Shown here one piece after another: positions 1-40,616 of a stretch of DNA of 40,616 bases; positions within the stretch are counted from its first letter, which is position 1, and each line of letters starts with the position of its first letter. The stretch is taken from positions 212,407-253,022 of the IMG/VR virus record IMGVR_UViG_3300038393_003162; one strand, given 5' to 3'. The DNA is from a virus (Duplodnaviria; Heunggongvirae; Uroviricota; Caudoviricetes). The notes under the pieces are model-generated. The model had not been told where the DNA came from, searched no databases, and worked only from the letters and a program-made list of their open reading frames with translations. Both the position numbers and the translations under genes were made by a program.

Positions 1-2
1 CG

Positions 3-209
3 TCAGCCTTCGTCACTTCCGTGTCCATTGTTCAGAACTCCCATCGCCTTCTTCTTGGAATAACTCCAACCTAAGAGGTCTTGTTTCCACTCGGGCCAGG
101 TCTTCACTTCTTCCCGACAATGTTTCAAGAACGCCGTGAATCTCTCTTCTTTGTCCTCGATCAGCCAGTAAGGCGTCTCAGGCTTGACTTCCGATTCATT
201 AGACATCAT
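3..209 (-). CDS. hypothetical protein (~67 aa)
   Basis: Open frame ending in TGA at 3-5; no recognisable motif. The start is uncertain because a -10 box overlaps the ATGs. Confidence 0.55.
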   Translation of the reverse strand: MMSNESEVKPETPYWLIEDKEERFTAFLKHCREEVKTWPEWKQDLLGWSYSKKKAMGVLNNGHGSDEG

Positions 210-236
210 TATACACCAATTTAATTACTTAGGCAA
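208..236 (-). promoter_or_regulatory. sigma70-type promoter
   Basis: Minus strand TTGCCT-N17-TATAAT. Confidence 0.5.
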
Positions 237-611
237 GGTCAATCCATGTGGTTGAAATTTGCCTTGTTTTTTAGTGACAAAAACAAAGGTCGCTTCGGCG
301 ATGAAGTCTTGTCCCGGTGTCGCTCTACGTTCCCGATAGGACTTGACGTTGACTTTAACTGCCTTGTTCCTGAGTTCGACCACTTGAGCCTTCATGAATA
401 CCAAGTCGCCGCATTCTGCTGCCGCGTGGAACGTGCCTTCGTACTTGTGGGTGACTGCCGAGTCACACTCCGAGTCATGGAGCAACCGGCTGACACATTG
501 GGCAGCACAGAGGTCTAGTTCACTGAAGAATTGACCGCCGAAGATCATCGGATAATGGTAATTACAATGCGCTGGCATGACCACGAAGGTCGTTTCGAAT
601 GTAAGGTTCAT
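225..611 (-). CDS. acyl-CoA thioesterase (hotdog fold, YciA-like)
   Basis: F-V-V-M-P-x-H-C-N...IFGG-x-F-F-S-E-L-D, GDLV, A-x-F-V-F-V motifs. Start trimmed to ATG 611 because the longer ORF runs into a structured RNA. Confidence 0.8.
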   Translation of the reverse strand: MNLTFETTFVVMPAHCNYHYPMIFGGQFFSELDLCAAQCVSRLLHDSECDSAVTHKYEGTFHAAAECGDLVFMKAQVVELRNKAVKVNVKSYRERRATPGQDFIAEATFVFVTKKQGKFQPHGLTLPK

Positions 612-636
612 TACTGTTGCTTTCTTAGTGTTGGTC

Positions 637-791
637 GCAGGCATTGAGTTGCTTGCTCCGCTGGCTTCAGGCGGAACGTTCAAATCGCCAAAATATAATA
701 ATTCCACCAGGTTCGCTCACAACCCAGAAAGGCTGATGAGACCTTTCTGACAAGCTGATGTTGGGCATCACCCCAACGGCTTGCCGCCTGC
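637..791 (-). ncRNA. candidate structured RNA downstream of tRNA-Val
   Basis: Terminal stem GCAGGC/GCCTGC encloses hairpins GTTGGG/CCCAAC, CAGAAAGG/CCTTTCTG and TTCCGC/GCGGAG. Confidence 0.4.
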
Positions 792-793
792 AG

Positions 794-867
794 TCGTCGC
801 TAGTGGATTTGAACCACTGACCTTTTCCATGTCAAGGAAACGCTCTACCGGGCTGAGCCAAGCGACG
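794..867 (-). tRNA. trnV: tRNA-Val(GAC)
   Basis: Acceptor CGTCGCT/AGCGACG, anticodon arm TTTCC-TTGACAT-GGAAA, T arm AGTGG-TTCAAAT-CCACT, A73; no CCA. Confidence 0.93.
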
Positions 868-873
868 ATATGT

Positions 874-1164
874 TTACCAGAAAGGTTTGATACTGATAAC
901 TTCATTTGTATCAAAATTTGTCATTACAGCGAATGGCGTCGAACAAGTGGAGGACATGATTACTGCTTGAACTCCGGGTCTTTTGCGCATCGCATTCGCA
1001 AGTTCGGCTTGATCCTCTGAGAGGATGCCATCAATTGACTGTACCTCGGGACGATCAGGAGCCTTAAACTTGGTCGTATCAATTTTGCATTCGGGAAATA
1101 TTTTAGACAGATAGGCTTTCAAGCCTTCGATCTTTGCTGGAGAAATTTCATTAACTTTTAACAT
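874..1164 (-). CDS. hypothetical protein (96 aa)
   Basis: ATG at 1164, 2 nt after the tRNA-Asp discriminator. The ORF-track start lies inside the tRNA. Confidence 0.65.
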   Translation of the reverse strand: MLKVNEISPAKIEGLKAYLSKIFPECKIDTTKFKAPDRPEVQSIDGILSEDQAELANAMRKRPGVQAVIMSSTCSTPFAVMTNFDTNEVISIKPFW

Positions 1165-1166
1165 AG

Positions 1167-1242
1167 CGGAACCGACGAGACTCGAACTCGCAAACCTCTC
1201 CCGTGACAGGGGAGCGCTCTGGACCAATTGAGCTACGGCTCC
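1167..1242 (-). tRNA. trnD: tRNA-Asp(GTC)
   Basis: GGAGCCG/CGGTTCC acceptor, CTCCC-CTGTCAC-GGGAG anticodon arm, TTCGAGT T loop, G73. Confidence 0.95.
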
Positions 1243-1248
1243 AAAATC

Positions 1249-1500
1249 TTACTCAAAACGAATCACATCACCGGGGACCACATCGCCCTTCTGGACACCA
1301 CGCAGGTAAATCCCAAGGCTTGGGCTTACCGTGGTCATGTGGTCGAATCTTTCGACGCCACTGATCATCGCGGTCAAGACCGTTCCATCTTCCTTGACCA
1401 CCTCCACATCTGCTCCAACCACAACTACATGTTTCGATTGTCGGCAGACTGCGACCAAGTCTCGTCCACGGATATGGAAAACTTCTTTTATTTCAATCAT
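1249..1500 (-). CDS. stand-alone EF-Tu domain II-like beta-barrel protein (83 aa)
   Basis: IKEVFHIRGR..., G-x-x-V-E-V, ISGVERF, LGIYLRGVQKGDVVPGDVI align with EF-Tu D2 (IEDVFSISGR...TGVEMFR...VGVLLRGIKREEIERGQVL). GAAGGA precedes ATG 1500. Confidence 0.75.
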   Translation of the reverse strand: MIEIKEVFHIRGRDLVAVCRQSKHVVVVGADVEVVKEDGTVLTAMISGVERFDHMTTVSPSLGIYLRGVQKGDVVPGDVIRFE

Positions 1501-1501
1501 A

Positions 1502-1780
1502 TTATCCTTCAATGAAAAGTTGGTCTCCGAGGTCGACATCTTCCTTGGTGATGTTGTCCGCAAGAAGTATGCCTATGGTGGCATCTTTAGGCGGAAACCA
1601 GCAGTTTGTCGACCTGAACATCTCGCAATCAATAAGCGTGGTGGTGAGTATGTCTCCATTGACTTTATGGATGGTTACCACACTACCTTGTGGTAAATTC
1701 TCACCCAAGGACTTGCCAGTGACCACAGTTCCCTTGGTCCTGATGTAGAACCTGTCTTCGATGGTTAAGATATGCTTCAT
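1502..1780 (-). CDS. stand-alone EF-Tu domain II-like beta-barrel protein (92 aa)
   Basis: LTIEDRFYIRTKGTVVTG, CEMFR, IGILLADNITKEDVDLGDQL closely match EF-Tu D2 motifs. Confidence 0.82.
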   Translation of the reverse strand: MKHILTIEDRFYIRTKGTVVTGKSLGENLPQGSVVTIHKVNGDILTTTLIDCEMFRSTNCWFPPKDATIGILLADNITKEDVDLGDQLFIEG

Positions 1781-1825
1781 GTACTATCTAATATAAACAA
1801 ATACTTATGAGTGGAGCGCCGGGGC

Positions 1826-2374
1826 TCAAACATAGTTAATACATTTTTCCATTTTCCACATAGCACTGAGCTTTAACGGCATTGTCTTTGGATCAAAATC
1901 TAGAATTTCATCATCCATGGCGGGAACAGGAACAGGATCAAGTCTCAAAGCTTCGCGAAGCTCATTCCGAGAAACCTTGCCCAATTCCCATTTTAGGATA
2001 TTCTCCTTGCATCTTTCGTTTCTAGACTTTACGACCTGATAATACTCATCGATGCTCTCTCCTTCAAAAAACCTGTCGATCACCTTGATGTACAGGACAT
2101 CGCCGATTATCTTCATTTCAGCCGAACTATACATATCTGTTTCAAGCATCATGCAATTACAGTGCATAAACTCTTCAGTATCAGTCCTTTTATTGAAAGA
2201 CATCCATGCTTGAATATATGAATCCCAAGAAGGACCTTTAGAAAGAACTTTGCCTACGATATTGCGAGTAACACCTCTGCCTCTGTAGTTCTTAACAGCC
2301 GTGTCCGATTCGACATCAATTACAGCGAACTCTTGCTCAAATGGAAATTCAACTAATTTAGTAATAATTTTCAT
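1826..2374 (-). CDS. hypothetical protein (182 aa), AT-rich
   Basis: Long ORF, co-oriented, no recognised motif. Confidence 0.7.
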   Translation of the reverse strand: MKIITKLVEFPFEQEFAVIDVESDTAVKNYRGRGVTRNIVGKVLSKGPSWDSYIQAWMSFNKRTDTEEFMHCNCMMLETDMYSSAEMKIIGDVLYIKVIDRFFEGESIDEYYQVVKSRNERCKENILKWELGKVSRNELREALRLDPVPVPAMDDEILDFDPKTMPLKLSAMWKMEKCINYV

Positions 2375-2389
2375 ACTGAAAAACCTTGA

Positions 2390-3178
2390 TTAACCTTCAT
2401 TGCCCTGTTTGGATTTATCCCATTCTGTTATTCTGACATATAGCTCATCAATTGTGATACTACAATACCTATTTTTCTTTTGATTCTCTGTGTGCCGTAA
2501 CAGTACGCAATTGGCAGGATGGGAGATCAACTCAGCCGGTATACCGTTGTCCCAGCCATACCTAATTGAGACACAATGATCTCTAGAGATTCCAGACAGA
2601 TTGTTTCCTCGGTTGAATGCCTTGTACCAACCATGTTCTTCAATAAGACCTAAGTCAAATTTATCAGGATAATTATAAATGTTGAATTTAAATTTACAAT
2701 CCGCTCTATATCGCTTATATCCTTCCGATGACCGACGAGATTGAGCCGAACATTTCTTGGAACAAAATTGTCGAGATTCTTTCTTGTCCTTAAAAAGAAT
2801 GCCACAATATAAACAAGTTTTTTCTATCCTCTGCTTCCTTAGTCCATTGCGGTCAAAAGCTTCGTTGATTTTTTGCTTGGTCGCCTCAGAATGTCGTCTT
2901 GTATTAGCACAAGCTCGACTACAATAATACGCTTCCTTCGTTGGGAAATTCTTTTCTCTCTCTTGAATTTCAAATTCTTTACCACATTTATAGCAATTCA
3001 CCTTGAAGGATTTAACCGGTCCCTTTTCTCGATCGAACCAATCTCTTGTAGCCTCTGCAAGTCTTTGTGTCTGATTCCTGGTTGGATTAAACTCGCACCA
3101 TCTAACATGGTTAGAAAAAACTCTTCCAGGCATGTCGGGGAATGTTTGGTCGCAGTATTTACATTTTCTAGTTTCCAT
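2390..3178 (-). CDS. HNH endonuclease with N-terminal Zn-finger repeats
   Basis: Several CxxC and YCSxxC motifs; C-terminal ISRDH...HPANC...ENQKK HNH-type core. Confidence 0.8.
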   Translation of the reverse strand: METRKCKYCDQTFPDMPGRVFSNHVRWCEFNPTRNQTQRLAEATRDWFDREKGPVKSFKVNCYKCGKEFEIQEREKNFPTKEAYYCSRACANTRRHSEATKQKINEAFDRNGLRKQRIEKTCLYCGILFKDKKESRQFCSKKCSAQSRRSSEGYKRYRADCKFKFNIYNYPDKFDLGLIEEHGWYKAFNRGNNLSGISRDHCVSIRYGWDNGIPAELISHPANCVLLRHTENQKKNRYCSITIDELYVRITEWDKSKQGNEG

Positions 3179-3225
3179 ACCCTAATAGAGTATGGAGTTG
3201 GTAAAAATCGAACCATAATTTTCAC

Positions 3226-3298
3226 TGGAGCTAGAGGGAGTCGAACCCTAACATTTGCGCCTTGCAAGAGCGCCGTCTTTCCATTAGACCATAGCCCC
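3226..3298 (-). tRNA. trnA: tRNA-Ala(TGC)
   Basis: GGGGCTA/TAGCTCC acceptor with G3:U70, GCGCT-CTTGCAA-GGCGC anticodon arm, TTCGACT T loop. Confidence 0.93.
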
Positions 3299-3310
3299 CA
3301 TTTAGACCAA

Positions 3311-3403
3311 TCAGTGGAACCTGGTGAGGATCAAAGCCAGAAGCCCATAACCTACGACCAACAATGCCCCAGCCAGCAAAATCCCTAATTGGTCATTTTT
3401 CAT
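3311..3403 (-). CDS. small membrane protein (30 aa, MKNDQLGILLAGALLVVGYGLLALILTRFH)
   Basis: Read manually; single hydrophobic helix filling the gap between the lipoprotein gene and tRNA-Ala. Confidence 0.55.
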   Translation of the reverse strand: MKNDQLGILLAGALLVVGYGLLALILTRFH

Positions 3404-3408
3404 TGTTT

Positions 3409-3627
3409 TCATTTTCCCGGCAACTTGGATTCTAGAGCGTCAATCTTCTTCTCGACTTGTTCAAACCGCCACTGCAGGTGGCGATAGTCGTCGTCATGAC
3501 CGCCCAGATGATAGTTATACTTGTAGGAGTCGGTGATCGGCACAACCCTGCCGTCCACTTCCACAGTTCTCTCGTGACCACAACCGACCAACCCCAGCAG
3601 CCCGCAAACGACCAGAAGCTTTTTCAT
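3409..3627 (-). CDS. putative lipoprotein (72 aa)
   Basis: MKK + hydrophobic stretch + lipobox LVG-C; C-terminal coiled-coil-like segment. Confidence 0.65.
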   Translation of the reverse strand: MKKLLVVCGLLGLVGCGHERTVEVDGRVVPITDSYKYNYHLGGHDDDYRHLQWRFEQVEKKIDALESKLPGK

Positions 3628-3692
3628 CAGTCGTAAACTCCGTAATAGAACCCTTGGAAGATACAATTGTGTTCTTCGCTCAATCTAAAAGA

Positions 3693-3947
3693 TTAAAAGC
3701 CGATGCAACGTATTGCTTTGTGACACTCATCTAAAATCTTTTCTTCACAAGCCTCAAGTTCAGCACGCGACCAGAAAAGTTGGCGACCAATCTTATGAGT
3801 TGGAAGTAATCCTCTCCTACGCCGGTCCGCCAAACCCGCAGAGCAACAACCGATAAATCGCATAGCTTTTTTGCGATCATAAACTAATTCAGTATCTGCA
3901 ACATTACGTGAACACACAGGTACTTCGCTCATGTTTAAACCCAGCAT
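3693..3947 (-). CDS. small helix-turn-helix DNA-binding protein (excisionase/HTH_17-like)
   Basis: YDRKKAMRFIG...L...RRRGLLPTHKIGRQLFWSRAEL pattern. Confidence 0.65.
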   Translation of the reverse strand: MLGLNMSEVPVCSRNVADTELVYDRKKAMRFIGCCSAGLADRRRRGLLPTHKIGRQLFWSRAELEACEEKILDECHKAIRCIGF

Positions 3948-3959
3948 ACTAGTGAATTT

Positions 3960-4130
3960 TCACTTATTAAGCAACATCTTCTCAACACGTCGGACATTAT
4001 CGTCGAACGAGGGGTTTTCCGCCCTGACCCTGTCGATCAGGGGTTTGAACACCATATCGTATTCCTTGCGGTAACTTTCCCCGAGAGTTTCGAGTCCATA
4101 CCGCTGTTCTAACTTATCCTTAGGCATCAT
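3960..4130 (-). CDS. hypothetical protein (56 aa)
   Basis: Read manually: CAGGAG SD, ATG 4130, TGA 3960; below the ORF-track cutoff. Confidence 0.6.
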   Translation of the reverse strand: MMPKDKLEQRYGLETLGESYRKEYDMVFKPLIDRVRAENPSFDDNVRRVEKMLLNK

Positions 4131-4162
4131 CGGTCTCCTGAGTTAGAGACAAAGTTTTCAAG

Positions 4163-4239
4163 GGTGTCGGACGGAATTCGAATCCGCGATCTCCTGCCTC
4201 ACAAGCAGGCGCTTTAAGCCAGACTAAGCTACCGACACC
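4163..4239 (-). tRNA. trnH: tRNA-His(GTG) with encoded G-1:C73
   Basis: G-1 + GTGTCGG/CCGACAC + C73, CCTGC-TTGTGAG-GCAGG anticodon arm, TTCGAAT T loop. Confidence 0.93.
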
Positions 4240-4245
4240 GTCTAG

Positions 4246-4265
4246 ATAGCCCCCGGAGGGGCTAT
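4246..4265. other. strong hairpin between the amidotransferase gene and tRNA-His (processing or termination signal)
   Basis: ATAGCCCC-CGGA-GGGGCTAT; no clear U tract. Confidence 0.4.
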
Positions 4266-4273
4266 GATTTGAT

Positions 4274-4978
4274 TTACGCGACCTTGCCAAACATGGTCGG
4301 TAGGTCGCTACCCTTGACATCACGCCGACAGTAGAGGAAGTCGTTGATCAGGTCTTGGTAATACTCCCAGCCCTCGTCGGTCTCCCTGTGGAGTTCGGGA
4401 TGATACTGGACGCCGAGACCATTGACCGAAGGGAAGTGGACCGCCTCGATCTCCTTCTCGACCTCGATCTCGTCGTTATCGTCGCCGAGATAGTACGTGG
4501 ACCGTTGCGGAGTTGCCCATGCCAGGACTTCCGCATCCTCGGGCGGCAGCATCATCTGGTGGTGATACGAATTCACGACCAGATATTGACCGTCATGGGT
4601 CTCGATCGTGTGATCCTTGCCCTCGTGATTCGTGAGGTGCTGGCAGAGAGTTCCGCCCGCCATCACGCACATCAGTTGAGCACCCCGACAGATCCCGAAG
4701 ATGGGGATTTTGTTCCGCTGGCAAGCCCTGAAAACATCGATCTCGTAATCATCTCGCCACACGCTGGTGTGGGTGAAATGCGACGGTCGCTGCTTGTAAT
4801 GCTTGGGATGGACATCGGCACCACCCGTGAAAACGGCACAGACGACCTGCTCGGGGGCGTAGTCCAGAATCTTCGGACTGGCGATGTACTCTCCGAGATG
4901 ACGAAACGGGTCGTAATACCCATTCCATTCCATCCTGTCGTTGACGATTAGGACCCGTCGCTTCTCCTGCTTCGCCAT
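4274..4978 (-). CDS. class I glutamine amidotransferase, gamma-glutamyl-GABA hydrolase (peptidase C26/PuuD-like) family
   Basis: FTGGADVHP, PIFGICRGAQ (nucleophile Cys), VNSYHHQ, GVQYHPE (His-x-Glu); GGAG SD before ATG 4978. Confidence 0.88.
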   Translation of the reverse strand: MAKQEKRRVLIVNDRMEWNGYYDPFRHLGEYIASPKILDYAPEQVVCAVFTGGADVHPKHYKQRPSHFTHTSVWRDDYEIDVFRACQRNKIPIFGICRGAQLMCVMAGGTLCQHLTNHEGKDHTIETHDGQYLVVNSYHHQMMLPPEDAEVLAWATPQRSTYYLGDDNDEIEVEKEIEAVHFPSVNGLGVQYHPELHRETDEGWEYYQDLINDFLYCRRDVKGSDLPTMFGKVA

Positions 4979-5111
4979 TGGTTTCTCTCCTCCGTGAGAA
5001 ATTTGCAGTGACCTGGCTGGTTGTTTTGCGATTTGGGGCAACCTATTACTACCGCCTGAACACCCACTAACACGGCAGTTGCACCAGGTCCATTACGCTT
5101 CAGATAGGTCT

Positions 5112-5139
5112 ATCATACCAGATTTGACATTTATTTCAA
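5112..5139 (-). promoter_or_regulatory. sigma70-type promoter (extended -10)
   Basis: TTGAAA-N16-TATGAT with TG upstream of the -10. Confidence 0.5.
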
Positions 5140-5141
5140 GG

Positions 5142-5345
5142 TCAAAACATCAACGGCATGATGATGTCGAAGTCATTGCTGCTCTCGACTTTTTCGATTG
5201 GGGTATATTTGTATCGGATTTCGACCTTTTGCTGCGGTGCGAAGATGGTGACGAGGGCGAACATCAGGACAACGAATGCCATGAGGAACATGCAACCCAC
5301 AAGAGCATAATCCTCAAACATCGTTGAGTCTCGATCGGTTCTCAT
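5142..5345 (-). CDS. small single-pass membrane protein
   Basis: Hydrophobic ALVGCMFLMAFVVLMFALVTIF; GGAG SD. Confidence 0.6.
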   Translation of the reverse strand: MRTDRDSTMFEDYALVGCMFLMAFVVLMFALVTIFAPQQKVEIRYKYTPIEKVESSNDFDIIMPLMF

Positions 5346-5419
5346 CTTGGAACTCCGGGTTTTTAGACACTGAAAGTGGTTATCTGTGTCGGCTTACAAC
5401 GCCTATCATGATATAGTCT

Positions 5420-5447
5420 ATCATATCATCTTCAAGAAAAAGGTCAA
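5420..5447 (-). promoter_or_regulatory. sigma70-type promoter (extended -10)
   Basis: TTGACC-N16-TATGAT; shares TATGATAGAC with the 5112 promoter. Confidence 0.5.
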
Positions 5448-5529
5448 GAGCAGAATTCAGGAAGGTCGAAATTTGTATAAATGTTCCATTTATACCTGTC
5501 AAGAGTCCCTTTATTCAAGATTAAGTCTT

Positions 5530-6096
5530 ATGTTAAAAACATTTAAAGAATGGTTGTTCCAAGAGTCCCTGAACATTGTGCCAGCGTCTAAAACCATGGC
5601 TGCGAGGACGGTATGGAAACGTGGTCGTCCCAATGGTCTGTCCGAACCCGCCCACGGATGTATCTGGGGAACCACCGATGAAGACACCGCCGATTGGTAT
5701 GGCGACTATGAAGGTGGCTACACCGATCATTTCACGATTGACCCCAACAGTCGGGTCCTTGTCGCGGACAATAAGATCGAATTGATGGCTGCCATCTGGA
5801 ACTGGTCCGAGGACCAGAAAGACGATCTTTACGGGGCTGACGACGACTACGGCTATGTCAACCAAGCCTTGGGGCATCTAGGGATGCCCGCTGGCACCAG
5901 ACCAGCGGACCAATTCCAAAACACGATCAATCTCGATACCAAGATCGGGGAAACGCTTCGGTCGCACGGGATTGACGCGGCGATCATGCATGAACCGTAC
6001 AGCGACGAAGGTCCCGAGATCGTTGTAGCCAATCCAAAAGTCGCTAAATTCATTGACCGAACTGGATACAAGCCCAAGCCGGGACACAATGGCTGA
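5530..6096 (+). CDS. putative ADP-ribosyltransferase-fold protein with T4 internal-protein-like N-terminus (188 aa)
   Basis: N-terminus MLKTFKEWLFQE; ART-like pattern TVWKRG...IWGTT.E..A..Y...GIDAA...PEIVVANP. Confidence 0.45.
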   Translation: MLKTFKEWLFQESLNIVPASKTMAARTVWKRGRPNGLSEPAHGCIWGTTDEDTADWYGDYEGGYTDHFTIDPNSRVLVADNKIELMAAIWNWSEDQKDDLYGADDDYGYVNQALGHLGMPAGTRPADQFQNTINLDTKIGETLRSHGIDAAIMHEPYSDEGPEIVVANPKVAKFIDRTGYKPKPGHNG

Positions 6097-6345
6097 TCAG
6101 ATGTCCGACGCCCTTCGTTGTCTGGTGTAGGCATGGCTCTGATGGACGACGTACTTCTCGGGGAGTGCCGGGTTGTAGACATCGACGACGGTCCAGCCTT
6201 CGGTCCACTTTCCGTTGTCTTCCTCGACCTTAACGACTCTGCCGAGGGTGGTGTACTTCTCAGGTCCCCAGAGAGTTCGATTGATCGTTGCGTTACCTTC
6301 CTGTTTCTGGAGATTACATTGCCTGTACATCGTCTCTTTAGCCAT
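6097..6345 (-). CDS. hypothetical protein (82 aa)
   Basis: AGGAA SD; convergent with the + strand gene. Confidence 0.7.
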   Translation of the reverse strand: MAKETMYRQCNLQKQEGNATINRTLWGPEKYTTLGRVVKVEEDNGKWTEGWTVVDVYNPALPEKYVVHQSHAYTRQRRASDI

Positions 6346-6366
6346 GACTATTCCTTTCTTAAAGAG

Positions 6367-6438
6367 TACCCCCGGTAGGACTCGAACCTACATAAGCCAA
6401 GTTCGAAGCTTGGTGCCATTCCATTTGACGACGAGGGC
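6367..6438 (-). tRNA. trnR: tRNA-Arg(TCG)
   Basis: GCCCTCG/CGGGGGT acceptor, CCAAG-CTTCGAA-CTTGG anticodon arm, GTAGG-TTCGAGT-CCTAC T arm. Confidence 0.9.
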
Positions 6439-6449
6439 ATAATAGATAA

Positions 6450-7046
6450 CTAATCAGTGTTTTTAGTACGATCCAAGCACTTTTGTGACATATGAATTGC
6501 CATCATCATCAAAGCGATTCCATATATTGGAAATGGAATAAACCATGGAGAATAAGCAATTATGAAATTCGCAAACCATGCCATGATAAGGCACACAAGA
6601 AAGCCGCCAAATACAATCCCTTTACAAATGCGATATTGTTTTTGTAAATCGAAATATTTATCCATTACAATATCTGTTCCCATTGTTCTTACATAGAGGT
6701 CGAAATACACTTTGCGTGAAATACGAAACGCCGAATAGACATCATCTTTTTCTATGAAAAGAACATTCTCTGTATACCAAGCAATAAAATTTTTAAATGT
6801 ATTTTTGACTATTTTTCTTTTTAATCTTGATCCCTGCCAGTTAAAAATATTTGTATTATCTATTATATTTGCATCTCTAAGATCAGAGATTAGATTATTA
6901 ACAACATCATCTAATCTGTCAAGTGTTCCTTCGACTCGTTCTAAACACCATGAAAAATAAAAACAAAACCCAACAGCTAAAAGAATGAAAAAATTCCGAA
7001 ATGCATCTTGATCAATCAAAAAATCAATCACGTCCGCATGCTCCAT
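6450..7046 (-). CDS. AT-rich membrane protein (one N-terminal and two C-terminal hydrophobic helices)
   Basis: 198-aa ORF between tRNA-Asn and tRNA-Arg. Confidence 0.65.
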   Translation of the reverse strand: MEHADVIDFLIDQDAFRNFFILLAVGFCFYFSWCLERVEGTLDRLDDVVNNLISDLRDANIIDNTNIFNWQGSRLKRKIVKNTFKNFIAWYTENVLFIEKDDVYSAFRISRKVYFDLYVRTMGTDIVMDKYFDLQKQYRICKGIVFGGFLVCLIMAWFANFIIAYSPWFIPFPIYGIALMMMAIHMSQKCLDRTKNTD

Positions 7047-7077
7047 ACGGTGCCTTGGTTAAGACCAATAACTCAAG

Positions 7078-7167
7078 CAGGGACGGCAGGAATCGAACCT
7101 GCGACGGGGCTTTCGCCACTCCACATTAACAGTGTGGTACAACCAACCAAACAGTTGCCTCATCCCT
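7078..7167 (-). tRNA. trnN: tRNA-Asn(GTT) with long variable arm
   Basis: AGGGATG/CGTCCCT acceptor, CCACA-CTGTTAA-TGTGG anticodon arm, 18-nt variable region with GGC-GAAA-GCC hairpin, G73. Confidence 0.88.
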
Positions 7168-7171
7168 ATAA

Positions 7172-7243
7172 AGCTACCACAAGGATTTGCGCCCTGTTCT
7201 CTGAGGTACAAGCTCAGCGTAATACTACATATACCATGGTAGC
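7172..7243 (-). tRNA. trnT: tRNA-Thr(TGT), non-canonical T loop
   Basis: GCTACCA/TGGTAGC acceptor, CTGAG-CTTGTAC-CTCAG anticodon arm, T loop CGCAAAT. Confidence 0.8.
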
Positions 7244-7253
7244 GAACAGGCTC

Positions 7254-7877
7254 TCAGTAACTTCTTCCTTCTTTATATCTCTGTCTTCTATAATATCGAC
7301 CATTGCCCATATTTCTCCCTTTAAAAGTGGGTGTTTGTGAATCGCAATTAGGGCAAAGCAATCGCAAATTTTCTAGTCGCCAATCATCCGCATTGCCATT
7401 GATATGATCTAGAATTAAAGACAATTGCTTACCTTGCCATTCCACAATTCCACATTCTCGGCACTTATATCCTTCAGTATCCGTGAAATACCGCTTTGCC
7501 GACACCTTTCCAGGGGCTACACCCGAACTCTCCATCTCTTGACGCGATTCATTCCATTTATGTTTTTGACAACATTCATTAGAACAGAACTTTTCATTTT
7601 CTGTTGTCTTTTGACAATTTAAACATACCACATTAGGTCTTGAATAGGTATCTTTTTTAAAGTTCCTAGGCTTACCTAAATTATTGAAAGATGCCGCACA
7701 AGAATGACTACAAAATCGATTACGACGTTTCTCATAGCAAATGGAATCGTCACAATTTTTACATCTCACAGGATTCAGATTATAATCTTCTTGAAGTCTT
7801 TTATACCTCTCTTGATGTGTTTTACAAGTCTTTGTATATCCTAATTTACCTGCTTCACTTCTAGTCATCTTTCTCAT
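7254..7877 (-). CDS. HNH homing endonuclease (207 aa)
   Basis: CxxCG...LILDHINGNADDWRLENLRLLCPNCDSQT; N-terminal CxxC/FCSxxC; GGAGG SD before ATG 7877. Confidence 0.9.
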   Translation of the reverse strand: MRKMTRSEAGKLGYTKTCKTHQERYKRLQEDYNLNPVRCKNCDDSICYEKRRNRFCSHSCAASFNNLGKPRNFKKDTYSRPNVVCLNCQKTTENEKFCSNECCQKHKWNESRQEMESSGVAPGKVSAKRYFTDTEGYKCRECGIVEWQGKQLSLILDHINGNADDWRLENLRLLCPNCDSQTPTFKGRNMGNGRYYRRQRYKEGRSY

Positions 7878-8045
7878 ATAGCCTCCTTGACTATATGAGA
7901 GTATGCCTGAAATTAAAATCAAAATGAATTTAGTAAATACTTTGTACTTAGACTTAACATTCATTAAGCAAATGCGGCTCCGCTGTTTAACGTGGATACA
8001 CAGAACGCTCACGGGACAGTTTAATGTGTTGTACCTAGCACGGAA

Positions 8046-8328
8046 TGTCGCATCCAGGGCTCGAACCTGGCATACGGGTTTGGATTGCTAAAGCGTTCCC
8101 GCGTGTCAACCATTGGAGGATTGGTCGCGAACATCGCCCTCAAACCTACTTGGGTTCGCTACTGACTATCATACTGGTCGCAAGCCTGTCCGGACCATGC
8201 TTCCGGCTCACGGTTTTTCGGCTTTTTAAAGCTTTAGCAATCGTTACTTGCGGGGTTCTGATAGTGTTTGCTTGCCCTTTCGAGGATGATTCTTATGTTT
8301 GCTTCCAACACTCCTACACTAATGCGAC
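8046..8328 (-). ncRNA. 283-nt tRNA-like RNA with ~200-nt D-loop insertion and expanded anticodon loop
   Basis: Acceptor GTCGCAT/ATGCGAC + A73, U8A9, D stem GTGT/ACAC, CGGG/CCCG stem, perfect T arm CCAGG-TTCGAGC-CCTGG; 12-bp complementarity between 8083-8094 and 8231-8242. Confidence 0.65.
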
Positions 8329-8365
8329 ATGTGTTATTGTATCAAATTCATGATATTTTACAAGG

Positions 8366-9028
8366 TCAAATTAAACCATTATCACTGCCTAGTTCGGGAA
8401 CAATATTAAAATCATTTTTCAAACAATCGGCTACCCAACATGCTTCTCTAATGACTTTCCATATAAAAGGACTCACAGTCATTTCAAATGTAAATCTTGC
8501 CTCTGACTTAGAGGAAGATAATTTTTCCCAATCCTTTTTTGCCAACTCATCGTCTTCGTGTAAAAGCCCTCCATAGAAAAAAGCTTTCAATATACGACCA
8601 AGAGAATAGTCCTCGCCTTCGATCATAACTGTACATAATCCTCCTTGATATGCTATAAATTTTCCATGTCCTGTACCGGCTTTGTAAAACTCCAACAAAT
8701 AATTAATATCGGATGAGATTTCTTTAGAGGATGCCAGCATCAACTCACGCAAAGAAGAAATGCCTGTTGCCATATTTGCTTCAGATTTCAAAAATAATTT
8801 GCGAAAATCAATAGTGAATGATCGTAAAAGGTCCTTCGGAAGCGGATAAGTCTTCATCGTAAGACCACCTTCTTCGATTAATTCCGAAGTGTCTTTATGG
8901 TAAGCAATAATATGCTTTACATAATTAGAAGTTCTTATTTTTTGAACAAGATTAACGAACTTCAAGCCACGTTCTCTGGCTTCATCGGCTTTTGATTTTA
9001 AAATATCTACGTCTTGATTCATTGGCAT
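8366..9028 (-). CDS. hypothetical protein (~220 aa), AT-rich
   Basis: Long ORF overlapping the upstream HNH stop by 10 nt. Confidence 0.7.
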   Translation of the reverse strand: MPMNQDVDILKSKADEARERGLKFVNLVQKIRTSNYVKHIIAYHKDTSELIEEGGLTMKTYPLPKDLLRSFTIDFRKLFLKSEANMATGISSLRELMLASSKEISSDINYLLEFYKAGTGHGKFIAYQGGLCTVMIEGEDYSLGRILKAFFYGGLLHEDDELAKKDWEKLSSSKSEARFTFEMTVSPFIWKVIREACWVADCLKNDFNIVPELGSDNGLI

Positions 9029-9636
9029 GCTCCTTTGTTTCTCTTCTCAAGCAAAATAAATTCTCGATGAAGACACCTATGACAATTAGCACACATTACT
9101 TCACACTTCTTCATCTCTTCTAAAATTCTATTTTTACCATAATTATAAGCAATCATGTAGCTTATATCAGCTATTTTTTCATTTGAATTTAGATGATGAA
9201 AATCTAAACAAGCCGGATCATTTTCTCCGCATTTAACACAACGTGATAATTTTTTTATTTCTATAAACCACTCTTTCGTTTCTAATCTTTTCTTAGCTAC
9301 TGCCGAATTCCCATTAATTCGTACATCTCGGCTGTGATGTTTTCTATGGCAATTAGCACACAATATCGTACATTTACTGATTTCCTCAAGAATTTTATTT
9401 TCACTATATGCTTGATTCACCATATTGGCTATGCCCATAAATTTTTCATCTTCATGATGAAACTCTAAGCATAGTCCTTGGTCGCAACCACATTGTTGAC
9501 ACTGCATAGTGGATTTTAAGTTTCGCATCCACTCCGCTCGTTTTTGACGTCTGTCATTAAGACAGGTTTTGTACTTATCTTTATTTCTTTCGTAGTGCTC
9601 TCTTTGTCTTTGTTTTTGCTTTTCTTTATCTCTCAT
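9019..9636 (-). CDS. tandem double-HNH endonuclease
   Basis: Two copies of CxxCG..xCLxFHH...KCxxxCANCHR. Confidence 0.85.
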   Translation of the reverse strand: MRDKEKQKQRQREHYERNKDKYKTCLNDRRQKRAEWMRNLKSTMQCQQCGCDQGLCLEFHHEDEKFMGIANMVNQAYSENKILEEISKCTILCANCHRKHHSRDVRINGNSAVAKKRLETKEWFIEIKKLSRCVKCGENDPACLDFHHLNSNEKIADISYMIAYNYGKNRILEEMKKCEVMCANCHRCLHREFILLEKRNKGACQ

Positions 9637-9801
9637 TCATTAAATGAGTGTTCAATTCATAAAAAATGATTAAATAAAATGCCACGGCAACGGTGCGTTC
9701 CGCGACCGTGGCATTCGAACCTAGGGAGTCCACTTTCTACGCAACTCCCTAAATCACTCTATCGTCCAAATTTTCAAAGAATCGAGTCCCTTCGAGACTC
9801 A

Positions 9802-9876
9802 TCGGAGCGGTCGGATTCGAACCGACATTCTTCGCGCCCCAAACGCGACGGATTAACCAAGTTTTCCTACGCTCCG
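9802..9876 (-). tRNA. trnP: tRNA-Pro(TGG)
   Basis: CGGAGCG/CGCTCCG acceptor, TCGCG-TTTGGGG-CGCGA anticodon arm, TTCGAAT T loop, A73. Confidence 0.95.
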
Positions 9877-9884
9877 TATTTGTC

Positions 9885-10103
9885 TTATCGCTTACCTGCT
9901 CGCATCTTCTTCAGACCACGTCGAGCCTTCTCGGTCTCAGCCGCCTCTCGTGCGACCATCCAGATTCGGCGCACCTTGCGAGGGGTATCCTTGTGGCGTT
10001 CCATCTCGCGGCACTTGTCGATCCAGGAGAGCAATTCTCGATCAGTCATATCCAGCGGCTCGGTTTGCTTTAGTCGTTCCAGTTCCTTTTCGCCCATTTT
10101 CAT
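9885..10103 (-). CDS. hypothetical protein (72 aa)
   Basis: GAGG SD before ATG 10103. Confidence 0.6.
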   Translation of the reverse strand: MKMGEKELERLKQTEPLDMTDRELLSWIDKCREMERHKDTPRKVRRIWMVAREAAETEKARRGLKKMRAGKR

Positions 10104-10118
10104 TACCTCGATACAAAC

Positions 10119-10160
10119 AAAAAAACCCTCGCTCAAGCTTTGTTCGCCTGAACGAGGGTT
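10119..10160 (-). terminator. intrinsic terminator (possibly conditional)
   Basis: 14-bp stem AACCCTCGTTCAGG/CTTGAGCGAGGGTT ending in a run of 7 T. Confidence 0.8.
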
Positions 10161-10184
10161 AGATTGTTTGAATCTTCCGCTCTG

Positions 10185-10368
10185 GTTCAGGCTTTCACAC
10201 CCGACCCAGATGAGTGAGGTGTGATTTAGATGGTCGTCGCGGGCTTATTCTGCCCGTTATCGCCAACACATGGCGCGACAATGACGGTACGCACGATATG
10301 CGTATTCCTCATTGTATGCCAGTTTTGTTGACGTTTGCCGACGAATCTCATCTCACACCATCCTGAAC
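10185..10368 (-). ncRNA. candidate riboswitch-like pseudoknotted RNA domain
   Basis: Nested stems GTTCAGG/CCTGAAC, GATGGT/ACCATC, TCGTCG/CGACGA, ACAATGA/TCATTGT, TACGCA/TGCGTA, CGCCA/TGGCG, CGGGC/GCCCG, TCACACC/GGTGTGA; pseudoknot AGATGAG/CTCATCT. Confidence 0.55.
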
Positions 10369-10407
10369 GAAAAATTATTTGTTTGAGGGACCTACCTCGG
10401 TCCTCAG

Positions 10408-10479
10408 ATGCGGTGGAAGGATTTGAACCTTCGTCCTCCAGGTTATGAGCCTGGCAAGCTACCACTGCTCCACACCGCG
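10408..10479 (-). tRNA. trnfM: initiator-type tRNA-fMet(CAT)
   Basis: CGCGGTG/CACCGCA acceptor with C1xA72 mismatch, CTCATAA loop; closely resembles bacterial tRNA-fMet. Confidence 0.9.
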
Positions 10480-10585
10480 AACTTGTATTGTACGACTATA
10501 TAGACACCGCCATTTGTTTTTTGGTCACTTAGCAAAGAAAGAAAATTCTTTACACAAATGACGGCGTCTTAATCGTGATGTACTT

Positions 10586-10614
10586 AATATAGCATAGATG
10601 TTTAACTTTTGCAA
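10586..10614 (-). promoter_or_regulatory. strong sigma70-type promoter of the tRNA operon
   Basis: TTGCAA-N17-TATATT, TG extension, AT-rich UP-like tract upstream. Confidence 0.7.
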
Positions 10615-10653
10615 GAAAAATATTTTAAATTTTTCAATTTTATTTTTAGAGGC

Positions 10654-10691
10654 AAAAATAGAGGCAAGGCAATTCCGTTTGCTCTGCCTCT
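10654..10691 (-). terminator. intrinsic terminator
   Basis: AGAGGCA...GCAA-loop-TTGC...TGCCTCT followed by ATTTTT. Confidence 0.6.
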
Positions 10692-10831
10692 CACTGCATC
10701 GTGGGAACCTGCCTGGCGGCAATGAGCTTATCGGTCAATCCGTTGACCACTTCCGGCTCTAGGGCTGATCCTTACGGATCTCCAGGCTGCCCGTTTGCTT
10801 CCCGAGGGAAGTCTCCACGTGTGGGCGATTG
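10654..10831 (-). ncRNA. candidate stand-alone structured sRNA (~175 nt)
   Basis: Own promoter and terminator, no ORF; multiple hairpins plus pseudoknot GCCTGG/CCAGGC. Confidence 0.55.
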
Positions 10832-10837
10832 AGTAAT

Positions 10838-10866
10838 ATCTTACCAGATTGAGGTCGAGAGGTCAA
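10838..10866 (-). promoter_or_regulatory. sigma70-type promoter (extended -10)
   Basis: TTGACC-N17-TAAGAT with TG extension. Confidence 0.6.
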
Positions 10867-10882
10867 GTTCGATTTAGATAGT

Positions 10883-10920
10883 AAAACAAAAAATGCCACC
10901 GGGAGCGGAACCCGGTGGCA
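10883..10920 (-). terminator. intrinsic terminator
   Basis: TGCCACCGGG/CCCGGTGGCA stem followed by TTTTTTGTTTT. Confidence 0.85.
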
Positions 10921-10957
10921 CTTCGGTCATCCTGGGGGATTTCTTGACGGTTGACTG

Positions 10958-11392
10958 TTAGTTACAGCCACGGACACCGCAAGACCCACGAGACCGAATC
11001 TTCACGCGGGTGGTCGCTTTGAACGAACCACCGCCGCGATTCCGGAAGGCACTGAGCAACCCGCTGCGACCGCCGTAGCATCCGCCGCCGCCACCGAATG
11101 CGGAGCCGCTGTAGCAACTCCCGGCACCGGCTGAGAATGAGCCGCTGTAGCAGCCGGACGCCTGCGCCATTGGGACCACGGGAACGACCGGGGTCACGGC
11201 GGCACCGCTGTAGCAGCTTCCTCCTCCGAACGACGGTGCGGCGCTATAGCAGCCGGACGAGCCGTAGGACGAGAAGGATTGGCTGGACGACTGCGCCGAC
11301 GAGTAGTAGCTACTGCCGCCGACCTGGGGGCAGGCACCTGTGGGACAAGGGATCTGGGTCAACGCCGCGAGAACGAGCAACTTGATCATCAA
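10958..11392 (-). CDS. secreted Gly/Ser/Cys-rich low-complexity protein with (G/S)CY(S/G) repeats
   Basis: Signal-peptide-like N-terminus, five CY(S/G) units, basic C-terminus; own promoter and terminator. Confidence 0.7.
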   Translation of the reverse strand: MMIKLLVLAALTQIPCPTGACPQVGGSSYYSSAQSSSQSFSSYGSSGCYSAAPSFGGGSCYSGAAVTPVVPVVPMAQASGCYSGSFSAGAGSCYSGSAFGGGGGCYGGRSGLLSAFRNRGGGSFKATTRVKIRSRGSCGVRGCN

Positions 11393-11473
11393 ACAAAATC
11401 CTCATGAACTAGGCGGGGCGATCCTCCGAGATCGCCCGGAAACGAAAGAGACTTGCCGTACAAGGCAGGAGCC

Positions 11474-11502
11474 ATTGTATCCACGGGAGGTTGGGTTGGC
11501 AA
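11474..11502 (-). promoter_or_regulatory. sigma70-type promoter
   Basis: TTGCCA-N17-TACAAT. Confidence 0.6.
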
Positions 11503-11579
11503 CCTCAATTTTGGTGGGTAATTAAAATTGAACTTAGATTACATTGAACTTATTAAGATACTTATATATTTGAAAGAAA

Positions 11580-11617
11580 ATAAAACCCCAAGGGACAACT
11601 GCAACTGTCCCTTGGGG
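11580..11617 (-). terminator. intrinsic terminator
   Basis: 12-bp stem CCCCAAGGGACA/TGTCCCTTGGGG followed by TTTTATTT. Confidence 0.85.
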
Positions 11618-11925
11618 GAGTCCTCATTCACGGCAGAGGACCGGCATTCCGCCTGTTTCTGGCGACCGATTGCTGAGTCATTTCACATCCATACCAATTA
11701 TTAGTTGGCACGAACGGATCATCAACAATTTACCAGCACCGCTTTCGCGATACTGGTCCGGTCTAACAGGAAACATGGGGTCTAGTAGTCGAACTCCCTC
11801 CCTGGCAAAAAAGGAGCTAAACGAGTTATACCCCCAGACACTCTTTTCTCTGAAGTTTTTCGTCCTCAGAGGGAGACGAAGGCATTTATCTTTACCCCCT
11901 GGTTCAAAATCAGGAGGAGAGTCAC
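11618..11925 (-). ncRNA. candidate ~310-nt structured RNA downstream of the HNH-like gene
   Basis: Continuous hairpins, e.g. the 11-bp ACCAGTATCGC-GAAA-GCGGTGCTGGT; no convincing ORF. Confidence 0.4.
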
Positions 11926-11932
11926 AATGCCT

Positions 11933-13192
11933 TTAACGACTGATTCCAATTATACCAGATTCGGGTCTGGTGTAAAGACTTTTACTGATCGATTTCTTAT
12001 CCACCGGGGTCGTGATTGCCTTTTCGAAGCTCCAATTTCGCTTAAGGCGAGCGGTGATTGTTACTCGACTCGAAACAACTCGCCGCTTATCCTTGAGCCA
12101 TTCGGACATTGTTTTCTCTTCGCCGAACGCTCGGTACAAGGGCATTTGTTGCTCGGGGTGAGTGATTGCTCTTTCCGGTTCCCAATTGCTATAGAGCCGG
12201 TGCCTCAGCAACTTCACATTGACACGGCAACGACCATCATTCGCCCATTCCCTGATTGTCTTCTTTTCGCCGAATGCTTCATATTCCTCGAAAGTTCGCA
12301 GATCAACAGATATTGCCTTTTCATTATCTTGAGATGTGTTACATTTTTTCAAGCGTTTGCGAAGACTGTGGTATGTGTTCCCGGTTCCGCACCTGGGGTC
12401 TTGCAGCCACTCTGCGAGAGTTTTCGACTCTCCGAATGCTTCGTATTTTTCAGGCAAAAAAGCGTAATCATGCGTAAAGGCTTTTTGAAAACTCCATTTT
12501 TCCACGACGATCCGCTGGCGAATCGTTTCCGGAGCGGCTGCCGGACGTCGTGGGTCTCGCATCCATTGTTCCCAAGTTTTCTTCTCGCCGAACGCCGTAT
12601 ATATCTTTCCACGGGTGCTGGTTGTATTGACCGCTTCGGCGACGGTCATCCCCGATTTAATCCTACTCCGCAGGGTTGATGGGCTTTTTCCGGTGATAAA
12701 AGCCAATTCTCCGATTGTGTATTTCTCCCCTTCGTATTCATGTTTCGCGTAGCTGGGACGGTCTTTTTTCCAGAAACAATTTTCAGGGGAATATCCCTGC
12801 GATTTGTCTCGACGTTGTAGACTATAGCAGCGTCTAGGTTTTGGCTTGCGACCCATGTTGGCGAGGAATTGGGTAAATCCGTTCTCGCCTTTCCACGATT
12901 CACAGACATCGTCTGGACTTCTCTTGACCATCTTCGACCATGCTTTGTGTTCATGGAACGCGGGGTTTCTTTTGCCGCGTCGGCAATCGCCCTTCTTCCA
13001 GCAATTCTTACAACTATTGTCGGAATATGCGTCGATCAGGTCATGACGAATAACGTGTTTGTGATTGCACTTGATACACTGACATTTCCAGTACCGTCTT
13101 TTTCTCTTATCGGAGGATTCGGATTTAAAGACCAAGTCAAGGACTTTCCAGGTTCCGATGGTTTGTCCGGTCAAGTCGATGAGGGTCCGCAT
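11933..13192 (-). CDS. HNH-like homing endonuclease family protein with five C-terminal ~45-aa repeats
   Basis: IDLTGQTIG.W.V...WKCQC...SC; F..F...MG..P...SLQRRD...Y.PENC.W; repeats Y-x-AFGE-x-KT-x-x-(E/Q)W. Confidence 0.75.
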   Translation of the reverse strand: MRTLIDLTGQTIGTWKVLDLVFKSESSDKRKRRYWKCQCIKCNHKHVIRHDLIDAYSDNSCKNCWKKGDCRRGKRNPAFHEHKAWSKMVKRSPDDVCESWKGENGFTQFLANMGRKPKPRRCYSLQRRDKSQGYSPENCFWKKDRPSYAKHEYEGEKYTIGELAFITGKSPSTLRSRIKSGMTVAEAVNTTSTRGKIYTAFGEKKTWEQWMRDPRRPAAAPETIRQRIVVEKWSFQKAFTHDYAFLPEKYEAFGESKTLAEWLQDPRCGTGNTYHSLRKRLKKCNTSQDNEKAISVDLRTFEEYEAFGEKKTIREWANDGRCRVNVKLLRHRLYSNWEPERAITHPEQQMPLYRAFGEEKTMSEWLKDKRRVVSSRVTITARLKRNWSFEKAITTPVDKKSISKSLYTRPESGIIGISR

Positions 13193-13213
13193 TGGTGAAA
13201 ATCCTTTATTGGA

Positions 13214-15328
13214 TCAACCGAGGATGTTGAGGAATTCTTTCACGGAGATGATCGGGACACCGAGTTGCTTGGCTTTATCGCTCTTGGACCCGCTGTTGGG
13301 ACCGGCGACGAGGTACGCTGTGACGTATCCTTGTGAGCTAGGGACCATCCCCTTGCTGACGCTGCCGCTGAGCTTGCCGCCATGGTGAGCGATCATCTGC
13401 TCGATGTCTTTCTTCTTGTAAGGGTCCATATCTCCGGACAAGACGAATGTATAACCTTGGAGTGTGCCGGTCGTCTTGGGCAATTCCGGCTCGACGTAAT
13501 TCAGCAGATCATCGATCATGGCTGAATTTTCGTCAAAGAATGCTCGGATTGAGATGGCGGTAATGGGACCGATATTATCGACCTCAAGCAACTGGTCTTT
13601 GGTGGCTCCCCGAATCTTGGAGAGTTCTCCAAAATGATCGACCAATGCCTTGCCTGTGCTCTTCCCAGCCCCTTTGACGCCGCATGATGCGAAGAAAACC
13701 CAGAGAGGGGTGGACTTCTTGAGCAACATGGCTGCGGAGATCCTTTGTGCGAGCTTGCCGTTGTCTTTCTCTTTGCTAGGGTCGGGGACCATGTGGATAG
13801 CAGCCATGGCAAGCAAGGCTTGCCGTTCCGACAGTCCTGCCTTCTGGATTTGAGGGACATTGAGTCGGTAGAAGTCGGCGGGCGACTTGACCAATTTCTC
13901 TTCGCCCATGGCGAGGGCTTTGAGGGCGGATGTTCCCAAGCCTTTCACGCCGAAAACGCGGAGGTAATGGAGGAGGTTATTGACAAGCTGCTCTGGGCAT
14001 TGTCGGTTGACACAGACCTCGTTATATTTGTCGGGCTTGCTTCCGGGGATGATCTGCGTCCGATGGCGGCAGGTCGGACAAGTCATATCGCTGATATGGT
14101 TATGGAGATTGCTTGTGGTCCGAATCCACTTGGGGATGATCTTCCCCGCCTTGACGATGACTCCTTCAGTGCCGACATCGATGCCATTGGTGTGAACGAA
14201 GCCGAGGTTGTGAAGGGTACATCGGCTCACTTCTGTCTTTTCGAGTTGAACGGGGGTTTCGAAGACGGCAACATAGGTGATCTTACCGGTCCTTCCGGTC
14301 TGCTTGACCATTTTTGCGACGGTGACGGACTTTTCTTCGTCGGGGAGTTTCCAGGCAACTTTGCCGACTGGATTGCCGGTGAGGGAGTTACCGTGGGTTC
14401 CCATCTGTTCTTGGGCTTCCAGATTATCGACCATCAGGACAATGCCATCGATGAGGCAATCCTGGTCGTTTACCGTCTTCTCCATCTCGTACAGGTCGTC
14501 GAGGTCGAGGGGGTTATGGGGGGTGATCTCTACGCATGGGATGCCGAATGTGTCTCGGCAAAACGTGGCACGATTGGTCTCGGTGGTATAGTTGACATCA
14601 CCGAGACCAACGATGGAATGAGCGATGAACCGGATCTTCCTTCTGCCAGTCTCGCTAGGGTCGTTGTCTTGCCGCACGGACCCGGTCGTGTAGTTTCGTT
14701 CGTTCTTGAATTTTTCCTTGATCTTGCCAGACTGAAACAATTCCTCGTTGATCTGCTCGAAATCGCTCTTGGTGACGTAGAGCTCGCCCCTCACGGTACA
14801 CGTGAGAGGCAATGGGAGCGTCTCAGGAACGCCGATGACGTACTCAACATTCTTGGTGCGGTCTTCGGCGTCGTAGCCGTTCTGAGGGCGTAGACCGGCT
14901 CTGACCCGGATGCCCTTGACGTATTCGATGCTGACGCCGACGCCATCGATCTTAAGCGACTTGCAGAACTTAACATCCTTGCCGAGTTCCTTCTGGCATC
15001 GCTTGATCCAGGCGACATAGTCGGCTTCTCGGGAGGGACCGACTTGTTTCTCCAGCGAGGTCATCGGGTATTCGAGGCGGATTGTCGGGGCGTTGGGCTT
15101 GTAGGTCGATCCAGTAACTCGGTCCCAATAGGGATTGTCAGGGAACTGGATCTTGCTTTCCTTGCGGATCAGGTCGTATTGATGGTTAGAGACCTCTTCC
15201 CCTGTGATGGGGTTGATACAAGGTTCGTTGGCTTCGAAGGCAGTATCGAGGGCAGTCAAGACCAAGAAGACTTCTTCTTCATTCGCTGCGAAGTCAAGGA
15301 TGTCACTATTGACGAAATCACTGTCCAT
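13214..15328 (-). CDS. ligA: NAD-dependent DNA ligase
   Basis: K-I-D-G adenylation motif, VRGE, DGIV, GRTG, CPTC..C..C zinc finger, HhH motifs, C-terminal BRCT. Start set at ATG 15328, coupled to the upstream small ORF. Confidence 0.95.
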   Translation of the reverse strand: MDSDFVNSDILDFAANEEEVFLVLTALDTAFEANEPCINPITGEEVSNHQYDLIRKESKIQFPDNPYWDRVTGSTYKPNAPTIRLEYPMTSLEKQVGPSREADYVAWIKRCQKELGKDVKFCKSLKIDGVGVSIEYVKGIRVRAGLRPQNGYDAEDRTKNVEYVIGVPETLPLPLTCTVRGELYVTKSDFEQINEELFQSGKIKEKFKNERNYTTGSVRQDNDPSETGRRKIRFIAHSIVGLGDVNYTTETNRATFCRDTFGIPCVEITPHNPLDLDDLYEMEKTVNDQDCLIDGIVLMVDNLEAQEQMGTHGNSLTGNPVGKVAWKLPDEEKSVTVAKMVKQTGRTGKITYVAVFETPVQLEKTEVSRCTLHNLGFVHTNGIDVGTEGVIVKAGKIIPKWIRTTSNLHNHISDMTCPTCRHRTQIIPGSKPDKYNEVCVNRQCPEQLVNNLLHYLRVFGVKGLGTSALKALAMGEEKLVKSPADFYRLNVPQIQKAGLSERQALLAMAAIHMVPDPSKEKDNGKLAQRISAAMLLKKSTPLWVFFASCGVKGAGKSTGKALVDHFGELSKIRGATKDQLLEVDNIGPITAISIRAFFDENSAMIDDLLNYVEPELPKTTGTLQGYTFVLSGDMDPYKKKDIEQMIAHHGGKLSGSVSKGMVPSSQGYVTAYLVAGPNSGSKSDKAKQLGVPIISVKEFLNILG

Positions 15329-15476
15329 ATGTTTCACCAATTGGTCCAAAGTTTTTGGCGAGATTCCAAAGAGAGGTGGTCATGTCTCTGCTGTGCTTGG
15401 CGAGATGTATCTTGCCGGTTTCATCGACGAGATACCACCAAGACGTCCCGCCGCCTAAGAGTTGAGCCCAGCGCAT
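15318..15476 (-). CDS. hypothetical protein (52 aa, MRWAQLLGGG...)
   Basis: Read manually; fills the gap and its TGA overlaps the ligase start region. Confidence 0.45.
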   Translation of the reverse strand: MRWAQLLGGGTSWWYLVDETGKIHLAKHSRDMTTSLWNLAKNFGPIGETYGQ

Positions 15477-15489
15477 TTCTCATCCCTGA

Positions 15490-16191
15490 TTAGAACATGT
15501 GATGTTCTTTGCCGTTTTCACGCGCAGCTTGCTGTGCTTCCCAGATCGGTTTCACCCGTTCAAAGAGTTGGGGGAGAGTATAAGGATGGTAATTGTTAGT
15601 GTCAACTCCAATATCGACAGCCGCCCAAAGCTCCGGATGCGCCATGGGATGGGGATGTGAAGGCTTGGTGTAGAGGGCGTGGACGTGTCCGTAGCACAGG
15701 ATCGTACCACGATGACTCCCTTCCCAAGTGACCATAGGGAAATGGTTGAAGAAAACTTTCTGTTTGCCGATGTAAATGAGTGCTTGTTGGTAGCAATGGG
15801 AGAAGAGATCGTGGATGGCGTCGGGATTATCGTGGTTTCCGAAGACAATCCTTACATCTTTACAGTTGATACGATTTCGGGCATATTGGGCGTGGGCGTA
15901 GTATTGCTTAGGGCTGTTGCCGAAGACAAAGTCGCCGTTGATGAGGACGGTATCCTTTTCCGGGTCTTCAACTTCGGCGTTAATCCTATCGAGAATGAAT
16001 TCATTCATGGTCTCGATGGATTCCTTGCCCATCGGCTTCCCACGATTGCCGGTCGCCTTGTATTCTTCGTATGTTGCCAAGTCCTCTATTGTCATGAATT
16101 GGACGCGATCACAATACTTCATTATGTTCCCGTGGAACAAATGGGGATCGCTCAGGAGAATTGCCTTACCATTGATTCGATGCCGGTCCAT
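15490..16191 (-). CDS. calcineurin-like metallophosphoesterase
   Basis: SDPH, NGD, GNHD, GHVH motifs. Confidence 0.9.
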   Translation of the reverse strand: MDRHRINGKAILLSDPHLFHGNIMKYCDRVQFMTIEDLATYEEYKATGNRGKPMGKESIETMNEFILDRINAEVEDPEKDTVLINGDFVFGNSPKQYYAHAQYARNRINCKDVRIVFGNHDNPDAIHDLFSHCYQQALIYIGKQKVFFNHFPMVTWEGSHRGTILCYGHVHALYTKPSHPHPMAHPELWAAVDIGVDTNNYHPYTLPQLFERVKPIWEAQQAARENGKEHHMF

Positions 16192-16227
16192 TCATCTGTC
16201 CTTACTTGGTTGTTTAATTTCGTCCAT

Positions 16228-16256
16228 ATCATACCGGAGGGGGGTTGGTTTGTAAA
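16228..16256 (-). promoter_or_regulatory. sigma70-type promoter
   Basis: TTTACA-N17-TATGAT. Confidence 0.5.
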
Positions 16257-16276
16257 CTAAATTTCACCTTGTCGTT

Positions 16277-16873
16277 TCAGAGGGGAGCCTTGAGGAGTTC
16301 TTTGACGAAGGCAGCATCCTTGAGACCGAAAGTATTATGCCAACCTTCCTTGACGTAGGTCGAAGTGTGACTACTGGGGGCGGGCTGCTTGCCGGTATAC
16401 CGCGTAAAGCCAAAGAGGAATCGTTCGATCGCCGGTTGGGTATCCCTGGAATAGGGATAGCTTCTGATCGCCTTGCGGATATTTCGTTCCTCTGGCGATT
16501 GTGAGGCGTAGTTATGGGCGACGCGCAGGAACATTGTAAAGGCATTCTTCCTCATCTCGCATTCTTTCCAGAAGGACGACGGTTCGACGAAGAAGAATGG
16601 TCGGGCGGGATTGGTCTTGTGAAAGATGGTATCTCCGGATCGAACCGACCGTTCGATCCAAGTCATGCATTCGATGATGCCTTCCAGGAGATCGGGACTG
16701 AAGGAGTACCATATCCCCCGATCGTTTTTTTTGAACTGCAACTGCATCACTTCGCGGCAGGATTGCCACCCAAAATAAGTGATGTTGGTAACGTATGCGG
16801 CGAATTGATCATCGTTAGGAGTATGAGATAGTGCTGCCGGAATCGACATGGGTTCGTTTGCGATAATAGCCAT
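16277..16873 (-). CDS. hypothetical protein (198 aa)
   Basis: AAGGA SD; co-oriented long ORF. Confidence 0.75.
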   Translation of the reverse strand: MAIIANEPMSIPAALSHTPNDDQFAAYVTNITYFGWQSCREVMQLQFKKNDRGIWYSFSPDLLEGIIECMTWIERSVRSGDTIFHKTNPARPFFFVEPSSFWKECEMRKNAFTMFLRVAHNYASQSPEERNIRKAIRSYPYSRDTQPAIERFLFGFTRYTGKQPAPSSHTSTYVKEGWHNTFGLKDAAFVKELLKAPL

Positions 16874-16891
16874 TTTACAGCTTCCTTGTCA

Positions 16892-18022
16892 CTATCTTCG
16901 AACAATATTGCCCACTGGAAACTCATCGAAAAACTTAGCTTCGCACCCTTGCCACAATGGCTCGCGGTTTTGCGTCACGATGAATTTCTGCTCGGCTCCG
17001 AATCGGCAGATATAGGTTGACTTGGTCTTGTTGCTGTTATTGCTATTGTTTCCCGTCTCCTTGTTCCATTGTCCGGCATAGCCTGACTTATTGTAGCTTC
17101 CCCAATTGTAGTTCGAAGATTGGGTCCTGCCTTTGGTCAATTCCTCGACGGAAATAACGCCGCTCGTCTGGTTCGTCTTTTGTTTCTTGAAGATCGTTTT
17201 GACATCCTTGGTCATATCGGAATCACGGAAGGTCACAACTTGGACCCGTTCCGAGGTTGGATCGACCCTTTGTCTGGTGTTGAAAACGACGTTGAGGCTG
17301 CAGGATATCTTCTCTTGGCATGAGACATATCCGACGAAACGGACCTTGCCATTGGGGAACATGCCGTCCTTGAGGGACTGCATGATTTTGGCGGCTGGCA
17401 ACTTACATCGGAGCCAGAAATGGTATTCCAGGCAGAGCCGATTGTGGCTGGTTCTCGGATAGGTAAAAAAGGCATCATTGACCTTCCGAACCGATTCCGA
17501 GGGGTTGTAGTTCTCAGGCTGGATGTAACTATGTGCAATTAGCTCAATTCTCGGATCGGGGGTGGTGTCGACCTCCCAATAGAGGGGCAAACCCCAAACC
17601 GGACATGAGACCACAGCTTCGATGATCTGGTAAGGATGGACCTTGACGTAATGATCATTCGGATTGACGACAGTGATAATATTTTTCTTATAGGGATTAG
17701 TCGCCTCCAGGTAAACGCACAACCTTGACTCATGGTTGTTGCCCTTGAAGATGATTTCCCCGAGGTAGGCGGTAGAAACCTTCCCCCAACTCTCCAAGTC
17801 ATCTCGCTGAGAAAACGTATATATCCGACCATTCTTTCCGGGGAGGATTTTTTCAAGGATCAAGTGGTCGCTGTGAACATTGACATCGACCTCATTGAAC
17901 ATAGGTGTGTCGGAGAGAAAGACCTCGAACTTCTGTTCGGGGTGAAGCGAGACGATGTAACATTCGGAGATAGGGTCCTTGACCCGAACGGGATCATACC
18001 TTCGCTTCCGCTGACGGGTCAT
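16892..18022 (-). CDS. hypothetical protein (~376 aa)
   Basis: Long ORF with no recognised motif; start uncertain (18022 or 18067). Confidence 0.75.
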   Translation of the reverse strand: MTRQRKRRYDPVRVKDPISECYIVSLHPEQKFEVFLSDTPMFNEVDVNVHSDHLILEKILPGKNGRIYTFSQRDDLESWGKVSTAYLGEIIFKGNNHESRLCVYLEATNPYKKNIITVVNPNDHYVKVHPYQIIEAVVSCPVWGLPLYWEVDTTPDPRIELIAHSYIQPENYNPSESVRKVNDAFFTYPRTSHNRLCLEYHFWLRCKLPAAKIMQSLKDGMFPNGKVRFVGYVSCQEKISCSLNVVFNTRQRVDPTSERVQVVTFRDSDMTKDVKTIFKKQKTNQTSGVISVEELTKGRTQSSNYNWGSYNKSGYAGQWNKETGNNSNNSNKTKSTYICRFGAEQKFIVTQNREPLWQGCEAKFFDEFPVGNIVRR

Positions 18023-18071
18023 GGTACAGGACTCCGTTTGAAAGGGCTGGGCTATGAAGAGCGACACGGGA

Positions 18072-18680
18072 TTAAACTCCGTTTACAAGATTCGCCAGCC
18101 ACGTGAGATTGTTCTGGGTATGCGTGTGAATCTGGGCTCCGTAAATATCGAAGACCCCTCGGAAATTGGTCATCAACGTATTGACGGCAGAGTTGTAGTG
18201 GCAATGCCTTTCGGAGATACTGAGGTCCGAATCGATGCTGCCTTCGATCTGCGAGAAGAAGACCGAGGACGCCGACTTGGCAAGGAAATCGTCATAGCAA
18301 TACAAGAAGATTTCCCAGCCCAACAAGGTAGATTCCTTGCGATCGGTCACGGTCTGTATCTTGCCATGTGCCGTAGCGAAGTCCAGGAAGAACTTCTCCA
18401 GTTCTTCGTACTGAAGGGTTAGGTCGGGAGGATATCCTCGTGCGTGATCAAACAGGTTCCCGTCGATACATCCATTGTGCCGAGGATGTCGTACATTGAC
18501 TTCGTAATGACCGGGATGATGGGGATTGTCTCGCCATCGGAGCGAGACAATAGCCCAACGGTCTTGGAGATCGGATGACTCAGGATCGATCTTGAAGATG
18601 ACCGATCCTGAACGTAAGGTGTGGTGAACTTGGGGCAGAGCGATTCGATGCCGTTTCAAATACTCTTCCTGCAGGATCAT
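18072..18680 (-). CDS. hypothetical protein (~202 aa)
   Basis: Long ORF; start set at the first ATG clear of the upstream gene. Confidence 0.7.
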   Translation of the reverse strand: MILQEEYLKRHRIALPQVHHTLRSGSVIFKIDPESSDLQDRWAIVSLRWRDNPHHPGHYEVNVRHPRHNGCIDGNLFDHARGYPPDLTLQYEELEKFFLDFATAHGKIQTVTDRKESTLLGWEIFLYCYDDFLAKSASSVFFSQIEGSIDSDLSISERHCHYNSAVNTLMTNFRGVFDIYGAQIHTHTQNNLTWLANLVNGV

Positions 18681-18691
18681 AGTTCGCCCCG

Positions 18692-18904
18692 TTATTCCTG
18701 AATGAACTTCCTTGTTTGTAACAAATCCGCACGTAACCAACGCCTATTGGTCTCATCCCATGTCACGGGCATTGTCTCAGGAAAACTATCAAAGAGGTCG
18801 AACAATTCTCCAACCGTCTTCGCCTTCATCAATGACCTGTGCCGTACAAGAGGATGCAAGTGAGAATATCGTTCGATCAACTTCTCAACTACTACTTGGT
18901 CCAT
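18692..18904 (-). CDS. hypothetical protein (70 aa)
   Basis: Operon-like spacing. Confidence 0.6.
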   Translation of the reverse strand: MDQVVVEKLIERYSHLHPLVRHRSLMKAKTVGELFDLFDSFPETMPVTWDETNRRWLRADLLQTRKFIQE

Positions 18905-18998
18905 ATCTTACCTTAACTTATCAAATTTCACAACGCCAAATCTCAAAACGAAAGAGCAGGAAAATCGGCAACTCCGCTCAATTTTCTTGCTCTTTAAT

Positions 18999-19505
18999 TT
19001 AGGCAAACTCAATCTGTTGGCAGTACATGCCAATAAGTTGAGAAATCCTGGATTCCGCGAGTCCCATAGCCCCGGCAATTTCCTTCATCTTGCGTCCCTC
19101 GACGAAGTATTGCCAGAGCAAACTCCGTCCTTGTTGAGACAGAGCTTCCGTCATTTCGTCGAATACCACCTGTAGGTCTGTCGTATTTTTCGACTCTAAA
19201 TTCAGATTCAAATCCAACGACTTGAAGCCACTGCATCCTCGGGAAATCGATCCCTTGGAGCCGAATCCGAGGCTTCGCAAATAATCCTTGATTGCACCTA
19301 CGATCCTTATGAGGATACAGGAAAAATACTTTTCATGATTGGGATCATAACGGTCCACGGCTTCGACCAGCCCCAAATAGGCGGCTGCCCTTAGCTCATC
19401 GATATCTACCGAGTAGAGATGTTTCTTCTTGTTGGCAGCTATCTTCGAGGCAAGCGGCATGTACTGCAAAATCAATGTGTTTCGCTGTTCTAAACTTAAG
19501 TTCAT
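18999..19505 (-). CDS. compact sigma-70 family factor, FliA/WhiG-like
   Basis: Region 2 (YMPLASKIA...DEL.AAAYLGLVEAVDRYDP...I.GAIKDYLR) and region 4 HTH (MKEIAGAMGLAESRISQL). Confidence 0.85.
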   Translation of the reverse strand: MNLSLEQRNTLILQYMPLASKIAANKKKHLYSVDIDELRAAAYLGLVEAVDRYDPNHEKYFSCILIRIVGAIKDYLRSLGFGSKGSISRGCSGFKSLDLNLNLESKNTTDLQVVFDEMTEALSQQGRSLLWQYFVEGRKMKEIAGAMGLAESRISQLIGMYCQQIEFA

Positions 19506-19592
19506 TAGTTACCTTTTTAGTATTAAATGTTGACATAGTTTTATCTTTGTTATAAGAGTATATATGCCGCCGAAGCGATAGAAAACATCCCT

Positions 19593-20582
19593 TCAGGCGG
19601 CATTATTTGCGGGGATTTCAGTGTATTTCTCGATCGGTTCAACCATCTTATTCAACGCCTCGACCGCCTCATGGAAGATGCCAGGCTCGTTGGAATATTT
19701 GAGGATTCGTTTCAGGAACCAGACCTTGGTCCGGTGAAGTTCGGGACTCAAAAGATGGAATTCGTCCGCACCTTCCAGCCCCAGGATCACCAGCGCATTG
19801 CCGACATTGACCGGCTGAAGGTCGTCTATACTTTTTCCGTTACATTCCTCGACAAAATGGACATACATCCTGGTCCAGTTTTCGATATCCTCACGATCCA
19901 GCGTCCCCTCAGGGAGTCGGAGTTCTGCCGTCTTTCTCCCGTAATCCGGGTTGCGCAATCCGGTCGCATAGCCGACCAAGTTGACCGCAACCCGCTTTTC
20001 CAAGTTATGGTGTATCTCTAGGTTCTTGGGTTCCATGAAGTTGTACAACTCTTCGCCGGTCCACTTCCGATCCATGCCGAGAGCATGCTTCTTCCGCATC
20101 ATCCGAGCAAATTGGTTGTTGCGACGATGTGCCGGAAGGGCTTGGGCAATAATTTCCTCAATCTTGCACCAACGCGCCAACATGACGCCAACCTGAGATC
20201 GATTCCAGTCCGAAATATCCGCATGGACGTGGACCCCGCACTTGTGGTTGACCTCGCATTTCGCTTTCTGAAGTGCCTCGGCTACCTTGCCGATGATCTC
20301 AATGTCAGCAAGCCCCGATCCCTTGAACGACGCCACCTCGTGCCCGTAATTGCCGGGGATGGTGGCACAGGTCGCATCGGTCTTGACGCTCCAGCAATTT
20401 GAAGGAATGCCATGGACAATTCCCGTCATAGTCCATCCGCCGCTGACCAGGACGTCATGGGTGTCATCCACATTCTCGATGACTTGTCCCATGGTCGTTC
20501 GATCGACCTTCTCACTTACTTCCATCTCGACCCCGAAAGGTCGAGTAGTCACAAAAGCTTTATACTTAATGTTCGGAACCAT
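19593..20582 (-). CDS. putative amidoligase (glutamate-cysteine ligase-like COOH-NH2 ligase)
   Basis: FGVEMEV, W..K.D.T, HEVAS, VNxxCGVHVH, TAELR motifs; GGAG SD before ATG 20582. Confidence 0.8.
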   Translation of the reverse strand: MVPNIKYKAFVTTRPFGVEMEVSEKVDRTTMGQVIENVDDTHDVLVSGGWTMTGIVHGIPSNCWSVKTDATCATIPGNYGHEVASFKGSGLADIEIIGKVAEALQKAKCEVNHKCGVHVHADISDWNRSQVGVMLARWCKIEEIIAQALPAHRRNNQFARMMRKKHALGMDRKWTGEELYNFMEPKNLEIHHNLEKRVAVNLVGYATGLRNPDYGRKTAELRLPEGTLDREDIENWTRMYVHFVEECNGKSIDDLQPVNVGNALVILGLEGADEFHLLSPELHRTKVWFLKRILKYSNEPGIFHEAVEALNKMVEPIEKYTEIPANNAA

Positions 20583-20621
20583 AACCACTCCACCTTCCTT
20601 GGCAGGCATGTACACCATACT

Positions 20622-20650
20622 ATGATACCAACAGAGGTCAAATTATACAA
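20622..20650 (-). promoter_or_regulatory. sigma70-type promoter (extended -10)
   Basis: TTGTAT-N17-TATCAT. Confidence 0.45.
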
Positions 20651-20852
20651 GGTCATCTCTAGGTGGCGTGTGGTACGAAAGGGCTTGGGGCAGGTCGAGC
20701 AACCCGCTCTCCCGTTCCGGGACAGACTCACTCGGAGTCTGCCTGTGGACCTCTTTCAAGTCCACGGCAATCTTGACGACAGGAATCAGGATGAGGAAAT
20801 TTAGTATCGAAAAAATCAGAGTCAGAACCGAAATTACAGCAATGGTAATCAT
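20643..20852 (-). CDS. small single-pass membrane protein (69 aa)
   Basis: N-terminal hydrophobic helix. Confidence 0.65.
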   Translation of the reverse strand: MITIAVISVLTLIFSILNFLILIPVVKIAVDLKEVHRQTPSESVPERESGLLDLPQALSYHTPPRDDLV

Positions 20853-20855
20853 GTA

Positions 20856-23081
20856 TTAATCTTCAGCAAAAATTGGGTTATAGGGAATCCTAGTCGTTGT
20901 CGTAAATCCGTCTTCCACATAAAGTGTAATTTCCAAATTCGGGTCTTGTCTCCATTGAGGAGAATTGAATAGCCCGATCGAGTCGTAAATCAATATACTG
21001 CTGGTGCCGTTGTCTGGGCTTGTTTTCACGGTCTTGGTCTGCGTGTTTACCTGGACCGAGAAGTTGATGTCTCCTGCCTGACAAGGACCTTCTTTGGGAA
21101 AGATCAAGCGAACTCGCGAATCAAAATCATCGCCTGTTGTCTGATTCTGGACGTTAATGTAGCTGCTAAAACTCCAAACCGGAGAATCAATGTTGCTGCT
21201 CCCCGAGGTCGCCGAACACTGCCAGTTGAAAACCATATTCCAGGATTCGAGAGAATCGCCGTCAGCCGAATTCCCTTGAAAATGAATGTTGGCTTGCCAC
21301 GCTTTGTAGATTGCATTATAACTCAAACCGATATCTTTGGGAATCTCAAGTTGATTGCGATTCAAGAATTCGCCAAGATTGCCGGTCTGATCGAGATTGT
21401 GCCTCATGAATATCGTTAATGGGAGATCAAAGCAATCGCACAAGGTCTTGATCGTGTTGGTCGGAACTTCAATGGTTGGGACATTGGGGTCAACCGCTTC
21501 ATCAATATCCTTGTACTGGTTCAAATTGACCTGGACGTATGTGATTGCAGCGGTGGCTCCCGCCTCAACGGTTGCATCCGGCAACGAGGTATCCGCGAGC
21601 ATCGAGACGCCGCCTTCGCCGAACTCCGCATCGGCGAAACCGCCGAGGACAACGCCTTCAAACTGATTATTGGTCCATTCCCATGACCCCAAGGCGATGT
21701 CTCCGGTCCCGCCCACAACCATGCCACCCTCGCCAGTATATCCATAGCGGTTCAGCAAGGGAGTCCCCGTTATTTCTATCCCGCCCAGCCCTTCCCAGAC
21801 CCAAACCGGGAAACTCTGCTCCGCTGCTGCCGAGCCGCCAAGCTGTACACCGGCAAACGTCGGGCCGCTCGTTCCCAATCCGGTCGATTCGAACACAAAC
21901 AACCTGAATCCTTGAGCCATGCCACCAATTGCGATACCACCAGTTGGCTCATATATGTAATTATTTGCCTCAATCACGGCGGTCGATCCCAGGATAATTC
22001 CACCAGCGGCAAAGAAGCTCCAACTCTGAGAGATTACTTCAGCCATTCCAGATATTTCTATTCCTCCTAGGGCTGTAACGCCGAAGGACGAGGAAGATAT
22101 CTCTGCTTCGCCGCCAAGAATAACGCCGCCAAATCCGGTCGTGCCATCGGCAAAGATCACGGAGGCAATTGCCGCGCCACCAATCGCGATGCCGCCTTCT
22201 GCAGCGTGAGACTGCGCCGTATCAAAAACGATGCCGATGTCCACCTTCACGTCGTAATCCACGCAGAATTCCAGGCATGCCGGGATATGACAGAATTCTT
22301 GGAAGACAAGGTGATTGCAAGACTGATCTACGCCCTCTGCCGAGAGGATGTCTTGATCGGTCTTGTTGACCGCCTTGCTGAATTTCGAGATTGAACAGAC
22401 CTTGGATTCGAAACCACGCGCTGTCAATTGCTCGCAGACGCTTTCGACATCCGGTGCCATGATGATCGTGGTGTATTGCATCTGTTGACATTGCCCACCA
22501 TCGTCAACAATGAATCGGTCGCAAGTCGTGGGCGCACAGCATGACGTGACTTCGAACCAATAAGGAATTGCATCGCCGAATTCCCATTCGAATTGCTGTA
22601 CGACGTCTCGCTCCGCTACTACGTCCCACTCGAACCATTGCCCGAAGGTGACGCTGGCTGAAGCTGGTGTGTTTCCGATGCCGCCGATGGAGACCGTTCC
22701 ACTGCCCGTGTATGCATAAGTCGCCTGAACGTACGCGATGCCAGCGGTCGTCGCCCCACCTCGCCCCGCGTAGATTGGGACAATGGTGCTGGACACCCCA
22801 GCTATTCCCATGACCGTAATGCCGCCGCTCGCGACATGCGTGAATTGTTCGTCAAGTAATCCGGTCGCAAGTGCCGCAACGGGACCGGCTGAAACCATTG
22901 CTTCCTGTGCAATAGCGGAACCCCCGGTGGGATCACCACCGGAGGTCGAGGGCATGTAACTTTCTATAACCTTATGCCGAGGCTTGCCGATGGTGATGCC
23001 GTTGCCGGTGACAGCTTCATAAGTAAACACCGCCCGTGGGCTGCCTTGATCACCGGTATTGGGGACGTTTGCTGAGCCCAT
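20856..23081 (-). CDS. probable virion structural protein with GG(I/V)x(I/L)GG repeats (741 aa)
   Basis: More than ten Gly-rich repeats; acidic Gly/Ala/Ser/Thr-rich composition; Cys clusters. Confidence 0.6.
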   Translation of the reverse strand: MGSANVPNTGDQGSPRAVFTYEAVTGNGITIGKPRHKVIESYMPSTSGGDPTGGSAIAQEAMVSAGPVAALATGLLDEQFTHVASGGITVMGIAGVSSTIVPIYAGRGGATTAGIAYVQATYAYTGSGTVSIGGIGNTPASASVTFGQWFEWDVVAERDVVQQFEWEFGDAIPYWFEVTSCCAPTTCDRFIVDDGGQCQQMQYTTIIMAPDVESVCEQLTARGFESKVCSISKFSKAVNKTDQDILSAEGVDQSCNHLVFQEFCHIPACLEFCVDYDVKVDIGIVFDTAQSHAAEGGIAIGGAAIASVIFADGTTGFGGVILGGEAEISSSSFGVTALGGIEISGMAEVISQSWSFFAAGGIILGSTAVIEANNYIYEPTGGIAIGGMAQGFRLFVFESTGLGTSGPTFAGVQLGGSAAAEQSFPVWVWEGLGGIEITGTPLLNRYGYTGEGGMVVGGTGDIALGSWEWTNNQFEGVVLGGFADAEFGEGGVSMLADTSLPDATVEAGATAAITYVQVNLNQYKDIDEAVDPNVPTIEVPTNTIKTLCDCFDLPLTIFMRHNLDQTGNLGEFLNRNQLEIPKDIGLSYNAIYKAWQANIHFQGNSADGDSLESWNMVFNWQCSATSGSSNIDSPVWSFSSYINVQNQTTGDDFDSRVRLIFPKEGPCQAGDINFSVQVNTQTKTVKTSPDNGTSSILIYDSIGLFNSPQWRQDPNLEITLYVEDGFTTTTRIPYNPIFAED

Positions 23082-23117
23082 TTATGTCTTCCCGTTCTTA
23101 CTTGAGGATCAAATCAT

Positions 23118-23795
23118 TTAAAGCTTCTCCAAAATCCTCGCAATAATCGGATTACGGACGATCTCGCTGTTATCGAATTCAACAATACCGATCCCCGGAT
23201 CATCTTCCAAGCGATCAATTATGTTGGACAAAGCGACGGGACCGGGGATATCACTCTGATCGGGGTCTCCGTTGATGATCATCTTAGAATTCTCGCCGAT
23301 ACGCGAGAGGTACAGCTTTAGCTGAGCGTAGGTGGCGTTCTGCGCTTCGTCGAAAATACAGACACTATCTTCGAAGGTTCTACCTCGAAGGTACGCCAGG
23401 GGTGCCACTTCGATACAACTGTTGATGATCTCTCTCAGTCCCGAGGTGTTTGGTCCTACCAATTTGGTCATACAATCGAAGAGGGGCATGATGTACGGAG
23501 CCACCTTTTCGTCGAATGTGCCGGGGAGATATCCCAACGATTCTCCTGCCTCGACAATAGGTCGAGTCAAAATAATCCGTTTTTTCCTTTTGGCGAGAAC
23601 CTCGTTGATGGCAAAAGCCATGGCAAGAAAAGACTTCCCGGTCCCAGCAGGACCGAGCAAGAACAGGATGTCGTGTTGCTGAAAATCGGTCCATGCCATT
23701 TTTTGAGTTGGATTTTTAAACTCCAAATGGAACGAACGGTCTTTAGCGGCTGAACGATCTTTGGGAGCGGAAGAAGGTCTTTGTTTTTTTGGCAT
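23118..23795 (-). CDS. phoH: PhoH family ATPase
   Basis: GPAGTGKS, LGYLPG, RGRTF, DEAQN, GDPDQSD. Confidence 0.95.
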   Translation of the reverse strand: MPKKQRPSSAPKDRSAAKDRSFHLEFKNPTQKMAWTDFQQHDILFLLGPAGTGKSFLAMAFAINEVLAKRKKRIILTRPIVEAGESLGYLPGTFDEKVAPYIMPLFDCMTKLVGPNTSGLREIINSCIEVAPLAYLRGRTFEDSVCIFDEAQNATYAQLKLYLSRIGENSKMIINGDPDQSDIPGPVALSNIIDRLEDDPGIGIVEFDNSEIVRNPIIARILEKL

Positions 23796-23845
23796 GAATA
23801 TAGTTATTCATCTCGTTATGCATTTTTGAATACAAGAATTGCAAC

Positions 23846-23879
23846 AAAAAAGACCACAAGGCTCATCACCTTGTGGTCT
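23846..23879 (-). terminator. intrinsic terminator
   Basis: AGACCACAAGG/CCTTGTGGTCT 11-bp stem followed by TTTTT. Confidence 0.85.
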
Positions 23880-24264
23880 CAAAAATGGGCGAAGGAACGG
23901 TTGCCGCAACTTGTGGCTCTACGACCTAACTGCACACCACTTGTTAAGTCTACAGAACTTGGTCTCCGAACGACTGCGTCTTGTGCCAGACATCACCAAC
24001 GTTGGCGTTTGCATGACCTTCGCAGTCAAGGTCATACGGAATCCAGCACTCGCCCTACCTCACCATTCGGAAGTTTTCCCCAATGACAACCCGATCCATC
24101 CGCATCCGCTTCCCATCTGCCTATTCCAATGTAAACGACCAATTCCTATCTTTTTAAAAGACTCGGAAGAAGCCGATCCGGCTGGTATTCAGCAGACAGT
24201 CGGCGGCTGAACTTGACCCTAAGAATGGGCTGATCAGGTCCCATACCTAAGATTTCGTCCACCA
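23880..24264 (-). ncRNA. candidate ~400-nt structured RNA
   Basis: ORF-free on its strand, ends at a terminator; many hairpins and long-range complementarities. Confidence 0.45.
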
Positions 24265-24539
24265 CTTATGCTTCAATAATACTATGATGACACTATGACA
24301 ACGATGGGCTTGCTTAGAAAGTCAGGATTATCCTGACAGTCTTTTTGGCAACTGAAATTGAGTCATAAGGACAATTACGCTCAGCCCTAGATCAGTAGAT
24401 AACATCTTAATTGATTTTGGTTTTTCAAACAAGATCAATATTTGCCCAAAGCCCATGATTAGAAGTTGCTTTCCAAGCAAAGCAGAGCAATCGAATGAAT
24501 CTTTTTAACGAATCTCCGTTTTGGCGGCTAAATAGTTAC

Positions 24540-24980
24540 ATGCAAGGTTTCAAGGACTACCTCGAACAGAGTGAAGAGCAGGCGGATATCCGCCACACCC
24601 TAAGCAAGCTGCCGCCCCGGCATCGCCAATTCGTCCGTGGCTTCACGCTGTCGTTCCAAGGCACAAACACCCTGAATAGCGACGGCGAACACGTAGGCGT
24701 GATCCAGACTCATCCTAAGCCGCACATTACCATAGCATCTCCTTGGCGATATCCTAGAGAATGGGTTTTTCTACACGAGATCGCGCACCTGGTCTGGGCC
24801 AACTTGATGGATGCCCACAAGCGAAATTTATGGGCTAAAATCGTGGCTAACACCGATCACAAGCAAGATCAAGACGATGAAGAACTCTTCGCAATGGCGT
24901 ACGCCAATGCGTACGCCAAGCACAAGATCAGGATACACGATCATCCCGAGTGGGACAAGTTCATTAAGCAATTAGCTTAA
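24540..24980 (+). CDS. zincin-like metalloprotease with internal-protein-like N-terminus (146 aa)
   Basis: LHEIAH (HExxH) plus downstream EELFA; N-terminus MQGFKDYLEQSEE; TAAATA 5 nt upstream. Confidence 0.7.
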   Translation: MQGFKDYLEQSEEQADIRHTLSKLPPRHRQFVRGFTLSFQGTNTLNSDGEHVGVIQTHPKPHITIASPWRYPREWVFLHEIAHLVWANLMDAHKRNLWAKIVANTDHKQDQDDEELFAMAYANAYAKHKIRIHDHPEWDKFIKQLA

Positions 24981-24985
24981 TTATC

Positions 24986-25723
24986 TCAAACCACTTCTCT
25001 CGACTGCTGCATCAGCTTCGGCATGACCGCCATAGCTTCTTCAATCAACTTTTCATACTCGTTGACCTTCAATGCGAAGACTCGGTAGTGATGAATGACA
25101 TTGTTTCGCATAATTTGAGGCTTGTGCCCCTTTTGTTGGGCTCGCATCGTCAAAATGAAAGAATTGCCGATCATAGGCAGTTCCTCAGGCCAAGGACCGA
25201 CATCGTCCCAGCACTCCCGAGTCACCAGCATACAATGTTCCTGGATAAAGTCAACCTTGGCGTTCTCGACAAAATACGATTGGAGGTCAGTCCCGACGAT
25301 GCCAGCGCCCTGCGACTCGGAGACACTGATCAAGAGATCCAACCATGATGGATTGAGAACTACAACATCACAGTGGAGGAACAAGAGATACTTCGAATTC
25401 TTGTCGGCTGCTGCCACGCCGCGATTCGCCGCTGCCGACCAATACATGTTCTTCTGGAGCCGGACCACCTGGACGTCCTCTTCCATCGAATCGAGGTAAT
25501 CCTGGCTCTCCTGGTCGGAGCCATTATCGACCACGATGATCTGGTAGTTATTCGCCGTGCTGTTGACGACGATCGATTGGAGCAGAATATTCAGGTGTGC
25601 TGGGCGGTCCTTGTGGACAATGATGATGCTGATCTGCTCGTCGGTGCCGTCCTGAAGCTTGACCGTCAGTTCGGGTCGTTCTCCTGTGAGCGGGTTATGC
25701 GGCGTTGGTCCTTGAATTGCCAT
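24986..25723 (-). CDS. GT2-family glycosyltransferase
   Basis: ISIIIV, IIVVDNGS, N..WSAA.NRG, LLFLHCDV. Confidence 0.85.
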   Translation of the reverse strand: MAIQGPTPHNPLTGERPELTVKLQDGTDEQISIIIVHKDRPAHLNILLQSIVVNSTANNYQIIVVDNGSDQESQDYLDSMEEDVQVVRLQKNMYWSAAANRGVAAADKNSKYLLFLHCDVVVLNPSWLDLLISVSESQGAGIVGTDLQSYFVENAKVDFIQEHCMLVTRECWDDVGPWPEELPMIGNSFILTMRAQQKGHKPQIMRNNVIHHYRVFALKVNEYEKLIEEAMAVMPKLMQQSREVV

Positions 25724-25726
25724 TAA

Positions 25727-26005
25727 TTATCCTTGCTTAATTGAAGCTAAAAGTTTCGCTATATCTGCTCGGCTGAGTTGGTCTGCCTCCTGGTCGAGAC
25801 CAACGACATCGACTTCGTAGATCCCGCGTACCGAAAAGCACTCGATCTCTCCTGCTTCGGTCTTGATCACCTCAGTCTTCTGGCGGGGTAAGGACGCCAG
25901 ATACTTCTCCGCGTCCCTCTTCTCGGCAAAGCCTTTTTCCGCCTTGACCACCATCAGGTCGCCCTCGACCTGGCGTGCTACATTCAATACAACAAATACA
26001 TTCAT
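25727..26005 (-). CDS. hypothetical protein (92 aa)
   Basis: Operon spacing. Confidence 0.65.
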   Translation of the reverse strand: MNVFVVLNVARQVEGDLMVVKAEKGFAEKRDAEKYLASLPRQKTEVIKTEAGEIECFSVRGIYEVDVVGLDQEADQLSRADIAKLLASIKQG

Positions 26006-26006
26006 T

Positions 26007-26543
26007 TTACTTCACTCCCGTACTGCCAAAGCCGGACGCGCCTCGTTCACTCTCATCAAGTTTCTCAGCCCGTTCCCAAGTGAACTTGTAGACCGGAGTC
26101 GGGCACATCTGTGCGAGGCGGTCGCCGTGGTTGATCACGAATATCTCCTTGCCGACGTTGCCGACCAGGAGACATACCCTGCCGCGATAATCCTCGTCGA
26201 TCTGTCCTGGTCCATTCAAGATCACCAGACCCCGACTGGCGAGTCCGCTTCGGGCAAAAACCTCTGCCTTGTACCCTGGCGGCAACTGCATGCTGAAGCC
26301 GCAATCGACCTTGACGCACGCCCGGTGACCGATCGTGACCGACCGCTTGCCGCTGGCGTCTGGCGGGATATTGGCACGAAGGTCGACATTAGCGGCACCT
26401 TCGGTCTCGTAGGCAGGAATCCACTCGACCACCTTGCCATCGGAGTTGGTGAATGGCTCGTCGGCGACGATCTTCGTCTTGACCTCGTTGAGATTCAGCT
26501 TATACAATTCAAACGGCAGGGGAGCCATCTTCTTCGGCTCCAT
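26007..26543 (-). CDS. dut: trimeric dUTPase
   Basis: DLRA, RSGLA, G.ID.DYRG, GDRLAQ, RGASGFGSTG. Start may be 26543 or 26630. Confidence 0.95.
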   Translation of the reverse strand: MEPKKMAPLPFELYKLNLNEVKTKIVADEPFTNSDGKVVEWIPAYETEGAANVDLRANIPPDASGKRSVTIGHRACVKVDCGFSMQLPPGYKAEVFARSGLASRGLVILNGPGQIDEDYRGRVCLLVGNVGKEIFVINHGDRLAQMCPTPVYKFTWERAEKLDESERGASGFGSTGVK

Positions 26544-26868
26544 CTTCCCTTTCTTTTTGCTGGAAGAAGGGGTGGTCTTTGTATGTTTCGTAGCTTGATT
26601 GGTCGATTCCGTCTGGTTTTTGTTCAGCATTATTTCTTTCTTCTCTGAGTTTCTGAGTGATTTCGACTACCATCTTGGACAGATTCTTCATCGCCATATT
26701 CAAGGAATTCGCGGGATACCTGGAGATCCGCTTGACCAATTCCTGGTACAATTCCGGCTCGAAGTTGCGCAACTTGATATAATTGAGGGCTTGTTCCAGG
26801 GTGATGATCTTGGGCTGGGGCTTCTTCGGCTTCTGTTGGTCACCGGGTATCTGGAAATTGATGTTCAT
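26509..26868 (-). CDS. hypothetical protein (~119 aa)
   Basis: ATGA-type overlap with the upstream gene. Confidence 0.6.
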   Translation of the reverse strand: MNINFQIPGDQQKPKKPQPKIITLEQALNYIKLRNFEPELYQELVKRISRYPANSLNMAMKNLSKMVVEITQKLREERNNAEQKPDGIDQSSYETYKDHPFFQQKEREDGAEEDGSPAV

Positions 26869-27281
26869 TCGGCTGGATTCGGACATGCGGGCTCCAATAT
26901 GACTTCGGGGGCTTCGGGAACTTGATAATCCTCAGGCATTTCCTGAGGAGGGTACATCTCCTCATGTCTCCTGACCGCTTCCGCATTCCTGTAGACCAGG
27001 TAATTCATGATGGCTTCTCGGAACAGGTCGTCCGACCCACGAAGTTCGCGAGTGGTCTCGGAGGGGATGTGGACACGATTGGTCGTGTAGTCGATGTAGG
27101 CAGTTAGGATCGACGGCTCTCCGTCCAATTCGCACGCGACATTGATGGGGATCATGTGCTGAATCTCGGTGACGAGAATCTCCTGGACCGGTGGTGCTAC
27201 CCGGACCTTTGCTTGATCTTGAGATGAAGACAATTTCAAAGCAACATGCCCATCATAAACAAAGTCTTTTCTTTCCGACAT
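26865..27281 (-). CDS. hypothetical protein (138 aa)
   Basis: Co-oriented ORF; CATAAATG at the start. Confidence 0.7.
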   Translation of the reverse strand: MSERKDFVYDGHVALKLSSSQDQAKVRVAPPVQEILVTEIQHMIPINVACELDGEPSILTAYIDYTTNRVHIPSETTRELRGSDDLFREAIMNYLVYRNAEAVRRHEEMYPPQEMPEDYQVPEAPEVILEPACPNPAE

Positions 27282-27330
27282 TTATGTACTTCCCAATAGA
27301 TATATCAGGATTACTAGAGTGTGGGAAAAC

Positions 27331-27777
27331 ATGAATTTCAAAGAATATCTCAAAGTTATTGAAGAATATTCGCTGCCGAGCGACAGCGGAGGCGTGATCA
27401 ACTACAATACGGATGGGACCTTGCCGCAGGTTTCGCCCAATGATTTCACTCGCCCCGATTCTCCTGGCGAGGTTCCTCAACACAACATCGGGCTTCCCCA
27501 AGTAACGCGACGATCAAAGGTCGTGGGGATTGATCACAAGGCAGGTGGGAATGTGGAAATCCGCCTGGAGGACCGCACAATGCTGCGGCTCACTCAGGGG
27601 CAATTCAGGATGATCGGGGGCGATCCGGTCCAGCCACCGAATTACCAAAATGGCTCGCACAGCGTCTTGACTGTAACCTTCCAGAGGAATCCTGATGACG
27701 GTAGCCAGGTTCCCTCCCAAATAACACAGGCACGTTGCGAGAACGTGCCTGGTGCAAGACTTCAAAAATTTAATTAA
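27331..27777 (+). CDS. hypothetical protein with internal-protein-like N-terminus (148 aa)
   Basis: [12 protein letters not shown]; one of only three + strand genes. Confidence 0.65.
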
Positions 27778-28870
27778 CCAGAGAGTCGCATTGCTCCTGG
27801 AACTTCTTCGACCGGCTCGAAGGGTGCTTCTTTTCGTATTCAGCAAGTGCCTTGAAAATTTTCTTCTCTTCCTCGGTCATGTCAACATAATATGTTTCCA
27901 TATCGAGGTCGAACAAGATGAAAAGATTGCCTCTCGCATTGGTCGGGGACTGGAAGACTGGCATGCCCTTGCCAGACAGCCGAATATTTTCACTGGTGGG
28001 GTGCAGACGGGGATGAACCTCGACCTCGGTCATCCCCTCCAAGGTGGGGACTTGGAGTTTGCATCCCAGAACGCATTGGCTGTAGGTTATCGGCACGGTC
28101 ACGATGATATCGTCGTTCTTGCGAACAAAGAGCGGATGGTGCTTGACGTTAACCACCACATACAGATGTCCCAAGACTCCGGTCGCGCCTCGGGCTGACT
28201 CGCCCATGCCCTCAAATCGCATCTGTAAGCCATTGGGAGTGCCGGGCGGGATCGTCACGCTAATCTCAGTGTCGACCGGCGTAGAGACGCCCATCCCGTG
28301 GCACGAATCGCACTTCTCGGCAATTGCCTTGCCGCTGCCCTGGCACATGCCGCAAGCCGACCTGATGGTCATACTGCCTTGACGCAATGTTTGCCAGCCA
28401 GAACCTTGACAGGTTGGGCACTTATCCATCTTCTTGCCGCCCGTCCCCATACATGCGGTGCAGAGGTCGCGGCGCTGGTACTTAACCTTCTTGGTGCAAC
28501 CCTTGACGATCTCGGTCAGGTCCACGTCCACCTGGACCTGGATATTTTTCGCGTGGGAGGATACGTTGCTGAAATTGCCGTTCCTCTGTCGTCCGAAGAG
28601 GTCGCTGAAAATGTCATTGAAGAAGTCGGATGGGTGGAAGTCATTGGGACGTCTCGGACCAGCATGCCCGTACTGATCATACTGCTGTCGTTTCTCTGGG
28701 TCGCCAAGAACTTCGTAGGCAGTTGCGACTTCCTTGAATTTATTCTCGGCTTCAGCATTGCCAGGGTTCTTGTCCGGATGGTACTTGATCGCCTGCTGTC
28801 GGTACGCCTTCTTGATCTCTTCCGGAGAAGCGGTCTTAGATACCCCGAGCACCTCATAATAATCTCGCAT
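27770..28870 (-). CDS. dnaJ: DnaJ chaperone (class A)
   Basis: J domain with HPD, four CxxCxGxG, C-terminal domain. Confidence 0.95.
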
Positions 28871-29682
28871 TAAAATATCTCTCCCGCTAATTTCGTTACG
28901 TTTTTGTGGAAATTACGCATTTCTTCCTCATTCTTCATCAGATTCTCTTTCACGAAGACCATCTGATGTTCATGAATCCCTTTATATTGTGCCGGGAAAC
29001 CCGTATACTCTGCTGGACCGTAGACTTTATAGAACTGCTTGAATAGTTCGCCGTCTAAATTGATTAAGAAAGGATTATCAGGGTGGTAAGGGGCAGCCGT
29101 ACTCTCGCAATACCAAATATCATCTTCTTTCATACACGACGACCGGAACGCCACCTGCGATCCATCCACCTTGCCGTAGCATCGTATCCGGCGTTTCCAT
29201 CGGTTATAGGGACCAGTCAAGGTGGTCACTTCCTTTGATGATTGTATCAGGGGATTATACAGATAAATATTAGAATAGCAATACCTAACATCTCTTCGGC
29301 TACGAAAAAATCGGTCCAACTTCCTCAGATAATCGGGATGGAGTTCATCATCATCGCATAAGGTCACACAGATGGGCTGGTCGGTGTCGGCAATTGCCTG
29401 ATTCGCGAGCTTCCCCACCGTGATTCCGACTTTGATTTTTTCTTCGAATGTCGTACCGGAATTGTAAAACCTTACCTTGTCCAAATGGTCCTTGAGCATT
29501 TCCTTCACGATCGGCTCGGCAGGGATCTCGCTCCCGTCGTCGAGGACGGCGAGGTTCCAGTGAGGGTATTGCGCATGGGACTCCAGGACACTCCTAATGG
29601 CGTTTCGCACCAAGATGGGACGATTATAATAGACCAATAAGATCAGCACGCCCAAGGATTTATTAGAAGGAACAAAAATCAT
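28870..29682 (-). CDS. GT2/GT-A fold glycosyltransferase
   Basis: [21 protein letters not shown]. Confidence 0.8.
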
Positions 29683-29684
29683 AA

Positions 29685-30386
29685 TCAGTATATTCTTAGT
29701 CTTTTATATTTATATGGGGGGACCGGTTCAGCATAAAGATTCAATGCGTTGTTATAAAGGACACCGACTCGGGGATTGCAGCTCCCGATCCAAAATTCGG
29801 CAACCGATCGATTCGACCCCATCTCGTCACGATAATCCTCATGCTTACTCCTGAAATCATATGGATGTTCCAAGCGTCGAAGATAATCATTCCTCGCCCA
29901 CCAGAAATTCCCGGAGAAATGAGGGAACGGCTTCTGTCGCCACTGAACGCCGCAAACATCATGGTTCTCAAGGGTCTTGAAGCAGATCGAATGCTGTTCA
30001 AGTACAAAATATTCCATATATTTCCGCCAATGCCATTCATTCCTCTGCAACGACTCCAGATCCTTTAATCCGGCGAAATCATGGTAGAACTTATGGTTAA
30101 CTGACCAGTGTTCAGGCGTCTTGGAAACTCCCTTGAGATGGACATAGAACGAGACGCCTTGAAGGTCATGGGATCGTTCATACAATTTTGCCAAAGTGGG
30201 ATACTCGAACTCTTCCAGGTGGGGTTTTTCCAAGGACCAATCTTGATCTGAGGTTTCCGGACCCACCTTACAAAGATTCAACCTGCAAAGGGAATGGAGA
30301 CCACTCTTGTAAATGGTCTCCATTTGATCCTGGAGGATTTGCTTCCAGTCGCCGATCGTGGCGACGTGAATATAACCTTCAATCAT
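29685..30386 (-). CDS. glycosyltransferase-associated protein (HxKG...WR..M...HFSGNFWWA pattern)
   Basis: YVHLKGVS, WRKYMEYF, HFSGNFWWARNDYL; position within a glycosylation cluster. Confidence 0.55.
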   Translation of the reverse strand: MIEGYIHVATIGDWKQILQDQMETIYKSGLHSLCRLNLCKVGPETSDQDWSLEKPHLEEFEYPTLAKLYERSHDLQGVSFYVHLKGVSKTPEHWSVNHKFYHDFAGLKDLESLQRNEWHWRKYMEYFVLEQHSICFKTLENHDVCGVQWRQKPFPHFSGNFWWARNDYLRRLEHPYDFRSKHEDYRDEMGSNRSVAEFWIGSCNPRVGVLYNNALNLYAEPVPPYKYKRLRIY

Positions 30387-31005
30387 TCTTGATTATGCGA
30401 GATAAGACCCTATCGATATTCTTACGTTTCTTGTAGTTGACATTACAAATGCCTCCATAAGAGAGAAGCCGATCTGAATTTTTCCACTGGTCTCGAAGCA
30501 TGGCGATCAGGAAACTGTCGTGGTAGTTACCGGATTTGTAGACTGCCTGCCTCTTCCTACCTTCGATCTGATATCCCAGATTAAGATCGAACGACAGGGC
30601 TGCTGGGTTATTGTCCAGGACTTCGGCTTCGAGCCTGCGGAGGTTCAGCACTTCGAAGCCGAAGTCGGTGATCGCTTCCGGCAATCTTTTGGTCCAGAGC
30701 GTACCACGATAGATCTTGGAAGCCATCATGCCGACACTGGCGATGCGGCTGATCCAGTCGATGTCGATGATGCTAACTAACCCTACAATTGGGTCCTTGA
30801 TTCCACCGTTACTTTCAACCGATGCAATCATGTAGTAATTATTTGAATTCGAAACAGCATCATACCATCTTTCCTGATCCTGTTGGGTCAAAAAGATGGT
30901 ATGATGCTGGGTTGTCCAGGAATCATTCTTCATCTGCAGGAGGGGAAGTAGGTCGCTTTTTTCTACTCTTCTTAGAATTAAACCATTTTTATGGGAATAC
31001 ATCAC
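30379..31005 (-). CDS. GNAT N-acetyltransferase (PseH/RimJ-like)
   Basis: LRRVEKSDL, F..LNLRRL.AEVL..NP.A, LGYQIEG. Confidence 0.85.
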   Translation of the reverse strand: MMYSHKNGLILRRVEKSDLLPLLQMKNDSWTTQHHTIFLTQQDQERWYDAVSNSNNYYMIASVESNGGIKDPIVGLVSIIDIDWISRIASVGMMASKIYRGTLWTKRLPEAITDFGFEVLNLRRLEAEVLDNNPAALSFDLNLGYQIEGRKRQAVYKSGNYHDSFLIAMLRDQWKNSDRLLSYGGICNVNYKKRKNIDRVLSRIIKND

Positions 31006-32096
31006 CAGCCACTCCGGATTGTATTAATGATGTGATTACGGTCATCCTCGGTAAGCCACCAGCCGTTAGGGATACACACGATGTTGGAGTAAATGGAATC
31101 GAGTCGAGGGAGGTCAAGCTTGAGGTAATCGACGCAGGTATATTGGTCATTTCTTTTATGGACCGGTCTTGCTTCGATCCCGTGTTCCATCATCTTCAAG
31201 ATGAATTCCCCACGACGCTCGACCAACATGGTATAAAGCCAACAGGACGACTCGTGGCTGGGGTTGCGTTCTAATAATTTGACACCTGGAATACCTTGGA
31301 GTTGAACGTCATAGATCAAGGAATGGCGACGATGACCATAAACCAATTTTTTGGACATCTCCAAATTCGCCAACCCGATGCTGGCGTTGATGTCGTTCAT
31401 GTGAAACTTGAATCCCCATTCCTCTATGTCGCAATTCCGGTTGTCGCGGTCGATGCCGTACCAACGGAGCAGCCGCGCCCGTTCGGTCTCTTCCTCACTG
31501 CGGCACAGGAGGACCCCGCCGTCGCCGCACGAGAGGGGCTTAATCGGACCAAAGCTGAAGACGGACAGGTTGCCGTGTGTCCCCACGGGCTGCCCCTTAT
31601 ATTTCGCCCCCCAGGCATGGGCGCAATCTTCGATAACGTGCAGCCTTTTGTTGTATTTATTCCTATATTCTTGCTTGATATGCTCGATCTGTGCGAGGTC
31701 GATGGGATAGCCGCCCCAATGAACCAACATCAGCACTTGGGTCAATTCAGTTAACTTGGAAGAAACATCTTGAAGACAGATGTTCAATGTGCCGGGATTG
31801 ACATCGACCCAGACTGGCGTCAATCCGTTGGCACGGATCGGCCAATTCGTCGCCGTGCAGGTCAATGGCGTAGTCAGAACTTGGGTTCCCATTGGCAACT
31901 TAAGCATGTGAAGAGCCAAGTGGATCGCCGAGGTCGCCGAATTGGTCGTGACGATGGAAGGATAATTGAAATGTTCTCTGAGTGCCGTCTCGAACCACTC
32001 GACCTTATTCCCTTGACCGACGTAGCCCGAGTTTAAAACTCGGGCTACGTCAAGGGCAGCATTCGGCGACATTGCCGTCTTAAACAGTGGGATCAT
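31002..32096 (-). CDS. DegT/DnrJ/EryC1/StrS PLP-dependent sugar aminotransferase
   Basis: NSATSAIHLAL, EDCAHAWG, FSFGPIKPL.CGDGG, KFHMNDI.A. Confidence 0.93.
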   Translation of the reverse strand: MIPLFKTAMSPNAALDVARVLNSGYVGQGNKVEWFETALREHFNYPSIVTTNSATSAIHLALHMLKLPMGTQVLTTPLTCTATNWPIRANGLTPVWVDVNPGTLNICLQDVSSKLTELTQVLMLVHWGGYPIDLAQIEHIKQEYRNKYNKRLHVIEDCAHAWGAKYKGQPVGTHGNLSVFSFGPIKPLSCGDGGVLLCRSEEETERARLLRWYGIDRDNRNCDIEEWGFKFHMNDINASIGLANLEMSKKLVYGHRRHSLIYDVQLQGIPGVKLLERNPSHESSCWLYTMLVERRGEFILKMMEHGIEARPVHKRNDQYTCVDYLKLDLPRLDSIYSNIVCIPNGWWLTEDDRNHIINTIRSGW

Positions 32097-32275
32097 GCTC
32101 GACTCGCGACATCGGGTGTAATCGGCTTCTTGGGAAGCGAAGCGATAATTTCCTCGACCTTCTGGTCCGCGATTTCATCGGACAATTCGGCATAACCTAT
32201 GCATCCTAATTCGTAGACTTCCTTGATGATACTCAATAGTCGGCTTTTCCGCAACATCACAAGACCATCTTCCAT
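32093..32275 (-). CDS. hypothetical protein (60 aa)
   Basis: Overlapping start and stop with both neighbours. Confidence 0.6.
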   Translation of the reverse strand: MEDGLVMLRKSRLLSIIKEVYELGCIGYAELSDEIADQKVEEIIASLPKKPITPDVASRA

Positions 32276-32565
32276 TAGCCACCTTCGCTCTCAAAAATAA
32301 AACCTTCGGGGCTATCCAGGTAATCTATGACCAATTTCTTGTAACGGTGTTCATTGTTTCTATCAACGAACACCTGGATTCCATTGGTATAGAGAATCAC
32401 TTCTCCTAAGGGATTGACCGAGGATGCGGCGACAAATTCAAAGAACTGTTCTGTCCCTTGTTTGCCAGGACGCATCCCCAGCCGGATCGCGACCGGCTCT
32501 TCGAATCCGGTCACATCGAATATCTCTTGCAGCTTATTAGCCGCCGTTTCAGTTATCTTTACCAT
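32275..32565 (-). CDS. HesB/IscA-like protein lacking cysteines
   Basis: VKITETAANKL, IRLG, GIQVFVD, IDY.DS..GF.F; no Cys at all. Confidence 0.6.
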   Translation of the reverse strand: MVKITETAANKLQEIFDVTGFEEPVAIRLGMRPGKQGTEQFFEFVAASSVNPLGEVILYTNGIQVFVDRNNEHRYKKLVIDYLDSPEGFIFESEGG

Positions 32566-32566
32566 A

Positions 32567-33751
32567 TCAAGTCCAATAGTCGATGAAATACAGCTTGCCG
32601 TCCGCCTCTCCTAGAAGCACAGGAATGACCATCTTCTCTTCGATCATTTTCATGTCGGAGAGTTGGATTTCATTCAAGGGAGAGCCGTTGACAGTTGGAA
32701 CCGCCCCATCGGGACGGAATCTCGTGAATGTCGGGACCAACACGGAATAGTGGTCGAAGAGCGGCTTACCAGCCACATCAGGAAATGACTCCAGATGAGC
32801 AAGAAGTTTTTGCATTCGCTCTGGGGTGACCGGCATACTAGTGGTCGAATATATCCTCGGATGATATGCCATTCCGTTGGTAGGAATGTCTTTCCCGTTC
32901 AGAGATTCGAACTGGCTTTTCATGGCATTCGTTCCACGGATTCGAGTCGTTCCATTCATGGTCGTCATCTCAAATCCGTGAACCCTAGCAAGAACGACGG
33001 CTGCGGTCGAGATGGCACATCGATTAAAGCCGTAGTAACGGTCACGAGATGCGGACTGGAAGGTATCCAGTCGTTCCTTGGGACGCTGCGCCATGGCGAC
33101 GAGACCCATCTTGGCAAGATGCTCAACCTTCCGTTGTATCTTAGTGATTTCTTCACCGAAAGGAATCTCGTTCCGCACAAACCCGGCAAAGGACGTTGGG
33201 TAGTTATCCCACGAATCCGACTGGTCCTTGTAGAAACTGAATAGGTTTGTCTCCTGGCATCCTCGCCGCTGCCTCATCGCCAAGCGATGATTTTGGTCCT
33301 TGACGAAACGAACCAGGCTACAAGATTTCTTGTTGGGGTCTGTGATCCTCAACGTGACGAAATCGTAAACGTCCACGTCTTTGAATATCTTAGGAAGATA
33401 TTCGGCGATCAACCGATGACCCTTCTCACGGGAATACTTCGCGATGTCCAGCAGTTCGGTTGCGGTCAAGGTGAGCGAAGTATTGCTTCCGAGGGCGTTG
33501 GCAGCGATCGTCTCGACGTCGGGATGTTCGAGGTCGGCAACCGCCGCGAAGGCGCGAATATGTTCGCCGGTCGTGCCAAGGGCGATTGCTACGGTCTCAG
33601 CATCATATTCTAGCACGGTCTTCATCAGACCATTGGTCGAACCAATGGGTCTGATGGCAGAGCCATCGTTCTTCATCGCCTCATCTACCTTGGCATTGAC
33701 CAAAGTTGATTCGTTGGCAAGGTATTCCGGCGAATTCGCGTCCGTTCTCAT
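32567..33751 (-). CDS. hypothetical protein (~394 aa)
   Basis: ATGA overlap with the infC stop. Confidence 0.75.
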   Translation of the reverse strand: MRTDANSPEYLANESTLVNAKVDEAMKNDGSAIRPIGSTNGLMKTVLEYDAETVAIALGTTGEHIRAFAAVADLEHPDVETIAANALGSNTSLTLTATELLDIAKYSREKGHRLIAEYLPKIFKDVDVYDFVTLRITDPNKKSCSLVRFVKDQNHRLAMRQRRGCQETNLFSFYKDQSDSWDNYPTSFAGFVRNEIPFGEEITKIQRKVEHLAKMGLVAMAQRPKERLDTFQSASRDRYYGFNRCAISTAAVVLARVHGFEMTTMNGTTRIRGTNAMKSQFESLNGKDIPTNGMAYHPRIYSTTSMPVTPERMQKLLAHLESFPDVAGKPLFDHYSVLVPTFTRFRPDGAVPTVNGSPLNEIQLSDMKMIEEKMVIPVLLGEADGKLYFIDYWT

Positions 33752-34290
33752 TTTTGTTCTTTCTTGGGAATGACCCGACAAGTGATTGTTTTGCCATCCA
33801 TCCGAGGCGGCTGCTCAACCGAGGCAACGTCCTGGAGCATCGTGATCGCTCGCGAGATCACCTCGAAGCCCAGATCCTTGTGAACGATCAAACGTCCTTT
33901 GAATTTCAGAGTAAACTGGACCCGCTTGCCGTCGGCAAGAAACTCTTTGGCGTGGTCGACCTTTGTGGCAAGGTCGTGCTGATCCACAACCGCACTCAAC
34001 CTGATTTCCTTGTCTTGGATCATCTTCTGTTTCTTGAGACTTTCCTTCTCTCGCCGACCCTTGTCGTAACGATATTTACCATAGTCCATGATATGGCAAA
34101 CTGCTGGTCTGGCGTTTGGGACCATCTCGACCAGATCAAGTCCCTCGTCCTTGGCACGTCGCATGGCTTCGCTGACCGGCATGATCCCCAATTGCTGTCC
34201 GTCCATGATGACCCGCACGGGGGAGATGCGAATCTGCTCGTTGATCCTATTCAATTGCGGGCGTCCAGGGTTGTTTCTGAATTTCTGCAC
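33748..34290 (-). CDS. infC: translation initiation factor IF-3
   Basis: INEQIR...VR...G.QLGIM...A...A...GLDLVE...P.CHIMDYGKYRY, KEIRL, KxxHAKEFL; GTG start with AAGGA SD. Confidence 0.95.
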   Translation of the reverse strand: MQKFRNNPGRPQLNRINEQIRISPVRVIMDGQQLGIMPVSEAMRRAKDEGLDLVEMVPNARPAVCHIMDYGKYRYDKGRREKESLKKQKMIQDKEIRLSAVVDQHDLATKVDHAKEFLADGKRVQFTLKFKGRLIVHKDLGFEVISRAITMLQDVASVEQPPRMDGKTITCRVIPKKEQK

Positions 34291-34392
34291 TTGGATTCCT
34301 TAGTGCTATGAGACTACTAAGAATAATCAGTAGTCTTTTGCCGCAAACGGGAAACCAGGCGGGCATCTAACTCCCCGTTTGCCAAATGAATG

Positions 34393-36021
34393 TTACACCC
34401 GCGAGGCGAGTCCTGCTGTCACGCGAGAGAGAGCAGGAGTGATGTCCTTCGGTTCTACCACCACGTTGATGATGGTCGCCACCTTGCTCTTAAATGCTGA
34501 ATTCACAGCATCTTCAAGTTCTTTCTCGGTCTCGACGTAATGCCCTTCGCCGCCAAAGACCATTGTGGCGTAGTGATAATCCCAATTGTGGATGTCGTTG
34601 AACTTGCCATCCAGGATGAACCGCTCGGTCGTGTATCCCTTGTTGTTCAGGACGAAGATGATCGGATTCAGATTCCTGCGGACCAAGGTGCTGATCTCAC
34701 TGAAGCTCATCTGAAAGGCACCGTCGCCCACGAGGACAATTGGTCGCGTCTCTGGCTGAGCTAAGCTGACGCCCAATGCAGCCGGGATCGCCATCCCCAT
34801 CGACGTGTAATACGCCGGGCTGATGAACGTATTGGCATGGCTCACCGTCAGGTCCATCGCCCCGAACATACAATCCCCGACATCCGTGATGATCGCCGTA
34901 TTCTTGGAGATGATCGAATCGATCTTCTCGAAGAATCGCTGCGTCTTGATCTTCGGGTTGCCTTCGGCGACCTCGAAGGGCTTGGGAACCCCCTTCTTGT
35001 AGACCACCGGGGACGGCTTCTTGGTCACTTGGGACTGGAAGAGCTTAGAGCAGAACTCGGGGAAGACAATGTCAGAATAGTTGTGATTACGGACCTTGAG
35101 GCATCCCACATTCGCCCGCACGGTCTGGCGAAGGGCGAAGTTCGGCTTGGCACTCCCCAAGACCATGTCCGTGAGCATCACACCCAACATTAGAATGCAG
35201 TCCGATTGCTCGACCATGTCCTTGACGTGCTGGGGAGCCGCTGCTCCCGAATAAACGCCACCGAACAGGGGGTGCCGCTCGCCGACCGTACTCTTGCTGA
35301 GCATCTCCGTGAACATGGGGACATTGGTCTTCTCAGCCCACTTGACCAATTCCTCGCCCAAGCCGAACCGAGAAAGCTCGACCCCCGCCAAGATCACGGG
35401 ATTCTTGGATTCCTCGACCCATTGCGTAACTTCCGCAATCGCTTCACCAAGATTGATCGGATCGCTGGTCGGAGTTTTGGGTGTCCCCTGCTCTACGTCG
35501 TAGCCGATCGGCTTGTCCGCGACGTCGCGAGGCAATTCGATATAGACCGGTTGCTTATGATGCTTGATCGCCTCAAAGACGCGATCGATCTCGTAAGCTG
35601 CCGTCGCCGGATTATCCAGCACAGCACTGGCGCAAGTGATATTCGAGAATATCTCTCGCTGCGTGTCGAAGTCGCGGACCGTGTGGTGGAGCAACATTCC
35701 TTCGGTCCGTTCCTTGATGCCGGGGCTGCCTACCAAGACAACGACCGGGCTCCGCTCCGCATACGCTCCCGCGATCGAATTAAGGGTCTTGAGCGAACCG
35801 ACATTGTAGGTCACACAGACACAGCCGATGCCGTGGACGCGAGCGTAGGCGTCAGCAGCGAACCCAGCATGCGACTCGTCCGTCGTGCCGACGAGGTCGA
35901 TATCTGGGTCATCTTCCATCTTCTTGAACATTGAGAGGATGTAATCCCCAGGCACTCCGAAGACCACACCGATCCCAGCGTTGATCATCCGTTCCTTGAG
36001 GAAATTGGCAACACTAGGCAT
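34393..36021 (-). CDS. TPP-dependent 2-oxoacid decarboxylase (pyruvate/indolepyruvate decarboxylase family)
   Basis: FGVPGDY, E..AGFAADAYAR, VTYNVG, LLHHT, GDGAFQM...NNKGYTTER. Confidence 0.93.
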   Translation of the reverse strand: MPSVANFLKERMINAGIGVVFGVPGDYILSMFKKMEDDPDIDLVGTTDESHAGFAADAYARVHGIGCVCVTYNVGSLKTLNSIAGAYAERSPVVVLVGSPGIKERTEGMLLHHTVRDFDTQREIFSNITCASAVLDNPATAAYEIDRVFEAIKHHKQPVYIELPRDVADKPIGYDVEQGTPKTPTSDPINLGEAIAEVTQWVEESKNPVILAGVELSRFGLGEELVKWAEKTNVPMFTEMLSKSTVGERHPLFGGVYSGAAAPQHVKDMVEQSDCILMLGVMLTDMVLGSAKPNFALRQTVRANVGCLKVRNHNYSDIVFPEFCSKLFQSQVTKKPSPVVYKKGVPKPFEVAEGNPKIKTQRFFEKIDSIISKNTAIITDVGDCMFGAMDLTVSHANTFISPAYYTSMGMAIPAALGVSLAQPETRPIVLVGDGAFQMSFSEISTLVRRNLNPIIFVLNNKGYTTERFILDGKFNDIHNWDYHYATMVFGGEGHYVETEKELEDAVNSAFKSKVATIINVVVEPKDITPALSRVTAGLASRV

Positions 36022-36133
36022 TAGATTTTTACCTGTAAAAGGAAAGAATTGGAATCAGCAACAGATACTCACCTCGTCAATAATTATATCGTAGCACAAT
36101 TCCAAGTTTCAGGCAAGCCTAATTGACCTTATT

Positions 36134-37225
36134 TTACTCTGCTGTGGGCGAATCGATGATTTGGATCAAAAAGCCTTCACCCGAAAGCGGAAATCTCTGA
36201 ATCCATTCGACCCCAATCCCCAGATCACACCCGAAATCGCTCGGGGTCAAATCAGGGTCCGTGAAGGTCGGAACTATCGAAGGAGTATCGTCACAGGTCA
36301 CGCACATGGCACTCACCACGCCGTTCTCATTGTAACTCGTTTCGTTCGGCGAGGCAACGCCGTTGGTATCCAGATACACAGAACCGTCGTTGTGCGTAGT
36401 GCCGGTGTAATAATTAGAGTCCGTCCACAGATGGATCGGACCTGTCCAATGGACATTGGAAGGCAAGGCGTATTCTGTCTGATTGGGTTGGGTCGGATTT
36501 GGTATCTGTACGGAGACTTTCACCGAACTATCCGTCTGACTGCTGCCTGTGTAGTAATCGCCGTTCGCCGCGATGTTAATCGTCCCAACCCATTTGCCTC
36601 CGGGGAGGAAATATTGCGGGGCTTTCATTTTTAGCAACTTAAATTCGAGATAGAAACAACCCGGCAAACAGGTATCCTGAGACTGCCATTCATAGATCAA
36701 ATAAGTATCGGCTAATTGCTCTGTGGTCTGCCCGTCCAGATTTTCTACGTCCTCGTAAACGGCTTCGGTAGTCGCCGGGGCATTCATGATGCGGAAGATA
36801 CGCATCTTCGACCCCTTCTTCCACTTGGTTGCTGTCGTGCTGTTGTAACCTCGCTGCACCAGCAATAGCTTGTTGTCCTCGTCGAAACCTTCGACGATCA
36901 TCTGCTCGGGGTTCCGGACCCGGTTCATGATGATCACATCGCCGACCATCACCTGGTCAAAACCGAGATTGTCTGCCAATTGAAAGTACGTGTCGGTCGC
37001 CGCGATGTCCTTCTTCAGTCGCGCGGTTGCCCACATATTAACCTCAAGGACCAAGCCTTGAAGCTCCAAAGGACCGTCGCAATTCTCGACATTGACCTTA
37101 AAAGGGGGCTTGGTGTCGTGGCGACGGATCGTGTGGTCGGGGCAACGGTCCGAAGGGCAGTTCGATAAGTCGGAATTGCAACTCGTGGAACCGTAGAAAC
37201 TGGTGCTGGGTATGTGGATTGGCAT
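36134..37225 (-). CDS. probable virion baseplate/tail protein (BppU N-terminal-like)
   Basis: IRRHDTKPPF.V...DGPL.L.G pattern; RGYNSTTA motif; TAAATA 5 nt upstream. Confidence 0.55.
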   Translation of the reverse strand: MPIHIPSTSFYGSTSCNSDLSNCPSDRCPDHTIRRHDTKPPFKVNVENCDGPLELQGLVLEVNMWATARLKKDIAATDTYFQLADNLGFDQVMVGDVIIMNRVRNPEQMIVEGFDEDNKLLLVQRGYNSTTATKWKKGSKMRIFRIMNAPATTEAVYEDVENLDGQTTEQLADTYLIYEWQSQDTCLPGCFYLEFKLLKMKAPQYFLPGGKWVGTINIAANGDYYTGSSQTDSSVKVSVQIPNPTQPNQTEYALPSNVHWTGPIHLWTDSNYYTGTTHNDGSVYLDTNGVASPNETSYNENGVVSAMCVTCDDTPSIVPTFTDPDLTPSDFGCDLGIGVEWIQRFPLSGEGFLIQIIDSPTAE

Positions 37226-37247
37226 AGAGTTATTTATGCCAGGCAGG

Positions 37248-37487
37248 TCAATATTCAAGCGTCTGCCCATTTACTGTGGAGATATGTTGCTTGATCTCCC
37301 CGACATAGCGATCGTTGAGGACCGCGATCTTACTGATCTGATCCAGGATCAATTGATTTTCTTTGCGAATGATCTCCTGTTGTTTCTTGATCTCGCCAAG
37401 ATGGACGATCGTCCTTCTTCCGCCGACGAAGACCAGCAGCATGATCATGATGAGGACAACACACTCAGAGATATCTCGGTCTTTCAT
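37248..37487 (-). CDS. small membrane protein with coiled coil
   Basis: N-terminal TM helix then amphipathic helix; AAGGAG SD. Confidence 0.6.
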   Translation of the reverse strand: MKDRDISECVVLIMIMLLVFVGGRRTIVHLGEIKKQQEIIRKENQLILDQISKIAVLNDRYVGEIKQHISTVNGQTLEY

Positions 37488-37728
37488 TGTTTTTCTCCTT
37501 GCGAGACTCAGCATTGTCCACATAAGCCACGATCTTGCCTGCCACCCGATGTTCGTCTTTGCTGATCGGTCTAGACCAATCGATCAAAACACCCGCAATT
37601 TCCAATGGATATTGACCTATCTTGCCGTCGAGCCAACTCGACTCCTTGTGCCAATACCACCTGATCCCGGAAACCGGCAATTTACATTCCAGGAGCATTA
37701 TACGAAGCTGCTCTTTGAATTTAGACAC
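37465..37728 (-). CDS. hypothetical protein (87 aa)
   Basis: Overlapping operon arrangement. Confidence 0.6.
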   Translation of the reverse strand: MSKFKEQLRIMLLECKLPVSGIRWYWHKESSWLDGKIGQYPLEIAGVLIDWSRPISKDEHRVAGKIVAYVDNAESRKEKNNERPRYL

Positions 37729-38128
37729 CGGATCGCCTTCGCTTCTTGCGATTTCTCTTCACACGCACCGTCGGATCAAACCAGTCAAAACTAAGGTCCT
37801 TCAATCGAGATTGCCAATAACACACTCTAAGTATCCTTATGAATTCATATTCATTATATGACAAATTACCTTTATCTCTATTGCATTTGAAACAGGCTAC
37901 GACCAAATTATCCAACGTACTCTTACCGCCTTCGCACTGCGGTATAATGTGATCCAAGGTCGCATCAGCATCCCTGTTGTCATAGACCAAATTAATCAGC
38001 AAGCAATTACAATAATGACAACGACCTTGTTGCTTCTGAACAAGGTCGTCCCGCATTGCCGCCTTCTTTGCCGCTTTTCGATTCCTGCTCCGTTTGGGTC
38101 TTGACTTTTTCGACTTCTTATGCTTCAT
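37721..38128 (-). CDS. HNH endonuclease
   Basis: CHYC...TLDHIIP...GG...DNLVVACFKCN..KG. Confidence 0.88.
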   Translation of the reverse strand: MKHKKSKKSRPKRSRNRKAAKKAAMRDDLVQKQQGRCHYCNCLLINLVYDNRDADATLDHIIPQCEGGKSTLDNLVVACFKCNRDKGNLSYNEYEFIRILRVCYWQSRLKDLSFDWFDPTVRVKRNRKKRRRSGV

Positions 38129-38658
38129 TACCCAAAGACCCCTTTGGCATACAGGTCATCTGTCCAGTCCCGTATCCAATTGACGTTTCCTTGGAACTCT
38201 TCGAGGGTCACGGTCGCCATTTTTGCCATGTGCTTAGCAATCTCCCAATCTTCGTCATCGGCAGTCATCGAGCCTTTGTCGGGCTTATTGTTGAAATAGA
38301 TGACCTTGATGATTCCGCTCTTGACGATTCTTTTCATGCAGCGAGAACAGGGACGAGCAGTCACGTATATGGTGGCACCCTTGGGCTTCTCGCTACAATA
38401 GTCGATTGCATTGTCTTCGGCGTGGTCTAGATAGGGATACTTATATGGTCTGATCCAATCGATCTCGTTGTCGGGGAATTGCTTCGGCGGTCCATTATAG
38501 CCACTTCCTAGGGGACGATTGTCGCTACCGATGATCACTGCACCGACCTGCGTGCTGGGGTCATGCGACATCGAAGCCCACATCCATGCCATGCCCATGT
38601 AACGGTCGACTCGCTCAGGGGTCCAACGCGGCGGATGGCGATGCTTCTTCTTGGACAT
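38128..38658 (-). CDS. dCMP deaminase family protein
   Basis: VGAVI, GYNG, HAExNAI, PCxxC. Confidence 0.92.
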   Translation of the reverse strand: MSKKKHRHPPRWTPERVDRYMGMAWMWASMSHDPSTQVGAVIIGSDNRPLGSGYNGPPKQFPDNEIDWIRPYKYPYLDHAEDNAIDYCSEKPKGATIYVTARPCSRCMKRIVKSGIIKVIYFNNKPDKGSMTADDEDWEIAKHMAKMATVTLEEFQGNVNWIRDWTDDLYAKGVFG

Positions 38659-38670
38659 CTCGCATCTCCC

Positions 38671-39090
38671 TTAATAGGCGCTGGACATTTGAAGAAATTC
38701 AAATTCAACATCGGCAGCTTCGTTCTTGAAACAAGCTTGAAACGCACGAAGTTGCTGCCTCTGTTCGAATTCCAAATACCTCCGAATCACGGGAACCGGC
38801 ATCGGGATCTTCTGCGACCAACCGGCTGTCCCTTTCATCTCGACGATATAGGACAGCCCGATTGTCCCGAGATTCAAATGGCCGCAGCAATGGACCAAGC
38901 AGGTATCGTTGATGCTGGTGTAAGTATATCCAGGCAAAGGAATGCTGTGGGAGCAAGGAATCTTCACCTTGCGATTCCTCGAAGCGTCCTTGTGAATTGC
39001 GACCACTATAATGACGGTTGGATCAAAAACCACAGAAGGTTTCAAGGACCCGCGAATATCCTTTATGTCTTTATCAAAAACCTGCGGCAC
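38671..39090 (-). CDS. hypothetical protein (139 aa)
   Basis: GTG start with GAGG SD. Confidence 0.6.
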   Translation of the reverse strand: MPQVFDKDIKDIRGSLKPSVVFDPTVIIVVAIHKDASRNRKVKIPCSHSIPLPGYTYTSINDTCLVHCCGHLNLGTIGLSYIVEMKGTAGWSQKIPMPVPVIRRYLEFEQRQQLRAFQACFKNEAADVEFEFLQMSSAY

Positions 39091-39130
39091 GATTCCATCC
39101 TCAAAACAAGGTTTATGATCAGCGTGATTC

Positions 39131-39415
39131 TCATTGATTCAAGAACCATAATAACATAACTTGCAAAACGAATAAAGTCCAAATAACCTTCTGAGCTACC
39201 TGTATCCTCCAAAACCGCAGCAATACCAAGATCCCCAGAACCGTCACCAACCCTGCGCATTTCAACCCCATGAACAGGGCGATCGACCCACCGTCCTGGC
39301 GAATCAGCCATCGCCCCACCGGATTCAATTCAGAACTTAACAAGACATGCTGGACCTTGATTGACCAGTAGACATCAATCGCCGAAATCCACCCGATCAC
39401 CAGCCACGCGATCAT
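39131..39415 (-). CDS. membrane protein, DUF5658-like (D...S...E.NP...F..K)
   Basis: AIDVYWS...ELNPVG.WLI...LFMGLK; three hydrophobic segments. Confidence 0.6.
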   Translation of the reverse strand: MIAWLVIGWISAIDVYWSIKVQHVLLSSELNPVGRWLIRQDGGSIALFMGLKCAGLVTVLGILVLLRFWRIQVAQKVIWTLFVLQVMLLWFLNQ

Positions 39416-40058
39416 GTACCCGATCAGTTCCCAAGTTATCTTGATGCCGGGAGACAACGGTAGGTCGGTCGTCACTTCGCAGTTCGGCTTCGATCCCCTT
39501 ACGGAATGCCTCGGGCGAAAACTGCACCTTCTCGAAATCGATGCCGATTTCCTTGGCAATCTTGCTTGCATCCTGCCTGCTCACTTTCTTTTGCGTCGGC
39601 TGCTTCTCTGATCCCATGAGCCGATCAACATGATCTCGCCGGATGTAATATCCAGGCGTACTTTTTAGGTTAGAAAACACAGTCTTTGCCGCTTTCATGA
39701 GGTCGTCATTGACCTCTGCCTTAACCGGCTTCTTCGGCTTTTCGTCTTTGGACTTATCGGTTTTTCGGTCCTGAGATTTCTTATCAGCCAAAGCCGCCAA
39801 GTCTTTCTTCAACAACTCCATCTCGCGGACGAAATCATCCATGCTTGTGTCGGGCTTCCTTACTTTTTTTTTTCGCGAAGGCTTCTTCTTGGTGTCCCGC
39901 TTAATCATCTTCCCGTAGTTGTCGACCATCTTCGGGTTGTATTGGTGGGCGAAAGGGTTGCCGCCCACATACAATGCCGGATACGCCCACGGAGCATTCA
40001 TCGCTCGGGTCGCCGGAGAAGACTCATGGCTCAACATCCAATCCCTGAAACTTTGCAT
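39375..40058 (-). CDS. Lys-rich protein with internal-protein-like N-terminus and a partial DUF5661-like C-terminal domain
   Basis: MQSFRDWMLSHE; A.KIAKEIGIDF...FSPEAFRKGIEAEL; TAAATA and GAGG upstream. Confidence 0.6.
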   Translation of the reverse strand: MQSFRDWMLSHESSPATRAMNAPWAYPALYVGGNPFAHQYNPKMVDNYGKMIKRDTKKKPSRKKKVRKPDTSMDDFVREMELLKKDLAALADKKSQDRKTDKSKDEKPKKPVKAEVNDDLMKAAKTVFSNLKSTPGYYIRRDHVDRLMGSEKQPTQKKVSRQDASKIAKEIGIDFEKVQFSPEAFRKGIEAELRSDDRPTVVSRHQDNLGTDRVHDRVAGDRVDFGD

Positions 40059-40095
40059 AACGCCTCACTCACAAATTTCAGGTATTTATTGCCTT

Positions 40096-40314
40096 TCACT
40101 CAATAAATGGAGGTTTATGCACAACAAAATCTGCCGCTATCCTTAAAGCAAAGTGATTCCTGTCACGGAGATGGGTCTTCACCTTGTCGAGAGCCGCCGC
40201 TGGAGAGGTTGCGAGGGTGTTGAAACGAAGGTCGACATCCTTCCGCAAGGCATCCTCTCGCACCACGACCATCACCTCGTACAGCGATAAGTCTTCATTG
40301 ACCAAGCATGCCAT
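40096..40314 (-). CDS. hypothetical protein (72 aa)
   Basis: Co-oriented short ORF. Confidence 0.55.
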   Translation of the reverse strand: MACLVNEDLSLYEVMVVVREDALRKDVDLRFNTLATSPAAALDKVKTHLRDRNHFALRIAADFVVHKPPFIE

Positions 40315-40325
40315 CGATTACTCCT

Positions 40326-40616
40326 TTATGGCTTATACTTACCCTTTTCGATCTTTTCCAGCAACTCCAAATCCATCCGTCGCTTGGCGTCCCGGTGCGC
40401 TGCCTCGATCATTTGCCGCTTCTTGTTCAACACCTGGAGACCTCGCCGCTGTGCCACATACCCCGTATGTTCGGTGAAATACCTGAGCGAATCAAATACG
40501 CACATATACCTGAGAAATTGCTTTTGGAGATCGGTCTTGAAATACCGATAAAGGTACTGCTTGTCACGGGGGACGCAATCCCCCAGAAAATCACCTGCCA
40601 AAAAAAGAGTGTCCAT
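40326..40616 (-). CDS. hypothetical protein (may extend beyond the window)
   Basis: ATG exactly at the window edge. Confidence 0.6.
   Translation of the reverse strand: MDTLFLAGDFLGDCVPRDKQYLYRYFKTDLQKQFLRYMCVFDSLRYFTEHTGYVAQRRGLQVLNKKRQMIEAAHRDAKRRMDLELLEKIEKGKYKP

Follow-up and report, generated by a model that had tools for sequence, protein, structure and literature searches.

Two adjacent stand-alone EF-Tu domain II proteins in a tRNA-rich phage, one of which keeps the aminoacyl-A76 pocket residues

EF-Tu domain II is a hub, in that every elongator tRNA has its charged end held there. In E. coli TufA the domain occupies about residues 205-296 (PF03144; TIGR00485) of a protein that also has a GTPase domain and a domain III. 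Its residues F218, E259 and R262 touch the 3'-acceptor region of aminoacyl-tRNA (PMC9071432), and E259 has been described as a contact to the tRNA end (PMC9540759). Small barrels resembling domain II also exist on their own. The sole experimentally studied solo barrel of this type that we found in the literature is Pbp11 of the Thermococcales (PDB 7ANU; NF041207), an archaeal protein in which E259 is conserved and whose partner is the proteasome regulator PAN (PMC9540759); Pbp11 binds tRNA in gel shifts, and this binding depends on a flexible basic N-terminal tail (PMC9540759). Bacterial solo domain-II proteins occur commonly among Actinomycetota, Chloroflexota, Bacillota and further phyla, where they form ESM Atlas clusters of 60-340 members with lengths of 93-112 aa, and their source annotations read 'EF-Tu-like GTPase', 'EF-Tu/IF-2/RF-3 family GTPase' or 'zinc-ribbon domain-containing protein'. 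The solo and tandem architectures are mixed and include zinc-ribbon fusions and a predicted lipoprotein (P0022). Their chromosomal genes have equally varied neighbours: zinc-ribbon forms lie downstream of an FtsK/SpoIIIE ATPase, other solo genes lie near FecR, YjbR or bPH_2, and tandem forms occur with a conserved divergent kinase-vWA-PP2C-transglutaminase-FtsK operon.

Here we describe two neighbouring phage genes that each encode a single domain-II barrel and nothing beyond it, the 92-aa protein P0002 and the 83-aa protein P0001 (Table 1). They lie in a window of 40,616 nt, by which we mean the whole stretch of DNA analysed, corresponding to the reverse strand of positions 4847-45462 in an IMG/VR virus record of 195,476 bp (CheckV completeness 66%). 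At the junction of the two genes, a single base separates the P0002 stop codon TAA (1504-1502) from the P0001 start codon ATG (1500-1498), and a Shine-Dalgarno sequence for P0001, AAGGA (1509-1505), sits inside the 3' end of the P0002 gene, a layout that suggests translational coupling. The identical junction recurs in independent metagenome contigs (genes at 124-402 and 404-655 of contig L003), both genes are unchanged wherever they are covered by contigs of four further soil or rhizosphere runs, and a 585,064-bp contig also carries the identical 83-aa protein. The two proteins share 26% identity with each other (E 2e-5), and no third domain-II copy was found within the 195-kb record.

Table 1. 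Features of the window and pocket residues of P0002; nucleotide positions are those of the window.
Feature	Position	Strand	Remark
P0002, 92-aa protein	1502..1780	minus	Solo EF-Tu domain-II barrel, pocket-keeping copy
P0001, 83-aa protein	1249..1500	minus	Solo EF-Tu domain-II barrel, degenerate-pocket copy
Junction of P0002 and P0001 genes	1498..1509	minus	Read from sequence
tRNA-Asp (GTC)	1166..1242	minus	5' end 6 nt past the P0001 stop codon
Orphan 182-aa ORF	1826-2374		Between tRNA-Ala and the domain-II pair
HNH-type endonuclease gene	2390-3178		Between tRNA-Ala and the domain-II pair
tRNA-Ala (TGC)	3226..3298	minus	Next tRNA upstream of the pair
tRNA-Met	10407-10479		C1-A72 mismatch typical of initiator
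IF3 gene	33748-34290		
Pocket residues of P0002	E8, D9, F11, E53, R56		Equal to E. coli E215, D216, F218, E259, R262

That both proteins are homologues of EF-Tu domain II is close to certain, because PDB phmmer, NCBIfam, hhalign, ESM Atlas structures and a multiple alignment all concur. EF-Tu chains were the sole significant PDB matches for either ORF, over about residues 205-295 (best E 1e-5 and 4e-3 for P0001 and P0002, respectively), and NCBIfam EF-Tu models (TIGR00485) match both over model positions 213-295 of 396 (E 3.5e-8 and 5.7e-6). Against a profile built from eight EF-Tu domain II sequences, hhalign returned a probability of 98.4% (E 5.8e-15) for the alignment of P0001 with its closest relative, P0005, and of 93.9% (E 1.5e-7) for P0002 as a single sequence. 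The original prediction had set a structure search as one of its checks, and the outcome agrees with it: for the models that the ESM Atlas itself provides for the two proteins (pLDDT 0.84 and 0.76), the nearest structures are in each case EF-Tu domain II (TM 0.84 and 0.81 by query). Single-sequence AlphaFold2 models of the two proteins were poor (mean pLDDT 53 and 40) and were set aside. The homology is domain-wide and the multiple alignment with EF-Tu domain II is poor in gaps, at an identity of 28-33% compared with the 66-71% that EF-Tus of different bacteria share among themselves. PF03144 itself (GTP_EFTU_D2; gathering threshold 30.3 bits) matches neither protein at E up to 10, and a six-frame search of the genome with this model also misses both ORFs; the homology is visible only via longer EF-Tu models, profile-profile comparison and fold.

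Both proteins begin at the domain-II boundary and stop where domain II ends, with neither a G domain nor a domain III in the same polypeptide. Furthermore, neither the EF-Tu G domain (PF00009) nor domain III (PF03143) has a match throughout the 195-kb record, and the original description of two adjacent stand-alone domain II ORFs that lack the GTPase domain and domain III is borne out. The same searches led us to reject a split EF-Tu, in which the G domain or domain III would be encoded apart within the 195 kb.

To place the pair among its relatives, P0001 was searched exhaustively with phmmer against 1.84 billion representatives, which returned 28 matches at E up to 1e-3. Most of these are solo domain-II proteins (83-153 aa) or carry 2-3 tandem domain-II barrels, and a few are long repetitive proteins; the top matches score 36-50 bits, compared with 29 bits for EF-Tu in the PDB search. 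For the nearest relative, P0005 (91 aa, 44% identity), the gene comes immediately after one for a family-A DNA polymerase on short contigs of only 1.0-1.3 kb, on which neither a tRNA gene nor a second domain-II gene was found. In the tree, P0001 joins P0005 (support 97/87) and P0002 joins an 83-aa protein, P0020 (93/75), giving each copy one distant relative. All four have long branches and are placed apart from the canonical EF-Tu clade (95/95), and their own joint group is weak (73/82). This placement implies that the pair did not arise by recent capture of tuf from a host, and P0001 and P0002 probably represent two old lineages.

Searches among viruses returned less. Megablast and tblastn found no close relatives of either protein in GenBank phages, peptide patterns of P0001, P0002 and the P0001/P0005 alignment found no relatives in IMG/VR, close relatives were not found in JGI metagenome contigs, and a word-based protein search recovered only P0001 and P0002 themselves. 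A solo domain-II query (P0011) against GenBank phages hit full-length tuf only, on mislabelled or host-containing records, and a solo domain-II alignment pattern hit only full-length EF-Tu genes in IMG/VR. The literature searched yielded no description of a phage solo domain-II gene. What is new here is the phage setting together with the tandem pair, since solo domain-II proteins are already present in bacteria; because they are widespread there, the novelty of the proteins had been overstated at the outset.

The relatives and the genes themselves also bear on whether the ORFs do anything at all. It is very improbable that they are non-functional remnants of a captured tuf gene, given that both frames are intact from the exact domain boundary, that a ribosome-binding site stands at the junction, that the flanks hold no trace of domain I or III, that each copy has a distant relative of its own, and that the predicted ESM Atlas structures are confident ones. 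A decayed tuf gene was rejected as a candidate on the evidence of the flanks and of these separate relatives. We assign a similarly slight chance to the proteins acting as a sponge for antibiotics directed at domain II. GE2270A-class thiopeptides have their binding site in domain II, close to the residues that are retained, and the phage sequences come from soil and rhizosphere, although the prior for such a role is low.

The residues that line the pocket separate the two copies. The motifs first reported for them stand: the 92-aa protein carries IED.F, GTVVTG and EMFR, pocket motifs that it has in common with EF-Tu domain II, and the 83-aa protein carries VF.I.GR and GVE.F, its pocket being partial. 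P0002 retains the residues that correspond to E. coli E215, D216, F218, I220, V226, T228, E259, M260, F261, R262 and L277, with the changes N273T and R288L. P0001 retains F218, I220, V226, E259 and F261 only, with the changes E215K, D216E, T228V, R262D, N273S, L277Y and R288P. Within the set E215, D216, F218, T228, E259, F261 and R262, the count is seven of seven for P0002, and in P0001 F218, E259 and F261 are present. We compared these positions with the other invariant columns of the domain, defined as those that are the same in nine diverse EF-Tus. For a pocket list of our own choice from ternary-complex structures, of which F218, E259, R262 and R288 alone are confirmed from papers, P0002 keeps 11/13 pocket positions versus 7/27 other EF-Tu-invariant positions (Fisher p 6.5e-4), and P0001 keeps 5/13 versus 12/26, with no bias. 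We take the residues beyond those four to belong to the aminoacyl-A76 pocket; their assignment is said to go back to the ternary-complex structures of Nissen et al. from 1995 and 1999.

By this comparison, P0002 has selectively preserved the domain-II half of the EF-Tu aminoacyl-A76 pocket, with the remaining EF-Tu surface having diverged. P0001, on the same alignment, has evidently retained the hydrophobic lining and E259, with the polar pocket residues gone. The asymmetry of the pair is clear, P0002 being putatively pocket-competent and P0001 pocket-degenerate. Their nearest relatives retain the pocket partly: P0020 is without F261 and R262, and P0005 is without T228.

Not every retained residue need speak for a binding role. 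Indeed, the hydrophobic F218, I220 and V226 are common to all copies compared, the degenerate P0001 included, which suggests a role in the core. Perhaps the barrel has been reused for an unrelated job, as a small generic domain that acts in binding or as an adaptor, for instance within a phage complex, and its pocket residues have been kept mainly for folding. The varied architecture and context of bacterial solo and tandem domain-II proteins would agree with such reuse, as would the adjacent phage ORFs, which offer no functional link. However, the polar residues E215, D216, T228, E259 and R262 are dispensable for the barrel core and yet are all present in P0002; P0001 is predicted to fold in its ESM Atlas model even though most of its polar pocket residues are lost; and the enrichment test favours selection on the pocket face. 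We consider reuse of this kind rather unlikely.

Apart from the pocket, the phage proteins depart from the described barrels in several respects. Both are acidic, with pI 4.9 and 5.9 and net charges of -4 and -2, whereas E. coli domain II is basic (pI 8.9), and both have lost R288 and N273. Homology to domain II starts from residue 1-4 in both, which leaves no N-terminal tail of the kind that Pbp11 has. NF041207 (cut-off 100 bits), the model for Pbp11, matches neither phage protein at E up to 1; it matches bacterial solo proteins weakly (E 1.6e-7 to 5.7e-4). The bacterial proteins are like the phage pair in consisting of one or more domain-II barrels with neither a G domain nor a domain III, but most of them bear an N-terminal disordered, zinc-ribbon, membrane or signal segment where the phage proteins are bare. 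They also retain the pocket motifs more fully, the phage barrels being far more divergent. The genomic setting differs as well, with two adjacent separate genes among tRNA genes in the phage. A complex prediction for the 92-aa and 83-aa proteins together scored 0.01, which is uninformative either way on a heterodimer.

Every neighbour of the pair lies on its strand. No minus-strand terminator was found in positions 1-5200 of the window, and counts from the promoter and terminator scan were at chance level. The P0002 and P0001 genes are probably co-transcribed with each other, and tRNA-Asp is probably co-transcribed with the P0001 gene, given the shared strand and the absence of an intervening terminator. 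PHROGs and Pfam gave nothing informative for P0001, P0002, the 182-aa ORF or a 96-aa ORF. The genes had originally been placed within a tRNA array, and they do sit between tRNA-Asp and tRNA-Ala; the array, however, is loose. The genome holds 34 tRNAs, and the array is a region of 34 kb in which 33 tRNAs are interspersed with many unrelated ORFs, among them a GATase, a 4HBT thioesterase and HNH endonucleases. The position of the pair amid tRNA genes is a weak pointer to its function.

The IF3 gene in the window is real, as is a tRNA-Met with an initiator-type mismatch, but the dedicated translation-control module that IF3 had been proposed to form with the pair is not supported: IF3 lies 32 kb away, on the far side of genes for an NAD-dependent DNA ligase, PhoH, DnaJ, a sigma factor, an amidoligase and enzymes that modify sugars. 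This distance weighs on a further explanation. Translational GTPases touch the 30S shoulder through domain II. A free domain II might accordingly sit on that shoulder, or on the domain-I surface that open EF-Tu-GDP exposes, and retune or stop host translation. The phage does have further translation genes in IF3 and its 34 tRNAs; nonetheless, the same block would hit phage translation, acidic proteins are ill-suited to contact with rRNA, and IF3 is unlinked to the pair, all of which make modulation of translation improbable.

We tentatively favour, at a probability of roughly 35%, the reading that the pair are free copies of the EF-Tu pocket face and that P0002 binds tRNA 3' (aminoacyl-)adenosine ends. 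P0002 would take hold of the 3' (aminoacyl-)adenosine of tRNAs, possibly the phage's own, which are transcribed from the same region, and its binding would shield or mark the tRNA 3' end during infection. P0001 may be a form whose specificity has changed, or may serve as an adaptor. Selective pocket retention in P0002, absent in P0001, supports this reading, and the binding of tRNA by the solo barrel Pbp11 provides a precedent (PMC9540759). Several findings argue against it. The absent domains I and III supply the aminoacyl-tRNA contacts His66, R58, R318 and H319 (PMC9071432). R288, which contacts the tRNA 5' phosphate, is replaced by L in P0002 and P in P0001, N273 is replaced by T and S, respectively, and the pair is acidic and has no basic N-terminal tail. 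Host EF-Tu makes up 6-10% of the proteome (PMC13581612) and would be a strong competitor for aminoacyl-tRNA. Moreover, the pockets of the nearest relatives are partial, the tRNA region is full of unrelated genes, and P0005 is found next to a DNA polymerase gene with no tRNA gene on its contigs.

Pocket retention cannot by itself separate tRNA binding from protein binding, because toxins dock on the same F218, E259 and R262. The barrels could instead be EF-Tu decoys, which mimic the domain-II face and titrate either tRNase toxins that dock there or defences that use or cut EF-Tu. The claim that domain II is a toxin dock, made in the original prediction, is confirmed by the BECR-fold CdiA tRNases: the CdiA-CT toxins of EC869 and NC101 grip domain II via these three residues (PMC9071432), all of which are present in P0002, and for the NC101 toxin domain 2 is the exclusive binding site (PMC5737660). 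Among anti-phage defences, Avs7 recruits EF-Tu via domains II and III, and EF-Tu is cleaved by Lit and by type IV Thoeris (PMC13581612). Selective retention of the P0002 pocket face would serve a decoy too, and small size, acidity and the lack of a tail are more in keeping with a protein mimic than with an RNA binder. Set against this, an identity of 28-33% and the retention of just 7/27 non-pocket invariant positions mean that the larger protein interface is mostly not mimicked, a decoy must outcompete an EF-Tu that makes up 6-10% of the proteome, and P0001 carries R262D and E215K. Useful anti-defence genes usually spread, and no relative was found in other phage collections (GenBank phages and IMG/VR). 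We regard decoys, whose complexes would be unproductive for lack of domains I and III and of EF-Ts, as unlikely on balance.

The face retained in P0002 would fit a tRNA 3'-end binder and a decoy about equally well. Our slight preference for binding of tRNA ends comes from the retention of E215, D216 and T228, polar residues on the amino-acid side, and from the probable co-transcription with tRNAs in a tRNA-rich phage. Under a broader formulation that spans both outcomes, and which we hold to be conceivable but doubtful, the phage would have pared EF-Tu down to its pocket barrel as a free competitor that shields its own charged tRNAs or neutralises toxins or defences that depend on domain II.

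Several tRNase toxins dock on domain II, at least one anti-phage sensor makes use of it, and the pair offers small, easily expressed proteins with which to probe the isolated pocket face and to set binding of tRNA ends against titration of toxins or defences. The pair is also a first viral entry point into a large, mis-annotated family of bacterial solo domain-II proteins, of which we found no studies. Were the two proteins generic barrels, the result would be a modest annotation point. If either shielding of tRNAs or neutralisation of toxins or defences proves true, they would represent an undescribed viral counter-measure built on mimicry of a translation-factor domain.

Between window positions 793 and 1251, tRNA genes closely flank ORFs. 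The tRNA-Asp gene begins 6 nt past the stop codon of the 83-aa domain-II gene, and the ATG of the following 96-aa ORF lies 1-2 nt past the tRNA-Asp 3' end, leaving no space for a ribosome-binding site; 6 nt beyond the stop of this ORF, tRNA-Val starts in turn. As read from the sequence, this arrangement looks like tRNA-punctuated processing, which would yield leaderless mRNA.

The phage record carries 34 tRNA genes in total. In the DNA beyond the window, ARAGORN predicts a tRNA whose CTA anticodon would read the TAG stop (G000:C1 139647-139720, in phage record coordinates), as well as two tRNA-like genes with the four-base anticodons aaag and gcaa (G000:C1 62311-62393 and 63360-63436). Inside the window, tRNA-Asn (GTT) far exceeds the usual class I tRNA length and gives no match to the Rfam tRNA model at gathering score. 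Two cysteine-rich HNH-type genes, assigned through phrog_23051, a weak HNH PHROG match and a weak PF13392 match, probably encode homing endonucleases. The GATase, Amidoligase_2 and glycosyltransferase/GNAT/DegT genes are together the kind of gene content usually seen in phages that modify nucleic acids or glycans.

Features of the window (window positions)
Feature	Position	Strand	Remark
96-aa ORF	874-1164		next ORF after tRNA-Asp
Cysteine-rich HNH-type endonuclease gene	2390-3178	-	amid tRNA genes
Peptidase_C26/GATase gene	4274-5041	-	
tRNA-Asn (GTT)	7077-7167	-	91 nt
Cysteine-rich HNH-type endonuclease gene	7254-8012	-	amid tRNA genes
Amidoligase_2 gene	19593-20618	-	
Glycosyltransferase, GNAT acetyltransferase and DegT aminotransferase gene series	24986-32096	-	

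Full-length bacterial EF-Tu genes are also found in several records filed as phage or viral (GenBank H1-H15; IMG/VR loci L013-L024). Some of these genes sit at contig ends and some of the contigs are plainly bacterial (Salmonella WGS entries); the EF-Tu-bearing records are most likely host DNA or wrongly labelled entries. Among the hits to the 83-aa protein (P0001), four very long proteins of 1290-1825 aa (P0004, P0006, P0008 and P0012) match it over 2-14 short stretches, and these may be repeated small beta-rich modules or else compositional matches.

In the bacterial proteins P0007 and P0025, EF-Tu domain-II barrels stand in tandem, two or three to a protein. The genes for these proteins are divergent from an adjoining conserved operon (L011 1-5939; L025 1-7239) encoding a Ser/Thr kinase, a vWA protein, a PP2C phosphatase, a transglutaminase, a small 84-85-aa protein and an FtsK/SpoIIIE ATPase, an arrangement common to these two unrelated assemblies. 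Solo domain-II barrels, for their part, differ widely at the N-terminus, which carries a lipoprotein-type signal in P0022, a zinc ribbon in P0028, a zinc ribbon with membrane segments in P0024 and a formylglycine-generating-enzyme-like region in P0019. Such variety, at the level of predicted domains, suggests that the domain-II barrel has been reused in several cellular locations.

What the first reader, a model, noticed from the sequence alone, without database searches (positions are those of the whole stretch)
8046..8328. 283-nt 'giant tRNA': canonical tRNA frame with a ~200-nt folded domain in the D loop that base-pairs with an expanded anticodon loop
Seen on the minus strand: 7-bp acceptor GTCGCAT/ATGCGAC + A73, U8-A9, D stem GTGT/ACAC with A14-G15 on one side and GG on the other, G26, stem CGGG/CCCG, 4-nt variable loop and a perfect TTCGAGC T arm. 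The D loop opens into helix GTTGGAAG/CCTCCAAT and a nested domain (CTC-GAAA-GGG, ACTATCA/TGATAGT, AAGCC/GGCTT, CCGGA/TCCGG, GCGAAC/GTTCGC). The 'anticodon loop' is 19 nt and contains GCTTTAGCAATC (8083-8094), the perfect 12-nt complement of GATTGCTAAAGC (8231-8242) in the insert. It is not tmRNA-like: there is no G3:U70 and the insert is in the D loop rather than replacing the anticodon arm. I recognise no group I/II or BHB intron signature. Inference: an undescribed tRNA-mimic ncRNA processed by RNase P/Z and CCA enzymes. It could be a decoy for anticodon nucleases or uncharged-tRNA sensors, a ribosome or synthetase ligand, or an HNH-associated RNA (an HNH gene starts ~170 nt downstream).
Basis: partly seen in the sequence, partly recalled or inferred. 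Interest (0 to 1): 0.88.

Follow-up and report, generated by a model that had tools for sequence, protein, structure and literature searches.

The report
Twice-interrupted tRNA gene in huge phage
A 283-base gene in a huge phage has every outer part of a tRNA, but a ~200-base hairpin-like insert in its D loop pairs perfectly with 12 extra bases in its anticodon loop; it is most likely one of several tRNA genes in this phage split by unusual intervening sequences, and nobody knows how, or whether, these are removed.

Summary
On the minus strand, 8046-8328 carries a complete tRNA frame: a 7-bp acceptor stem, U8-A9, a GUGU/ACAC D stem, G26, a CGGG/CCCG anticodon stem and a canonical T arm. About 201 nt are inserted in the D loop, and the anticodon loop is 19 nt long. 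The 12-bp perfect pairing between insert and loop is real and non-random (1 of 3000 shuffles).

No known RNA family matches: not Rfam tRNA, tmRNA, group I, group II or any ribozyme, and there is no BHB motif. I found no homologue anywhere, so covariation cannot be tested.

Context changes the reading. The same phage has at least six other tRNA frames with inserts. For three of these, removing one 58-66-nt structured insert restores a perfect tRNA (Lys, Arg, Cys). Its nearest relative, LR756511, has such inserts too, one of them in a D loop. Removing the target's D-loop insert in silico gives a tRNA-Trp(CCA)-like frame with a 12-nt insert at position 31/32.

Best reading, at moderate confidence: a tRNA gene with a two-part intervening sequence. 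Splicing is not shown.

The parts
8046..8328 (-). Whole 283-nt tRNA-framed transcript unit (RNA nt 1-283)
   Evidence: Read. Frame found independently. No ARAGORN or Rfam call.
8336..8363 (-). Sigma-70-like promoter, TTGTAA - 16 nt - TG-n-TACAAT, ending 7 nt before nt 1
   Evidence: It is the single site in the region, and the count is not above shuffles. The same TACAAT plus 7 nt spacing sits in front of tRNA-Met at genome position 34984. Function is inferred.
8314..8328 (-). 5' exon-like part: acceptor 5' strand, U8, A9, D stem 5' strand GUGU, A14, G15
8304..8319 (-). 8-nt tandem repeat GUGUAGGA|GUGUUGGA (RNA nt 10-25), spanning the D stem 5' strand and the start of the insert
   Evidence: Read. 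Could be a repair or slippage scar; not followed further.
8113..8313 (-). D-loop insert, about 201 nt (RNA nt 16-216; the boundary is uncertain by a few nt). Predicted to be a rod-like imperfect hairpin with paired ends.
   Evidence: Fold (z -2.21); antisense z -2.06. No Rfam match at E<=10. No paralogue or homologue.
8231..8242 (-). GAUUGCUAAAGC (RNA nt 87-98), the arm of the 12-bp pairing that lies in the insert
   Evidence: Duplex energy -16.5 kcal/mol; probability in the ensemble 0.53.
8098..8112 (-). Exon-like part: 3' side of the D loop (UGGUUG, with G18 G19), D stem 3' strand ACAC, G26, anticodon stem 5' strand CGGG
8086..8097 (-). 12-nt insert AACGCUUUAGCA between anticodon-arm positions 31 and 32 (ARAGORN's placement after the D-loop insert is removed)
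   Evidence: An alternative is to remove the paired arm 8083-8094, which leaves the loop AACCAAA.
8083..8094 (-). GCUUUAGCAAUC (RNA nt 235-246), the arm of the 12-bp pairing that lies in the expanded anticodon loop. It covers 9 nt of the small insert plus A32 U33 C34 of the putative loop.
8046..8085 (-). Exon-like 3' part: putative loop AUCCAAA (anticodon CCA), anticodon stem 3' strand, variable region, T arm, acceptor 3' strand, A73. No CCA is encoded.

Best explanation
This is a phage tRNA gene, Trp(CCA)-like to judge from what remains of its anticodon loop, interrupted by two intervening sequences. One is a ~201-nt rod-like hairpin in the D loop. The other is 12 nt between positions 31 and 32 of the anticodon arm.

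The gene is probably transcribed from its own promoter as a 283-nt precursor. In that precursor the tRNA frame can form, and a 12-nt stretch near the tip of the D-loop insert pairs with the small insert plus the first three loop bases. The two inserts would then make one folded unit.

I infer that both inserts are removed by protein enzymes, not by self-splicing. The same unknown machinery would have to remove the 58-66-nt structured inserts from this phage's Lys, Arg and Cys tRNA genes: an endonuclease, followed by sealing. The phage encodes an Rnl2-type RNA ligase beside a weak (below Pfam's cut-off) match to a 2H phosphoesterase.

Shown: the frame, the two inserts, their pairing, and the family context.
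Inferred: transcription, excision, the enzymes, and the Trp identity.
For: 1. A complete tRNA frame with conserved U8, A14, G18-G19, G26 and T loop.
2. Removing the D-loop insert over many boundary choices makes ARAGORN call tRNA-Trp(CCA) with a 12-nt insert at 31/32 and the loop AUCCAAA, which has U33, A37 and A38.
3. Interrupted tRNA genes are a trait of this phage.
   - Long frames lie at genome positions 51117, 60997, 62311, 63438, 72603, 72816 and 72954.
   - A full enumeration of single deletions gives one perfect solution each for Lys(UUU) and Arg(UCG), with inserts after positions 29 and 28. It gives Cys(GCA) after position 32.
4. Those three inserts share motifs, and their H1 helix is kept through compensatory changes: 23 of 24 cells are paired, 5 of 8 pairs change on both sides, and 1 of 500 shuffles does as well. 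This points to selection on RNA structure.
5. The nearest relative, LR756511 (49.8% identity on a TPP enzyme), has related inserts at the D loop/D stem border, at 26/27 and at 31/32. Position 31/32 also carries an 11-nt insert in the frame at genome position 62311.
6. The 12-bp pairing is far beyond chance. It reaches 3 nt past the small insert into the putative native loop.
7. A promoter-like site ends 7 nt before nt 1.
8. An RNA ligase (PF09414) lies next to a weak 2H phosphoesterase match and an aaRS anticodon-binding domain.
Against: - No homologue exists in any collection searched, so no helix of the target, including the 12-bp one, has covariation support.
- No single 9-10-nt deletion gives a fully canonical anticodon arm. 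The best model has either no nucleotide 26 and a 3-nt variable loop, or a 4-bp stem. It also has A32 and a G15/G48 pair that is not the usual purine-pyrimidine.
- The target insert lacks the motifs of the 58-66-nt family, and none of those inserts pairs with its anticodon arm.
- The insert folds equally well on the antisense strand, as a DNA palindrome would.
- The phage already has a canonical tRNA-Trp.
- The syntenic relative L034 has no counterpart.
- No splicing endonuclease was identified: no EndA and no RtcB in the 195-kb fragment.
- There is no transcript evidence at all.
Confidence: 0.4

Rival explanations
1. Stable, unspliced tRNA-like RNA. The 283-nt RNA is the end product. It has tRNA-like ends and an elbow for RNase P/Z and CCA addition. 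Its anticodon loop is either masked by the insert or free to pair elsewhere, so it could act as a decoy, sensor ligand or riboregulator.
For: - The tRNA frame is intact and the 12-bp pairing is highly non-random.
- The predicted ensemble is split about evenly between the 12-bp helix and the rod fold (0.53 against 0.47), as a switch would be.
- No excision gives a fully canonical anticodon arm.
- A 13-nt complement to the same loop lies in a 676-aa ORF at genome position 186772. By my estimate the chance probability is about 0.1.
- From my own knowledge: T4 makes two stable RNAs of unknown function from its tRNA cluster.
Against: - The family context favours intervening sequences.
- There are no homologues, so nothing shows selection on the large form.
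- The fold of the whole RNA is not better than shuffles.
- The ORF match is near chance, and the ORF has no known function.
Confidence: 0.22
2. Dead or decaying tRNA gene. A ~200-bp imperfect palindromic DNA element landed in the D-loop region of a spare tRNA gene inside a homing-endonuclease-rich island. The 12-nt inverted copy in the anticodon loop is then a template-switch (quasi-palindrome) repair product with no RNA function.
For: - The insert folds equally well on both strands.
- It has imperfect 10-bp terminal inverted repeats, and an 8-nt tandem duplication sits at the 5' junction.
- The 12/12 identity with no G-U pair or mismatch fits a recent copy.
- The locus lies in a low-GC stretch (0.39-0.40 against roughly 0.45-0.55 elsewhere) between HNH genes.
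- A canonical tRNA-Trp exists elsewhere in the genome, and the relative L034 has no counterpart.
- The restored tRNA would be non-canonical.
Against: - All four tRNA stems and the T loop are still perfect, and a promoter-like site is in place.
- The element has no other copy in the genome or in any collection, and I found no matching target-site duplication flanking the 12-bp repeat arms.
- The pairing extends into the native-looking loop bases A32 U33 C34 under the placement that keeps U33.
- Inserts at 31/32 recur in functional-looking frames in this lineage.
Confidence: 0.28
3. Self-splicing ribozyme: a highly reduced group I-like intron, or a new class, sitting in the D loop. Its 12-nt guide would position the anticodon-loop insert for excision.
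For: - The size (~201 nt) is like that of the smallest group I introns.
- ACUAUCA...GUAUGAUAGUC loosely recalls the group I R/S (P7) elements (read; a resemblance from memory).
- The 12-nt guide recalls an internal guide sequence.
- A free-standing HNH gene lies 168 nt downstream.
Against: - No group I, group II or small-ribozyme family matches even at E<=10 on 221-551 nt.
- With that P7 assignment there is no room for P4-P6 or a P3 5' strand.
- There is no U-G wobble in the guide helix.
- The guide pairs with a continuous stretch, not with two exon ends.
- The predicted fold is an unbranched rod.
- A pattern search built on the P7-like core returned only chance hits.
Confidence: 0.07

Closest known systems
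'Enigmatic' introns in tRNA genes of Lak and other huge phages (Devoto et al., bioRxiv 10.1101/356790)
   Same: Over-long tRNA genes in phages of hundreds of kb, with inserts that match no Rfam family. That paper also predicts at least 4 intron-bearing tRNAs in a putatively circularised phage genome of 595,573 bp. LR756511 (595,163 bp) is the nearest relative I found; whether it is that same genome was not checked.
   Different: As far as I could read the paper, the excision points it predicts (tRNAscan in its eukaryote setting) are anticodon-loop type. A ~200-nt D-loop insert paired to a second insert is not described there.
The 58-66-nt structured inserts in this phage's own Lys, Arg and Cys tRNA genes, and the related inserts in LR756511
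   Same: Non-canonical positions on the 5' side of the tRNA: D loop, 26/27, 28/29, 29/30, 31/32 and 32/33. Hairpin shape with paired ends. No BHB motif and no ribozyme match.
   Different: The target insert is three times longer. It lacks the YUUGU / GAAUAC / UACAU motifs, and it alone pairs with the anticodon arm.
Archaeal and red-algal non-canonical tRNA introns (bulge-helix-bulge, including D-loop positions and several introns per gene)
   Same: The positions, the presence of two introns in one gene, and independence from insert sequence (from my own knowledge).
   Different: No BHB can be drawn at any boundary that I tested by hand. There is no EndA or RtcB in the phage fragment. The host is probably bacterial.
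Haloferax pre-tRNA-Trp intron, which carries a box C/D guide against its own anticodon arm (from memory)
   Same: An intron-borne guide of about 12 nt that is complementary to the anticodon region of the same tRNA-Trp(CCA) precursor.
   Different: I saw no C or D box next to the guide, read by hand (UUUA follows it instead of CUGA). Bacteria and phages lack the fibrillarin machinery. The guide here sits in a different intron from the one it pairs with.
Group I introns of bacterial tRNA genes, and the chloroplast trnG-UCC group II intron in the D stem
   Same: Bacterial-type tRNA genes with introns of 200 nt or more. trnG shows that an intron in the D arm is tolerable.
   Different: No covariance-model match. 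The core helices are missing, and known group I introns in tRNA genes sit in the anticodon loop.
rRNA intervening sequences that RNase III excises without religation
   Same: A rod-like imperfect palindrome with paired ends, inserted in a loop of a structured RNA. Sporadic among relatives, with no conserved sequence.
   Different: Not known in tRNA. RNase III processing was not tested here, and this model does not explain the 12-bp pairing.
tmRNA
   Same: About 280-350 nt with tRNA-like ends. The relative LR756511 does encode a tmRNA.
   Different: C3-G70 instead of G3:U70. The D stem and anticodon stem are present. There is no tag reading frame of the usual kind. ARAGORN and Rfam are both negative.

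Membership tests
tRNA (cloverleaf; Rfam RF00005) | 7-bp acceptor stem, T arm with a UUCRA loop, D stem, U8, G18-G19 | tested here: met
tRNA (cloverleaf; Rfam RF00005) | Contiguous 70-95-nt gene that scores above the model's threshold, with a 5-bp anticodon stem and a 7-nt loop with U33 | tested here: not met
   No RF00005 hit even at E<=10. ARAGORN does not call it. The loop is 19 nt. No single deletion restores a canonical arm. ARAGORN accepts it only after two removals, and then with no N26.
tmRNA | G3:U70 pair, anticodon arm replaced by a pseudoknot and mRNA domain, tag ORF ending in hydrophobic residues | tested here: not met
   C3-G280. The D and anticodon stems are present. The GCA-started frame reads ANIRIILERASKHYQNPASNDC (my reading). 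ARAGORN and Rfam are negative.
Group I intron | Match to a group I covariance model, with a P3-P9 core that includes P4-P6 | tested here: not met
   A hand model leaves 9-48 nt where P4-P6 would have to fit.
Group I intron | U-G pair at the 5' splice site, terminal G, guanosine-dependent self-splicing | not testable with these tools
   The boundaries are ambiguous, and the test needs an in-vitro assay.
Group II intron | Six domains including domain V; more than 400 nt | tested here: not met
   201 nt; no Rfam match.
Archaeal-type BHB intron | 3-nt bulge, 4-bp helix, 3-nt bulge, with both splice sites lying in the bulges | tested here: not met
   Hand test at the D-loop boundaries, at the 31/32 insert, and at the Lys insert (sequences). 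EndA (PF01974) is absent from the fragment.
Mini-insert family of this phage lineage | H1 helix, YUUGU, H2 hairpin, GAAUAC, 3' end UACAU | tested here: not met
   The motifs are absent from the target (read against alignment A1). Only the paired ends are shared.
RNase III-type intervening sequence | Hairpin insert with paired ends, sporadic among relatives | tested here: met
   paired ends; absent from the syntenic relative.
RNase III-type intervening sequence | Cleavage by RNase III in vivo | not testable with these tools
   No RNase III gene in the phage fragment. The host enzyme is unknown.
MITE-like DNA element | Terminal inverted repeats plus a target-site duplication plus several copies | tested here: not met
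   Imperfect 10-bp terminal repeats are present, but I saw no flanking duplication and there is only a single copy.

The most novel reading that the evidence does not exclude
The two inserts form a guide-directed, two-part intervening sequence. A 12-nt guide inside the D-loop insert would mark out the segment to be cut from the anticodon loop of the same precursor. This would be part of a so far unknown way of splicing tRNA introns in bacterial viruses, at D-loop and anticodon-stem positions and without group I, group II or BHB features. An equally novel alternative is a self-masking tRNA-like switch RNA.
Probability: 0.2. Interest if true: 0.85.

Novelty: new variant of a known kind. Interest (0 to 1): 0.55.

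Why it matters
Bacteria and their phages are thought to interrupt tRNA genes only with self-splicing group I introns in the anticodon loop.

This phage lineage carries many tRNA genes with structured inserts at positions known otherwise only from archaea and a few eukaryotes. The positions include the D loop and the anticodon stem. None of the inserts shows a known splicing signature.

If the inserts are removed, an unknown endonuclease-ligase pathway or an unknown ribozyme exists in bacterial viruses. That would give the long-unexplained phage Rnl2-type RNA ligases a possible job.

The target is the extreme case: it has two inserts that pair with each other. It could show how such inserts are recognised. 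If instead it is a dead gene, it still documents how homing-endonuclease-rich tRNA arrays decay.

Tried and rejected
**Searches for a known family**
- Rfam at gathering threshold on the window.
- Rfam at E<=10 on 551 nt and on 221 nt. The only hits were two snoRNA models at E of about 6, which are noise.
- ARAGORN with and without introns up to 400 nt.

**Searches for homologues**
- blastn against phage records.
- The flanking 220-aa ORF in IMG/VR and in the 5.8-billion-protein set found only itself. The contigs that could be fetched are identical to the window.
- Ligase in IMG/VR.
- Exact and gapped patterns built on the 12-mer pair, the 3' end and the exon anchors, in IMG/VR and JGI metagenomes: nothing.
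- A pattern built on the P7-like core gave 1 hit in IMG/VR and 3 in GTDB genomes. That is about the chance number, and no hit has similarity beyond the pattern.
- BLAST over four huge-phage genomes gave one 29-nt hit at E 0.04 that is not in a tRNA.
- nhmmer against the LR756511 tRNA array, the syntenic relatives and the phage's own genome: nothing.
- Walking along the contigs of the closest ligase relative failed, because all its contigs end at the same point.

**Other ideas dropped**
- The mini-insert motif pattern in IMG/VR returned only chance hits in coding DNA.
- The antisense 102-aa ORF that spans the locus has no Pfam match and looks like noise.
- Hand models as group I, RNase P-like, box C/D guide, BHB and tmRNA were all rejected for missing core features.
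- The resemblance of nt 19-34 to the 3' ends of the mini-inserts was rejected, because the shared part lies in a helix that covaries. Only ACAU remains, which is expected by chance.

Full report
**What is there**

The window is part of a 195-kb IMG/VR virus record. Proteins identical to two of its gene products (the flanking 220-aa ORF and the ligase) also lie on a 585-kb contig. The region is a tRNA array on the minus strand, with 9 tRNAs in the window and 34 in the record. HNH endonuclease genes are scattered through it.

Read on the minus strand, 8046-8328 has a full tRNA frame:
- a 7-bp Watson-Crick acceptor stem plus A73;
- U8-A9, D stem GUGU/ACAC, A14-G15, and a UGGUUG stretch holding G18-G19;
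- G26 and the stem CGGG/CCCG;
- a 4-nt variable region and a canonical T arm.

My own scan for T arm plus acceptor frames finds it as a 282-nt frame. About 201 nt sit in the D loop, and the anticodon loop has 19 nt. A sigma-70-like site (TTGTAA, 16 nt, TG-n-TACAAT) ends 7 nt before nt 1. The same spacing precedes one other tRNA of the array.

**Is it more than chance?**

The 12-bp perfect pairing (RNA 87-98 with 235-246; window 8231-8242 with 8083-8094) is the longest inverted repeat in the RNA.
- A repeat that long arose in 1 of 3000 dinucleotide shuffles.
- It arose in 0 of 2000 shuffles of the insert against the anticodon arm.

The rest is weaker.
- The whole RNA folds no better than shuffles (z -1.31).
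- The insert alone folds as a rod-like imperfect hairpin with paired ends (z -2.21). The antisense strand does as well (z -2.06). The signal is therefore that of a DNA-level palindrome, with no strand asymmetry.
The base helix is predicted in another register.
- The ensemble is split between the rod fold (about 0.47) and the 12-bp helix (about 0.53). In a nested model these exclude each other, and the 12-bp helix is a pseudoknot relative to the cloverleaf.

**What it is not**

- No Rfam family matches, even at E<=10 on short inputs. That covers tRNA, tmRNA, group I, group II, RNase P and the small ribozymes.
- ARAGORN finds no tRNA or tmRNA here.
- It has C3-G70, not G3:U70, and it keeps its D and anticodon stems. 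That rules out the tmRNA design.
- A hand model with ACUAUCA/UGAUAGU as P7 leaves no room for P4-P6.
- I could draw no bulge-helix-bulge at any boundary.

The same genome holds more over-long tRNA frames. I enumerated every single deletion in three of them. Each becomes a tRNA, two of them with perfect anticodon stems:
- Lys(UUU), with a 63-nt insert after position 29;
- Arg(UCG), with a 58-nt insert after position 28;
- Cys(GCA), with a 66-nt insert after position 32.

The three inserts share motifs and end in UACAU. Their H1 helix is kept in register through compensatory changes: 23 of 24 cells are paired, 5 of 8 pairs change on both sides, and 1 of 500 shuffles does as well (N = 3). This speaks for RNA-level selection, that is, for introns and not junk.

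The nearest relative in the phage collection is LR756511, a 595-kb uncultured phage. It has related inserts:
- one at the D loop/D stem border of a Tyr(GUA)-like gene;
- one at 26/27 of an Arg(UCG) gene;
- a 21-nt hairpin at 31/32 of a CAU gene.

Huge-phage tRNA introns of unknown type were noted before as 'enigmatic' (10.1101/356790).

**The target in that light**

When the D-loop insert is removed in silico over many boundary choices, ARAGORN calls tRNA-Trp(CCA) with a 12-nt insert at 31/32 and the loop AUCCAAA. Taking out instead the exact paired arm also leaves 7 nt (AACCAAA).

The 12-bp helix covers 9 nt of the small insert plus A32 U33 C34. I therefore read the locus as a tRNA gene with two intervening sequences that pair with each other.

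Weak points:
- The restored tRNA is not fully canonical. It has no N26 or only a 4-bp stem, plus A32 and G15/G48.
- A normal tRNA-Trp exists elsewhere in the genome.
- A syntenic relative (ligase 55% identical) has Pro-Arg-Asn-His at this place and no counterpart of the target.
- No homologue was found anywhere (see Tried and rejected).
- None of the other inserts pairs with its anticodon arm.

**Mechanism**

Shown: the frame, the two inserts, their pairing, and the lineage trait.

Inferred: transcription of a 283-nt precursor, followed by excision by proteins. I favour proteins over self-splicing for two reasons. No ribozyme signature exists, and inserts at 28/29 and 29/30 would leave a nick inside a duplex, which is the substrate of Rnl2-type ligases. 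The phage encodes such a ligase (PF09414) next to a weak 2H phosphoesterase match and an aaRS anticodon-binding domain. The endonuclease is unknown: there is no EndA, RtcB or RNase III in the 195-kb fragment.

**Rivals**

- A dead gene hit by a palindromic element, with the 12-mer as a template-switch copy (0.28).
- An unspliced tRNA-like RNA or switch (0.22).
- A self-splicing ribozyme (0.07).

**Verdict**

The target is a new variant of a known kind. The wider phenomenon is tRNA introns of unknown mechanism in huge phages, and this locus belongs to it. Because the locus is an orphan with no transcript or covariation evidence, I set interest at 0.55.

Noticed in passing
L016:236-301, 446-508, 582-639 (G000 genome 72603-73083, outside the window): Three neighbouring tRNA genes (Cys-GCA, Lys-UUU, Arg-UCG) each carry a 58-66-nt insert in the anticodon stem or loop. 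The inserts share the motifs YUUGU, GAAUAC and 3' UACAU, and a helix that covaries. Removing the insert gives perfect anticodon stems for Lys and Arg; the Cys stem keeps an A31/A39 mismatch. No Rfam match and no BHB. This looks like an undescribed intron family.
   Followed up: partly
L031:10182-10233, 12160-12205, 12362-12416 (LR756511, minus strand): The nearest relative has a related insert family (CUUGGA-hairpin-UCCCC ... AGCAUACAAAC) at the D loop/D stem border, at 26/27 and at one unresolved position. A further frame carries a 21-nt hairpin insert at 31/32. The Tyr-like gene has A33 instead of U33.
   Followed up: partly
L014:218-327; L015:98-210, 1412-1494, 2461-2537 (G000 genome 51117, 60997, 62311, 63360): More odd tRNA frames: 111 nt and 113 nt long with unresolved inserts, an 18-nt anticodon loop (11 extra nt at 31/32), and an 8-nt anticodon loop (UUGCAAGG).
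   Followed up: partly
window 7077-7243 (-): tRNA-Asn(GUU) is 91 nt long with a long extra arm, and Rfam misses it at gathering threshold. The adjacent tRNA-Thr(UGU) has a T loop reading GCGCAAAUC and a D loop without GG, so it lacks the usual elbow contacts.
   Followed up: no
window 6000-10000: A low-GC stretch (0.39-0.40, against roughly 0.45-0.55 elsewhere) holds the target, two HNH genes (7254-7877 and 9019-9636) and ORFs with no relatives. It looks like mobile, homing-endonuclease-associated DNA. A contig from the same JGI sample (L043) has different gene calls (sizes and strands) just after the ligase.
   Followed up: partly
G000 genome 139647-139720; L053:4088-4161 (LR756511): Both phages encode a tRNA with a CUA anticodon (an amber suppressor). 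TAG may be recoded in part of the genome.
   Followed up: no
L002:22-2094 (G000 genome about 130390-132462): A cluster made of an aaRS-type anticodon-binding domain (PF19269), a weak 2H phosphoesterase match, a 94-aa ORF and an RNA ligase (PF09414). This could be a tRNA repair or splicing module.
   Followed up: partly
L068 (G000 genome 186248-188275), site at genome position 186772: A 13-nt stretch in a 676-aa ORF of unknown function is perfectly complementary to GAACGCUUUAGCA in the target's expanded loop. It shares 9 nt with the insert's guide. By my estimate the chance probability is about 0.1.
   Followed up: partly
window 13214-15349 (-): The closest cellular relatives of the phage's NAD-dependent DNA ligase (41-43% identity) are named Planctomycetota or Pirellulaceae. 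This is a weak hint at the host.
   Followed up: no
L054:3180-3532 (LR756511): The relative encodes a tmRNA (tag ANPEFAMAA). None is found in the 195-kb record of the present phage.
   Followed up: no

What the first reader, a model, noticed from the sequence alone, without database searches (positions are those of the whole stretch)
10119..10368. Riboswitch-like pseudoknotted domain with mutually exclusive terminator/antiterminator inside the tRNA operon
Seen on the minus strand, just after tRNA-fMet: a 184-nt domain closed by P1 GTTCAGG(10362-10368)/CCTGAAC(10185-10191). It has at least seven internal helices and a 7-bp pseudoknot AGATGAG(10347-10353)/CTCATCT(10208-10214). The 9-mer TCGTTCAGG occurs twice, as the P1 5' strand and in the left arm of the downstream 14-bp terminator. 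So GCCTGAAC can instead pair with the terminator arm (8 bp, 10146-10153) and form an extended antiterminator. This is the classic logic of a transcriptional OFF switch. It would gate read-through from tRNA-fMet into the downstream tRNA/HNH array. I cannot assign it to a known aptamer class.
Basis: partly seen in the sequence, partly recalled or inferred. Interest (0 to 1): 0.8.

Follow-up and report, generated by a model that had tools for sequence, protein, structure and literature searches.

The report
Attenuator leader before phage tRNA genes
This is a real, conserved ~250-base folded RNA at the head of a giant phage's tRNA gene array; it most likely works as a stop/go transcription switch set by a ribosome reading a short threonine-rich leader frame, not as a small-molecule riboswitch.

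Summary
The stretch folds far better than chance (z -9.85) and ends in a strong intrinsic terminator. No Rfam family matches.

I found homologues in two related huge phages: L003 (a Logan contig) and G002 (a 436-kb IMG/VR record). All three keep the same plan:
- a 5'/3' closing helix and a long hairpin rod;
- a chain of mutually exclusive helices ending in an antiterminator and a terminator;
- tRNA genes downstream, 5-10 nt after the U-run in G002, and a 72-aa ORF plus tRNA-Pro starting ~15 nt after it in the window.

Antiterminator complementarity beats shuffles in each lineage (8/2000, 7/2000, 35/2000).

The would-be aptamer is not conserved in sequence either, so a metabolite riboswitch is unlikely.

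Instead, each lineage has a 35-46-codon frame that spans the rod and stops 1-3 nt before the first switching segment, with UAA, UGA or UAG. Thr codons are enriched in that frame only (18 of 26 AC dinucleotides, P 2e-4).

Best reading: a thr/his-type leader-peptide attenuator gating a phage tRNA operon. Confidence is about 0.45 for this trigger and about 0.7 for a conditional terminator of any kind. Nothing is tested experimentally, and only three lineages are known.

The parts
10586..10614 (-). Sigma-70-like promoter (TTGCAA-17-TATATT with TG) that would drive the tRNA-Met + leader RNA unit
   Evidence: This is a consensus match only.
10407..10479 (-). tRNA-Met(CAU), initiator-like (C1.A72 mismatch). 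It lies upstream of the element in this phage only.
10384..10406 (-). Small hairpin directly after the tRNA 3' end
10365..10376 (-). H1 5' strand (AAUUUUUCGUUC) of the closing helix. It is part of the 25-nt direct repeat 10386-10362.
   Evidence: Pair probability 0.88. The CGyUC/GAGyG core is kept in L003 through one-sided changes. The repeat is shown.
10358..10364 (-). AGGAUGG, an unpaired Shine-Dalgarno-like motif 9 nt upstream of the leader AUG; identical in L003
   Evidence: G002 has AAGGAG 10 nt before its AUG.
10353..10359 (-). X1 (GGUGUGA), which pairs with Y to close the rod
   Evidence: (I8)
10226..10351 (-). Leader reading frame: AUG 10351, 41 codons, UAA 10228-10226. It spans the whole hairpin rod, has 5 Thr codons, and ends Thr-Thr-Ile-stop.
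10234..10348 (-). Long irregular hairpin rod with a side hairpin (helices H3-H8)
   Evidence: Rod-like in all three lineages, but not alignable in sequence.
10218..10224 (-). Y (UCACACC), the first switching segment, 1 nt after the stop codon. It pairs with X1 or with X2.
   Evidence: (I3, I8)
10195..10210 (-). X2 and the 5' arm of hairpin H9 (CUGG-G-UCGGGUGUGA). It pairs with Y or with W.
10182..10192 (-). W (GCCUGAACCAG), the 3' arm of H9 and also the 5' strand of the antiterminator
   Evidence: (I4)
10171..10182 (-). H1 3' strand (GAGCGGAAGAUU). Its first bases can instead extend the antiterminator.
10119..10160 (-). Intrinsic terminator: 15-bp stem at 10160-10124 (left arm Z2 10160-10146, right arm Z3 10138-10124) and the U-run to 10119
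   Evidence: Across three lineages, 3 of 13 pairs change on both sides and 97% of cells are paired.
9885..10103 (-). 72-aa ORFan (P0002). Its RBS starts ~9 nt after the U-run, and no promoter-like site lies between.
9802..9876 (-). tRNA-Pro(UGG), 8 nt after the P0002 stop. It is the first tRNA downstream of the switch, as in L003.

Best explanation
The element is the leader of a phage tRNA operon and acts as a conditional terminator, that is, a transcription attenuator.

Its conserved 3' module is a chain of segments in which each can pair with either neighbour: X1:Y, Y:X2, X2:W, W:Z2, Z2:Z3.
- In the 'stop' fold, the rod is closed (X1:Y), hairpin H9 (X2:W) and closing helix H1 form, and Z2:Z3 is an intrinsic terminator.
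- In the 'go' fold, Y:X2 forms, W is freed and pairs with the terminator's left arm, and RNA polymerase reads on into the tRNA genes.

The most likely sensor is a ribosome translating a 35-46-codon, Thr-codon-rich leader frame that spans the rod and ends 1-3 nt before Y.
- A ribosome that reaches the stop codon covers Y, so H9 and the terminator form.
- A ribosome stalled on the Thr codons just before the stop leaves Y free, so Y:X2 and then the antiterminator form.

Shown here: the helices, their conservation, the frame, its position and its Thr bias.
Inferred: that the frame is translated, that stalling sets the fold, and that read-through is regulated.

I put about 0.7 on a conditional terminator of some kind and 0.45 on this ribosome-coupled version.
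For: 1. Family. Homologues occur in two related huge phages:
- L003 ~14072-14340, found by alignment.
- G002 = L068 ~1337-1615, found with covariance model R1 at 27 bits, E 5e-5 in a 436-kb record.
Fold z-scores are -9.85, -3.5 and -8.3.

2. Terminator and H9. Over three lineages 98% of cells are paired and 4 pairs change on both sides; sliding the partners drops pairing to 54% or less.

3. Antiterminator.
- 100% of 23 cells are paired, against 44% or less when slid.
- Duplex energy beats dinucleotide shuffles: 8/2000, 7/2000, 35/2000.
- In L003 the change U-A to C-G keeps the pair.
- In G002 the upstream alternative helix is rebuilt from different sequence (CCUGAACCG / CGGUUCAGG / CCUGAACCGG) with the same topology.

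4. Energies. The nascent transcript up to the terminator's left arm folds into the 'go' state in all three lineages. Full-length RNA prefers 'stop' by 8.6 kcal/mol (window), 0.6 (L003) and 13.8 (G002).

5. Context.
- G002: own promoter, then the RNA, then the terminator, then tRNA-Met starting 5-10 nt after the U-run, at the head of about 30 tRNA genes in 7.5 kb.
- Window: the P0002 RBS is ~9 nt after the U-run, then tRNA-Pro, with no promoter-like site between.
- L003: tRNA-Pro and 21 more tRNAs follow.

6. Leader frame.
- An AUG frame of at least 35 codons ending within 9 nt of the first switch segment is present in all three, with stops UAA, UGA and UAG. In shuffles this occurs 170/5000, 116/5000 and 21/5000 times.
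- SD-like AGGA lies 9 nt before the AUG in the window, and AAGGAG 10 nt before it in G002.

7. Thr codons.
- 18 observed against 6.5 expected, P 8e-5.
- 18 of 26 AC dinucleotides lie in codon positions 1-2 of that frame (5/9, 6/9, 7/8), P 2e-4.
- The frames end Thr-Thr-Ile-stop, Thr-stop and Thr-Thr-Val-stop.

8. The only Rfam near-hit is His_leader, far below threshold (17.7 bits against 49).
Against: - Only three lineages are known, and two of them share sequence around the stop codon, so the tests are not independent.
- I noticed the frame and the Thr bias after looking at many features. After correction for 20 amino acids, P is about 2e-3 to 4e-3.
- The antiterminator pairs are mostly invariant. 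Covariation alone is weak (163 of 500 shuffles reach it).
- Each double change is also tolerated in the 'stop' fold through G.U wobble.
- There is no dense run of control codons as in thrL or hisL.
- The start codon and SD are ambiguous in L003.
- Other structured RNAs of this genome also carry 32-38-codon frames.
- The peptide sequence is not conserved beyond nucleotide similarity: same-frame score 26, against 24 and 28 in other frame pairs.
- The rod is much longer and more stable than a classical attenuator needs.
- Equilibrium folding with a ribosome placed on Thr or on the stop gives the terminator in both cases, so the model rests on folding order.
- Known leader-peptide attenuators control amino-acid operons or pheST, not tRNA arrays (my own knowledge).
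Confidence: 0.45

Rival explanations
1. It is a conditional terminator, but the trigger is not a ribosome. Candidates are a phage or host RNA-binding protein that holds hairpin H9 (the anti-antiterminator, as in PyrR-type control), a tRNA or other RNA, or simply folding kinetics and polymerase speed.
For: The helix-chain and context evidence is the same as for the best explanation.

H9 with its bulged A, and the flanking CCUCACUC, are the most conserved bases between the window and L003. In L003 the 5' arm of H9 and the terminator's left arm are 86% identical direct repeats, as if both were read by one partner.
Against: It leaves unexplained the positionally conserved frame with three different stop codons and the frame-specific Thr bias. 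No candidate binding-protein gene is shared next to the element in the three lineages. In G002 the 5' arm of H9 has a different sequence, which argues against a sequence-specific protein site.
Confidence: 0.2
2. It is a stable non-coding RNA gene embedded in the tRNA operon. It would be released by tRNA-processing enzymes or by its own terminator, like the species 1 and 2 RNAs of the T4 tRNA cluster. The alternative pairings and the reading frame would be incidental.
For: The fold is very stable, with z about -8 to -10. A closing 5'/3' helix and a 3' hairpin plus U-run are typical of stable small RNAs. The same genome is rich in other structured RNAs, Y RNAs and tRNA look-alikes. The element abuts a tRNA on one side or the other, so RNase P or RNase Z would cut it free. 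The rod is longer than an attenuator needs.
Against: Downstream genes start 5-15 nt after the U-run with no promoter-like site in two lineages, so read-through must occur. Antiterminator complementarity exceeds chance in all three. The module in which every base has two partners is the most conserved part, which is what a switch predicts. The frame position and Thr bias are unexplained.
Confidence: 0.22
3. It is a metabolite- or second-messenger-binding OFF riboswitch with a 184-nt pseudoknotted aptamer closed by GUUCAGG/CCUGAAC.
For: The complementarities exist. The expression-platform logic is real.
Against: P1, the pseudoknot and the 5' copy of the 9-mer are absent in L003 and G002. P1 pair probabilities are 0.0. 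The 'aptamer' region is not conserved in sequence, while the platform is. No Rfam aptamer class matches even at E 10.
Confidence: 0.05
4. It is an ordinary small-protein gene (36-46 aa) whose mRNA happens to be highly structured and ends at a terminator.
For: A frame with an SD-like motif is present in three lineages. Its amino-acid composition is biased.
Against: The peptides share no significant similarity. Gene callers called no gene there in L003. The fold z-scores and conserved alternative helices are not features of a plain coding gene.
Confidence: 0.05

Closest known systems
Leader-peptide transcription attenuators of enterobacterial operons (thrL, hisL, trpL; Rfam Thr_leader, His_leader, Trp_leader) and the pheST (pheM) attenuator
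   Same: - An intrinsic terminator ahead of the regulated genes.
- A chain of mutually exclusive helices. The six-segment layout resembles the his leader (A:B, C:D, E:F against B:C, D:E; my own knowledge).
- A short frame whose stop lies next to the first switching segment.
- One amino acid's codons enriched, and placed just before the stop.
- pheST shows that such control can govern translation-machinery genes (my own knowledge).
   Different: - No sequence or model match: His_leader scores 17.7 bits against a 49-bit threshold.
- Thr codons are scattered plus terminal, not a dense run.
- The frame is 35-46 codons long and lies inside a ~130-nt hairpin rod.
- A 5'/3' closing helix is present.
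- It controls a phage tRNA array.
- The likely host phylum is Planctomycetota, where attenuation is unstudied.
Transcriptional OFF riboswitches
   Same: A folded domain whose 3' strand is shared with an antiterminator that competes with a terminator.
   Different: There is no conserved ligand-binding core. The sensing domain is the least conserved part. No known aptamer class matches.
T-box leaders (tRNA-sensing antiterminators)
   Same: A long stem-I-like rod, then a small hairpin, then antiterminator and terminator; the theme is tRNA supply.
   Different: No Rfam T-box match. No T-box sequence or UGGN bulge in the antiterminator. No K-turn or specifier features were seen.
Stable RNAs of the phage T4 tRNA gene cluster (species 1 and 2 RNAs)
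   Same: A structured non-tRNA RNA co-located, and probably co-transcribed, with phage tRNA genes (my own knowledge of T4).
   Different: This element carries its own terminator with a conserved competing helix and a conserved reading frame. No sequence relation was tested, because T4 sequences were not compared here.
PyrR / TRAP-type protein-mediated attenuation
   Same: Three-hairpin logic: anti-antiterminator (H9), antiterminator, terminator.
   Different: No binding protein was identified. The H9 sequence is not kept in G002.

Membership tests
Metabolite riboswitch (any Rfam aptamer class) | Match to a curated aptamer model | tested here: not met
   No family other than tRNA reached its gathering score anywhere in the window. 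In the 800-nt stretch no riboswitch family appeared even at E up to 10.
Metabolite riboswitch (any Rfam aptamer class) | A ligand-binding core conserved in sequence and structure among homologues, more so than the expression platform | tested here: not met
The 5' two-thirds is barely alignable between lineages, while the 3' switching module is ~80% identical.
Metabolite riboswitch (any Rfam aptamer class) | Mutually exclusive terminator and antiterminator | tested here: met
Leader-peptide transcription attenuator (trp/his/thr type) | An intrinsic terminator directly upstream of the controlled genes, with no intervening promoter | tested here: met
   Terminator. Downstream gene starts 5-15 nt after the U-run in G002 and in the window. 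In L003 the gap is 129 nt and holds only one weak promoter-like match.
Leader-peptide transcription attenuator (trp/his/thr type) | Alternative antiterminator pairing that excludes the terminator | tested here: met
   Beats shuffles in three lineages (8/2000, 7/2000, 35/2000). All cells are paired.
Leader-peptide transcription attenuator (trp/his/thr type) | A short ORF with a ribosome-binding site whose stop codon lies at the first switching segment | tested here: met
   The stop is 1, 1 and 3 nt before the segment, and the frames are 41, 46 (or 35) and 36 codons long. In shuffles this occurs 170, 116 and 21 times in 5000. The SD is clear in the window and G002 and ambiguous in L003.
Leader-peptide transcription attenuator (trp/his/thr type) | Control codons for one amino acid concentrated in the leader | tested here: inconclusive
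   Thr codons are 2.8-fold enriched, specific to the frame, and present just before the stop in all three. They do not form a run, and the choice of Thr was made after the fact.
Leader-peptide transcription attenuator (trp/his/thr type) | Translation of the leader changes termination | not testable with these tools
Rfam His_leader (RF00514) | Score at or above the gathering threshold | tested here: not met
   17.7 bits against 49, E 2.9
T-box leader | Rfam T-box match, or a T-box sequence with a UGGN bulge in the antiterminator | tested here: not met
   No hit at E up to 10. The antiterminator strands carry no UGGN bulge.
6S RNA / other known stable RNAs (SRP, tmRNA, RNase P, YrlA) | Rfam model match | tested here: not met
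   ARAGORN found no tmRNA

The most novel reading that the evidence does not exclude
The phage measures the host's decoding capacity directly. When ribosomes stall on the Thr codons of the leader, for example because threonyl-tRNA is short through codon-usage mismatch, starvation or a host tRNA-cutting defence, the antiterminator forms and the phage's own tRNA array is transcribed. As supply recovers, the leader terminates again. This would be demand-driven, self-limiting control of a viral tRNA operon by classical attenuation, in a ~585-kb phage of a phylum (probably Planctomycetota) where neither has been described.
Probability: 0.3. Interest if true: 0.85.

Novelty: new variant of a known kind. 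Interest (0 to 1): 0.65.

Why it matters
Large phages carry dozens of tRNA genes, and how their expression is controlled is essentially unknown. A conserved stop/go leader in front of such arrays would be the first regulatory element assigned to them. If a ribosome is the sensor, the phage would tune its tRNA supply to the state of host translation. That bears on why phages carry tRNAs at all: codon compensation, or escape from tRNA-targeting defences.

It would also extend leader-peptide attenuation, a textbook mechanism known from amino-acid operons of a few bacterial groups, to viruses and to RNA genes as targets. The three sequences give an immediately testable design: AUG, stop-position, Thr-codon and helix-swap mutants in a reporter.

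In full-text searches I found no paper describing such an element. Those searches cover only the held library.

Tried and rejected
Searches that found no further homologues:
- blastn against cultured phages.
- IMG/VR scans with P0002, the ligase, a ligase alignment, a tRNA-plus-hairpin pattern and two RNA motifs. The hits were coding regions of unrelated high-GC phages.
- JGI metagenomes: 8 chance hits.
- GTDB genomes: none.
- A three-way pattern in IMG/VR recovered only G002.
- Models R1 and R2 found no copy elsewhere in this genome, in G001 or in G003-G007.

Dead ends among the relatives:
- The lineage with the closest ligase (P0006, 58% identity) could not be extended. All its contigs stop 58 nt after the secreted-protein gene.
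- P0002 is an ORFan.
- The repeat protein and the GATase were useless as anchors.
- Other contigs of the same phage are identical over the RNA.

Readings considered and dropped:
- A tRNA with an insert or intron: no T arm precedes CCTGAAC, and aragorn -i finds nothing there.
- A group I intron, 6S RNA, tmRNA, Y RNA or T-box: no Rfam signal.
- A DNA-level cruciform or insertion with target duplications: strand asymmetry of 22 kcal/mol and G.U pairs argue for RNA, and the repeat is only 72% identical.
- A type I toxin mRNA: the peptides are not hydrophobic.
- A conserved micro-protein.

Methods that did not help:
- My own Sankoff-style alignment gave only a rough common architecture for the rod.
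- Equilibrium folding with a ribosome placed on the message did not discriminate between the states.
- Relatives of a virus record cannot be drawn, so host genomes were not scanned.

Full report
**What is there**

On the minus strand the window reads as follows:
- a sigma-70-like promoter (10614-10586);
- a structured leader;
- tRNA-Met(CAU) with an initiator-type C1.A72 mismatch (10479-10407);
- a small hairpin (10406-10384);
- a ~210-nt folded domain (10376-10165);
- a 15-bp terminator with a U-run (10160-10119);
- about 9 nt later, the ribosome-binding site of a 72-aa ORFan (P0002, 10103-9885);
- 8 nt after its stop, tRNA-Pro(UGG).

The 297-nt stretch folds at -132.1 kcal/mol, z -9.85. The opposite strand reaches only -109.8, so this is RNA structure on the transcribed strand. 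No Rfam family other than tRNA matches. The best sub-threshold matches in the region were a streptococcal sRNA on the terminator hairpin and His_leader at 17.7 bits against a threshold of 49.

**The genome**

The window lies in a 195-kb IMG/VR record with 34 tRNA genes. The same ligase and P0002 sit on a 585-kb contig. The closest cellular ligases are from Planctomycetota, at ~43% identity. Earlier notes of this scan describe Ro60, Y RNAs and a giant tRNA-like RNA in the same phage.

**Homologues**

Close relatives are rare. Most searches of cultured phages, IMG/VR, JGI metagenomes and GTDB genomes by protein or DNA pattern found nothing. Two homologues emerged.

1. L003, a Logan contig whose ligase is 55% identical. 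It carries the RNA at ~14072-14340, directly upstream of tRNA-Pro and 21 further tRNAs. No tRNA precedes it and it has no P0002.
2. G002, a 436-kb IMG/VR phage whose PhoH is 64% identical, found through a PhoH alignment. A covariance model of the 3' module (R1) hits it once, at 27 bits, E 5e-5. Here a TTGACC-17-TATAAA promoter precedes the RNA. An elongator-type tRNA-Met begins 5-10 nt after the U-run, at the head of about 30 tRNA genes in 7.5 kb.

The element is single-copy in each genome. It was not detected in five ~200-kb phages with more distant PhoH, nor in G001.

**Conserved anatomy**

All three lineages share this plan:
- a long-range closing helix H1 between the 5' end and a segment just before the terminator;
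- a long irregular hairpin rod;
- an extended hairpin H9;
- a linker;
- the terminator.

The rod is not alignable in sequence between lineages. The ~110-nt 3' module is ~80% identical between the window and L003.

Over the three sequences, H9 plus the terminator have 98% of cells paired and four pairs changed on both sides. Sliding the partners drops pairing to 54% or less.

Neither it, nor the 7-bp 'pseudoknot', nor the 5' copy of the 9-mer exists in L003 or G002. A perfect 7-bp complement is expected about once by chance in a domain of this size.

**The switch**

The conserved module is a chain in which each segment can pair with either neighbour:
- X1 (10359-10353) with Y (10224-10218);
- Y with X2 (10201-10195);
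- X2 and the H9 5' arm with W (10192-10182);
- W with Z2 (10160-10146);
- Z2 with Z3 (10138-10124).

One fold has X1:Y, H9, H1 and the terminator. The other has Y:X2 and a W:Z2 antiterminator, extendable to 13 bp into the H1 3' strand.

Evidence that the alternative fold is more than chance:
- The antiterminator duplex is stronger than in dinucleotide shuffles in every lineage: 8/2000, 7/2000, 35/2000.
- All 23 cells pair, against 44% or less when slid.
- In L003 one antiterminator pair and one Y:X2 pair change on both sides. The X1, Y and X2 bases change in concert.
- In G002 the Y:X2 step is rebuilt from different sequence: two direct copies of CCUGAACCG flank CGGUUCAGG. The topology is the same.

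Nascent RNA ending at the terminator's left arm folds into the antiterminator state in all three. Full-length RNA prefers the terminator state by 8.6, 0.6 and 13.8 kcal/mol.

The caveats are real. Most antiterminator pairs never vary, so covariation proper is weak. The double changes are also tolerated by wobble in the terminator fold.

**Why read-through matters**

In G002 and in the window the next gene starts 5-15 nt after the U-run, and no promoter-like site lies between. Those genes can be made only from transcripts that pass the terminator. Its position relative to tRNA-Met is not conserved, however.

**What sets the switch**

A metabolite aptamer is unlikely, because the sensing domain is the least conserved part. 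Instead, each lineage has an AUG frame that runs through the whole rod and stops 1, 1 and 3 nt before the first switching segment. The stops are UAA, UGA and UAG.
- Window: 41 codons, AUG 10351 to UAA 10228-10226, with AGGA 9 nt upstream.
- L003: 46 codons, or 35 from an internal AUG AUG behind AGGGG.
- G002: 36 codons, with AAGGAG 10 nt upstream.

Such a frame, at least 35 codons long and ending within 9 nt of that segment, occurs in 3.4%, 2.3% and 0.4% of shuffles.

The peptides are not conserved beyond nucleotide similarity, as expected if only the act of translation matters. Their composition, however, is shared:
- Thr is 2.8-fold enriched, 18 against 6.5 expected, P 8e-5.
- 18 of the 26 AC dinucleotides fall in codon positions 1-2 of this frame, in each lineage (P 2e-4).
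- All three frames end with Thr codons just before the stop.

The geometry fits trp/his/thr-type attenuation. A ribosome at the stop covers Y, so H9 and the terminator form. A ribosome stalled one to three codons earlier leaves Y free, so Y:X2 forms and then the antiterminator.

These last steps are inference. I chose Thr after the fact. Other structured RNAs here also carry 32-38-codon frames. Equilibrium folding with a ribosome placed on the message does not discriminate between the states.

**Verdict**

This is a new, conserved, phage-specific leader RNA with a genuine terminator/antiterminator alternative in front of tRNA genes. The proposed P1, pseudoknot and riboswitch reading do not hold.

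My probabilities:
- ~0.7 that the terminator is conditional;
- 0.45 that a ribosome on the Thr-rich leader frame is the sensor;
- ~0.2 for another trigger;
- ~0.2 for a plain stable RNA.

Full-text searches found no description of such an element.

Noticed in passing
window 9885-10103 (-): P0002, a 72-aa charged, helical-looking ORFan wedged between the terminator and tRNA-Pro. It has no homologue in 5.8 billion protein clusters and is absent from L003 and G002. It looks like a recent insertion that depends on terminator read-through.
   Followed up: partly
window 10500-10570 (-): A 15-bp hairpin (GACGCCGUCAUUUGU / ACAAAUGGCGGUGUC) sits in the leader just 5' of tRNA-Met. L003 has a comparable long hairpin directly 5' of tRNA-Pro (about 14425-14465). 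The only two strain differences seen over 1.5 kb fall here (10515, 10511).
   Followed up: no
window 11570-11940 (-) and L003:13670-14030: The ~350-nt structured RNA downstream of the repeat protein has a homologue in L003 (a 23-nt block 91% identical), placed just upstream of the element studied here. L011 has an ORF-free gap of the same size at the same place. It is probably a second conserved RNA family of this phage group.
   Followed up: partly
window 13214-15349 (-): An NAD-dependent DNA ligase whose nearest cellular relatives are all Planctomycetota / Pirellulales (~43%). Only three phage-like relatives reach 54-58% identity. The identical protein sits on a 585,064-bp contig, so the phage is probably a megaphage and the 195-kb record a fragment.
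   Followed up: partly
window 11933-13192 (-); L011:9547-10641; L003:12821-13447: A protein with repeated 'AFGE.K...W..DPRC' modules is syntenic after the ligase in three lineages. It has 222 database relatives across many phyla, which looks like a mobile DNA-binding or homing-endonuclease-associated family.
   Followed up: partly
G002 (IMGVR_UViG_3300017388_000001), C1:164880-192502: This 436-kb relative carries 62 tRNA matches in several arrays. The densest, about 30 genes in 7.5 kb, starts right after the leader RNA.
   Followed up: no
window 10147-10171 and 10362-10386: A 25-nt imperfect direct repeat (72%, two exact blocks of 8 and 9 nt at equal spacing) makes the 5' end of the RNA resemble the linker plus terminator left arm. 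As a result the 5' end can also pair with the terminator's right arm and U-run in the alternative full-length fold.
   Followed up: partly

What the first reader, a model, noticed from the sequence alone, without database searches (positions are those of the whole stretch)
10654..10866. Stand-alone ~175-nt pseudoknotted sRNA gene with its own promoter and terminator
Seen: insulated upstream by the 10883-10920 terminator, with a TTGACC-N17-TAAGAT promoter and an intrinsic terminator, and no ORF. Fold: P1 CGTGG/CCACG; CTTCC-CTCG-GGAAG; GGGC/GCCC carrying GATCC-GTAA-GGATC; GAGC/GCTC carrying GGTCAA-CGGA-TTGACC; pseudoknot GCCTGG/CCAGGC. The compact multi-way junction resembles an aptamer or ribozyme more than an antisense RNA. 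Inference: an early-expressed phage RNA, possibly a sponge for a host signalling molecule or protein.
Basis: partly seen in the sequence, partly recalled or inferred. Interest (0 to 1): 0.75.

Follow-up and report, generated by a model that had tools for sequence, protein, structure and literature searches.

The report
Orphan structured small RNA gene
A giant soil phage carries, among its tRNA genes, a stretch that looks like a self-contained gene for a roughly 175-base folded RNA, but it resembles no known RNA and has no relatives in any collection searched, so its role remains a hypothesis.

Summary
The sequence features are real, on the minus strand. An upstream terminator (10924-10890) is followed by a TTGACC-N17-TAAGAT promoter with TG before the -10 box. 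No credible ORF is present.

Folding support is modest: z -2.2 for the core, -3.0 for the whole unit, -3.9 for the terminator.

No Rfam family matches, even at E<=10. A covariance model built from the element and several pattern scans found no homolog. The sets searched were IMG/VR, JGI metagenomes, GenBank phages, contigs of the two nearest phage lineages, 156 Pirellulales genomes, and about 494 kb that appears to be this phage (two records). The fold, including the pseudoknot, therefore cannot be tested by covariation.

The aptamer, ribozyme and sponge ideas have no support.

The one functional lead is new. Eleven bases (10768-10758) are perfectly complementary to an invariant segment of a five-copy 5' leader in this phage. 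That evidence is weak: about 0.9% of comparable windows show such a match, and predicted dimer energies are unremarkable.

Verdict: a plausible orphan small RNA gene of unknown function. It sits where T4 RNAs C and D sit, in the tRNA region.

The parts
10890..10924 (-). Intrinsic terminator of the upstream 144-aa gene. It insulates the RNA unit.
   Evidence: 14-bp stem followed by a T run; -25.3 kcal/mol, z -5.7.
10838..10866 (-). Sigma-70-type promoter: TTGACC, 17-nt spacer, TAAGAT, with TG before the -10 box. The predicted start is near 10832-10830.
   Evidence: 9 of 12 consensus positions, TG present; sequence. The start site is inferred.
10696..10822 (-). G+C-rich structured core, 127 nt. 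This is the span modelled as R1.
   Evidence: MFE -47.4 kcal/mol, z -2.2; G+C 0.59 against flanks of 0.29 and 0.39.
10815..10819 (-). P1 5' strand CGUGG. It pairs with CCACG at 10704-10700 and closes the core.
   Evidence: present in the centroid fold.
10700..10704 (-). P1 3' strand CCACG.
10798..10811 (-). Hairpin CUUCC-CUCG-GGAAG.
10789..10792 (-). GGGC, the 5' strand of the candidate pseudoknot helix. Its partner is GCCC at 10765-10762.
   Evidence: complementary segments exist. Not in the nested MFE fold and not testable without homologs.
10782..10787 (-). GCCUGG, which pairs with CCAGGC at 10716-10711. This long-range helix encloses the two inner arms.
   Evidence: centroid fold.
10711..10716 (-). 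CCAGGC, the 3' strand of the long-range helix.
10767..10780 (-). Hairpin GAUCC-GUAA-GGAUC, capped by a GNRA-type tetraloop.
10758..10768 (-). UCAGCCCUAGA. It covers the end of the GUAA hairpin, the GCCC pseudoknot strand, the UA junction and the start of GAGC. It is perfectly complementary to the invariant UCUAGGGCUGA of the five-copy leader L.
   Evidence: five copies; the 11-bp duplex is -19.4 kcal/mol; the junction is partly unpaired; statistics are weak.
10724..10759 (-). Arm GAGC/GCUC carrying the hairpin GGUCAA-CGGA-UUGACC. The two are separated by a purine-rich asymmetric internal loop, CGGAAG(U) against (G)AUAA.
10654..10691 (-). Intrinsic terminator of the RNA: an 8+4 bp bulged stem at 10691-10660, then A and five U at 10659-10654.
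   Evidence: -16.7 kcal/mol, z -3.9.
10586..10614 (-). Separate promoter-like site, TTGCAA-N17-TATATT, in the A+T-rich spacer ahead of tRNA-Met. It argues against the element being a leader of that tRNA.
10407..10479 (-). tRNA-Met (CAU), the next gene downstream.
24303..24398 (-). The window's copy of leader L, the candidate pairing partner. Its UCUAGGGCUGA lies at 24391-24381, directly after a TAAGAT -10 box.

Best explanation
Layer 1, about 0.7 likely. This is a genuine, independently transcribed small RNA gene of about 175 nt in a roughly 585-kb phage whose host is probably a planctomycete. A host-type (sigma-70-like) promoter starts the transcript. The transcript folds into a closed five-helix core: P1 encloses one free hairpin and a long-range helix that carries two further arms, and a 4-bp pseudoknot helix is possible. 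A constitutive intrinsic terminator releases the RNA as a discrete molecule. It is not a leader of the downstream tRNA-Met.

Layer 2, the mechanism, inferred and about 0.3 likely. The RNA acts in trans as a folded molecule, serving as a protein-binding scaffold or decoy. Its three perfect tetraloop-capped stems and the purine-rich internal loop are the kind of surface such RNAs present. Its home is an island of tRNA, translation-factor and RNA-repair genes, which points to a partner in RNA metabolism or translation.

Shown by tools: the sequence signals, the predicted fold, and the absence of any ORF, known family or homolog.
Inferred: transcription, the pseudoknot, the trans action and the partner.
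For: - The architecture runs terminator, promoter, G+C-rich core, terminator, next promoter.
- Every helix is Watson-Crick and is recovered in the centroid fold.
- Fold z-scores are -2.2 to -3.0 on the minus strand and -1.3 on the plus strand.
- Core G+C is 0.59, against 0.29 and 0.39 in the flanks.
- No plausible ORF overlaps the unit.
- I found no convincing antiterminator pairing by eye, the terminator is stable in the ensemble, and tRNA-Met has its own promoter.
- No antisense match longer than 13 nt exists in the 195-kb record, and BLAST found nothing at E<=10 in the other 299-kb record. That favours action through structure rather than through long base-pairing.
- Context: the unit sits in a tRNA and homing-endonuclease array of a phage that also encodes Ro60.
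- Precedent: T4 transcribes two small RNAs of unknown role from its tRNA region (PMC3014915). GOLLD and ROOL RNAs often lie near tRNA genes and in prophages (PMC5737381).
Against: - There is no homolog anywhere searched, so there is no covariation and no evidence of purifying selection.
- Fold statistics are only modest: 3 of 200 shuffles fold as well.
- The promoter matches 9 of 12 positions of a consensus derived from other bacteria.
- No protein partner is identified.
- No expression data exist.
- An 11-nt complementarity to a repeated leader offers a competing mode of action.
Confidence: 0.3

Rival explanations
1. Base-pairing regulator of a shared phage leader. The junction sequence UCAGCCCUAGA (10768-10758) pairs with UCUAGGGCUGA, at roughly positions +5 to +15 of five phage transcripts that all begin with the same ~95-nt leader L. 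Pairing would open the leader's closing GGGC/GCCC helix and the base of its first hairpin. That would change the stability, termination or translation of at least five transcription units at once.
For: - The complement is 11 nt, perfectly Watson-Crick, -19.4 kcal/mol.
- The target segment is invariant in all five leader copies, while the leader stems show compensatory changes.
- In the 195-kb record the three leader copies lie on the same strand as this RNA, each just after a -10-like box.
- The seven central bases of the RNA site are a junction predicted partly to mostly unpaired in the nested fold, and the first four bases of the target are unpaired in the leader consensus fold.
- It is the only anti-leader copy in about 494 kb of the phage.
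Against: - The match was found after the fact. This RNA has about 20 other 11-12-nt antisense matches in the genome, as chance predicts.
- 0.9% of same-strand 179-nt windows have an antisense 11-mer to a leader copy.
- 6% of windows have an antisense 11-mer with three or more same-strand copies.
- Both sites are partly buried in their own folds. The predicted dimer gain is -4.9 to -12.6 kcal/mol, against -6.3 +/- 3.0 for random targets.
- The same match could equally reflect a shared DNA-level motif.
- No relatives exist in which to test co-variation.
Confidence: 0.22
2. No function: a chance or decaying intergenic stretch, for example a relic of a lost RNA gene or a scar left by a mobile element. 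Its hairpins and promoter-like and terminator-like sites are not used as a unit.
For: - It is a singleton with no homolog in any collection searched.
- The two nearest phage lineages, at 55-58% ligase identity, have nothing like it in the contigs recovered for them, which include the stretch between the ligase gene and the tRNA array for one lineage.
- The upstream gene is also an orphan, so this may be a fast-turnover region.
- Fold z-scores are modest.
- Homing endonucleases nearby indicate frequent DNA insertion.
Against: - A strong, correctly placed terminator (z -3.9) lies about 175 nt after a promoter with an extended -10 box.
- The G+C island is sharply bounded, at 0.59 against 0.29 and 0.39.
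- Three perfect tetraloop hairpins sit inside two long-range helices, and only 6 such clusters occur in 195 kb.
- The sequence is identical in an independent assembly from another sample.
Confidence: 0.2
3. Ligand-binding aptamer or self-cleaving ribozyme. The pseudoknotted multi-way junction would bind a small molecule or catalyse a reaction.
For: - A compact junction with a possible H-type pseudoknot and a GNRA tetraloop.
- The strand order GGGC, GCCUGG, hairpin, GCCC, hairpin, CCAGGC mirrors the nested double pseudoknot of HDV-like ribozymes. I read this directly from the sequence.
Against: - No riboswitch or ribozyme family in Rfam 15 matches, even at E<=10 with relaxed filters.
- The helix that would be P1 has 4 bp rather than 6-7.
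- The would-be P3 is a 5-bp stem with a GUAA loop, which leaves no L3 and no P1.1.
- No expression platform is present. The terminator has no evident alternative pairing, and no gene is controlled.
- There are no conserved nucleotides to point to, because there are no homologs.
Confidence: 0.08
4. Cis-acting leader or attenuator of the downstream tRNA-Met transcript. The terminator at 10691-10654 would be conditional, and read-through would feed the tRNA array.
For: - The unit is on the same strand as tRNA-Met and 175 nt upstream of it.
- The U tract has only five U.
Against: - I found no antiterminator that competes with the terminator stem, and the terminator hairpin appears intact in the centroid fold.
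- A separate promoter-like site lies between the terminator and the tRNA.
- The A+T-rich 175-nt spacer looks like ordinary intergenic DNA.
Confidence: 0.07
5. A partner RNA (Y RNA) of the phage's Ro60 protein. The hairpin UGGUCAA-CGGA-UUGACCGA would mimic the Ro60-binding helix, GGUC(C)GA paired with UUGACC.
For: - The phage encodes a Ro60-like protein with a neighbouring vWA protein.
- The 3' strand UUGACC matches my recollection of the 3' strand of the vertebrate Ro60-binding helix; supplies only the 5' strand, GGUCCGA. The 5' strand here shares GGUC with it.
Against: - It has neither the bacterial motif GNCGAAN0-1G nor the full vertebrate GGUCCGA (PMC4201824), and it has no bulged C, which I recall as part of that helix.
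- It shares none of the motifs I read in the tRNA-like RNAs beside the Ro60 gene (CUUGUC, AAUAC, UACAU).
- It has no tRNA-like T arm.
- It lies about 35 kb from the Ro60 gene.
- A 6-bp resemblance is within chance.
Confidence: 0.04

Closest known systems
Bacteriophage T4 RNAs C and D, small stable RNAs of the T4 tRNA region
   Same: These are small non-tRNA RNAs encoded within a phage tRNA gene region whose biological roles are unknown (PMC3014915).
   Different: BLAST against 50,697 GenBank phage records found no sequence match. By my recollection, the T4 RNAs are made from the tRNA-region transcripts and processed out of them. This element has its own promoter and terminator. No structural comparison was made.
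GOLLD and ROOL large ornate RNAs (in Rfam)
   Same: They are structured, pseudoknotted RNAs of unknown function that are often found near tRNA genes and in prophages (PMC5737381; bioRxiv 10.1101/2024.12.08.627333).
   Different: ROOL averages 581 nt and GOLLD is longer still; this core is 127 nt. Neither Rfam model matches. They are widespread families with covariation support, whereas this is a singleton.
Promoter-to-terminator trans-acting bacterial and phage small RNAs that pair with mRNA leaders
   Same: A discrete unit of about 175 nt with a sigma-70-type promoter and an intrinsic terminator. It has an 11-nt perfect complement to the 5' region of several transcripts.
   Different: The candidate seed sits in a helical junction, not in an open 5' region. 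The energetics are not better than random controls. No chaperone-binding features or targets have been verified.
HDV-like self-cleaving ribozymes
   Same: The two interleaved helices and the two hairpins come in the same order along the strand as in a nested double pseudoknot.
   Different: The would-be P1 has 4 bp instead of 6-7. The would-be P3 is 5 bp with a tetraloop, so no L3 or P1.1 is possible. There is no J4/2 context for a catalytic C. No Rfam HDV-type model matches.
YrlA / Y RNAs, the Ro60 partner RNAs (Rfam RF02553, RF00019)
   Same: The phage encodes Ro60, and one hairpin shares GGUC and UUGACC with the Ro60-binding helix.
   Different: The GNCGAA motif and the bulged C are missing, as is a tRNA-like domain. 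The element is not adjacent to the Ro60 gene and is unlike the tRNA-like RNAs beside that gene.

Membership tests
Any Rfam 15 family (4227 covariance models) | Score at or above the family's gathering threshold, or at least a suggestive match at E<=10 | tested here: not met
   Between 10654 and 10866 there are only sub-threshold hits that overlap the terminator (snoRNA and greA-leader models, 9-16 bits against thresholds of 60-440).
HDV-like ribozyme | Nested double-pseudoknot strand order: P1, P2, P3 hairpin, P1', P4 hairpin, P2' | tested here: met
   The order GGGC, GCCUGG, GAUCC hairpin, GCCC, GAGC/GGUCAA arm, CCAGGC is read directly from the sequence.
HDV-like ribozyme | P1 of about 6-7 bp starting at the cleavage site | tested here: not met
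   GGGC/GCCC cannot be extended. The neighbouring positions are C opposite U and A opposite A.
HDV-like ribozyme | Short P3 (about 3 bp) with a 5-8-nt L3 that forms P1.1 with J1/4 | tested here: not met
   The hairpin is 5 bp with a 4-nt GUAA loop, and J1/4 would be UA.
YrlA / Y RNA | Ro60-binding motif: GNCGAAN0-1G in bacteria, or GGUCCGA with a bulged C in vertebrates | tested here: not met
   The motifs are taken from PMC4201824; the bulged C is my recollection. The element has GGUCAA with no bulge and no CGAA.
YrlA / Y RNA | tRNA-like domain with T-arm and D-arm mimics | tested here: not met
   ARAGORN and the Rfam tRNA model find nothing between 10654 and 10866. All hairpin loops are tetraloops.
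YrlA / Y RNA | Encoded next to the Ro60 (rsr) gene | tested here: not met
   Ro60 lies at G000 70271-71893 (L130 8272-9894) and the RNA at 34631-34809, about 35 kb apart.
Transcription-terminating riboswitch or attenuator | Terminator with a mutually exclusive antiterminator, controlling a downstream gene in the same transcript | tested here: not met
   I found no competing pairing by inspection. The terminator is intact in the centroid fold, and the downstream tRNA has its own promoter-like site.
Base-pairing trans small RNA | Own promoter and intrinsic terminator, and no ORF | tested here: met
Base-pairing trans small RNA | Accessible seed that is complementary to its targets beyond chance | tested here: inconclusive
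   An 11-nt match to the five-copy leader L. Against that, 0.9% of comparable windows show such a match and the dimer energies are unremarkable.
T4 RNA C / RNA D | Sequence similarity to the T4 genes | tested here: not met
   blastn with word size 11 against 50,697 phage records found no match.
T4 RNA C / RNA D | Non-tRNA small RNA encoded in the phage tRNA region | tested here: met
   Nine tRNA genes lie between 793 and 10479, with tRNA-Met 175 nt downstream of the element. See PMC3014915.
Conserved structured RNA class in general | Homologs with compensatory base changes in the helices | tested here: not met
   No homolog was found. Logan assemblies could not be searched by DNA.

The most novel reading that the evidence does not exclude
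The RNA is a master trans-regulator of the phage's own gene expression. Its junction sequence invades and unfolds a structured 5' leader shared by at least five transcription units of a roughly 585-kb phage. The RNA's own pseudoknot (GGGC/GCCC) masks that same sequence and so acts as a switch. That would be a phage-internal regulon of one small RNA and one leader family, a type not described for huge phages.
Probability: 0.15. Interest if true: 0.7.

Novelty: new member of a known kind. Interest (0 to 1): 0.4.

Why it matters
Huge phages pack their tRNA islands with unexplained RNA genes. T4's RNAs C and D, GOLLD and ROOL show that such RNAs can stay unexplained for decades.

If this unit is expressed, it adds a compact, easily synthesised 127-nt core that can be probed for structure, partners and activity. 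The complementarity to a five-copy leader gives a concrete gel-shift and reporter experiment. A positive result would reveal RNA-based control across several operons of a megaphage.

As it stands, this is a singleton prediction without comparative support, so its value is as a candidate and not as a finding.

Tried and rejected
Known families
- Rfam at gathering threshold and at E<=10 gave nothing.
- ARAGORN found no tRNA or tmRNA in the element.

Direct homolog searches
- blastn against GenBank phages found nothing.
- Exact 31-mer and 21-mer scans of IMG/VR found nothing.
- A pseudoknot-aware pattern gave 114+ hits in IMG/VR and a second pattern gave 120+ in metagenomes. When the 80 loci listed from each scan were rescanned with covariance model R1, all looked like chance. 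The best was 21 bits, away from the pattern site and lacking the GGUCAA hairpin.
- Two further arm-specific patterns found nothing.

Searches through neighbouring genes
- The ligase gave two related lineages at 55-58% identity. Their contigs, which for one lineage reach from the ligase gene into the tRNA array, contain no R1 match with filters off.
- The upstream 144-aa protein is an orphan.
- An alignment of a phage-specific 376-aa protein found no kin in IMG/VR.

Other sources
- Paralogs: none in the 195-kb record or in the 299-kb second record that appears to be the rest of the same phage.
- Host origin: none in 5 plus 151 Pirellulales genomes.

Ideas rejected
- Y RNA: rejected on motifs.
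- HDV-like ribozyme: rejected on helix geometry.
- Riboswitch: rejected for lack of an expression platform.
- Small protein gene: rejected.
- RNAduplex over the whole genome was uninformative, because it builds unrealistically long loop-rich duplexes.

Full report
**Where the element lies**

The window is the minus strand of positions 4847-45462 of a 195-kb IMG/VR virus record. The NAD-dependent ligase gene 2.3 kb away is found, 100% identical, on a 585-kb contig. Its nearest cellular relatives, at 41-43% identity, are Planctomycetota. This is therefore a megaphage, probably of a planctomycete.

The element sits at the upstream end of a minus-strand array of nine tRNA genes interspersed with HNH homing endonucleases. 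Upstream lies a 144-aa orphan gene. About 175 nt downstream lies tRNA-Met.

**Checking the observation**

- The upstream gene ends in a strong terminator at 10924-10890 (-25.3 kcal/mol, z -5.7).
- The promoter TTGACC-N17-TAAGAT lies at 10866-10838. It has TG before the -10 box and matches 9 of 12 consensus positions.
- All listed helices are at the stated places.
- The centroid fold of the 127-nt core (10822-10696) has this layout. P1 (CGUGG/CCACG) encloses the hairpin CUUCC-CUCG-GGAAG and the long-range helix GCCUGG/CCAGGC. That helix in turn encloses the hairpin GAUCC-GUAA-GGAUC and the arm GAGC/GCUC carrying GGUCAA-CGGA-UUGACC.
- In this fold GCCUGG/CCAGGC is nested. The pseudoknot would be made by GGGC/GCCC. 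Its geometry is plausible for an H-type knot, with a single A between GGGC and GCCUGG, but it remains unverified.
- The pattern scan missed the element's own terminator because of a bulge. Folded alone it gives -16.7 kcal/mol and z -3.9, and it is followed by A and five U.
- The overlapping ORFs have only 30-65 codons and run through promoters, terminators or the A+T-rich spacer.

**Is it more than chance?**

The support is real but modest.

- Fold z-scores are -2.98 for the whole unit and -2.21 for the core, with 3 of 200 shuffles as good in each.
- The plus strand gives z -1.3.
- Core G+C is 0.59, against 0.29 in the downstream spacer and 0.39 in the promoter region.
- Only six places in 195 kb have three perfect 5-bp tetraloop hairpins within 127 nt. 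At least two of the other five lie inside long ORFs.

The strongest argument is the architecture: terminator, promoter, structured G+C island, terminator, next promoter (10614-10586), tRNA.

**Known families**

Rfam 15 gives only the tRNAs at gathering threshold. Inside the element nothing meaningful appears at E<=10.

**Homolog searches**

I built covariance model R1 (127 positions, 31 pairs). It recovers the element at 168 bits and finds nothing else in any of these sets:

- the 195-kb record;
- a 299-kb record that lacks the ligase and carries further copies of a repeat specific to this phage, so it appears to be the rest of the genome;
- contigs of the two nearest lineages, at 55-58% ligase identity, which for one of them include the region between the ligase gene and the tRNA array;
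- the 80 IMG/VR loci and 80 metagenome loci listed from pseudoknot-aware pattern scans;
- 156 Pirellulales genomes.

Exact-word and arm-specific scans of IMG/VR and blastn against GenBank phages were empty. The only other copy in hand, from an independent assembly, is identical over 601 nt.

The element is thus a singleton. Neither the fold nor the pseudoknot can be tested by covariation.

**Readings considered and rejected**

*HDV-like ribozyme.* The strand order matches a nested double pseudoknot. However, the would-be P1 has 4 bp, and the would-be P3 is a 5-bp stem with a GUAA tetraloop, which leaves no L3 or P1.1.

*Riboswitch or attenuator.* I found no alternative pairing that competes with the terminator, and the next gene has its own promoter.

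- The hairpin GGUCAA/UUGACC resembles the Ro60-binding helix. It lacks the bacterial GNCGAA motif and the full vertebrate GGUCCGA (PMC4201824), and it has no bulged C.
- It shares none of the motifs I read in the tRNA-like RNAs beside the Ro60 gene.
- It lies about 35 kb from that gene.

*Small protein gene.* No credible frame exists.

**A new lead: complementarity to a repeated leader**

I searched the 195-kb record for antisense matches. It returned the roughly 20 hits of 11-13 nt that chance predicts. One 11-mer, UCAGCCCUAGA at 10768-10758, hits three same-strand sites. These turned out to be copies of a ~95-nt element that starts just after a -10-like box. Two more copies lie in the 299-kb record.

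This element, which I call leader L, has these properties:

- It matches no Rfam family.
- It folds into a closing GGGC/GCCC helix around two hairpins, with compensatory changes in the hairpins.
- It heads unrelated transcription units: a small hydrophobic protein, an acyl-carrier-like protein, a ~450-nt ORF-free stretch before PhoH, a UVR-motif protein and an unknown protein.

The target UCUAGGGCUGA is invariant in all five copies. The duplex is worth -19.4 kcal/mol.

Several points weigh against a real interaction.

- 0.9% of same-strand 179-nt windows carry an antisense 11-mer to a leader copy.
- 6% carry an antisense 11-mer with three or more same-strand copies.
- Both sites are partly buried in their own folds.
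- The predicted dimer gain is -4.9 to -12.6 kcal/mol, against -6.3 +/- 3.0 for random targets.

I rate this lead at about 0.2.

**Verdict**

This is most likely (about 0.7) a genuine stand-alone gene for a structured small RNA. Its mode of action is unknown. My rough odds are:

| Mode of action | Estimate |
|---|---|
| Folded trans-acting RNA that binds a protein | about 0.3 |
| Pairing with leader L | about 0.2 |
| No function | about 0.2 |
| Aptamer or ribozyme | about 0.08 |
| Cis-acting leader of tRNA-Met | about 0.07 |
| Y RNA | about 0.04 |

The closest known things are defined by context, not homology. T4 RNAs C and D are small RNAs of the tRNA region with unknown roles (PMC3014915). 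GOLLD and ROOL are ornate RNAs that often lie near tRNA genes and in prophages (PMC5737381).

The scan's earlier notes list this same element as one of several RNA candidates in this window. None of the notes shown reports it on other DNA.

Noticed in passing
window 24398-24303 (-); G000:C1 171116-171215 and 134723-134822 (+); L336 about 1410-1518 (-); L337 about 1410-1518 (-): A five-copy ~95-nt 5' leader ('leader L') specific to this phage. It has the invariant segments UACUGAUCUAGGGCUGA and GACUCAAUUUCAGUU, followed in four of the five copies by GCCAAAAA. Two hairpins show compensatory changes, and a GGGC/GCCC helix closes the structure. Each copy starts just after a -10-like box and heads a different transcription unit. 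It matches no Rfam family and was not seen in other IMG/VR contigs. It could be a cis-acting transcription or stability element.
   Followed up: partly
window 24303-23845 (-): After the window's leader-L copy comes about 450 nt that I did not examine for short ORFs. It ends in a terminator-like hairpin (about 23888-23852) followed by a T run, upstream of the PhoH gene. It may be a long non-coding RNA or a long structured 5' UTR.
   Followed up: no
window 10407-10479 (-): The tRNA-Met (CAU) directly downstream has a non-standard first acceptor pair, C1 opposite A72. By my recollection this is the hallmark of bacterial initiator tRNA. It appears to have its own promoter at 10614-10586.
   Followed up: no
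L004 13637-14030 (+): In the related phage lineage (ligase 55% identical), a near-consensus promoter (TTGACA-N16-TACACT with TG) drives an ORF-free stretch of about 350 nt. The stretch is very G+C-rich and folds with z -3.1, ending in a long hairpin. It lies between the ligase operon and the tRNA array. It has no Rfam match and is not homologous to the element studied here.
   Followed up: partly
L004 15005-15143 (+): A weak tmRNA-model hit (30 bits against a gathering score of 47, spanning the whole model in only 139 nt) lies inside the related phage's tRNA array. It may be a miniature tmRNA-like or tRNA-like gene.
   Followed up: no
G156 (the record behind L333), 298,603 bases: IMG/VR classes this record as a provirus. 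It lacks the ligase gene but carries two copies of leader L. It comes from a sample numbered next to one that holds this phage. It therefore appears to be another part of the same ~585-kb phage genome and not an integrated prophage.
   Followed up: partly
window 10958-11392 (-): The upstream 144-aa glycine- and cysteine-rich protein has no relative among 5.8 billion protein clusters other than itself. The immediate neighbourhood of the RNA is therefore lineage-specific.
   Followed up: partly
G000:C1 18281-18407, 26041-26227, 59961-60107, 85881-86007, 93701-93827: These are the five other places in the 195-kb record with three perfect 5-bp tetraloop hairpins within 127 nt. The first two fall inside long ORFs in the window (26865-27281 and 18999-19505, minus strand). 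The other three were not examined.
   Followed up: no
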